Both the position numbers and the translations under genes were made by a program. From positions 124,001 through 188,000 of the forward strand of contig NIVC01001763.1 of NCBI GenBank assembly GCA_002269645.1: a DNA stretch of 64,000 bases, in the 5' to 3' direction. The notes below the pieces were generated by a model that was not told the origin of the DNA, did not search any database, and saw only the letters and a program-made list of their open reading frames with translations. Shown piece after piece: positions 1 to 64,000 of the stretch. Origin of the DNA: Macrostomum lignano (Eukaryota). Position 1 is the first letter of the stretch. Each line of letters opens with the position of its first letter.

Positions 1-249
1 ATGGAGTTGAGAAGCGAAGAGCACTCTCAAAGCCGGAGCGCACTCGAGAAGCCTAATTGCTTGGAGAGATGAGAGAGGGGGGCCGGACCGTATGTTGGTG
101 CTCCCAGACTGGCAATCGAGTTAAAAATTGGAATCTTTGTGCCAAAACAATCCAATTTGGCTGTTTAGTAGGGGCTGGGGTGCACTATGGGGCACTGAGT
201 GGCGAAATTGAAAATATTGATTGAGATTTTGCATTCGTTTCTTAAAGAC

Positions 250-1350
250 TAGGGATAGGAGACTAGAGAATAGAGATATGGACTAGAGACTAGAGATAGG
301 AGACTAGAGATGGAGATTAGATCTAGGAGACTAGAGATAGGATACTAGAGATAGGAGACTAGAGATAGGAGACTAGAGATAGGAGACTAGCGATAGGAGA
401 CTAGAGATAGGAGACTAGAGATAGGAGACTAGAGATAGGAGACTAGAGATAGGAGACTAGAGATAGGAGACTAGAGATAGGAGATTAGAGATAGGAGACT
501 AGAGATAGGAGACTAGAGATAGGAGATTAGATCTAGGAGACTAGAGATAGGAGACTAGAGATAGGAGACTAGAGATAGGAGACTAGAGATAGGAGACTAG
601 AGATAGGAGACTAGAGATAGGAGACTAGAGATAGGAGACTAGAGATAGGAGACTAGAGATAGGAGACTAGAGATAGGAGACTAGAGATAGGAGATTAGAT
701 CTAGGAGACTAGAGATAGGAGACTAGAGATAGGAGACTAGAGATAGGAGACTAGAGATAGGAGACTAGAGATAGGAGACTAGAGATAGGAGACTAGAGAT
801 AGGAGACTAGAGATAGGAGACTAGAGATTGGAGACTAGAGATTGGAGACTAGAGATAGGAGACTAGAGATAGGAGACTAGAGATAGGAGACTAGAGATAG
901 GAGACTAGAGATAGGAGACTAGCGATAGGAGACTAGAGATAGGAGACTAGAGATAGGAGACTAGAGATAGGAGACTAGAGATAGGAGACTAGAGATAGGA
1001 GACTAGAGATAGGAGACTAGAGATAGGAGACTAGAGATAGGAGACTAGAGATAGGAGACTAGAGATAGGAGACTAGAGATAGGAGATTAGAGATAGGAGA
1101 CTAGAGATAGGAGACTAGAGATAGGAGATTAGATCTAGGAGACTAGAGATAGGAGACTAGAGATAGGAGACTAGAGATAGGAGACTAGAGATAGGAGACT
1201 AGAGATAGGAGACTAGAGATAGGAGACTAGAGATAGGAGACTAGAGATAGGAGACTACAGAGATAGGAGACTAGAGATAGGAGACTAGAGATAGGAGACT
1301 AGAGATAGGAGACTAGAGATAGGAGACTAGAGATAGGAGACTAGAGATAC
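250..1350. repeat. 14-bp minisatellite (GGAGACTAGAGATA)n
   Basis: Near-perfect 14-bp tandem units, with a recurrent variant GAGATTAGATCTAG. Confidence 0.97.
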
Positions 1351-2257
1351 AAACAGAGAGCCATTCTATGCACTGGAAACAGTTTTTAATAATTTTACTG
1401 GCGCCGGTTGTCCTGCCCGCACTGACTAAAAATTTCTTCTTTTCATTATCAAAACCGGGCCGCCTCATCCAGAACTTCATCATGATGCGATGCTTCGCTC
1501 TGAAAACAGCACCAAGCCCAACAGTCTTTGGGAACCGTTTTTGCCACTCTCTGCTTGCAGAAGAAGGAGGAGACACGCCAGAACGCAGAGAAAAAAGAGC
1601 AAGTTAAGGGAAAAAACTTCTCTGTGAAACACGCATCGCACACGCATGCTTCTCTAGCAGAGCCAGAACACAAGACAGACAGTCGGGGCTTCCTCCTTGC
1701 ACCGCGCCGCGCAGGCAGGCGGGCAGGCCTTCGCCTCCAGACCCCCTCCCAGTTCCCTTGAAAGAAATTTGACACCAACACCCCCGGTCCCTAGCTCTGT
1801 GAGACACTGCAGTTGACCAGATGGAACAGTTCAGCGAGTCTCGATAAAGAGAGCGCGCGAGAGAGCGAAATCGTCTCATATTTCCGTCAGCCCACGAGCC
1901 CAGAAAGGGCCTCTGCTAACCCCCCCCCCCTTATCCTGTCCCCAGAGCCGCCGCCTCGGCAAAATTCCGACTCAAAAAATTCTCGCGCCTTCCCTGCGTC
2001 CACCCGCCCGCCCGCCTCATCCTGCTTTTCCAGGCTCCTCCCCTCTCAGCCAGCCTGCTCGTGTCGCCACACACTTTCTCCAGCCCCCATCCAGTCGCTT
2101 ATTTCCAATCGCTTATTTAACTCAACTCTGGCAATACTCGCTCGATAGTTAAAATCTTGACAAGCAATGACGTGACCCGTCATTAAAAATTTAGGCGAGC
2201 AAGTTTTCCTGATGCACGCTGGGGAATCGGGCTGGGCGCTCCTCATCCTCCCTGCTC

Positions 2258-3375
2258 AATGCAGTCTCTGATCTCTCTCCGCTCTCTCTGATCTCCATCC
2301 GCTCTCTCTGATCTCTCTGATCTCTCTCCACTCTCTCTGATCTCTCTTATCTCTCTCCGCTCTCTCTGATCTCTCTGATCTCTCTCCGCTCTCTCTGATC
2401 TCTCTGATCTCTCTCCGCTCTCTCTGATCTCTCTCCGCTCTCTCTGATCTCTCTGATCTCTCTCCGCTCTCTCTGATCTCTCTCCGCTCTCTCTGATCTC
2501 TCTCCGCTCTCTCCGCTCTCTCTGATCTCTCTCCGCTCTCTCCGCTCTCTCTGATCTCTCTCCGCTCTCTCTGATCTCTCTCCGCTCTCTCTGATCTCTC
2601 TCCGCTCTCTCTGATCTCTCTGATCTCTCTCCGCTCTCTCTGATCTCTCTCCGCTCTCTCTGATCTCTCTCCGCTCTCTCCGCTCTCTCTGATCTCTCTC
2701 CGCTCTCTCTGATCTCTCTGATCTCTCTCCGCTCTCTCTGATCTCTCTGATCTCTCTCCGCTCTCTCTGATCTCTCTCCGCTCTCTCTGATCTCTCTGAT
2801 CTCTCTCCGCTCTCTCTGATCTCTCTCCGCTCTCTCTGATCTCTCTCCGCTCTCTCTGATCTCTCTGATCTCTCTCCGCTCTCTCTGATCTCTCTCCGCT
2901 CTCTCTGATCTCTCTCCGCTCTCTCCGCTCTCTCTGATCTCTCTCCGCTCTCTCTGATCTCTCTGATCTCTCTCCGCTCTCTCTGATCTCTCTGATCTCT
3001 CTCCGCTCTCTCTGATCTCTCTCCGCTCTCTCTGATCTCTCTGATCTCTCTCCGCTCTCTCTGATCTCTCTCCGCTCTCTCTGATCTCTCTCCGCTCTCT
3101 CCGCTCTCTCTGATCTCTCTCCGCTCTCTCCGCTCTCTCTGATCTCTCTCCGCTCTCTCTGATCTCTCTCCGCTCTCTCTGATCTCTCTCCGCTCTCTCT
3201 GATCTCTCTGATCTCTCTCCGCTCTCTCTGATCTCTCTCCGCTCTCTCTGATCTCTCTCCGCTCTCTCTGATCTCTCTCCGCTCTCTCCGCTCTCTCTGA
3301 TCTCTCTCCGCTCTCTCCGCTCTCTCTGATCTCTCTCCGCTCTCTCTGATCTCTCTCCGCTCTCTCTGATCTGAC
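2258..3375. repeat. Compound CT-rich minisatellite of CTCTCTCTGAT and CTCTCTCCG units
   Basis: Two 9-11 bp unit types alternate; this explains the 381-aa ERSER ORF on the minus strand. Confidence 0.97.
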
Positions 3376-4684
3376 TCCTATTTCTCAATATTCTGTTTGC
3401 AGTTTATGCCTCAGTTATAGGCTAAATGGGACAGGAGAATAAGGAAGAAATGACAAAGGAATTGCTATTCAAACGACATGCCTTGAACTGAGAGAGAAAA
3501 TGACAAAACTACTAGCGTATGGGCAAATATCTCTTAGTTAAACAGCATATGCTTTTTTTAGCCGCTTTCCCTCCAGTTCGGGACGCCCACTGCTCGAACA
3601 AGGAGAATTCGAATTTCGAACAGAATCGATTGACAGAAATACGGTTGGGGTTTTTGAAAAGTTTTTGTTTGTCTGCTCGACCCCCCCCCCTCTGCCCTCC
3701 TTCCCGCTCGCTCCGTTCCCAGCGCCCGCCGAAGATGTTTGCTAAGAAAAGCTGGGAAGCCGGAAGCCCTAAGTAGATGTTAGTGCCTTAGTGGCCTAGT
3801 CAGACAGGCAACTGGCGGCCTGGCAACTCTTCAATTCATTGATTGGCCATTTAAGCAAGCAATTTACATAATTTTTGTTGTCTATGGCGCGGACCCCGGG
3901 CCAGTGAGCAAACAGCCGAGCTGGCCTCTTGTCAACGTTATGTCTATGCCAAAATGAGAGCTGTCTTCATTCCGAAGGCAAACTTCTCCAAGTAGATTTT
4001 TTCATTAATAGAAATTAGTTTCCGACAATCTGGGGGTGAATTGTCAAGACTTTTTTAACTACTATTTTATTAATTATTCTGGAATCGAAAAGCGGGCAAG
4101 AGTGATGGAGAGCAGAGGCAGGGACAATGACATGCTGATATGAGCCCATTGGCACGCCCGCCCCCTGTGCCATGTTCTGCGGTGGGCAAATATTGCTCTC
4201 ATTTATTCTTCATCTAATTGTGCTTCCAGAAGACAGCGCATTGCTGCTGGCAAATGTTTAACAATACACCTAAGGATAAGTTTGTGAGTGAACGGGGCAG
4301 GACCGCTAGAGCCCCCCCATGCCTGCTAACTGTGGGTGCCATTATACCGTGAGACCTGCGGGAGGCCACTCTTAGTAACCCCTCTGATTGTCACCCATAG
4401 CCCTACTCGAATGGCGTGCACTCAGAGTCAACATTTATCGCTAATAAATATTCTTAGCCAGCAGTTGGAGCTCAATAAACTTACTTTTCTGCGATGGGTT
4501 AACATCTAAATGGGCTCAATGCTAACTGAGCAAGAAATGAGAGTTAAAGTTGGCAAGGTGCATTACTGCTTGACAAGTCCTAGTGACAATTGAAGCGGGT
4601 TGAAGTGGTCATAAAAATGAATGAATACGGGGAATTTCATTTCGAAGTTCGACTGAAAGGTAGAGCAGATAAATAGTGAATAGT

Positions 4685-5703
4685 GTGACAGCCATGGTGA
4701 CAATCAGACGGAGTGACAGCCAGAGTGACAATCAGAGTGACATTCAGACAGAGTGACAGCCAGAGTGACGATCAGAGTGACAATCAGACAGAGTGACAAC
4801 CAGAGGGACAATCAGAGTGACAATCAGAGTGACAATCAGACAGAGTGACAACCAGAGTGACAATCAGACAGAGTGACAACCAGAGGGACAATCAGAGTGA
4901 CAATCAGAGTGACAATCAGACAGAGTGACAACCAGAGTGACAATGAGACAGAGTGACAACCAGAGGGACAATCAGAGTGACAATCAGAGTGACAATCAGA
5001 GTGACAATCAGACAGAGTGACAACCAGAGTGAAAATCAGACAGAGTGACAACCAGAGTGACAATCAGATAGAGTGACAACCAGAGTGACAATCAGACAGA
5101 GTGACAATCAGCGTGACAATTAGAGTGACAATCAGAGACCGGGTGACAATCAGAGTGACAACCAGAGTGACAATCAGACAGAGTGACAATCAGCGTGACA
5201 ATTAGAGTGACAATCAGAGACTGGGTGACAATCAGAGTGACAATCAGAGACCAGGTGACAATCAGAGTGACAATCAGACAGAGTGACAATCAGAGTGACA
5301 ATCAGACAGAGTGACAATCAGAGTGACAATCAGACAGAGTGACAATCAGACAGAGTGACAATCAGAGTAACAATCAGACAGAGTGACAATCAGACAGAGT
5401 GACAATCAGAATGACAATCAGACTGAGTGGCAATCAGACAGAGTGACAATCAGACAGAGTGACAATCAGACAGAGTGACAATCAGACAGAGTGACAATCA
5501 GACAGAGTGACAATCAGACAGAGTGACAATCAGACAGAATGACAATCAGACAGAGTGACAATCAGACAGAGTGACAATCAGAGTGACAATCAGAGTGACA
5601 ATTGGAGTGACAATCAGAGTGACAATCAGACAGAGTGACAACTAGAGTAACAATCCGTGTGACAATCAGGGTGACGATCAGAATGACAATCAGAGTGACA
5701 ACA
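4685..5703. repeat. 12/16-bp minisatellite (GAGTGACAATCA[GACA])n inside the intron of the left Six gene
   Basis: Tandem GTGACAATCAGA units ending just below the splice donor at 5722. Confidence 0.95.
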
Positions 5704-5722
5704 AGATCTACCACCGACTCAC

Positions 5723-6495
5723 TTGTCCTTGCCGTCAGCTGCCCGATCCCGCTGTCTCCGGTTCTTGAACCAGTTGGACACCTGAGTGGTGGTCAGGCCG
5801 GTCTCCTCCGCCAGCTCTTTCTTCTCCCTCGGTGACGGGTAGGGGTTGTGCGCGTACCACTCGCGCAGCACCTGTCTGGACTTCTCCTTGAAGCAGTAGG
5901 AGGTCTCCTCGCCATCCCAGATGGTCCGGGGCAGCGGGAACTTCCGCCGCACCCGGTACTTGGCCACGGCGCCGAGCGGCCGGCCCTTGACCTTCTCCTC
6001 CTCGCGATAGTGCGCGTTCAGCCACAGAGCCTGCAGCTGCGGGTGCAGCCGTGGCGAGAAGTTGTGACTCTCCAGAATCCTGTAGAGCTCCTTGTAGTTC
6101 TCCCGGTGCGAGGCCACGTAGGCCTTGGCGGTGAGCACGGACTCATTGCGGTGCAGCTGCTCGCAGGGCGGCAGAGACCAGATCAGGCGGGACAGGCGGT
6201 CCATGTCGCCGGAGCTGCGCATGACTTCGCACACGCAGGCCACCTGCTCCTGGGTGAACCGGCACCCGCCGCTGCCAGCGCCAGCGGCGCCGCCGACTGA
6301 GCATTCGGAATCATCCGCTGACAGAATCGGCTGGTGATGCTGCGGGATCAGCTGATGAAGCTCCTGGCTCTGAGTTGCCTGCTGAGGAGTCTGGGTCTGC
6401 TGTTGTTGCTGCTGCTGTTGCAGAGTCTGCTCACTGTAGGCTCGGTCTTCGACAGATGCGCAGGGTAGATAACAGTCCTGGGACTGCTGGATCAT
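5723..6495 (-). CDS. six1/2: Six1/2 (sine oculis) class homeobox gene, paralog A, coding exon 1 (Six domain + homeodomain); exon 2 not found in the window
   Basis: Translation contains [12 protein letters not shown]...[24 protein letters not shown]...[16 protein letters not shown]. The ETSY tetrapeptide marks the Six1/2 class. The exon ends AAG GAC AA|GTGAGT, a phase-2 donor at the position of the conserved Six1/2 intron. Confidence 0.96.
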
Positions 6496-7081
6496 CTGGC
6501 CTGGCTGGGGCTTCGCTGCCGCCTCGCTTGGCCCTATATTTCACTGCCGACTGCGGAACAGTAAGCGGAGAAGTTAGCGGTGAGCAGAGTGAGATCGGGT
6601 TCTACTTCCCAGCCCTACTGCCGCCACTCCGCCTCTCTATCTCGCTTTACAGTGCCTGAGACACCCGATCCGCTGTGGATAAGATTGACTTACCTACCAG
6701 CCCTACTCTCTCTCGCGAGCGAGCGCTTGAGCGCAAGACGATCCTGACGAGTTCCTGGCGCGGCTTAGGCTTATTCCTGTCGCTGCCGAGCCAGCCGTGT
6801 CATCAATACGCGAGATTCTGGCCTTCAAGTCCGTCTCTCTCTCTCTCCCTCTCCTCAGAAAGCGAAAACAATAACTGTGAAAGCTGATATGAAAGCTGAA
6901 CCAAGCGCACAAAAGCCAGCGGAGTCAGCGAGATTGAAATTGGAAACGGGATGGGACGCGGCGAGTCGGCTTAAGTGACGGTGAGAGTGACAATATGCGG
7001 ATGCGGACCCGGGCTGGTGAGAAATTCAGCGGTAAAAACCGGGACGCGGCCGAAGCCCCCCCCCCCCCAGCCGGCCAGGGC

Positions 7082-7444
7082 CTATCGGGTTTCTGATTGG
7101 CTGGCAGGGCAGCGGCCCTCGCGCCCTCTCTCTCTATCGCGCCTTCTCCTTTCGCCCTTCGGAAATCTCCGAGTTAGGGGGGGGGGGTATCAGCTTACCC
7201 ATTCGACGGCTCTGGGCTGGGGTGGCAGAGGAGGGCAAAGGCGAGACAGTTGGTTGGCGAGGGACGATGGAGACAGAAGCACCCGGCACCCGAGTGACGA
7301 GGCGGCTCAGCCAAGGTGTGACGAAATTGTTTGTCACCACCCCCAACCCCTCATCAATTCCTACTTTCGATTTTTTTCAGTTGCTATGCGCCGCTAAAAA
7401 CTTGCCGGAGTGAGGGGCGGCCGGGCAGGCGGATCTCGGGTTTC
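7082..7444 (-). promoter_or_regulatory. Putative proximal promoter of Six paralog A, with a CCAAT-type box and SIX-binding motifs
   Basis: CTGATTGGCTGG at 7093-7104; GGTATCAGCTTAC at 7186-7198 (reverse complement of the So consensus GTAANYNGANAYS); TCGGGTTTC at 7085-7093 and 7436-7444. Confidence 0.5.
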
Positions 7445-7748
7445 GGAGGGAAGCCGATTGGGGACTCCCCGATCCCCCAGTGCCCGGGTCGCCTGTACAG
7501 CAGCTGCTGGGGGCTTTCTTGTTTGTTTATGACTTCCGCCGAGCCGGTGAAACAAAGGGCGTTCGACTTTCTGCATGTATCCGGGTCATTAAGCTCTCGA
7601 ATGGGTCCAGTGCATCCAGTGCCTGCGGCTGCGTGCGGCTGGAGCGAGTCACTGACTTGTTGACGGCGCATAAATTTGCATATTTTAAACTAATATAGCA
7701 ACTCCATTTGGGGAAATGTTTGCAACTGAAATGGGAGTATTTTTATGT

Positions 7749-9177
<1,429 letters not shown>

Positions 9178-10059
9178 AGGCTCCCTCAGCAGATGGGGTG
9201 CCGCAGGATCTGCATGAGCCGGAAGCAACCGGATCTGCTGGGCTGGCACGGCCAGTTCCGGTGAAAGCTGACGACCTTGCATTCTCCCATCGAGCAGCGC
9301 CCCAGTGAATTCTTGTCCCCTTTCAGACCAGCCGAAAGGCGAGCCGCCAAGATGATTCGCCCAGATATGCTCGGCGAACTGTCGAGTTTCTCGCGCCCCA
9401 ATCTGTCGAATAGCTGGAAAATAGCTTTACTCTATATTAGCGAACAAAATTGGATTCAAATTTTACAATGAGCTCATACATAGTTGAGTATTTTAATTAC
9501 AAGGATACCGGGATACCGAGAATGCGCACGGGCGCGGGTTAGTTAAGGTGTTGCATCACATGCTCGCGAGGCTAATGAGCAGAGGCTGTCCCCGGGGTCC
9601 ATATGGGAACAGGGCAGGGCAGTCTCCAGCATGCAGCTCCAGGTGGATACAGCCTGCCCGCCCTGCTATCAGTGACAAGTTTGATGGCCAAATGACGGAC
9701 AAGGGGGTCCCCTTGATTAACAGTTCGGACTTGGGAAAGGGGTAGCGGTTGGGGAGAGAAAAAAGCAAGGAACAGCGGCGATGGTGGCGTATGACCAGCT
9801 GGACTGGGGTGCTCAAGCCCCGAAGGCATTCATCCCACTGTATTCAGGGCTGGGTTGAGTTGGTTTAGATGAGGTTGGTTTAAGAGAATTCGATGAACTG
9901 TAAATCTTACATCGAGTGAAGTAACACCTGGATAAAATCATTTCGAATAGATTTAGAGTTTGAGCAAAACGGTTCTCGAGCTTGAGGATTAGAAACTAAA
10001 AACCAGGTGTTTTAACTGTTTAAAGGCTTGAATTATTAGCGAATTGGCTGATTATCTCA

Positions 10060-10590
10060 CAGAGGTAGATATCGGTCATAATCTCACACTGGATATTGGT
10101 CATAATCTCACACTGGATATTGGTCATAATCTCACACTTGATATTGGTCATAATCTCACACTGGATATTGGTCATAATCTCACACTGGATATTGGTCATA
10201 ATCTCACACTGGATATGGGTCATAATCTCACAGTAGAAATGGGTCATAATCACACAGTAGAAATGGGTCATAATCACACAGTAGAAATGGGTCATAATCA
10301 CACAGTAGAAATGGGTCATAATCTCACAGTAGAAATGGGTCATAATCTCACAGTAGAAATGGGTCATAATCACACAGTAGAAATGGGTCATAATCTCACA
10401 GTAGAAATGGGTCATAATCACACAGTAGAAATGGGTCATAATCACACAGTAGAAATGGGTCATAATCACACAGTAGATATTTGTCATTATCTCACAGCAA
10501 ATATCGCTCATAATCCTAGTAATTTTCGCTCATAATCCATGTAAATATCGGTCATAATCCTAGTAAATATTTCTCATATTACAGTAAATA
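10060..10590. repeat. 24-bp minisatellite (GGTCATAATC[T]CACAGTAGAAATG-like)
   Basis: 8-aa periodic ORFs on both strands; the unit sequence drifts along the array. Confidence 0.95.
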
Positions 10591-11641
10591 TTGCTCATAA
10601 CTCCTAATTCTAGTAAATTGCAATCTGAATACTACATGCCGCTCATGACAAAGAAAACACACACTAGGCAGGGACTCAGTCGGGAAAGTGATTTGGGTAA
10701 GTGACAGTGCAGTCACAGCAGCGGCCCATGCCCTGTCATTTATATCCAAGCGCACTCCCAACCGCTGCCCAACATCTGCTGATATCGAACGGAGCTTTCG
10801 GTTCGAGCCTCAATTCCCGCGTGTCTCCTGCCGGAGGTTGCAGGAGCCCCCGCTAGCCCGCGCGGTGGCACCAACAGAAGTCTAATGCACACACTTCAGC
10901 TGCGGGAGGAACTTGACGGATATTGGACTGTTGGCTTGCCCCGCCCCCCCCCAATATTTGCAGTGGGATCTGGTTTCTGCTTCCCCTTTCACAGCCCTCC
11001 CGCTTCCCCTATCGTAGTCTGCATTCTGTCTGCCTCACTTTTTTTGTTAAATAACTCGGCCAAAGAAAACTCCGCCATCTCTAATTTGAGCAGTACTCAA
11101 CATTAGACTTGGAATTTTCACAAACAAATTAATTTCTATACTGGTTTTTGATTGTCAACTTTTAGTCTACAACCTCTCCCACGCAACCGTATTTATTGCA
11201 CAGTATAATGTACACTTTACTTTTTACTTAAGGGAAAGTTGGCTCTATATAAAACTCAATTCAACGCCGCCCTTGCTGTGGGAAATGTGATATTGAACAA
11301 ACAGACGGCTCTACGGCTTGGACTAAGCTTGCGGATTGAAGGGCGGCAAGTGAGAGCCCATATGGGTCCGAAGGGAGATTTTTTCGAGGAGTTTCGCCCA
11401 CTCGAATCGAATCGAGAGCGGCAAACACGCAGGCTGAATGGGGATGGAGGCGGAGGAGGAGGAGGAAGAGGTTTTTAGCTCTGGGGTCAGCGGCGGCGAG
11501 CGCTGTGGAGAGAGAAGCACAGGCCGCGATTGTCAACTTTCGGGGTTCGAGAGCGGCGCCTCAGTGTGCCTGACGGGGGTGGCCGTTGAGGCTGACCGTT
11601 GCTTGATGGGGCTTAATGACCGCTTCTGGAGCTGAGCCTTT

Positions 11642-12520
11642 CTTATGACCTGTTTCTCTCTTATGACCAGTTTCCCTCTTTTGACAAGTTTCTCTCCTAT
11701 GACCAGTTTCTCTCTTATGTCCTGTTTCTCTCTTATGACCAGTTTCTCTATTATGTCCTGTTTCTCTATTATGTCCTGTTTCTCTCTTATGACTAGTTTC
11801 TCACTTATGACCAGTTTCTCTCTTATGACCAGTTTCTCTCTTATGACCAGTTTCTCTCTTATGACCAGTTTCTCTCTTATGACTAGTTTCTCACTTATGA
11901 CTAGTTTCTCACTTATGACCTGTTTCTCTCCTATGACCAGTTTCTCTCTTATGTCCTGTTTCTCTCTTATGTCCTGTTTCTCTCTTATGACTAGTTTCTC
12001 ACTTATGACCAGTTTCTCTCTTATGACCTGTTTCTCACTTGTGACCAGTTTCTCTCATATGACCTGTTTCGCACTTATGACATGTTTTCTATTATGACCA
12101 GTTTCTCTCTTATGACCTGTTTCTATCTTATGAACTGTTTCTATCTTATGACCAGTTTCTCTATTATGACCAGTTTCTCTATTATGATCAGTTTCTCTCT
12201 TATGACCAGTTTCTTGATTTCTTATGACCAGTTTCTCTCTTATGACCAGTTTCTCTCTTATGACCTGACTCACTCTATAATAACCTGTCTCTATGATCTG
12301 ACTCTATCCATCATCTGATTCTCTTTGCTCTGACTCTCTCAATGATCTGATTCTCTTTGCTCTGACTCTCTCAACGATCTGACTATCAATGATCTGACTC
12401 TATCCATCATCTGATTCTCTTTGCTCTGACTCTCTCAATGATCTGATTCTCTTTGCTCTGACTCTCTCAATGAACTGACTCTCAATGCTCTGACTCCTTA
12501 TAATCTGACTCTCTAGAGCT
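11642..12520. repeat. 18-bp minisatellite (TTATGACCAGTTTCTCTC)n, grading into CTGACTCTCTCAATGAT-type units
   Basis: 6-aa periodic MTSFSL ORF; gradual change of unit after about 12250. Confidence 0.95.
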
Positions 12521-13004
12521 GACTCTCCCCCGCGGCCTGACCCTTTTCTCTCGCTGCTATCCAGTTCACTGAGAATCCTTTCGAATCGCTGAAGGATTGC
12601 AGCACAGACATGCAGTTTCCTTATTGAAAAATTATAAATTCAGATTGGTTCCGCATCAACCAGACACTGCCGGGCTCTCGAAGTCTCTTCTTATCGAGGC
12701 TGCCTTTTTTTAGTCTTCTCAGCTCGATTTGCAGTTCGGGCGCGATTTCCCTTTGTTTGAGCAGCCCCGGGGCGATCTGCGGGGAGCATCGGGTTTCTGT
12801 CAGCGCTGTGACAGTCTGACAGGGAGACGCTGCAAGCCTTGAGACTGACGGCTATGGAGGGAGTGCCTCCTTAGCATTTGACTGGGAGAAGTCGGTCAGT
12901 CACCATGTCGCTGCCAGATGATGACCGCGGTCATACACTAATCAGTATGAGCTATGTGATAGTGATCATAAAATATAAGCAGAGCGTGACCCTCAGAATT
13001 ATCG

Positions 13005-13560
13005 GAATGAGCATAATGGGTCATTGACCAATATCGGTATGAGCATAATGGTCATTGACCAATATCGGTATGAGCATAATGGGTCATTGACCAATATCGG
13101 TATGAGCAGAATGGGTCATTGACCAATATCGGTATGAGCATAATGGGTCATTGACCAATATCGGTATGAGCAGAATGGGTCATTGACCAATATCGGTATG
13201 AGCAGAATGGGTCATTGACCAATATCGGTATGAGCAGAATGGGTCATTGACCAATATCGGTATGAGCAGAATGGGTCATTGACCAATATCGGTATGAGCA
13301 GAATGGGTCATTGACCAATATCGGTATGAGCAGAATGGGTCATTGACCAATATCGGTATGAGCAGAATGGGTCATTGACCAATATCGGTATGAGCAGAAT
13401 GGGTCATTGACCAATATCGGTATGAGCAGAATGGGTCATTGACCAATATCGGTATGAGCAGAATGGGTCATTGACCAATATCGGTATGAGCAGAATGGGT
13501 CATTGACCAGTATCGGTATGAGCAGAATGGGTCATTGACCATTATTGGTATGAGCAGAAT
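13005..13560. repeat. 32-bp minisatellite (GAATGGGTCATTGACCAATATCGGTATGAGCA)n
   Basis: About 17 head-to-tail copies with no spacers. Confidence 0.97.
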
Positions 13561-14484
13561 GGAATTCTTGACAATAAATAATGAACACGAGCGAAGTGTG
13601 GTCATCACTGTCAAATTAGTCGTATAAATTCTTATGACTGCATCGACTACATGCTTAATGAAGTCATACAGTTGTCAGACTGTTCTATATGAGCATCACA
13701 GTGATCATGCTGTTCTGTATGAGCATCACAGTGATCATGCTGTTTTGTATGAGCCTCTCCTAAATTTGAACCTTTTTCTACATCTCAACAACTGGACTGC
13801 TTTTGAGCTGATGAAGCCAGAGAACTGTTTTAGGAAGTTTTTTTAAGTCGGTTCAGACTCGGAAAATTTCTCTTGGATATTGGCTACAGGAGACGCCAGG
13901 CGGCAGGGCTAGGGGGCCGTAACTCGATCCTAAACTCAGCGACCAGCCGGAGCGGCAAAATCCTTGCCAAGATGCGGAGGAGAAAGCGATTAGAAATTGA
14001 TTTTGAACAGAGGTGGAGGAGGGAGAGGTGAGAATGTTTCTCAGGTGTCGGATTGCAAGCAGTCTTCCCTAAAGCCCCCCCCCCCACTTCCCAGATCCCT
14101 TGAGAGCTTTTCTCCCAGCTTTCGATGAAGCCGCCGCTCTCAGGCGAGAGCTGGACTTTCCTAGAAACTGACCGCCCGAGTGGAGAGTTAGTTTCTGCTC
14201 AACCCCGCCATGCTAATGCAATTTATGAGTGAAATGAGAGGATCAGGGGATCTTGACCACTTGTTAGGTGCCGCTTTTTAATCGCCTTGCATGGGATCGA
14301 ATTTCGTAATCAAACCATATTTTAAATAAGAAATTGATGAAGAATTAGTTGGTCTGCTTTTTACGTACACGCCTGAAAATTTTCTGTAGAATGAGCGTAC
14401 AGCAACTCCTGTAAATGTATTTGTGTCTTTCAGCCTGTCTGTCACTTGTGTACTAGGAGTCATTACTGAGCGTCTACAATAGTG

Positions 14485-14835
14485 TCATCTGTCTGTCTGT
14501 ATGTCAGTGTCTCTCTGTCTGTCTGCATGTCAGTGTCTGTCTGTATGTCAGTGTCTGTCTGCATGTCAGTGTCTGTCTGCATGTCAGTGTCTGCCTGGAT
14601 GTCATAGTGTCTGTCTGTCTGTATCTCAGTGTCTGTCTGCATGTCAGTGTCTGTCTGCATGTCAGTGTCTGTCTGTATGTCAGTGTCTGTCTGCATGTCA
14701 GTGTCTGTCTGTATGTCAGTGTCTGTTTGCATGTCAGTGTCTGTCTGCATGTCAGTGTCTGTCTGTATCTCAGTGTCTGTCTGTCTGTCAGTGTCCGTCT
14801 GCATGTCAGTGTGTCTGGATGCCATAGTGTCTGTC
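14485..14835. repeat. 18-bp minisatellite (GTCTGTCTGCATGTCAGT)n
   Basis: 6-aa periodic ORFs in several frames. Confidence 0.93.
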
Positions 14836-16944
14836 TGCATACCATACCATAATAGTGTCTATCTTGCTGTCGGTCAGTCAGTCCTTTGTCCTACACCTTC
14901 ATTCCAGCCGCCCGACCGTCCCCGCAACACTATCCAACCCCCCTCAGTTGCTGATCCCATCGTTAACACACTGCAGGACTCCCAACCAGCAGGCCCGGCT
15001 GAAGTCTCAAACTCTCCAGTTCAAGCCCGGCAGCTCTCGGGCAGTTTGTCAGCGGCGATCAGTGAAAACTGAGCCGCTTATCAGAGTCCAGCATCGGTGG
15101 AGGTTCGGCCAGCTAATGAGCCCCGGCCAGGACCGCCCCCACCGACTGCTCAGGACTGCGAGGCTTCTGTCGAGGAGTTTCTCCCGCCGCATGCCGACAC
15201 AACCCCTCATTATACACTTTTAATTCTCGATTACCCCCCCACCCCGCATCCTCACTCACTGGGCAAGACGGCGGGCCCCGATGGTGTAAAAATATCTACA
15301 AAGACTAGTTTAGGTCTTTGTCCATTTGAGAGGCGCTCAACAAGATTACAAATTACAACTTGTCAAGCCTGATAAGTGCTTTCCAGTGTATCGAAAATAA
15401 TAAAACAACAGATGAGAGAGAGAGACCTGCCCAGTGTTTAGCGCACATTTAGCTGCCAGTTGACTTTTCAATAATTGCGAAGGCATTGTTGAAAAACTGA
15501 AATTCCAAACACACCGAGAGAGAGAGAGAGAGAGAGATTAGCAATATTGCGCTGGATTGGACTCAAGATTGGGCGATATCTTTCAAACCGAGTCTTAACA
15601 ATGCCCATGGCAACCTGCCAGCCTCGGGGCATCCTGATTCTGTCAGCTTGCCTTAAACTTGACAGCTCATTTTACGATTGTTATAATGACTTTAAAAACG
15701 CTTCAAGTCCTTATCAAAATCAGATTTCGCATTGTTTCATAATGTGCCAAATATAGGCTTGTAATAACTATAACTTAGGCCAAGCGTACGCCATTTGACG
15801 GTCAAGTGTGCAAACGATACAATTTAATTACAAAACAAAAAAGACAATTAGCAATCAACATACGCAGCCCCCGATAATGGCGCAATCAGTGGGACAGTCC
15901 GATGAAATCGTTGCATGTAAAATAGCATTTTTGCGACTATTTTACAATTCTGCAACTCAACTCACTGACTCCACAGTCCCTCTCGGCCGCATTACAGGCA
16001 AGTCGTTCTAGTCGTTACAAAGTCACGATAACGCTTTCAACGGGACAAGCGCTAACATTTGACTCTCAATATGAGGTGAAAGCAAATAATAATTAATCAA
16101 CCATTCAAACCTCTTAACCCCTATCATACTACTGATTTCCAAAAGTTCAGTAGTACGGCACGAATATAATCTGTTTCTTTTGAACTACAAAACAAAAAAT
16201 CGCTAATAACAATCTTTTGAGTTTGAATAGACAAAAAAACAGTAAACATCTAAGCATACGCTGACAAGCTACTGATTCTTTTCAGTAGCATAACAAGCAC
16301 ATTCCACCTACTTCTTACTAATTTAAAAAAGAACAATTTTTAAAACATTCAACACTAAAGTTGATACCAATTTTTGAGGATTGTCCCAGAAAGCAAATAA
16401 AAGATAATAATTAGGAGGAATCAGATGAAGCAGCACAAATAGCAGCAATGCGTGTTCCCAATCAGTTTATCACAGGCAGAATAGACAAGCGAGTAAGCGC
16501 ACAGAATTGCAAGTTTTCAATTAGAAAATCAAATCGAATGGAATATATGCATTACAATCGCAATTTTTGTAGTGAAGTGCCAGGTATTACAGTTTTTCTT
16601 TACAATAGAATTACTATATATAGTTATAAACTAATCAATTCAAATTTATGCACACAAGAATGAGGCTGAAGCGTGTGAGTTCGGATTTCCAAACAAAGAA
16701 TGATATACACTTTGAAGCAGGGCAATTTGTAAGGTTTTGGCACCAGTTGATTGCTAATGGTGGTGTTGGTAAATTTAAATTGAAATTATTTTGCAATCAA
16801 AAAGCTTAAATTAAAAAGGAATTAAATGATAATTCAAGGTTAGCCAGGATAGCGCTATGAAATACTGAGTACAAGACTGAAATGGATGTCTGGGGGGGGG
16901 GGGGGAGCGCCAGGAAGGAACTGACGCTAGTGTGTCAATTCTCA

Positions 16945-17852
16945 ATTGCATCAGTCACAATTGTCAGTCATATCAATCACAATTGTCAGTCACATCAGTC
17001 ACGACTATCAGTCACATCAAGCACAATTGTCAGTCACATCAGTCACGACTATCAGTCACATCAATCACAATTGTCAGACACATCAAGCACAATTGTCAGT
17101 CACATCAATCACAATTGTCAGTCACATCAATCACAATTGTCAGACACATTAATCACAATTGTCAGACACATCAAACACAATTGTCAGACACATCAATCAC
17201 AATTGTCAGTCACATTAATCACAATTGTCAGACACATCAAACACAATTGTCAGACACATCAATCACAATTGTCAGTCACATTAATCACAATTGTCAGACA
17301 CATCAAACACAATTGTCAGACACATCAATCACAATTGTCAGTCACATTAATCACAATTGTCAGACACATCAAACACAATTGTCAGACACATCAATCAAAA
17401 TTGTCAGTCACATTAATCACAATTGTCAGCCACATCGAGCACAATTTTCAGTCACATCAATCACAATTGCCAGTCACATTAATCACAATTGTCAGTCACA
17501 TTAATCACAATTGTCAGACACATCAAACACAATTGTCAGACACATCAATCACAATTGTCAGTCACATCAAGCACAATTGTCAGTCACATTAATCACAATT
17601 GTCAGTCACATCAATCACAATTGTCAGTCACATCAATCACAATTGTCAGTCACATCAAGCACAATTGTCAGACACATCAATCACAATTGTTAGACGACAC
17701 ATCAATCACAATTGTCAGTCACATTAATCACAATTGTCAGTCACATCAATCACAATTGTCAGTCACATCAATCACAATTGTCAGTCACATCAATCACAAT
17801 TGTCAGTCACATTAATTACAATTGTCAGTCACATCAAGCACAATTGTCAGAC
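16945..17852. repeat. 22-bp minisatellite (TCACATCAATCACAATTGTCAG)n
   Basis: 22-bp period, giving a 22-aa repeat every three units in the ORF track. Confidence 0.96.
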
Positions 17853-18003
17853 ACAAGTTTCCAGCTACACCGAAATTGTCAGACCCGGGAGAAAGCACGG
17901 GAATGGCAGGCGCGAACAGGTCCCATAAAGTACAGAGGGTGCAGACAGAGGCATTGAAGAGGAACTGCAAACTGTTACGCAAAAGATCTGCGGGACCAAT
18001 GCG

Positions 18004-18645
18004 TCAGATCAGCCGCAAACCTTTGGCAAGCCGCACGGTGGCCTCCGGCCAGTAGGGCCCGCCGGCATACGCGGCGCACAGGTCGGGTTTGGCCCGACAA
18101 TACGAGGCCGTCATGGCCAGGGCCATCACGAGAGCAAACGCCAGAGTCAGCAGGGTCAGCAGGCCGACCGAGCCAGCCAGTTCCTGTTGCTGCTGCCGCT
18201 GATAGTAGTACTGATGATGGTGCGCATGCTGGCTGGGATCCGGGCGGAACCAGTAGCGATGCTCGATCTTCTTGGCGAATCGAACCCGCTTGGAGGCCGA
18301 CGCTGCTGACGAAGGCGTCGTTGCGCCAGACGGCGAGGCTGCCAAAGGCGGCGACGATGTCGAGTCGAGCAGCAGCGACGCCTGCGACGGAGATTTCAGA
18401 ATGGACACTGGCCGAGTTGTCGACGCCTGGCGCTGGCTGTCGTCAGCCGATGCGCACTCCGCCTTGATGTCCTCGACGGCCGAGGGGATGTCGCCGGCTG
18501 GCGAGCTCTCGTCAGGACGCCGTCTTTGTCGGAGCTGCACCTCGTCGGCTGAGTCGGCATCGACAGCGGAGTTGCCGTCGATGCTGGCAGTGAACTGGCT
18601 GGATGGCGCCGTGATTTCGGCATCCGCCTCATCCGCGGTCGTCAT
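18004..18645 (-). CDS. Single-exon 213-aa predicted single-pass membrane protein with PP1-docking SILK and RVxF motifs, consortin C-terminal-like
   Basis: GC-rich non-repetitive ORF from ATG to stop. SILK at residues 81-84, SKRVRF at 118-123, hydrophobic helix LAGSVGLLTLLTLAFALVMALAMTASYC at about 156-183, then a short Cys-containing tail. Confidence 0.8.
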   Translation of the reverse strand: MTTADEADAEITAPSSQFTASIDGNSAVDADSADEVQLRQRRRPDESSPAGDIPSAVEDIKAECASADDSQRQASTTRPVSILKSPSQASLLLDSTSSPPLAASPSGATTPSSAASASKRVRFAKKIEHRYWFRPDPSQHAHHHQYYYQRQQQQELAGSVGLLTLLTLAFALVMALAMTASYCRAKPDLCAAYAGGPYWPEATVRLAKGLRLI

Positions 18646-20064
18646 TCAAATTCCAAGTCCAATTTCAATTTGCTTCACACCTGCAGAGCTGCAGCGCCGC
18701 TTTTTCTATGCTGCTTTGAATTTCTATTCAAGAAATTTTCTGTCTTATTTGTTTCGACTTCAATTTGCAGACTCTCAGATTTACAAAGTATAAATATAGA
18801 TAGTTGAACATCAACACAAAATAATTTTTTTAAGGTTGGCAGTAGAGCTCCGCCCTAGCTATGGATATGACTACAGGAAGTTGAAGTTTTAGACAGATAC
18901 GGATATGGTCAGATGGTCAGGATATGGATATACGGAATATGAGGGGAGCACATAAGTCCCTAGAATTAAGGACTCGAGCAACAAAGACAGAAATATGTTG
19001 AAACTAAAAGGTTGGAATTAGGGAGCTTGCCTGCACTGAGCAATGCTGACTTATATATTTGGCAAAGTTATTTCAAGACTTATTGTGCACTAATTGAATA
19101 GTAATGGAATACTATGTTAAACAATATAGTATTTCTTCTTTTTTATTTCAACTTTCATACAAAGTTCATCAAATCAAATTATATACCATAATTGTATAAG
19201 AGAAGTTGTATCTGTACTACATTAGAAACTAATTGAATATTATATTTTTGCTATGGTTTATGCATTAATATTACTTAGGCTGTTAGGCAACCTATGCATA
19301 TTCTAAATATCTAGACTTTGTCTATGTTTTTTGAAATATAATTTATAAATCATTATTTTCATCATTATTATTGAAATGAATCTACAAATAAACATATTCT
19401 ACATAGTACATAAAATATTTTTTGTCTATATGCTATGTAGCACCTAAGGAAAAATGAATTATTAATATAAAAAATAAAGTTTAAAAACTCTTACTTTGCT
19501 ACTAATAATACTTTTGACAAAAACAGTATATATATATGACTTAGGTTAGAGTCTAGATTATTGATTGAATTTAATATATTATAGAATAAATTGCAAGATA
19601 TATACTTAGACTTGAAGCAAGAAAACTACACAAATGTTGAGGGATCATTTTATACTATTTTAATTTTTATAGCCATATATTATAATAAACATGAAATAAT
19701 AATCATAGATTTCATTTAAGCCTATTTAAAACATTGTTAATTTGGCAATTATATTCTTTACTTTGTTATATTACTTTTATAAATTAAATACTTGCTTAAT
19801 AATAATAATTGTATTAGTTAAAATTATATAGTTTAGCTTAAGTTAGTTTCAATGGCTATAGTATGGCACAAAAATGGCACAAATATACAAAAAAGTAGTC
19901 TTTAAAATTAAAAGTAGTAAAATTAGTTTGTATTGATATTCTAGATTTGCCTATTACAACTACCAAGCAGATTGCATCTGCCATCAAACAGACACCTGAT
20001 TGCAAGCTTTACAAAACTAAGTGTCTTGCTATTATGACTAACAAATACAATGCAATGGATAAAT

Positions 20065-20318
20065 AATCAGCAGTCCCAGTGCGTGACAACAATTTGTCTA
20101 TGGCTCGCGTCTACTGGCACTTGCCAGACAATCATTGTCACGCACCGGGACTGCTGATTATTTATCCATTGTTTAGCAATTTGATTATCATTATTCACAT
20201 TTTTTAATGCAGAACAATCCATTACTACAAACAATGCATTGTCTGTAGGATTGTCAAACAGAAAAACAATGCAAAGAATCAGCAGTCGCAGCACGTGACA
20301 ACAATTTGTCTATGGCTA
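20065..20318. repeat. Small inverted plus direct repeat set (AATCAGCAGTCCCRGTGCGTGACAA)
   Basis: A copy at about 20065-20105, an inverted copy at about 20130-20160, and a diverged direct copy at about 20277-20318. Confidence 0.7.
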
Positions 20319-20379
20319 AATTGCTAATTGCTAAACAATGAGAGGTTCCAAAGGTGGCACTATTGTCTGACTGCACAAT

Positions 20380-21765
20380 GACAAAGGCTTCCCAAAGTTG
20401 GTTGATTTTGGTGACTGCTCCTTGCATCATGTGGCAAATGTGGCAATGTGAAGCCTCAGACCTTGAACAGAATACTGAGAGCGCCTAGTCAAGGACATCA
20501 ATAGCTACTTTGTTGTTAGAACCTGAGCAAGGCTATTTTGACATCCTCACTGAGAGCTTCATTGAAGTAAAGAAGCTTGCCTTCATCTACCATGTAGACA
20601 TATCTAGCTACAAGTTCACACTGTCATAGAGCAGGTGCTTCATATGTACCTGCTGCTTCAGTTGCACTTTTTGGAGATAAATATAAAAGCTTTAGGGTTA
20701 TACTGCAAAGATCAATAAGCTGGTAAGCCTTCCAATTTGCAAGTCATTTGGGTCTGCCTCTGTACTAGGCACCTTAGGGGGATTAAGTGCATCGTACGCT
20801 GGTCCCACCCCAAGTAGCTCTGCGTCGTACGCTCAAGCAGCCTAGTCCAGACGGACACCACATCATACGCTTGTCAGTGGAGGACTGCAGCCAGGGTCAG
20901 TATGTTAACCCGGGTCTAGGAGAGGGGCACAAAAGGACTGAGCCCTTGAGCCCCATCACCACACTAGCAAAGTTGCCTGATGCAGACTCAACCTTTAAAA
21001 GTAAACCAAGCCAATACCAAAATCTGGCTTTCACCCTACAGAATTTAGTAGGGTTAGCCAGCCAAGCTGGTTTTTGTTGACCTATCTGCCAAGGACTAGC
21101 AGATCTGTTTTGCCACAATGAAAGCATTTTTTTCAAGTTAGTACCCAGAAGTTAAAAGAGTACCTTCCTTTAAAAGGCAAAATTCTTTTTGTCTGGCAGA
21201 TGCTAGACTTATCAAAGCAGTCACAGCTCCTTGGTGAAGTGGGCTAGAACACTGACTAAGAATCTGCCTAGCATTTTCACCAAAATTGAAATTGGCAGTA
21301 TCAAAGTAAAGGCACATCTCCACTAGGATGGTTCTTGCTAGTCTTCTACCAAAACCAAGTCCACCATATCCATTGACATGATCAGCTTCTAGGAGGCTGG
21401 CCAATACTGGCCAATGCCCTCTGCTTATAAAGCTTTTATGAGTACAACCTGTATTGCCCTATGGAAATGTCAAAGTGTAATGGATTTTTAGCCAGCTAAA
21501 GGACATTGTCACAAAAATTGCAGAGTTTGATGCCATTTCAGTCAAGGCACTTACTGTCACTTGTTTGTGCAAGACTACTCAGGAGTGGACTGCTGCAATG
21601 TTGCCCATCATACCAATGCTATAGAACATGTGCATTACTACACATACTGCTTATTGTCAACAACTGAGAGACAAAGCTGCTGCTGAGAAGCACAAGCATT
21701 TAAAGAAGCTATTGGGCATTGTGTTTTCTGAAGAAAGCAAGTAAACAGCTAAACACCCTGCAACT
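20380..21765 (+). pseudogene. Decayed hAT-family transposase relic with stops and frameshifts; central part apparently inverted
   Basis: Plus strand: KLVDFGDCSLHHVAN (CxxH motif) near 20390, and PYGNVKV*WIFSQLKDIVTK near 21457, resembling the hAT dimerisation motif PHSNAxVERxFS. The intervening transposase-like frame at about 20960-21410 reads on the minus strand. Confidence 0.5.
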
Positions 21766-21862
21766 CAAGGTCAATATAAAGGCAAAAAAGTTTGAAGAAA
21801 AGATCAAAAAGGCTGCAGCACTGCAGCTATTAGATGAGGTTTGGCAAAAAACTAAGAATAGG

Positions 21863-22701
21863 CAGTGTTGGGCAAGTTACTCAAAAAAGTAACTTGCATT
21901 ACTGTAACTTAAGTTACCCAGTTTTAAAAAGTAACTTACGTTAGCCTAGTAACTTTAGACAAAAACTTGGTAACTTTTAAGTTACTGTCCGTTACTCACT
22001 TCCGTTACCCATGTTATTAGCAAAATTTTCTGCTTTTTTCACATTGCACATTTTTTCACATTGTTGTTACCGAAATTTGCCATTGGGCATTGGGATTAAC
22101 CGATTAACAGACAGAGACAGGAATTGGCGACACGATGAGGCAAGTAGAAGGACCAATGGGCAATGGCAATCAATAATTAAAATTATAAATGATAAAATAA
22201 ACGAATATCAATAATTCAATAGAGTAAAATAAATAGAACTGTATAAAATGGTGTAGTGTACTGCAGTGCCAGTGGAGGGTCTTGTGGAGGCTACAGATGA
22301 ATTTCTTTCTTTGGTTGTTTGTTTGAATAAAACTTGAAAATTTTTATAGTAACTTGAAAATGAAAGGCAATATTTTCCTGAAATTATAACAAAGTAAAAC
22401 ATGTTTCAAGTATTTCTTTATTAACTAAAGCGCAATACCATGTGATACTATTCACTTAATTTTGAATTAGGAATGAAAAATGCAAAAACATGTGACAACT
22501 GGCGTAATAGCTAAGCATTTCAGATTAAAATTTAAATACTGCGATTGTTGCAAAGTAACTGTAACGGACTTCCGAAATTTGAGTAACTTACCGTTACTCC
22601 GTTACTAAAATATAAAAGTAACTTGCGTAAGGAACGCTTTACGAAAAAGTAACTTGCGTTACCATTTGCAAGTTACTCGGTAATGGAAGTGCCCAACACT
22701 G
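21863..22701. mobile_element. Non-autonomous hAT MITE (839 bp)
   Basis: 12-bp TIR CAGTGTTGGGCA...TGCCCAACACTG; perfect 8-bp TSD AGAATAGG (21855-21862 and 22702-22709); many subterminal GTAAC/GTTAC pentamers. Confidence 0.92.
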
Positions 22702-23529
22702 AGAATAGGAATAGGAAAAAAATAAGAATAGGCTAAATAAAGGAGCATTTTTTATAAGAAAAAAGCAATTTATAATTTTATGCATATTTTTTTAAACAAC
22801 ATAGAGTTTCTTTGTTAGTTATATAATAAATAGTATAGTATATAGACTTGCCACTTGCTTAGATTTTTAAACTAGACGATAGATACAAAAATGAAAATTT
22901 TTGCAAGACAAGAAATTTTATTTATGCAAGATTAAGAAAAGAGGAGTTTTTATTAATTCTAAGCTTGTGTCTTTGGCCAAAAACAATGGATCTAATGACT
23001 TATAACTAAATCCAATATCAATTTGTGCTCCATATTCCCAAATAAGAATAAGCTAAATAAAGGAGCATTTGTTTGCACTACACAGATAGGTAGGAAATGG
23101 ACCATCTAGTGTTTTAGTAAATTAGTATCTGTGAACTAGACTTATACTAGATAATATTTTGGTCACTACTTACTAAGTAGTATATAGACTTATAGATATT
23201 ATTAGACATTAAAACTATGTTGTGACTGTCAACATCTTTTTGATAAATATATATAAACAAGCTGTTGAAACCCGCGGATTTTGAACCCGGGGAATTCTAA
23301 TCCCCGGAACTACTTTTGCATGTATTCTGAAATCTAAGGCCATACACAAACAAACTAATAGGAGGATAGAGGTAGACATAAAATGGAGCACATTTGTGTA
23401 AAATTAGGGTTTGAGGCAAACATTGATATTGTTTGTTGGGATACTCCACAGAATGCCAGGCAATGTCTGTCTGACTCTAAAACATGTATTGGCAAACTCT
23501 GGCCTCTCCCTGACTCTCCCTATGTCCCT

Positions 23530-24063
23530 TGGATCCTTTAAAATTTCTATCATCTCTTTCCTTCCTTCTCTCTCATCCCTCGTCTCTCCTCTCTCTTCTC
23601 TCCTCTCTCCTCTCTTCTCTTGTATCTTCCCTCATCTCTCTTCCCTATTCTTTTCTCTCTCCTCTCCTCTCTCCTTTCTACTTTTCGTTTTCTCTCTGCT
23701 CTCCTCTCTCCTCTCTACTCTTTCGTTTTCTCCCTCCTCTCCTCTCTCCTCTCTCCCCCTCTTCTCTCGTCTCTTCCTTCTCCTCTCTATTCTTTTCTCT
23801 CTTCTCTTAACTCTCTCCTCTACTCTCTCATCTCTCCTCTCTACTCTTTCCTCTCTCTCTCCTCTCTCCCCTCTTCTCTCGTCTCTTCCCTCACCTCTTT
23901 CCTCTCTCTCTTTCCTCTCATCTCTTTTCTTGTTTTATATCTTCTCTCTCCCCTCATCGCTCGTCTCTTCCCTCACCTCTCTTCTCTCTCGTCTGCTCTT
24001 TCATCTCTCCTTTCTCTTCTTTTATCTTTTCTCTCTTATCTCTTCTCGTTTCTATCTGCTCTG

Positions 24064-24158
<95 letters not shown>

Positions 24159-24880
24159 CCAATCTCTCTTCTCTTCTCTACTCTCTCCCCTCTTCATTCT
24201 CCTATTTCCTCTTCTCTCTCCCTGTCTCTCCTCTCTCCTCTAGTCTCTGTAATCTCTTCTCTCTTATCTCTCCTCTGTTCTCTGTACTCTCCCATCTCTC
24301 GTCTGTTCATCTGCTCTTTCATCTGTCATATTTACTCTCTTATACGTTCTCTCACTTATCTCCTCTGTACTCTTCTCTTTCACCTCTTCTGACTCCTCTC
24401 TTCTTTTCTCTTCCCTCTTCTATACTCTCTCTCCTCTATTATCTTCTCTCGTCTCTCTGCACTCTCCTCTCACCTTTTTCATCTCTCATCTCTTCTTTCA
24501 TCTGTCTCATCTCTACAATCTCATCTTTTTCCTCTCTCCTCCTCTTCCCTTTACTCTCTCATCTCTCTTTTCTCCCATCTTCTTACACCCCTCTCTTATC
24601 TCTATCTCTTCTCTTCTCACCCCTTCTCTCCCCCTCTTATCTCCTCTCTTTTCTATCCTTTCTACTCTCTCCTCTCTAATCTCTCCTCTCATCGATCCTC
24701 TGTCTCATCTCTCCCCTCTTCTCACCTTTACTCTTTCCTCTCCCTACTTTCTCCCCTCCTCTCGCTTCTTCCTCCCTTCTTCTCTGCTCTCTCCTCACCA
24801 CTTGTCTCTCCTCTTATATTCCATGTTTTCTCATACCCCCCTCTCGCCTCTCCTCTCTTCTAATAGTCTATTCCTTCTCC
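23530..24880. repeat. Degenerate CT-rich low-complexity tract with a pure (TC)n core at about 24068-24152, possibly the interior of an old hAT MITE
   Basis: Pyrimidine-rich strand; flanked by degenerate CATGTATTGGCAAACT (about 23482) and AGTCTGCCCATTCCTG (about 24962). Confidence 0.85.
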
Positions 24881-25097
24881 TTTCCACTCTCATCTGGCCC
24901 GCACATAAGCTGGATACTGGATTCTTTATCTGGCTTTTGAAGAAAAAGTCTGCCCATTCCTGCTTGGAAAGCCAGTTTGTGGGACGTAGTACTCTCATGG
25001 CTGTTCTCATGCTTTGATCATGTCGTCTTTCTTGCCAATTGGCAATCCTGAAAGGAATTTGTGTATTTTCAGCTCCACTGCAGTCTGCATCAGTCTA

Positions 25098-26107
25098 ACA
25101 ACCAAGGAAATACGCATTTCTTAGGAGGACATTTAAAATTTAAAATACTTTTAAGAGAAACCTAAAATTTCCATGGTGTGACTTAAAATTTAGTAGGGTT
25201 ATATTGCATTGTATCGCCTTTTCATAAATCTTTCGCTTTTACAAACCATGATGGATTCCCTCGATTTGCCATCCACTGTTAAACTGCTGCAGAGTTTACC
25301 AATACAGAGGACAGTGGTTAGAATTTCTCACTAAACTGTCATGGCTAAACGTAGCCTCTCCACACGCGGGGGTGACAGACTACAGAGAAGGCTATTAAAA
25401 AGTTATTCCAAAACACTGTACATTTGCTATGTACATTCAGCCCTATCGCCTGACCCTTCGTCTGGGCTGGGGGAATGAGTGAGTGAGTGGCACAAACAAC
25501 AGAAAAAGCAGACAAACTTCACACGCTTACAGTTTCTTTTCTGAATGAGTTACAGAGTTGAAACTTTACATTTAGATAGAGAATGAGTCAATAAAGAATT
25601 GTGTCAAGTTTAAAGTCAATCGCTTTACGTGGAGCTAGCGTATGGCAGCTGAAAGTTAGTTAATTTTGAAACCCCTTTTATACATCTGGGCCCAGATCGG
25701 GAAAGAGAGGCAGGCGGGCGGAGGTTGGGGTGGTTGCTATGCTGAAAAAAACAGCCTAATTTTAAAAGTGCACAGCGCCGTTCAGGATTAACTTTGAGAC
25801 TCTAAATTTTACATGATTGTGCCAAAATATTTGAAGATTGTCTGTGTCAAATTTGAAGAGAATCGGTAAAAGTGAAGCGGCGCTATGGAGGATTTAGTGA
25901 AAAAATTGCGTATTTTGAGCAGTTTTTTGTACTTTTAGGTAGAAAGACTTGAGTCTAGGAAATTTAAAGGTAGCCTAAGACATTCTCCGTAGTAAGTTTA
26001 GGGTGGGTGTAAAGTTTGGTGTCATTTGGTTGAGCGGTTTGGGAGTCCATAGCGATCAAAATTGTCCACAGACAGACACACAGAGTTTTGATTTTTATAC
26101 GTAGAGA
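25098..26107 (-). mobile_element. Probable non-autonomous Helitron-like element
   Basis: Minus-strand 5' end A|TCTCTACGTATAAAAATCAAAACTCTGTGTGTCTGTCTG is typical of Helitron 5' ends. An imperfect hairpin (CCTAAGAAAT-GCGT-ATTTCCTTGG) lies just before a GTTGT|T 3' end, which is non-canonical and uncertain. Confidence 0.5.
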
Positions 26108-26481
26108 TGTATCATTATAAAGGAGCAAGCTTTATACCTACAATATAGTATAGAATTTAGCAAAAGAATAAGCATTATTTATATTTTTGTTAAATAAAAT
26201 GCTTTGTTTTATAAGAATCACTTTGAGGCTTTTTGGGGCTATATACCTTATACACTAATGGTGCAATTTTTTGCATTGGCACAAAAATTTCAAGGGGCTT
26301 TGCTATAGCCATTGGTTAGTTTAAAGGTAATAGGCAATCCAAAAGAACAAATTTCCAAAAGCACTTCTATATTAACATTTTATACTATATGAACTCTTGG
26401 TGGCTCGCTTCAAAAATAAACCTTCAAATTGACCTTTAAATTGACATCTAGATATAGTAGTAAGACAAAACTCAATATTAT

Positions 26482-26521
26482 TTGCGACGCGTTTCGGCTA
26501 AAACTAGCCATCTTCAGGCAC
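26482..26521 (-). ncRNA. Minimal type I hammerhead ribozyme in the inverted pLTR (intact-looking copy)
   Basis: Minus strand reads UGC CUGAAGA U GGCUA-GUUU-UAGCC GAA AC-GC-GU C GCA. It has the CUGANGA/GAAA core, a 5-bp stem II, a palindromic ACGCGU stem III, a GUC cleavage triplet and a 3-bp stem I. Confidence 0.8.
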
Positions 26522-26628
26522 TATCGAACAGAATTTGTTTCAACCTATTAAATACTGTGTAGACGACAAAATCAGGTATTGAAAAGATATAAAAGGACTA
26601 AAGGATCAATGTACAGTATAGCAATGTT

Positions 26629-27518
26629 TCAATTTTTTCTGCAATTTTTCAACACAATAAACGCCACCCATCCTAACATTAAATTCACCGTGGAATATGG
26701 TGGAAAGAAACTACCGTTTCTTGACATCGAGATCCATCTGAAGGACTGCGCTATTGAGACCGAAGTGTATCGCAAGCCCACATTTACTAACTTGATGCTT
26801 AATTTCCAGGCGTTGTGCCCCAGGGAATGGAAGACGGGAGTCATTCGTTGTCTGCTTCATTGTGCCTATATAGTATGTTGCTCTTGGTCGTTGCTGCACA
26901 ACGAGTTTACCAACATTATCAATATTCTCACTGCCAATGGATACCCTATCAACTACATCATGAAGGTTATTGGTAATTTCTTAGATGAAAAAATTGAAAA
27001 AAAAGCTTAAACCTAAGCGGCCAGATAGAGAACCAGGAGAACAAATCTTGACTCTTCCTTTTTTGGGCAACTCTTCGATTGTGTTTAAGAGGCAAATTCG
27101 CAAAACTTGCCAAAAATTCTTTAAGACTAAGATTCATGTAGTGTTCTGTACTCATAAAGTCAGTCAATTTGTTGGGAGTTTAAAGTCTCGTGTTCCATGT
27201 GCTCTCAAGGCAGGTGTCATCTATCGTTTTCGTTGCTCTGTTGACCAGAGCATTACCTACATTGGTAAAACCAAGCGACACCTACTCACGAGAGCCAAGG
27301 AACATAGGCAACAAAACTCTCTGATTCATGAACATTTGCTGCAATGCCATGGTTGTTGTGATGAGCCAGACATAACCTCTCATTTCAAGGTCATAGACAA
27401 CAGAAAAAATGAGCATAAACTTAACATTCTTGAAGCTCTGCACATTAAGTTACACAAACCCACTCTCAATGTCCAACTATCTGGAGGAAGTGTGAGTGAA
27501 CAGCTGTTGGTGTTCTAA
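26629..27518 (+). pseudogene. PLE reverse transcriptase C-terminus/thumb plus GIY-YIG endonuclease, frameshifted in an A-run near 27000
   Basis: HPNIKFTVE..LPFLDIEI..TEVYRKPTFT..NGYP, followed by GVIYRFRC..TYIGKTKR.L.TR.KEH..LEALHIKLHKPTLN.Q. Confidence 0.93.
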
Positions 27519-27545
27519 GCTAGAGTACATTTGGGGCGCATACGC

Positions 27546-27598
<53 letters not shown>

Positions 27599-27736
27599 CT
27601 CTGTCCTGTCATTCCACAAAAAATATTATGAACATTGCTATACTGTACATTGATCCTTTAGTCCTTTTATATCTTTTCAATACCTGATTTTGTCATCTAC
27701 ACAGTATTTAATAGGTTGAAATAAATTCTGTTCGAT

Positions 27737-27777
27737 AGTGCCTGAAGATGGCTAGTTTTAGCCGAAATGCGTCACAA
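27737..27777 (+). ncRNA. Hammerhead ribozyme copy in the 3' pLTR, degraded by two CpG transitions
   Basis: TGCCTGAAGATGGCTAGTTTTAGCCGAAATGCGTCACAA: GAAAC>GAAAT and GTCGCA>GTCACA relative to the left copy. Confidence 0.65.
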
Positions 27778-27872
27778 ATAATATTGAGTTTTGTCTTACT
27801 ATTATTTGTTAAGAGTGCTTCTCTACCGCAATTCTAGATATAGTAGTTGGTGCTTTAATTGCTAATGCTATA

Positions 27873-28044
27873 CATACATGCGCAACTTTGGGAATCACCC
27901 GGCCGTTTCTATTGGCAACACACGCATGTAAGTCGCTATTGGCTGAGAGCAGTCACGTGACTACTATTCCGTCCAATAGCGACTTACATGTGTGTGTTGC
28001 CAATAGAAACGGCCGAGTGAATCCCAAGGTTGCGCCCAAGCATG
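27873..28044. mobile_element. 172-bp palindromic MITE with CAT...ATG termini (P/Galileo-like or similar)
   Basis: About 70-bp inverted arms (GCGCAACTTTGGGAATCAC...GCTATTGG versus CCAATAGC...GTGAATCCCAAGGTTGCGC); 8-bp TSD ATGCTATA (27865-27872 and 28045-28052). Confidence 0.82.
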
Positions 28045-29217
28045 ATGCTATATTATCAATATTACTACTAATATTAATAATAAAAAGCATTGAATTTATA
28101 TATTGCCATCTAATTAACTATGATTAGGCCCTATTTTAAATAAGATATTGCTATAATGCAAGTGGTTGCAAGCTGCTGCATAGTAAAGTTAGGCATAGCT
28201 TGAGTACAATATGTATTTACTTATAATAAACATAGGAGCTGCTAGGCTATATATGGAAACTAGTATCAAGTAATTGTTATTTTATTTTGATAGATGCAAT
28301 TAAGGTCAAAGACCTTAGCCAAATTCACTTAAAAGTTAAAAGCCTTGCCTTAATGTAAATTTTATTTAATTTTATTCCTCTATCTCTAAGCCCAACATTT
28401 TTTATTATAAACAGCTATAATTAAAGTTTTCTTATCACTATCAGTTCTGTTTTTCTATATATATTACGAGTAGTATTGGCACAATTTTGAAAATCTAAAT
28501 TTTCTGAATATTAAAAAGGTCTAAGGACAATTGGTCTATTGGCTTCTCTTACATATGCAACTTTGGTTCCACATGGTAAAAACTCATCAAATACTGTGTT
28601 GATATGTATTGCACATTTTAATGTGGAATTCAATGTGGGATTCAATGCAGGATTTCCTACACTATAATCTCAACTTGAGTTCTTAAGCCTATTCAACATG
28701 GAATTCAATGTGGGATTCAATGCAGAATTAAATGCGGGATTTCCGGCACTATAATCTCAACTTGAGTTCTTACGCCTATTCAACACGGAATTCAATGTGG
28801 GATTCAATGCGGGATTTCCTACACTAAACTCAACTTGAGTTCTTAAGCATATTCAGCATGGAATTCAATGTGGGATTTCTTGCACTAAACTCAACTTGAG
28901 TTCTTAAGCATATTCAGCATAGAATTCAATGTGGGATTCAATGTGGGATTTCCTACACTAAACTCAACTTGAGTTCTTAAGCATATTCAGCATAGAACTA
29001 GCAATCTACGCCCCCCGTTGGGGAGCCAAAGAAATGCTATACACGTTTTTTTAATAAGCTACATGTATCCTTGAAATCTTAAAAAATCTCCTGTCAAACC
29101 TTGTAAGCCTTGACATGTCAGTAATTCCCCCCCAGCTTTAACATATCAACTTCCCCCCTTGACATCTCAGCAATGCCCCCAATAAGCCTTGGAAATCTAA
29201 AAATATCTGTCAACCTT

Positions 29218-29262
29218 CTAACCCTAACCCTAACCCTAACCCTAACCCTAACCTAACCCTAA
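29218..29262. repeat. Interstitial telomere-like (CCCTAA)n tract
   Basis: Five perfect TAACCC units, one TAACC, and one further TAACCC. Confidence 0.9.
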
Positions 29263-30039
29263 AGCATTGAAATTTCAGTAATTCTCTCTAAGAGTCATTA
29301 TAGCACTACTACAGCATTATAGCGATAAGCTTCTTTTATTTTTTACATAACGCTTCTTTTATCAGCGATCCCTCGCCTGAGGAGGCATCAAATAATGTAA
29401 TAAAAAGTTTTCAATAAACTACATGTAGCTTCTGACTTTAGCCTTGAAATCTCATTTATACCCCCGTGAGCCTTGACATCTCAGCTATTCCCCCCGTCCG
29501 TAAGCCTTGACATGTCAGCGATGGCCCCCATAAACCTTGAAATCTAAAAAATCCACTGTTAACCTTGAAACCCGATAAAATATAACCCTCAACCCACACC
29601 TGACCTAAACCTAACTTTAACCCAACCTAAAGCCTTGAAATCTCAGCAATTCTTCTCCCCTAAGCCTTGACATTTTAGTGATTCCTTCTTTAAGAATCAC
29701 AGCACTATAACGATTTCCACCTACCTTTGACATCGTAGCAATTCCCAAATGAATCTTTTAACTTCGACATGACTTTTCTTTTATGTATACATAGTGCTAC
29801 TTTTATTTTTTACATGACTCTTCTTCTATCAGCGCCCCCCCGTGGCGAGCCAACAAAGAATGCAATAAAAAATTGAGTAAAGTACATGAACTTTGAAGTA
29901 GCTTCTGACTTTTGCTTTGAGATCCCAGAAACAACCCCCCCCTCGTAATCTCAGTTATTCTCTGAGAGCCTTTACGTCTCAGTTTTTCTTCCCAGCACAG
30001 CATTATAGCTGCATTTCATTTTTACATGACATCCTTCAT

Positions 30040-32120
30040 GTCTGACATGACGCTTCTTTTGATTTTTACATTACACTTCTTTTATTCTTCCATGATGCTT
30101 CTTAATTTTTTAAATGATGCTTTCATTAGTTTTTAAATGAGGCTTCTATGATTTTTTCATGACGCTTCTATGATTGTTTACATGACGCTTCTATGCTTTT
30201 TACATGACGCTTTTATGCTTTTTACATGACGCTTCTATGATTATTTCATGACGCTTCGATGATTGTTTACATGACGCTTCTATGATTGTTTACATGATGC
30301 TTCTACGATTTCTGCAGGATGCTTCTATGATTTTTACATGATGCTTCTATGATTTTTTCATGACGCTCCTATGATTTTTTCATGACGCTTCTATGATTGT
30401 TTACATGACGCTTCTATGCTTTTTACATGACGCTTCTATGCTTTTTACATGACGCTTCCATGATTTTTTACATGACACTTCTATGATTTATACATGATGC
30501 TTCCATGATTTTTTCATGACGCTTCTGTGATTGTTTATATGACGCTTCTATGCTTTTTATATGACGCTTCTATGATTGTTTACATGACGCTTCTATGCTT
30601 TTTATATGACGATTCTATGATTGTTTACATGACGCTTCTATGATTGTTTACATGACGTTTCTATGATTTTTTCATGACGCTCCTATGTTTTTTTCATGAC
30701 GCTTCTATGATTTTTTCATGATGCTTCTATGATTTTTACATGACGCTACTATGATTTTTACATGACGCTTCCATGATTTTTTACATGACACTTCTATGCT
30801 TTTTACATGACGCTTCTATGATTATTTCATGACGCTTCTACGATATCTGCAGGACGCTTCTATGATTTTTTACATGACACTTCTATGATTTTTTACATGA
30901 CGCTTCCATGATTTTTTTTCATGACGCTTCCATGATTTTTTACATGACGCTTCCATGATTTTTTCATGACGCTTCCATGATTTTTTACATGGCACTTCTA
31001 TGATTTTTTACATGACGCTTCTATGATATTTTCATGACGCTTCTATGATTTTTTACATGACGCTTCTATGATTGTTTACATGACGCTTCTATGATTGTTT
31101 ACATGACGCTTCTATGATTGTTTACATGACGCTTCTATGATTGTTTACATGACACTTCTATGATTTTTTACATGACACTTCTATGATTGTTTACATGACG
31201 CTTCTATGATTTTTTACATGACACTTCTATGATTTTTTACATGACGCTTCTATGATTTTTTACATGACACTTCTATGATTTTTTACATGACGCTTCTATG
31301 ATTGTTTACATGACGCTTCTATGATTGTTTACATGACACTTCTATGATTTTTTACATGACACTTCTATGATTGTTTACATGACGCTTCTATGATTGTTTA
31401 CATGACACTTCTATGATTTTTTACATGACGCTTCTATGATTGTTTACATGACGCTTCTATGATTTTTTACATGACGCTTCTATGATATTTTCATGACGCT
31501 TCTATGATTTTTTACATGACGCTTCTATGATTTTTTACATGACGCTTCTATGATTGTTTACATGACGCTTCTATGATTGTTTACATGACGCTTCTATGAT
31601 TTTTACACGATGCTTCTACGATTTCTGCAGGACGCTTCTATGATTTTTTCATGACGCTTCCATGATTTTTTACATGACGCTTCTATGATTTTTTACATGA
31701 CGCTTCTATGATTTTTTACATGACGCTTCTATGATTTTTTACATGACGCTTCTATGATTTTTTACATGACGCTTCTATGATTTTTTACATGACGCTTCTA
31801 TGATATTTTCATGACGCTTCTATGATTTTTTACATGACGCTTCTATGATTGTTTACATGACGCTTCTATGATTTTTTACATGACGCTTCTATGATTGTTT
31901 ACATGACGCTTCTATGATTGTTTACATGACGCTTCTATGATTTTTACACGATGCTTCTACGATTTCTGCAGGACGCTTCTATGATTTTTTCATGACGCTT
32001 CCATGATTTTTTACATGACGCTTCTATGATTTTTTACATGACGCTTCTATGATTTTTTACATGACGCTTCTATGATTTTTTACATGACGCTTCTATGATT
32101 TTTTACATGACGCTTCTATA
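30040..32120. repeat. 23/24-bp minisatellite (CATGACGCTTCTATGATTTTTTA)n carried inside the Helitron
   Basis: About 85 tandem units; a recurrent CTACGATTTCTGCAGGA variant. Confidence 0.97.
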
Positions 32121-34877
32121 ATTTTTTAGTTTTATTTTTGGTGTTAAAAAGCTTTAATTAAAAAAATTCCACTCTCTAAAAATTCGAACCATCGTCCCTG
32201 CATTTAGCAGTCAGTCTGTTTACCTCTAGGCTAGCTCTCATCGTTTTGATAACATGAATTTTAGCACTTATAATTATAAGTTTCAAAACTCCAAGCATCG
32301 AGTAAATCACACGAGGCAGTTATGACATAATCAATTTCTCAGTCAGTCAGTATCAGTTAACAATATGGTTACGCAATCTAAATCACGTCTGGTGTTTCGC
32401 TTCTACACTGCATTTTCAATACTGTGACGCAATTCAAGTCGGAGTTACAATTCAGTTATGATGCAATCTATTTCAGAATCAGAATTCAACCAGTCAATTT
32501 TTTTCTAGCATTCTTACAATGCATTTCAAGTCGAAAAGTTTGCTTGACCTTTGCAAAAAAGCATGTTTTTCGAGTATTTAATGCCTTTAGCATCGAGCAA
32601 TTTCTTAGCCAAGACACATGTACCGTCACGGGAAAATTTCTGATCGAACAGTGCAAGTCTCATGAAAATCGGTTAAGCCTTTTTTTCTCTAATCGATTAC
32701 AAGCAAGCAAGCAAGCAAGATTTTCATTTTTAGTATATAGGATTCAATGTGGGATTCAATGTGGGATTTCCTACACTAAACTCAACTTGAGTTCTTAAGC
32801 ATATTCAGCATAGAATTCAATGTGGGATTCAATGTGGGATTTCCTACACTAAACTCAACTTGAGTTCTTAAGCATATTCAGCACGGGATTCAATGCAAGA
32901 TTCAATGCGGGATTCAATGCAGAATTAAATGCAGGATTTCTCATACTATAATCTCAACTTGAGTTATTAAGCCTATTTAGAACAGAATTCAATGCTGGAT
33001 TCAATGCGGGATTCAATGCAAAATTCAATGTGGGATTTCCCACACTAATCTTAACTTGAGTTCTTAAGCCTATGCCTATTCAATGCGGGATTCAATATAA
33101 GAAATAAATCCCACATTTAATTCTGCATTGAATCTTGCATTGAATTCCACATTGAATTCTATGCTAAATAGGCTTAAGAATATTAACTATTAATTAGGAA
33201 AGTAAAAAAGAATATGGTTAAGTTTGTTTAGAATGTATTCTTTAATGCTTGATTAGATTTTTGCAGAAAATTCTGCATTGAATCCCACATTAAATTCCAC
33301 ATAAAATGTGCAACACATATCAATGCAGTATTTGATGTGGTTTTTACTGTGCGGAACCAAAGTTGCATACATGTTTCTCTTATTGTTTCTTCATTGTAAT
33401 AATATGTTTTATGTTGCAACTATTTCATTTTAGAAGAAAAATATTTTAACAAAAAAGAGGAAATTAATTTTTAGTATTTTTTTATATATATTAAGTTAAA
33501 AAGAGCACTATATATTAAGCCAAGGGGCTATCTTCTATCTACTTTTTTAATAATTTTAGTTAGCCCTAGTTCTATTCAAAAGAAAATTTAATGTAAGTTT
33601 TTAGCCAAGGCCTAATTAATTAATATAAAGTCTCTTCTGGTTCCATTTTGTTTTTGTTTTTTTCTCACTGACCAGAATTGGCTATTTGTTTAATTTAATT
33701 GTCATTTTGATTTCTGTTTCTTTACTCTTTAAATAAACAAGCAACATTGATCTGGATTAAACTTAAACTAAAGTTACTTAGTTACATAGCATAGCTGATG
33801 CGATGTAACACTGCAACCCAAAATAAATACCCAAGACACTGCCTATGTGTGATGTATTCTCTAATTTTGATCTGGAATCAGCAAGAAATACTGTCATATC
33901 TAAGTCTTAGTCAACTAGGGCCTAATCAACGTAGTGATGATTCTTGTTACCCTGCCTTGCCTTTAAAGAAAATACATAATATAAAAATTTCTCGAAAAAG
34001 TCAAATTAAAATTTTACAACTTTTAACAAAAAGTTAAATCTTTTGAGCCTTATTAATTTCACTACGCCCTTCTAATTAAATGATAAGTAATCTTCTCTTT
34101 TTTCGGATATCTTCTACTAGCCGATTTACTCTGTTTCTGTAATTGAGCTGTTGCTGCGCATCTAATACCTTTCTGCCCTATGTGATTAATTGTCCTATGT
34201 CTAACAATAAACTTTTGGAAGAACTATTTATTGATTAGTTACTTGCTAATGTTTATAGTATCTGCAATATCTATAATATCTGCTATCATTTCAATTTTAT
34301 ATTGAAGTGTAAAGTACTGATCCTCGTATTTGTATAATTTTAGTTGGACTTGAACATTTGGCTTTAATTTATACCAGATCGACGTTTGCACATACAGTCG
34401 CCCTCTACAGTGTTTTTCTTTGTCATTTATTTTATATCGTCCGAAAGTATTCGAAAATAATAATTTCCCGACATCTAAACACAATTTCATTTTAATCGAT
34501 TTTGAGTTTAACGCTTGTGTTTGTTTAGACTAGCTAGGAGACATATAGAGTTCCCACAATTTAACATCTACGTTAGAGAACGTGAATTGATCTCTAATTG
34601 TAAATAGAATTACGAGTATGAAGAGTCTTACACTCTTACATATAATGCGTCAACTGTCGCATTTTGTCTATGGCAGGACGAGATCTCTGCATCTCCTGTT
34701 TCGTGCGCTCTGCATCTGCGTTGACAGCTATATTGTTGTTGCGTAGATTAAAAATTTAAATTGACCACCGCCTGAACCCTCTGCCAGTTTGCCTCTCTAC
34801 TCTTAAGAAAGCCCAAAGTCAAAGGAAAAGCTGTTGATTAAAAGTTCGACGAAACGCCCTTATTAGCCAGCTGATTT

Positions 34878-35639
34878 ATGCAACCGCCGTGGAACTTCAA
34901 TCAGGGACTGAGCTTTCAGTGCGCCAATGGGTCTTGCAGCGGAGGAGGCTGCAACGTGGATAATAACGACGGATTTCCGTCGCAAGGAATGCAGCAGTAC
35001 CCTGCCAGCACCCCGATGCTTCCGCAGCAGTTCTACTATGGCTCTGACTATCAGCAGCAAAACATGATGGAGCAGTTTCAACAACAACAGCAGCAGCAAC
35101 AGCAGCAGTTTATGCCCCAGATGAATATGGCTACGCCAAACGACTTTCTAATGATGCAGTTCCAGCAGCAGCAGGACCGATCAGAACAGTCGAACGCCAA
35201 TGAGATGTTTGGCGGAGACGGCGGCGTCGGCAACGGCGGAATGTGCAGCGCACTGGGCTGCTGCGGTATGGCGCAGTCGGGCGGATTCGACGGCATGCAG
35301 CAGCAGGTCAGCGGCTGGCCGATGCAGATGTCATTGGCGTCAGGCGACATGCAGTTCGGCATGCAGCCGGGCTGCTCAAGCGGCTCCGAGATGTGCTGCG
35401 GTTTCGGCAGCGACAGCGGCGGAGGCAGCTGCGGCGGCAGCGGCCCCGCAATGATGATGTGCTGCGGCTTTGGCGGTGACAGTAACGGATGCGGCGGCGG
35501 TGGCGGTGGCGCCTCCTCAACGATGTACTGCGGCTTGGGGGCCAACAGTGATGAATGCGGCGGCGGGGGCGGGGGCGCCATGCCGGACTTCGGCAGCTGG
35601 AGCCATTGGGAGCGAGCCGCGCTGCTTCCAGACTTCTAA
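34878..35639 (+). CDS. Single-exon 253-aa orphan protein: Q/M-rich N-terminal half, Gly/Cys-rich C-terminal half with three M(C/Y)CG(F/L)G-x-(D/N)S-x(2-4)-CGG repeats
   Basis: Long GC-rich ORF set in AT-rich flanks, with mixed codons rather than a DNA tandem repeat; ATG to TAA; candidate ATTAAA polyA signal at about 35864. Confidence 0.72.
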   Translation: MQPPWNFNQGLSFQCANGSCSGGGCNVDNNDGFPSQGMQQYPASTPMLPQQFYYGSDYQQQNMMEQFQQQQQQQQQQFMPQMNMATPNDFLMMQFQQQQDRSEQSNANEMFGGDGGVGNGGMCSALGCCGMAQSGGFDGMQQQVSGWPMQMSLASGDMQFGMQPGCSSGSEMCCGFGSDSGGGSCGGSGPAMMMCCGFGGDSNGCGGGGGGASSTMYCGLGANSDECGGGGGGAMPDFGSWSHWERAALLPDF

Positions 35640-36045
35640 ATCTGTTGTTAATGAAGGAACGCAGCTTCTCTAACAGCGCCGGAGCAGTTTTCAGGGAGTG
35701 ATTTATAATAATTTATCCTTCATTTCGGTGTCCCACTCGACCAGACTCAGAAGAGAGTAGAACAAAGCCATGAAGATGCCATGCTAAACCTGAACAGCAT
35801 CGTAACTCCCCCATCGCAGCTGTCCCAGCAGATCTGAATACTAAAGCACGCTTGTGTCTTTTTATTAAATACAGAAGTTTACCGCAATGTTATTTTTTTG
35901 CCTAATGGCTATATGATGCAATCTAGGCATTTACAAGAGCCAAGACTTGCACTTTTACTGACGTTTACAACGTGGTAAACTGTACTATTGGTTCAATATT
36001 CAAGTAACAGTATGAAAAGTATCTAGATGTGCATGTAGAACAGAA

Positions 36046-36519
36046 CAGGGGTCGGCAAACTTTGTTACCTTAAGGGCCGGATAGAGAATCGAGCATATGA
36101 CTGCGGACCAGGCGAGTAGAGAGAGGAGAGGGAATAGAGAAGGGTGAAGAGAGATAGGAGAAGGAGAAGCGAGGGAATACAGGTGAAGAGAGGAGGAGGA
36201 GAGACGAGAGAGGAGAGAGAGGAGAGAGGAGAGACAGAGAGGAGAGACGAGAGATGAGAGAGGAGAGACGAGAGAGGAGAGAGGAGAGAGGAGAGACAAG
36301 AGATCGAGTCGAAAGAGGAGAGAGGAGAGACAAGAGAGAGTCATGAGAGAAGAGACGAGAGGAGAGAAGAGAAGAGGGAAGAAAAGAGAGGAGACTATTA
36401 GAGAGAAGAGAGCTGAGAAGAGACACAAGCCTTGAGCGGGCCGGGTTGCTATTGTGAAGTGTCAAAGGACCCGAGGACTGGATAGAGAGGCTTCGCCGGC
36501 CGGAGTTAGCTGACCCTTG
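36046..36519. mobile_element. Old hAT MITE (CAGGGGTCGGCAAAC-type TIR) with a GA-rich interior
   Basis: CAGGGGTCGGCAAAC versus GTTAGCTGACCCTTG (12/15 match); GGGCCGG subterminal motifs; no TSD retained. Confidence 0.55.
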
Positions 36520-38647
36520 ATGCAGCACTTTAGCACTAGCTGTTAGCACTAACTGCCTTCAGGAGTGACTAACCGCGACCAAACTCCTGCTGAACTGAGA
36601 AACTACTATTAGTCCTACCCAAAGTGTATTGCCAGCAATTTTTCCTCCGAATTGAACGTGCGTAGTGCTTTTAGAGGAACGACAAGCAAGTGCGTGCGGG
36701 GTCAGCCAGCCCCGGTAATCAACTGCGCGTTAAAGCAACGGCGCTTCTTCTGTCTTTCAAACATCTTTAAACGCCTTGCGTCTTTATGACGCCAGAGAAT
36801 GCAAAGAAGGTCGTGCTGGATCGTTGGAGCATTTGGTTGCCAGGGGGGGGGGCCCAAGGCAAGCCGCCGTCTCCAGGGGATCGGCGGGTGCCGGCCAGGA
36901 AAAAAAACTGCCCGAAGACAAATAAAAGCAACAGACGCGCATTCGAACCGCAGAAAAGCAAAGGTCACAGAGAGGAAGTAAAGCTCCGCTGGGAGTTGCC
37001 TCATTCTACTCGACAAAACCACTGCATGCAGTTGGTTTTCTGTCTGCTATTTAACGAAAAAGCAGCTTCTTTTTAACTTTCTATTTTTAACACGACATGC
37101 CGCGTGCAGTGAAGCCGTGGATGGAGGCATTAATCAGATAAATTATGCAACACAAAACAGTTTTTGAGCATGCAGACAGCAACATGACACCGCTCGCCGC
37201 TCCGTCTGTCTGTCTGTCTGCGACATTTGCCCGGCCCCCGGCGCGCACGCGGCTGAAAACTCTGTCATCATCCTCATCACATCATCATCACGTCTAAATA
37301 TTCGTTGAATGGCTGCAAGCATCAGTTTCTGTCTTCTATCGGTCGCGTGTTCGATTCCCAGGCCTGCCCATTCTGCCTTCGTCCCCCACCAGTGACACAC
37401 AAGCTGTGAGGGCTGGTAACCAAAAAACACACACGCGGGATTGAGTGGATGAAGCGACAGGGGGGGGGAGGTGAGGATAAGCGAGAAGCTGTTCAGCTCA
37501 CACGCTGCTCAGCTCAAATCGAGTTTAAACGGCGCCCACGCCTGCCTGACAAAGGAGAAAGTGGAGGAAAGGCCAAAACTAATTTACCGAACCTGTTGTC
37601 GAGGTGACCCCGCTTCTCCCTGTCTCTGTCGCAGATCTCCCCGCTCATCCGCTGTTCTGAGGAGCCGAGCACGAGGCGACACGCGCTCGAACTCTCCCGC
37701 TTTGCTTCTCTTGTTCCCCCCTCGATTTCATAGCTCTGCAGCTCATCGCGCTCTTAATAGAGGGCGGCCGCTTCAATGGGCTCTTGAACAGCTTTTGCTC
37801 AGCGGGGGGTCCTTGTGATATTCCAACACCCCATCAGCTCCACCCTCCCAGTTCAGTGTCGAACTTAGTCTGCTTGTTTATTTTCTTTCACAAGCGATAT
37901 AGGAGGGAGATTTTGTTGAAAAACTTTCTCCATCCAACAACGCTTCAAGGTTGAAGGTCTGGATTTTGATTCTGAAAGGCTCTTTAAAAACTGTGTATCA
38001 CTTTCGCTGGCTCGCCCTCAGCCGCGGTGACGCCATATGCCGGACGCGTGCCAGCCTGTTTGCTCTGCCACCGCCAGCCTGATTTGCTTTGACTGGCTGG
38101 CTGGATTGCACGATTGCGCAATCAGTCTACCACCTGCAGCAGACGCGCCCCGGGGGCAGCCATAAACACTTCAGGTAGCCAGTTCGGGAACTGATGAGGA
38201 ACAATCGGCGGAATCTGGAGTGTGGGTTTCACTCTCCGATACTCTCTGCACACTCAATTTCTACAATGAATGGAATGTTGCTGAAACAGTTTTAAACTGT
38301 TCCCGATAATTATACCTGCCCAAGCATGTAAAAATTTCTAAGCTTCAAACAATTAGTTAAAAAGCTCACTGACTTGATGTTTTGTTTGAAAAAAATCTCG
38401 CCCAGATGTCTCTCGTCAACTCCTTCGCGTGCACCGCTTCGGCGACTCGTGTTGAATTCGATTAACGACGCCCGGCTGTTTTTGTGCCTGTTGCTTCTTC
38501 TAAAAGCAAATTGGAATATTGGAATGCCTACAGCGTCAAAACATTGGTTCAGGGTCACTTTTTAAAATTACTAATTGGATTTTGAATTGATTCGTTGCTG
38601 GTGAAAGGGTTTTTTCACCTTTGTATTCAAATGCAAATTACAGTTAC

Positions 38648-39682
38648 CAGTACACTCACTGTCACACACCAGTACACTCACTGTCACACACCAGTACACC
38701 CACTGTCACACACCAGTACACCCACTGTCACACACCAGTACACCCACTGTCACACACCAGTACACCCACTGTCACACACCAGTACACCCACTGTCACACA
38801 CCAGTACACCCACTGTCACACACCAGTACACCCACTGTCACACACCAGTACACCCACTGTCACACACCAGTACACCCACTGTCACACACCAGTACACCCA
38901 CTGTCACACACCAGTACACCCACTGTCACACACCAGTACACCCACTGTCACACACCAGTACACTCACTGTCACACACCAGTACACTCACTGTCACACACC
39001 AGTACACCCTCTGTCACACACCAGTACACCCCACTGTGACACACCAGTACACCCCACTGTGACACACCAGTACACCCACTGTCACACCACCCACTGTCAC
39101 ACACCAGTACACCCACTGTCACACACCAGTACACTCACTGTCACACACCAGTACACCCACTGTCACACACCAGTACACCCACTGTCACACACCAGTACAC
39201 CCACTGTCACACACCAGTACACCCACTGTCACACACCAGTACACCCACTGTCACACACCAGTACACCCACTGTCACACACCAGTACACCCACTGTCACAC
39301 ACCAGTACACCCACTGTCACACACCAGTACACCCACTGTCACACACCAGTACACTCACTGTCACACACCAGTACACTCACTGTCACACACCAGTACACCC
39401 TCTGTCACACACCAGTACACCCCACTGTGACACACCAGTACACCCACTGTCACACACCAGTACACCCACTGTCACACACCAGTACACCCACTGTCACACA
39501 CCAGTACACTCACTGTCACACACCAGTACACCCTCTGTCACACACCAGTACACCCCACTGTGACACACCAGTACACCCACTGTCACACCACCCACTGTCA
39601 CACACCAGTACACCCACTGTCACACACCAGTACACCCTCTGTCACACACCAGTACACCCTCTGTCACACACCAGTACACACA
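38648..39682. repeat. 22-bp minisatellite (GTCACACACCAGTACACCCACT)n
   Basis: Tandem 22-bp units with duplicated variant blocks. Confidence 0.97.
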
Positions 39683-40589
39683 CATCTGATTCCTCTACAG
39701 CGGGTTGATTGCCTATCAGACGTGAATGCTCACTGATTGTCCTCAGCAAAAGGCTCACAAAGCAGATTAGACTCACAAGCCCAGCAGTTCGCTCAAGTGA
39801 GCAAACAACTCTTATTTGGGCAACTTTGCGCTTGAGAAGCTGAGGGGTGAGGGGTGATGTCTACTTGTCTGCTCATCCTTCGCTCCTTGCAAATCCCCTT
39901 CACTGCTGCACTGGGGGGGATTTTTCGCCCACTCTTGACATTTGATACTCCTGTGAGCTGTCTCGTCTTCATCTTGAGCTGCACTAGCTGCCCCCCTTTC
40001 CCCAGCTTCATTCTGTGCGGGGCTTGTCCGGGTCCTTCCCTCTTTGCGCCTACATCGAGGCAATGGAAGGCAAGGAGGACATTGTGAGAAAAAAATAAAG
40101 CAATACCTGACTAAGGATTGAGCCGATCGATGCAAGAAATCAATACATTTTTCGGGCGCAGGATCGATAAGCGAGACAAGAAAATGCAAATCATTTTGGA
40201 CAATAGGCAGTTGCTATGAAGAGAAATGTTATTGAATGTAATATATTTTGTTAAACTACAATACATATAGACACTAAACTGTTATGCTTTGCAGTCATTA
40301 GCAGAGCAGATTTTGTATAAATTTTCATTCTCTGGTTTACATGATTCGTTGTGAGATGCTGCACATGAGGCTTCAAGTTAAATTGTAGTTAATTTGTCTA
40401 TTTACACAGTTGCCAGAAGCAGAAATTTATGCTTTGTTGGAAAGAAAACTAAACAGACAAGTTAAAATATTAATAATAGTTTGTCCGCCTCTGAAGTTCT
40501 GAGATAAGCATGTAGAGAGAGAGAGCGGGACGGTGTTGGAACTTTCGGGATTTCTAGTCGTTATATGTGAAATTTTCTGTCTTGGTGAA

Positions 40590-41380
40590 GTTCAGAGCTG
40601 GTGAATGAAGTTTAGAGCTGGTGGATGAAGTTTAGAGCTGGTGGATGAAGTTTAGAGCTGGTGGATGAAGTTCAGAGCTGGTGAATGAAGTTTAGAGCTG
40701 GTGAATGAAGTTTAGAGCTGGTGAATGAAGTTTAGAGCTGGTGGATGAAGTTTAGAGCTGGTGAATGAAGTTTAGAGCTGGTGGATGAAGTTTAGAGCTG
40801 GTTAATGAAGTTTAGAGCTGGTGAATGAAGTTTAGAGCTGGTGAATGAAGTTTAGAGCTGGTGGATGAAGTTTAGAGCTGGTGGATGAAGTTTAGAGCTG
40901 GTGGATGAAGTTTAGAGCTGGTGGATGAAGTTTAGAGCTGGTGAATGAAGTTTAGAGCTGGTGAATGAAGTTTAGAGCTGGTGAATGAAGTTTAGAGCTG
41001 GTGGATGAAGTTTAGAGCTGGTTAATGAAGTTTAGAGCTGGTGAATGAAGTTTAGAGCTGGTGAATGAAGTTTAGAGCTGGTGGATGAAGTTTAGAGCTG
41101 GTGAATGAAGTTTAGAGCTGGTGGATGAAGTTTAGAGCTGGTGGATGAAGTTTAGAGCTGGTGGATGAAGTTTAGAGCTGATGAATGAAGTTTAGAGCTG
41201 GTGAATGAAGTTTAGAGCTGGTGAATGAAGTTTAGAGCTGGTGAATGAAGTTTAGAGCTGGTGAATGAAGTTTAAAGCTGGTGGATGAAGTTTAGAGCTG
41301 GTGAATGAAGTTTAGAGCTGGTGAATGAAGTTTACAGCTGGTGAATGAAGTTTAGAGCTGGTGGATGAAGTTTAGAGCGG
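40590..41380. repeat. 20-bp minisatellite (TTTAGAGCTGGTG[A/G]ATGAAG)n just downstream of the Six paralog B stop codon
   Basis: About 39 tandem units. Confidence 0.98.
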
Positions 41381-41546
41381 ATGAAAGCGACACCCATTAA
41401 GCAGTACAAAAGGGCTGCAGATGGCGCAGCCTGAAGTGAACAGAGGCAGCCATTTTCACAGTTGAACAATGGTGCACGAGAGGAGAAGAACATTTAAACC
41501 GCAACAGATATTCAAGACCGACAACAAAATTGCATTTTTCAAGCTG

Positions 41547-42273
41547 TCAAAAATCGCTGAGGTGCACGGGGTGCAGCATATGATGGTGATGGGGCTGGTG
41601 ATGATGGGCCTGATGATGAGGGTGGTGATGCTGACCTCCGGGCAGGAACTGTTCGATCCCGTGGTGCGCCCCGTTGCCAAAGGCGGACGCTGCGGCGGCT
41701 GCTGCGGCGGCGGCTGCGGCGGCGGCTGCTGCGGCCGCTCCAGCCGAAGTTGCCGACGAGTTCGGCGACTCCAAGCAGCCGCCGCTATCGGCCTTCTTGT
41801 AGCCGCTAGGCGACTCCGGCTCGCCGTAGGGATGATGATGATGATGCAGAAGATGCTGGGGATGCTGCTGCTGTTGCTGCAGATTCTTGGAATAGCAGTC
41901 AACTCCGCCGCCGCCGCTGCCGCTGCCCAGTCCGAGTTGCGAAGGACTCGGGCTGCTGAAGGAGCCGCTGATTGACAGGTTGGCGTTAGTTGAGCTGAGC
42001 TGGGGATGCTGGGAGTGCAGATGAAGCTGCTGATGCTGCGGAGGCGGCGGCTGGCCCATGAGGCCGTAATCCAGGTAGGCGGCAGCTGACTGGTGGTAGC
42101 CTGGGGGGCTGGCGGCCTCCTCGCTGCCTCCGCCATCACCGCCACATCCGCCGCCGCCTCCGCCGCCGCTTTCAGACGACCGGCTGTCGGCGCGTTTCAT
42201 GTCGGCCGACATGGAAGCCAGGCCGCCGCCTACGCCGCCACCTCCGGAGCCCAGCATGCTGCCCGCGTCCCTG
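41547..42273 (-). CDS. six1/2: Six1/2 paralog B, coding exon 2 (Gly/Ser/Ala/His/Gln low-complexity C-terminus)
   Basis: Acceptor ATTTCAG|CAG|G joins in frame to the phase-2 donor at 48848 (GG+C = Gly, then RDAGSMLGSGG...). 692 + 727 nt = 1419 nt = 472 aa plus TGA. Confidence 0.85.
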
Positions 42274-43194
42274 CTGAAATCGTGGACGGTTGGGTTGGGT
42301 GAGGAAGGCGCTGGTGGCCAGCTCCCGAGCCACAGAGAGACTGTACATGCCTGAGGATTAGGAAGTCAGGGCCGCTGTACACCCTCTGTGAGCGTGTGAA
42401 TGAGTGCCTGAGTTCTCTTAGAATTTCTTAGAAACTTTTTTCTTAGAAAGAACAGGCAAATGCAGGCGCAGGTGCTGCACTGGCTGGAAATTTCGAGGCT
42501 GCCTCGATCCACAACCCAGATACCAAACAGAATCCAAACTCTTTCCCGCCCCATCATAATCACCAGAAAATACCGTCAGCATCCGTTTAATCTGGCCTCT
42601 ATCTGCTTTCCTGCGCCCATCAATGCAGCAATGATTATTTGTGGTGGCCTGCCGCCCCCCCCCCCCCGGCCAGCAAAGGCGGAGGAGCTCCCGGAATTGA
42701 CCGGCCTGCCAATTTTTAACGGCTTCCCCAGGCCACTGGAATCCCCTTGGAATCCTTGGGATCAGCATAAACTGTGTCCCGCTACCGTAACTTATAGAGC
42801 TGAGAGACGCAGAGACCGGGTGCGGGGATAGATGGAGACGGAGATGAGGCGCGGAGGCTGGGGCGGAGCGAATGGAACACAAACAGAAGAGGCCCAGGTG
42901 ACGGCAGGCCACTGGGGCCACAAAAATACACAACTTGCGCCACCGTAGGGGCTTCGCGCTGTTTGCCCGCTTTCTCTTTCCCTTTCTCTCTTCTTTTGGC
43001 TTCCCGTATTTCCCTCCACGTCCCTCAAATCTGTGTGGTGCGGACAGGCCAAGAGAGCCGAGCTGACAGGTCTCCTTGCTGATCTTTTCCAATAAAAGAG
43101 CGCAACTTCATCCAGTGCTCGACTTTTTGTGTATCAGCAACTTCCTGTAGACTGCGCTGGGTGCTTTTCATTACTCGGGACTATTTTTTCTGAT

Positions 43195-43755
43195 ACTCAG
43201 ATCCCTCAGATCCCTCAGATCCCTCAGCTTCCTCAGATCCCTCAGATTACCTCAGATCCCTCAGATCCCTCAGATCCCTCAGATCTCTCAGATTACCTCA
43301 GATCTCTCAGATCCCTCAGATCCCTCAGATCTCTCAGATTACCTCAGATCTCTCAGATCCATCAGATCCCTCAGATCCCTCAGATCCCTCAGATCCCTCA
43401 GATCCCTCAGATCCCTCAGCTCCCTCAGCTTCCTCAGATCCCTCAGATTACCTCAGATCCCTCAGATCCCTCAGATCCCTCAGATCTCTCAGATTACCTC
43501 AGATCTCTCAGATCCATCAGATCCCTCAGCTCCCTCAGATCCCTCAGATCCCTCAGATCCCTCAGATCCCTCAGATCCCTCAGATCCCTCAGATCCCTCA
43601 GATCCCTCAGATCCCTCAGATCCCTCAGATCCCTCAGATCCCTCAGATCTCTCAGATTACCTCAGATCTCTCAGATTACCTCAGATCTCTCAGATTACCT
43701 CAGATCCTCAGATCCCTCAGATCCCTCAGATCCCTCAGCTCCCTCAGATCCTCAC
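43195..43755. repeat. 9-bp intronic minisatellite (CCTCAGATC)n
   Basis: Tandem 9-mers with TCAGATTAC and TCAGCTC variants. Confidence 0.96.
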
Positions 43756-44659
43756 AGCTAGTTCACACAGCCAGTCAGTTAACATTCGCGTTTAATATCC
43801 CAATTTAAGCTCCCGAAATCCATTAAAGAAGTTATAAATCAGCTGAGAAGTTGCTCCGACACCAGTAGTCCGGAAATGGTGGTGTTCAGGCGGGTTGGGG
43901 GTTTGGTTGGAGGACAATGTGTCAGGAAATAGCGGGACCAGCAAAGCAGAAGCGCCGCAGTCCCCCCCCCCTGTCTTTCGGTCCCTGTTTTCTCTCTCTA
44001 GAAAAAAATTGCGATAGGGAGTAACTGATGTCGGGTCTGCGCATTGCTGTGAGCTCAGGTTTCACTTCCGTGGCATCGCTGAGCCCCGCGCCACACAGCC
44101 TACGGCGCAGCAATCAGACTGAGGATCCCCTAGGAGAAGCCAGCCAACCGGGTCCGGGATCTGGGTCGCCTCTCTCGCTCTCTCACTTTCCTTCTCCTCC
44201 TCCCCTGTAAAGGTTTTGTCCTGAGATTGACCCGGACATTGGTTACCGCTGGGACCGTCCTCTGACTGCGTGCTGTTTGCTATTGTGTGCTGTTGTGTGT
44301 GCGCCTGTCAAGCTTTCTGACCTGATTTATGATCTGATTTATAGGTATTTCTCTTTCCAGCCTGCCTCATTCAGCCCTAAACAAAATCTAAATATTCAGA
44401 ATAACCTATGCTATGCGAAACAGGGTCAGTAACTGTGGCTTCTGAACAGGAGAAATTGGATTGAAGAAAATTGAATAATAGAGTGAAATATAGTGGCAGG
44501 AATAGAGGTGAAATGGAATACAATCAGTGAGATATATTGGCAGAAATAAAGATAGAATAGAATAGAATGAATGAGATACAATGGCAGAAAGAAAGATAGA
44601 ATTTAAAATAGAAATAGTGAGATAATAATCGTAGGAATAGAGATAGAATGAAATAGAAT

Positions 44660-45485
44660 CATTGAGATATAATGGCCGGAGAAGAGATAGAAGAGAATAG
44701 AATGAATGATAGATAATGGCCGGAGAAGAGATAGAATAGAATAGAATGAATGATAGATAATGGCCGGAGGAGAAATAGAAGAGAATAGAATGAATGATAG
44801 ATAATGGCCGGAGAAGAGATATAATAGAATAGAATGAATGATAGATAATGGCCGGAGGAGAAATAGAAGAGAATAGAATGAATGATAGATAATGGCCGGA
44901 GAAGAGATAGAATATAATAGAATGAATGATAGATAATGGCCGGAGAAGAGATAGAAGAGAATAGAATGAATGATAGATAATGGCCGGAGAAGAGATAGAA
45001 TAGAATAGAATGAATGATAGATAATGGCCGGAGGAGAAATAGAAGAGAATAGACTGAATGATATATAATGGCCGGAGGAGAGATAGAATAGAATAGACTG
45101 AATGATATATAATGGCCGGAGGAGAGATAGAATAGAATAGACTGAATGATATATAATGGCCGGAGGAGAGATAGAATAGAATAGACTGAATGATATATAA
45201 TGGCCGGAGGAGAGATAGAATAGAATAGACTGAATGATATATAATGGCCGGAGAAGAGATAGAAGAGAATAGACTGAATGATATATAATGGCCGGAGGAG
45301 AGATAGAATAGAATAGACTGAATGATAGATAATGGCCGGAGGAGAGATAGAATAGAATAGACTGAATGATATATAATGGCCGGAGGAGAGATAGAATAGA
45401 ATAGACTGAATGATAGATAATGGCCGGAGGAGAGATAGAATAGAATAGACTGAATGATAGATAATGGCCGGAGGAGAGATAGAAT
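44660..45485. repeat. 44-bp intronic minisatellite (GAATGATATATAATGGCCGGAGGAGAGATAGAATAGAATAGACT)n
   Basis: 44-bp period measured between copies at 45061 and 45105; degenerates leftwards. Confidence 0.96.
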
Positions 45486-46084
45486 ATGCATTACTAATAC
45501 TAAACTCGTTACTAATTATGGTCGGCCATCCAAGTAGTCGAAAAACGAACCAATGTGCCCAAAACAAAGAATTTCATAGTAAGTTTTCTACTCGCATATC
45601 AGATTTGTTATAAAAAGGCACTAATTTAAATAGCTAATTAAACAGTTTAATCACTTTAAACACTCTGATTGCTCCTACGCGGTTTCGGATGACCCCCCCC
45701 CCTACAACTCAGGCTACCCTCCCGGTGTCATCTTGCCGAGTTCAGCCGTGGGTCGGTTGCTCGATTTCAGCCTTATTAATGAGCTGCGGTAACCGCAAGC
45801 AACGGCTCGTAATATAAGAGAGCATTTTGACCACTTCGTGCCACTCTGCGCCAGGCAGAGAAACGGTTGGTGCCTTCAACACGCAGCTTTATTTATTGTA
45901 TAGAGTGACAGTCGGGACTGCGGCCTCGCTTGTGCCGGGTGGGGGCTGTTGGTTGATTAACATTTTTTCGTTAATATTGTAGCGCGCTTCCTTTTCTCCG
46001 ATTCACTCCATGCCACTACTTGATTCTGCTTTTCGTGCCGCTGCCTGCTTGTTTGGGGTCTTCATCCTGGCTTGAGACAGGCCT

Positions 46085-47955
46085 CTGGCTATCTCTTCCC
46101 TGTCTATCTCTCCCCTGTCTATCTCTCCCCTGTCTATCTCTCCCCTGTCTATCTCTCGCCTGTCTATCTCTCCCCTGTCTATCTCTCGCCTGTCTATCTC
46201 TCCCCTGTCTATCTCTCGCCTGTCTATCTCTCCCCTGTCTATCTCTCCCCTGTCTATCTCTCCCCTGTCTATCTCTCCCCTGTCTATCTCTCCCCTGTCT
46301 ATCTCTCCCCTGTCTATCTCTCCCCTGTCTATCTCTCCCCTGTCTATCTCTCCCCTGTCTATCTCTCCCCTGTCTATCTCTCCCCTGTCTATCTCTCCCC
46401 TGTCTATCTCTCCCCTGTCTATCTCTCCCCCTGTCTATCTCTTTTCCCTGTCTATCTCTCCCCTGTCTATCTCTCCCCCTGTCTATCTCTCGCCTGTCTA
46501 TCTCTCGCCTGTCTATCTCTCACTGTCTATCTCTCACTGTCTATCTCTCACTGTCTATCTCTCGCCTGTCTATCTCTTCCCTGTCTATCTCTCCCCTGTC
46601 TATGTCTCCCCTGTCTATCTCTCCCCTGTCTATCTCTCCCCTGTCTATCTCTCCCCTATCTATCTCTCCCCTGTCTATCTCTCCCCTGTCTATCTCTCCC
46701 CTGTCTATCTCTCCCCCTGTCTATCTCTTTTCCCTGTCTATCTCTCCCCTGTCTATCTCTCCCCCTGTCTATCTCTCGCCTGTCTATCTCTCGCCTGTCT
46801 ATCTCTCACTGTCTATCTCTCACTGTCTATCTCTCACTGTCTATCTCTCCCCTGTCTATCTCTCCCCTGTCTATATCTCCCCTGTCTATCTCTCCCCTGT
46901 CTATCTCTCCCCTGTCTATCTCTCCCCTGTCTATCTCTCGCCTGTCTATCTCTCCCCTGTCTATCTCTCGCCTGTCTATCTCTCCCCTGTCTATCTCTCC
47001 CCTGTCTATCTCTCCCCTGTCTATCTCTCCCCTGTCTATCTCTCCCCTGTCTATCTCTCCCCTGTCTATCTCTCCCCTGTCTATCTCTCCCCTGTCTATC
47101 TCTCCCCTGTCTATCTCTCCCCTGTCTATCTCTCCCCTGTCTATCTCTCCCCTGTCTATCTCTCCCCCTGTCTATCTCTTTTCCCTGTCTATCTCTCCCC
47201 TGTCTATCTCTCCCCCTGTCTATCTCTCGCCTGTCTATCTCTCGCCTGTCTATCTCTCACTGTCTATCTCTCACTGTCTATCTCTCACTGTCTATCTCTC
47301 GCCTGTCTATCTCTTCCCTGTCTATCTCTCCCCTGTCTATGTCTCCCCTGTCTATCTCTCTCCTGTCTATCTCTCCCCTGTCTATCTCTCCCCTATCTAT
47401 CTCTCCCCTGTCTATCTCTCCCCTGTCTATCTCTCCCCTGTCTATCTCTCCCCCTGTCTATCTCTTTTCCCTGTCTATCTCTCCCCTGTCTATCTCTCCC
47501 CCTGTCTATCTCTCGCCTGTCTATCTCTCGCCTGTCTATCTCTCACTGTCTATCTCTCACTGTCTATCTCTCACTGTCTATCTCTCCCCTGTCTATCTCT
47601 CCCCTGTCTATATCTCCCCTGTCTATCTCTCCCCTGTCTATCTCTCCCCTGTCTATCTCTCCCCTGTCTATCTCTCCCCTGTCTATCTCTCCACTGTCTA
47701 TCTCTCCACTGTCTATTTCTCCCCTGTCTATCTCTCCCCTGTCTATCTCTCCCCTATCTATCTCTCCCCTGTCTATCTCTCCACTGTCTATCTCTCCCCT
47801 GTCTATCTCTCCACTGTCTATCTCTCCCCTGACTATCTTTCCACTGTCTATCTCTCCCCTATCTATCTCTCCCCTGTCTATCTCTCTCCTGTCTATCTCT
47901 CCACTGTCTATCTCTCCCCTGTCTATCTCTCCCCTGTCTATCTCTCCCCTGTATT
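46085..47955. repeat. 15-bp intronic minisatellite (CTGTCTATCTCTCCC)n with higher-order blocks
   Basis: 5-aa periodic ORFs; a variant block recurs four times. Confidence 0.98.
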
Positions 47956-48599
47956 TTTCTCCTTGGGATTCTCCACTGATGCAATTTCTGGGTTGTCTTA
48001 ATCTTCTAGTGCATTCTCACCTCTTCCACTCGTACAAGCAAAGTTATATGAAGAAAATATTGGGCAATAGATGAAGGCAAGCAAATAAACAAATGAATAT
48101 TTAATTGTTGCAACGAAAAATTGAGGCAGAAATTCTGCTTTCAGAAGCGACAAGAACGAGCGGAGAAATGGAGAAGTCGCATTAACATTATTATAACCAA
48201 AAGAAATAAGTTTGCTACAAAAAAATCTTAGGCGCTACTAAGCTGCCGCTGGAGCAACTGTAACCGATTGAGAAAGTAAACGGGAAGGCGTTAGTGAAAC
48301 AGAAAACACATGAAAGTAATGGCGCGGCAAAAGCGACATTTGTTATACTTGCTTGCCATGCCGATTTAAGCCGTTTGTTATACAGGGGGGGGGGGCGTAT
48401 GAAATATTTGCAACATAAATTTTACCGGTTCATCTCAGCAATTTCCTACTCTCTCTCTCTCACTCGCTTTTTCTTTTGGCACCGTAGCCAATTTGCTATT
48501 TAAAACCTTCAATTTTCTTTATTGAATATTCAACTATTGTTCACATCTCAAAGTGCAAATGTTATAGGGACTGAGAGAATGGGAATGAAGAAACGGAGA

Positions 48600-48805
48600 T
48601 GAGGGGAGAGAGCGGGAATGAACAGAGGGTTTGGAGCGGGAATGAACAGACGGGAGAGAGCGGGAATGAACAGAGGGTTTGGAGCGGGAATGAACAGACG
48701 GGAGAGAGCGGGAATGAACAGACGGGAGGGAGCGGGAATGAACAGACGGGAGAGAGTGGGAATGGGAATGAACAGACGGTTGGGAGCGGGAATGAACAGA
48801 CGGGT
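48600..48805. repeat. Short intronic repeat (GAGCGGGAATGAACAGA..)
   Basis: About 7 units of 24-27 bp next to the donor of paralog B. Confidence 0.85.
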
Positions 48806-48848
48806 GGACAGACAGAGACATGAGAGCCCACAAGGATCCCCAACTCAC

Positions 48849-49540
48849 CCGTCCTTCACGTCACTCGCCCGGTCCCGCTGTCTCCGGTTCTTGAACCAGT
48901 TGGACACCTGGGTGGTGGTGAGGCCGGTTGCCTCGGCCAGCTCTCGCTTCTCCCTCGGTGACGGGTAGGGGTTGTGCGTGTACCACTCGCGCAGCACATT
49001 TCTGGACTTCTCCTTGAAGCAGTAGGAGGTCTCCTCGCCGTCCCAGATGGTCCGGGGCAGCGGGAACTTCTTGCGGACTCGGTACTTGCCTACAGCTCCG
49101 AGGGGCCGGCCGCGCAGCTTCTCAGCCTCGATGTAGTGCGCCTTGAGCCACAGCTCCTGCAGCCTGGCGTGGTTCTGAGGCGCGAAGCTGTAGCTCTCCA
49201 CCAGCCTGTAGAGCTCCTTGAAGTTGCCCCTGTGGAAGGCCACCATGGCCTTGGCTTTGATGACGCTCTCATTCTTGTGCAGCTGGTCGCACTGCGGCAG
49301 CGACCAGAGAAATCTGGCCAGACGGTCGACGCTGCCGCTCTGTTGAAGAACTTCGCAAACGCAGGCGACCTGCTCCTGGGTGAAGCCGAAGGATCCGCCA
49401 GAGCCCAGAGACAGTTGATGTTGCTGCTGCTGCTGCTGCTGCTGCTGCGGTGGCTGACTCGGCGGTGGCGGCGGTGGAGGCGGTGGCGGCTGCTGCTGAT
49501 GGTGGTAGGGCACCGCAGGTCCAGCGAACTCCTGTATCAT
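48849..49540 (-). CDS. six1/2: Six1/2 (sine oculis) paralog B, coding exon 1 (Six domain + homeodomain)
   Basis: [19 protein letters not shown]...[33 protein letters not shown]...[11 protein letters not shown]; ETSY motif; donor GAC GG|GTGAGT in phase 2. Confidence 0.97.
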
Positions 49541-49642
49541 TATTCCACCTGTGCACCGGCCAGACAGACAACCCTAGTTGCTATTGTCAAGCACCGAGAG
49601 GATAAGATTACCTGGTCTAAGCCTGAGGATCGAGAGAGCGGC

Positions 49643-49842
49643 TGTCTCGAGTTTCAAAGCGAAGGCTATCAGGTTTGTTTGCAAGGCTTTTCAATGGCCG
49701 GCGTAAGCGCTTGGATTTTAAAAGTTTTTGCTCTTCGCGCTCGGGACCGGAGGTTGGTGGGAGAGGGGCGGCTCCGCTGCAGGAGAAAGAAATGGAGAGG
49801 AGAGAGCGAAAGGGATTGGCTGATAGAGAGCTGATTGGCTGG
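49643..49842 (-). promoter_or_regulatory. Putative promoter or 5' regulatory region of Six paralog B
   Basis: TGTCTCGAGTTTC (49643-49655) and CTATCAGGTTT (49666-49676) are SIX-like motifs; ATTGG boxes at about 49815 and CTGATTGGCTGG at 49831-49842. Confidence 0.5.
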
Positions 49843-49999
49843 GGGCAGGGGACGCCACAGTTTGCGAAGCAGCACTACAGGAAGGAAAGCTCCATTGCTT
49901 TGAGGGAGGGAGAAAGATGGCAGATATTGCAGTTTGATTTAATGCTGAAGCAAAAAGATTACACTGCACCATTTGAGTGAAGAGGCGAGAGAGTCGTGA

Positions 50000-64000: not shown

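What the first reader, a model, noticed from the sequence alone, without database searches (positions are those of the whole stretch)
18004..18645. Compact membrane-anchored PP1-targeting protein resembling the consortin C-terminus
Seen: SILK (81-84), KRVRF (119-123) followed by KIEHRYW, a hydrophobic helix starting AGS and ending TASYC, and a second Cys seven residues later, all in one intronless 213-aa ORF. Known: SILK plus RVxF is a bipartite PP1-docking signature. As I recall, vertebrate consortin (CNST/PPP1R64) ends with the same order: SILK, SKRRVRF, GGS plus TM ending TALYC, then Cys. Inference: a minimal invertebrate consortin-like or new PP1 adaptor on Golgi/ER membranes, nested between the two Six genes.
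Basis: partly seen in the sequence, partly recalled or inferred. Interest (0 to 1): 0.74.

Follow-up and report, generated by a model that had tools for sequence, protein, structure and literature searches.

The report
Membrane-anchored PP1-docking protein candidate, flatworm
A small, annotated but unstudied gene of the flatworm Macrostomum lignano encodes a mostly disordered protein with a full set of docking motifs for protein phosphatase 1 and a membrane anchor near its tail. Its layout copies the end of vertebrate consortin, but kinship with consortin could not be shown.

Summary
Window 18004-18645 (- strand) is an intact 213-codon ORF with SILK (81-84), KRVRF (119-123), Tyr-Trp seven residues later, one hydrophobic helix (157-183, AGS...TASYC) and Cys190. 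The window is Macrostomum lignano. The ORF is an annotated gene with two further genomic copies (Mlig022277 g1 and g2).

It looks like a real gene:
- It forms a sharp GC island.
- Its codon-position GC pattern matches the neighbouring Six genes.
- Residues 77-213 show 5 synonymous changes, 1 replacement and one in-frame indel.
- The GenBank annotation of this assembly is built from RNA-seq transcripts.

SILK plus a strict RVxF in the right order arose in 1 of 400,000 composition-matched shuffles. The best reading is a C-terminally anchored adaptor that brings PP1 to a membrane.

Membership fails, though: there is no Pfam Consortin_C hit, a custom profile scores 8 bits, and hhalign gives 5% probability. 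Only a weak residual similarity remains in the helix and tail (P about 0.006-0.009). No homologue outside M. lignano was found, so motif conservation across species is untested. PP1 binding, topology and location are inferred, not shown.

The parts
18004..18645 (-). Complete 213-codon CDS plus stop (stop codon 18004-18006). It is an annotated single-exon CDS of Macrostomum lignano, the third copy of the gene family Mlig022277.
   Evidence: GC island of 64-66% against flanks of 20-43%. GC1/2/3 = 0.64/0.55/0.76, similar to the Six genes.
18418..18645 (-). Residues 1-76: an acidic (net charge -11), fast-evolving disordered N-terminal region with no signal peptide.
   Evidence: 8 replacements against 2 synonymous changes between copies, consistent with neutrality. 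pLDDT is mostly below 52. GC3 is 0.78 in frame.
18394..18405 (-). SILK motif (Ser81-Ile-Leu-Lys84), preceded by Pro-Val.
   Evidence: Invariant in all three copies. Aligns with the invariant VSILK of consortin. SILK is a PP1c docking motif.
18277..18291 (-). RVxF-type motif: Lys119-Arg-Val-Arg-Phe123.
   Evidence: Fits [K/R]-x0-1-[V/I/L]-x-[F/W] with basic residues before it (PMC10731240). Invariant in all three copies.
18247..18255 (-). Hydrophobic pair Tyr131-Trp132 (plus Phe133), seven residues after Phe123. This is a candidate PhiPhi motif.
   Evidence: Read from the sequence. The PhiPhi motif usually lies 5-8 residues C-terminal to RVxF (PMC10731240).
18097..18177 (-). Predicted transmembrane helix, residues 157-183 (AGSVGLLTLLTLAFALVMALAMTASYC).
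   Evidence: Hydropathy. AlphaFold2 helix 138-185 with pLDDT up to 94. No replacements between copies.
18007..18096 (-). 30-residue tail after the helix (residues 184-213), with Cys190 (window 18076-18078) seven residues after Cys183.
   Evidence: Short helices at 187-194 and 201-210 in the model. Only synonymous changes at codons 189 and 193.

Best explanation
This is a real, transcribed gene found so far only in Macrostomum lignano. Its product has about 156 disordered residues followed by one transmembrane helix and a 30-residue tail.

Proposed mechanism (inferred): the helix fixes the protein in an internal membrane with the N-terminal part in the cytosol. There the string SILK - 34-residue linker - KRVRF - 7 residues - YW docks onto the SILK, RVxF and PhiPhi pockets of the PP1 catalytic subunit. 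PP1 is thereby held at that membrane, as a targeting subunit does.

Shown here: the ORF, the motifs, their non-random co-occurrence, coding-type sequence statistics, constraint on residues 77-213, and the predicted disorder plus helix.

Inferred only: PP1 binding, N-in topology, which membrane is involved, and any substrate.
For: Evidence that the gene is real:
- The ORF is intact in three syntenic copies.
- The only length change is an in-frame 6-bp deletion in the Gln-rich linker.
- Codons 77-213 differ by 5 synonymous changes and 0 replacements between the window copy and g2. Under neutrality P = 0.002, and Fisher's test against the N-terminal half gives P = 0.007.
- GC3 is 0.76 against GC2 0.55, as in the neighbouring Six genes. 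The antisense ORF has a flat profile.
- A GC island coincides with the ORF.
- GenBank gene models of this assembly come solely from RNA-seq transcript assemblies plus TransDecoder (PMC5730564), so a transcript exists.

Evidence for PP1 docking:
- The motifs fit the published definitions of RVxF and PhiPhi.
- A designed peptide with the same order (SILK-linker-RVxF-PhiPhixF) binds PP1 at about 4 nM (PMC11536154).
- The combination occurs at 2.5e-6 or less in composition-matched shuffles.
- The motifs lie in a region with pLDDT below 65 and are invariant in all three copies.

Evidence for the anchor:
- A single hydrophobic segment at 157-183 and no N-terminal signal sequence.
- A confident helix in the model.
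Against: - There is no experimental evidence of PP1 binding. Short linear motifs have high false-positive rates in general.
- Conservation is known only among copies at least 96% identical within one genome, so motif conservation across species is untested.
- No homologue was found elsewhere.
- The charges flanking the helix are about 0 on the N-terminal side and +1 on the C-terminal side (read from the sequence). They do not support the N-in orientation that PP1 docking needs.
- The N-terminal 76 residues evolve as if unconstrained.
- Expression level and tissue are unknown. No paper mentions Mlig022277.
Confidence: 0.5

Rival explanations
1. The gene is a highly diverged true orthologue of vertebrate consortin. 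It would have been reduced to the C-terminal module (SILK, RVxF, transmembrane helix ending TAxYC, luminal Cys) and would have lost the long GGA- and connexin-binding N-terminal part. The mechanism would still be PP1 docking at a membrane, so this rival concerns ancestry rather than function.
For: - MAFFT aligns P-VSILK, VRF, the Gly before the helix, T-A-x-Y-C and the following Cys collinearly with six consortins, at 21-30% identity over 137 residues.
- The consortin profile scores the helix region higher than 99.4% of segment-preserving shuffles (31 of 5000 reach it).
- With the PP1 motifs held fixed, the rest still scores at z = 3.0 (14 of 2000). Helix plus tail alone gives 44 of 5000.
- hhalign gives P = 0.0073.
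Against: - No Pfam PF15281 match at E<=10. The profile score of 8.1 bits is far below any family threshold. hhalign probability is 5%.
- Invariant consortin residues are absent: the GG before TALYC, Cys64, D83, S86, F92, N95, F98 and H112-W113.
- The Cys spacing is 7 rather than 10 residues, and both linkers are much longer.
- There is no DxxLL motif.
- Every organism-named hit of the consortin profile among 5.8 billion proteins is a vertebrate, so no intermediate exists.
- The P values are post hoc, since this similarity is what prompted the finding.
Confidence: 0.15
2. The gene is a real small single-pass membrane protein with some other role. Its SILK and RVxF matches would be fortuitous or used for something else, and it would not bind PP1 in vivo.
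For: - Motif-only predictions are often wrong.
- No cross-species conservation is available.
- The flank charges do not favour a cytosolic N-terminus.
- The constraint on residues 77-213 could reflect the helix and tail rather than the motifs.
Against: - The joint occurrence of SILK, strict RVxF and the hydrophobic pair in canonical order and spacing is 2.5e-6 or less in shuffles.
- Basic residues precede the Val and the region is disordered, as in genuine PP1 partners.
- The same order gives nanomolar binding in a designed peptide.
Confidence: 0.28
3. The ORF is not a protein-coding gene. It would be a chance open frame in a GC-rich transcribed segment that TransDecoder annotated.
For: - At 65% GC, stop codons are rare. 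A 173-aa ORF is also open on the opposite strand.
- The N-terminal half shows no purifying selection.
- No domain or homologue is known.
Against: - The frame-specific GC3 excess matches neighbouring genes and is absent from the antisense ORF.
- The C-terminal half has 5 synonymous changes against 0-1 replacements, and the indel is in frame.
- The GC island has the exact extent of the ORF.
- All three copies keep the frame.
Confidence: 0.07

Closest known systems
Consortin (CNST), C-terminal domain, Pfam PF15281 Consortin_C
   Same: The elements come in the same order: VSILK, a basic run plus RVRF, a small-residue/Ser start of a single transmembrane helix, the helix ending T-A-x-Y-C, and a second Cys shortly after. 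Consortin is a membrane protein of the trans-Golgi network (PMC9157791).
   Different: - There is no significant profile match.
- About half of the invariant consortin columns are not matched.
- The linkers are 34 and 33 residues against about 20 and 14. The Cys spacing is 7 against 10.
- The tail lacks DF..N.DFY...HW.
- The protein is 213 aa, with no long N-terminal region and no DxxLL GGA-binding motif.
- Consortin hits are vertebrate-only in the search made here.
- I know the PPP1R64 alias of CNST only from memory. No held paper confirmed it.
SILK plus RVxF PP1 adaptors (Inhibitor-2, KNL-1, MEL-28, PAR-2, CSRNP) and the designed PhosTAP peptide
   Same: SILK lies N-terminal to RVxF in a disordered stretch, followed by a hydrophobic pair. 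This is the arrangement that docks on PP1c.
   Different: Those proteins are soluble or bound to the kinetochore or nuclear envelope by other means, and none shares sequence beyond the motifs. Here the string is fused to a C-terminal transmembrane helix. The 'xF' that follows PhiPhi in PNUTS and PhosTAP is not matched exactly (YWF here).
PNUTS / spinophilin type RVxF-PhiPhi string
   Same: RVxF is followed after 5-8 residues by two hydrophobic residues (PMC10731240). Here it is RVRF-AKKIEHR-YW.
   Different: No Arg motif lies at the PNUTS spacing, and there is no other shared domain.
Membrane-anchored PP1 targeting subunits such as PPP1R3A (GM), which has an RVxF motif and a C-terminal membrane anchor (from my own knowledge, not tested here)
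   Same: The logic is the same: a docking motif in the cytosolic part and a C-terminal hydrophobic anchor that holds PP1 at an internal membrane.
   Different: There is no glycogen-binding domain, no sequence similarity, and the protein is much smaller.

Membership tests
Consortin (Pfam PF15281, Consortin_C) | Significant match to the family profile | tested here: not met
   No PF15281 hit at E<=10 for the whole protein or for two C-terminal fragments. A profile built from 12 real consortins scores 8.1 bits. hhalign gives probability 5% and P = 0.0073.
Consortin (Pfam PF15281, Consortin_C) | Invariant VSILK and K/R-R-V-R-F upstream of the helix, in that order | tested here: met
   These are generic PP1 docking motifs, so they do not discriminate.
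Consortin (Pfam PF15281, Consortin_C) | Helix with invariant L..LLC..TV..S.GGTALYC, then D...S..C..F..N..F and a terminal HW | tested here: inconclusive
   Matched: Ser before the helix, LL.LL, T-A-x-Y-C and a following Cys. Not matched: C64, T67, V68, S71, G73, G74, D83, S86, F92, N95, F98, H112 and W113. The Cys falls at +7, not +10. Shuffle tests give P about 0.006-0.009.
Consortin (Pfam PF15281, Consortin_C) | Long cytosolic N-terminal region with DxxLL motifs that bind GGA adaptors | tested here: not met
   Only 76 residues lie before the SILK region, and there is no DxxLL or [DE]xxxL[LI]. The GGA-binding DxxLL of consortin is described in PMC13581114.
Consortin (Pfam PF15281, Consortin_C) | Trans-Golgi localisation and connexin sorting | not testable with these tools
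   This needs imaging. From my own knowledge, connexins are a chordate family, so that function is not expected in a flatworm.
PP1-interacting proteins using the SILK-RVxF-PhiPhi code | RVxF: [K/R]-x0-1-[V/I/L]-x(not P)-[F/W] with preceding basic residues, in a disordered region | tested here: met
   K119-R-V-R-F123. The definition is in PMC10731240. pLDDT is 49-61 around the motif.
PP1-interacting proteins using the SILK-RVxF-PhiPhi code | SILK ([GS]-I-L-[KR]) N-terminal to RVxF | tested here: met
   S81-I-L-K84, 34 residues before K119. The motif's role is described. The consensus and the usual spacing range are from my own knowledge of the PP1 literature.
PP1-interacting proteins using the SILK-RVxF-PhiPhi code | Two hydrophobic residues 5-8 residues after RVxF | tested here: met
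   Y131-W132, seven residues after F123.
PP1-interacting proteins using the SILK-RVxF-PhiPhi code | Physical, RVxF-dependent binding to the PP1 catalytic subunit | not testable with these tools
A binding assay is needed.
Tail-anchored / C-terminally anchored membrane proteins | No signal peptide, and a single transmembrane segment close to the C-terminus with a short tail | tested here: met
   The only hydrophobic segment is 157-183 and the N-terminus is acidic. The tail is 30 residues, at the upper edge of the usual definition. The helix is confident in the model.
Tail-anchored / C-terminally anchored membrane proteins | N-terminus in the cytosol | tested here: inconclusive
   The flank charges are about 0 (N side) against +1 (C side), which does not decide the orientation (sequence).

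The most novel reading that the evidence does not exclude
The consortin C-terminal module (SILK, RVxF, helix ending TAxYC, luminal Cys) may be an ancient bilaterian membrane anchor for PP1 that predates vertebrates and connexins. This flatworm gene would be its minimal form. The ancestral job of consortin would then be PP1 recruitment, with connexin sorting added later.
Probability: 0.13. Interest if true: 0.6.

Novelty: new member of a known kind. Interest (0 to 1): 0.35.

Why it matters
PP1 gains its specificity from hundreds of mostly disordered partners, and these are hard to find by homology. A 213-residue natural protein that joins the full SILK-RVxF-PhiPhi string to a membrane anchor would be an unusually simple targeting subunit. 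It sits in an animal where transgenesis and RNAi work, so it could be tested directly. If the consortin link were real, it would recast a poorly understood vertebrate protein as part of an older PP1 system. If neither holds, this is one more species-restricted hypothetical protein.

Tried and rejected
- Pfam scans of the whole protein and two C-terminal fragments at E<=10 gave only sub-threshold matches: CbtA (14-16 bits against a cut-off of 30.7) and LCE6A. I attribute these to the His-rich stretch plus helix and reject them.
- A word-indexed search of 5.8 billion proteins found only the M. lignano paralogue.
- An exhaustive phmmer search of 1.84 billion representatives found that paralogue plus two repetitive low-complexity proteins, P0002 and P0003. 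These match the acidic N-terminal region, and I reject them.
- A PDB sequence search with residues 77-155 found nothing below E = 1.
- A metagenome contig scan found no relative.
- A consortin profile search for invertebrate members listed only vertebrate sequences, many of them single fish exons. 33 weaker hits were not shown.
- Literature searches for Mlig022277, PPP1R64, C1orf71 with PP1, and consortin with PP1 or RVxF found no paper linking them.
- The original consortin paper (PMC2796891) is not held.
- No fold search was run. The model is mostly disordered (mean pLDDT 59), so any matches would be meaningless.
- A transposon origin is rejected, because the three copies sit in collinear flanks.

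Full report
**What is there**

The ORF is at window 18004-18645 on the - strand: 213 codons from ATG to stop.
- SILK at 81-84.
- KRVRF at 119-123.
- KIEHRYW at 126-132.
- One hydrophobic stretch at about 157-183, beginning AGS and ending TASYC.
- Cys190, seven residues after Cys183.

No other segment is hydrophobic, and the N-terminus is acidic, so there is no signal peptide.

**Source and copies**

The protein is 96% identical to 'hypothetical protein BOX15_Mlig022277g2' of Macrostomum lignano. The window ORF is itself a called gene on contig NIVC01001763.1 of assembly GCA_002269645.1. A third copy, Mlig022277g1 (211 aa), lies on another contig. The three loci are collinear in their flanks. 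They are therefore duplicated genome segments, which this assembly is known to contain (PMC5730564), and not a mobile element. In every copy the called CDS range equals the ORF length, so the CDS has no intron.

**Is it a gene?**

- The ORF coincides with a GC island of 64-66%, set in flanks of 20-43%.
- GC at codon positions 1/2/3 is 0.64/0.55/0.76. The two Six genes (0.63-0.64/0.43/0.82-0.83) and a third neighbouring gene show a similar pattern. The overlapping antisense ORF is flat at 0.56/0.54/0.61.
- The window copy and g2 differ at 15 codons. Codons 1-76 carry 8 replacements and 2 synonymous changes. Codons 77-213 carry 0 replacements and 5 synonymous changes.
- Copy g1 adds one replacement (S112L, in the linker) and a 6-bp in-frame deletion in the Gln-rich stretch.
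- About 29% of random point changes in the C-terminal part would be synonymous, so 5 of 5 has P = 0.002. The two halves differ by Fisher's test with P = 0.007. The N-terminal part looks neutral.
- GenBank gene models for this assembly derive only from RNA-seq transcript assemblies with TransDecoder ORFs (PMC5730564). A transcript therefore exists, although I could not see its level or ends.

I put the chance that this is a real coding gene at about 0.9.

**Shape of the product**

AlphaFold2 was run without an alignment. It gives no confident structure for residues 1-137, a long helix at 138-185 with pLDDT up to 94, and two short helices in the 30-residue tail. Net charge by segment is as follows:

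| Residues | Net charge |
|---|---|
| 1-76 | -11 |
| 77-156 | +6 |
| 184-213 (tail) | +3 |

**The PP1 reading**

- KRVRF fits the RVxF definition [K/R]-x0-1-[V/I/L]-x-[F/W], with basic residues before it.
- Y131-W132 lie seven residues after Phe123, inside the 5-8 residue range given for the PhiPhi motif (PMC10731240).
- A designed peptide with the order SILK-linker-RVxF-PhiPhixF binds PP1 at about 4 nM, with all motifs seen in the crystal structure (PMC11536154).
- In 400,000 shuffles of residues 1-156, SILK and a strict RVxF in the right order and spacing arose once. With the hydrophobic pair added, they never arose.
- All three motifs are invariant in the three copies. With copies this close, that says little.

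The best-supported mechanism is that the cytosolic disordered part docks PP1c while the helix holds the complex at a membrane.

The weak points are these:
- There are no binding data.
- There is no cross-species conservation.
- The charges flanking the helix do not favour the N-in orientation that the model needs.

**The consortin link**

I used a recalled human C-terminal fragment only as a seed. It retrieved 54 real proteins, all carrying PF15281. Their alignment gives the consensus GLVSILKKR - about 20 residues - SKRRVRF.EPDD.LDQDEVGG[GD]SCLLL.LLCL.TVVISVGGTALYC..GD..S.VCTDF..N.DFY...HW.

The tests for membership came out as follows:
- Pfam finds no Consortin_C match at E<=10.
- hhalign aligns only the helix region, with P = 0.0073 and 5% probability.
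- A profile of 12 consortins scores 8.1 bits, a score reached by 31 of 5000 segment-preserving shuffles.
- In semi-global alignments with the PP1 motifs held fixed, the rest reaches z = 3.0 (14 of 2000). Helix plus tail alone gives 44 of 5000.
- MAFFT does place P-VSILK, VRF, TAxYC and the next Cys in register. However, about half of the invariant consortin columns are unmatched, both linkers are much longer, and the Cys spacing differs.
- The protein has no DxxLL motif.
- A profile search of 5.8 billion proteins listed only vertebrate consortins, many as single fish exons.

SILK-RVxF is shared by unrelated PP1 partners, so only the helix and tail signal is specific to consortin. That signal is weak and post hoc. 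The gene works like the consortin tail may work, but I do not file it as a consortin. I give homology about 0.15.

**Searches for relatives**

Nothing was found outside M. lignano. This holds for the indexed search, the exhaustive phmmer search of 1.84 billion representatives, the PDB search and the metagenome contig scan.

**Context**

- Both flanking homeobox genes carry a SIX1_SD domain and a homeodomain with the ETSY tetrapeptide. From my own knowledge, ETSY marks the Six1/2 class.
- Both Six genes lie on the - strand, as the ORF does.
- The ORF is 11.5 kb from one Six gene and 30 kb from the other, in repeat-rich intergenic DNA. It is not nested in an intron of either.
- Homology between the copies starts only about 240 bp upstream of the ATG.

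**Verdict**

This is a plausible new PP1 membrane adaptor of a known kind, resting on sequence logic alone. It has a consortin-like layout, but kinship with consortin is unproven.

Noticed in passing
window 16949-17855: A minisatellite of 41 copies of a 22-bp unit (CATCAATCACAATTGTCAGTCA, 89% matches) starts about 150 bp beyond the ORF's stop codon. It is present at the two other loci with different copy numbers. It produces several long spurious ORFs on the + strand (16882-17592 and others). It may lie in the 3' UTR.
   Followed up: partly
window 5719-6495 (-) and 48845-49540 (-): There are two Six1/2-class homeobox genes (SIX1_SD plus homeodomain, ETSY tetrapeptide). They are 77% identical over the conserved part and lie in the same orientation, 42 kb apart. 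Both ORFs stop just after the homeodomain, so further exons may follow.
   Followed up: partly
window 34878-35639 (+): An annotated 255-aa (253-aa ORF here) Gln/Gly/Cys/Met-rich low-complexity protein with no Pfam match. It is 96% identical to the neighbour gene of the two other loci. It is the ORF's conserved upstream neighbour on the opposite strand.
   Followed up: partly
window 18883-34198: The window holds about 12 kb more DNA between the ORF and its upstream neighbour than the two other copies do (15.3 kb against about 3.1 kb). The extra DNA is repeat-rich: CT-rich low complexity at 23.5-24.7 kb, 22-23-bp arrays at 30.0-32.1 kb, and 73-75-bp repeats at 28.6-29.0 and 32.7-33.1 kb.
   Followed up: partly
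window 26454-27805: A pair of 175-nt inverted repeats, 97% complementary, flanks about 1 kb that holds an ORF with a GIY-YIG nuclease domain (26985-27518, E = 2.5e-6). It looks like a small mobile element.
   Followed up: no
window 46020-48074 (+) and 57113-58063 (+): Two long ORFs give repetitive, low-complexity matches only. One is extensin-like at 91 bits, below its cut-off of 105. The other matches a beta-roll repeat family at 40 bits. They are probably repeat-driven open frames or repetitive secreted proteins.
   Followed up: no
window 18272-18793 (+): A 173-aa ORF runs antisense to the gene. Its codon-position GC profile is flat (0.56/0.54/0.61), so it is most likely a by-product of the GC-rich coding strand opposite.
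   Followed up: yes
proteins P0035, P0039, P0074-P0079, P0114-P0126 (vertebrate consortin hits): In fish, the SILK-RVRF stretch and the transmembrane stretch are on separate exons. Many database 'proteins' are single exons or read through that intron, which inserts about 30 unrelated residues. The flatworm CDS has no intron at this point.
   Followed up: partly
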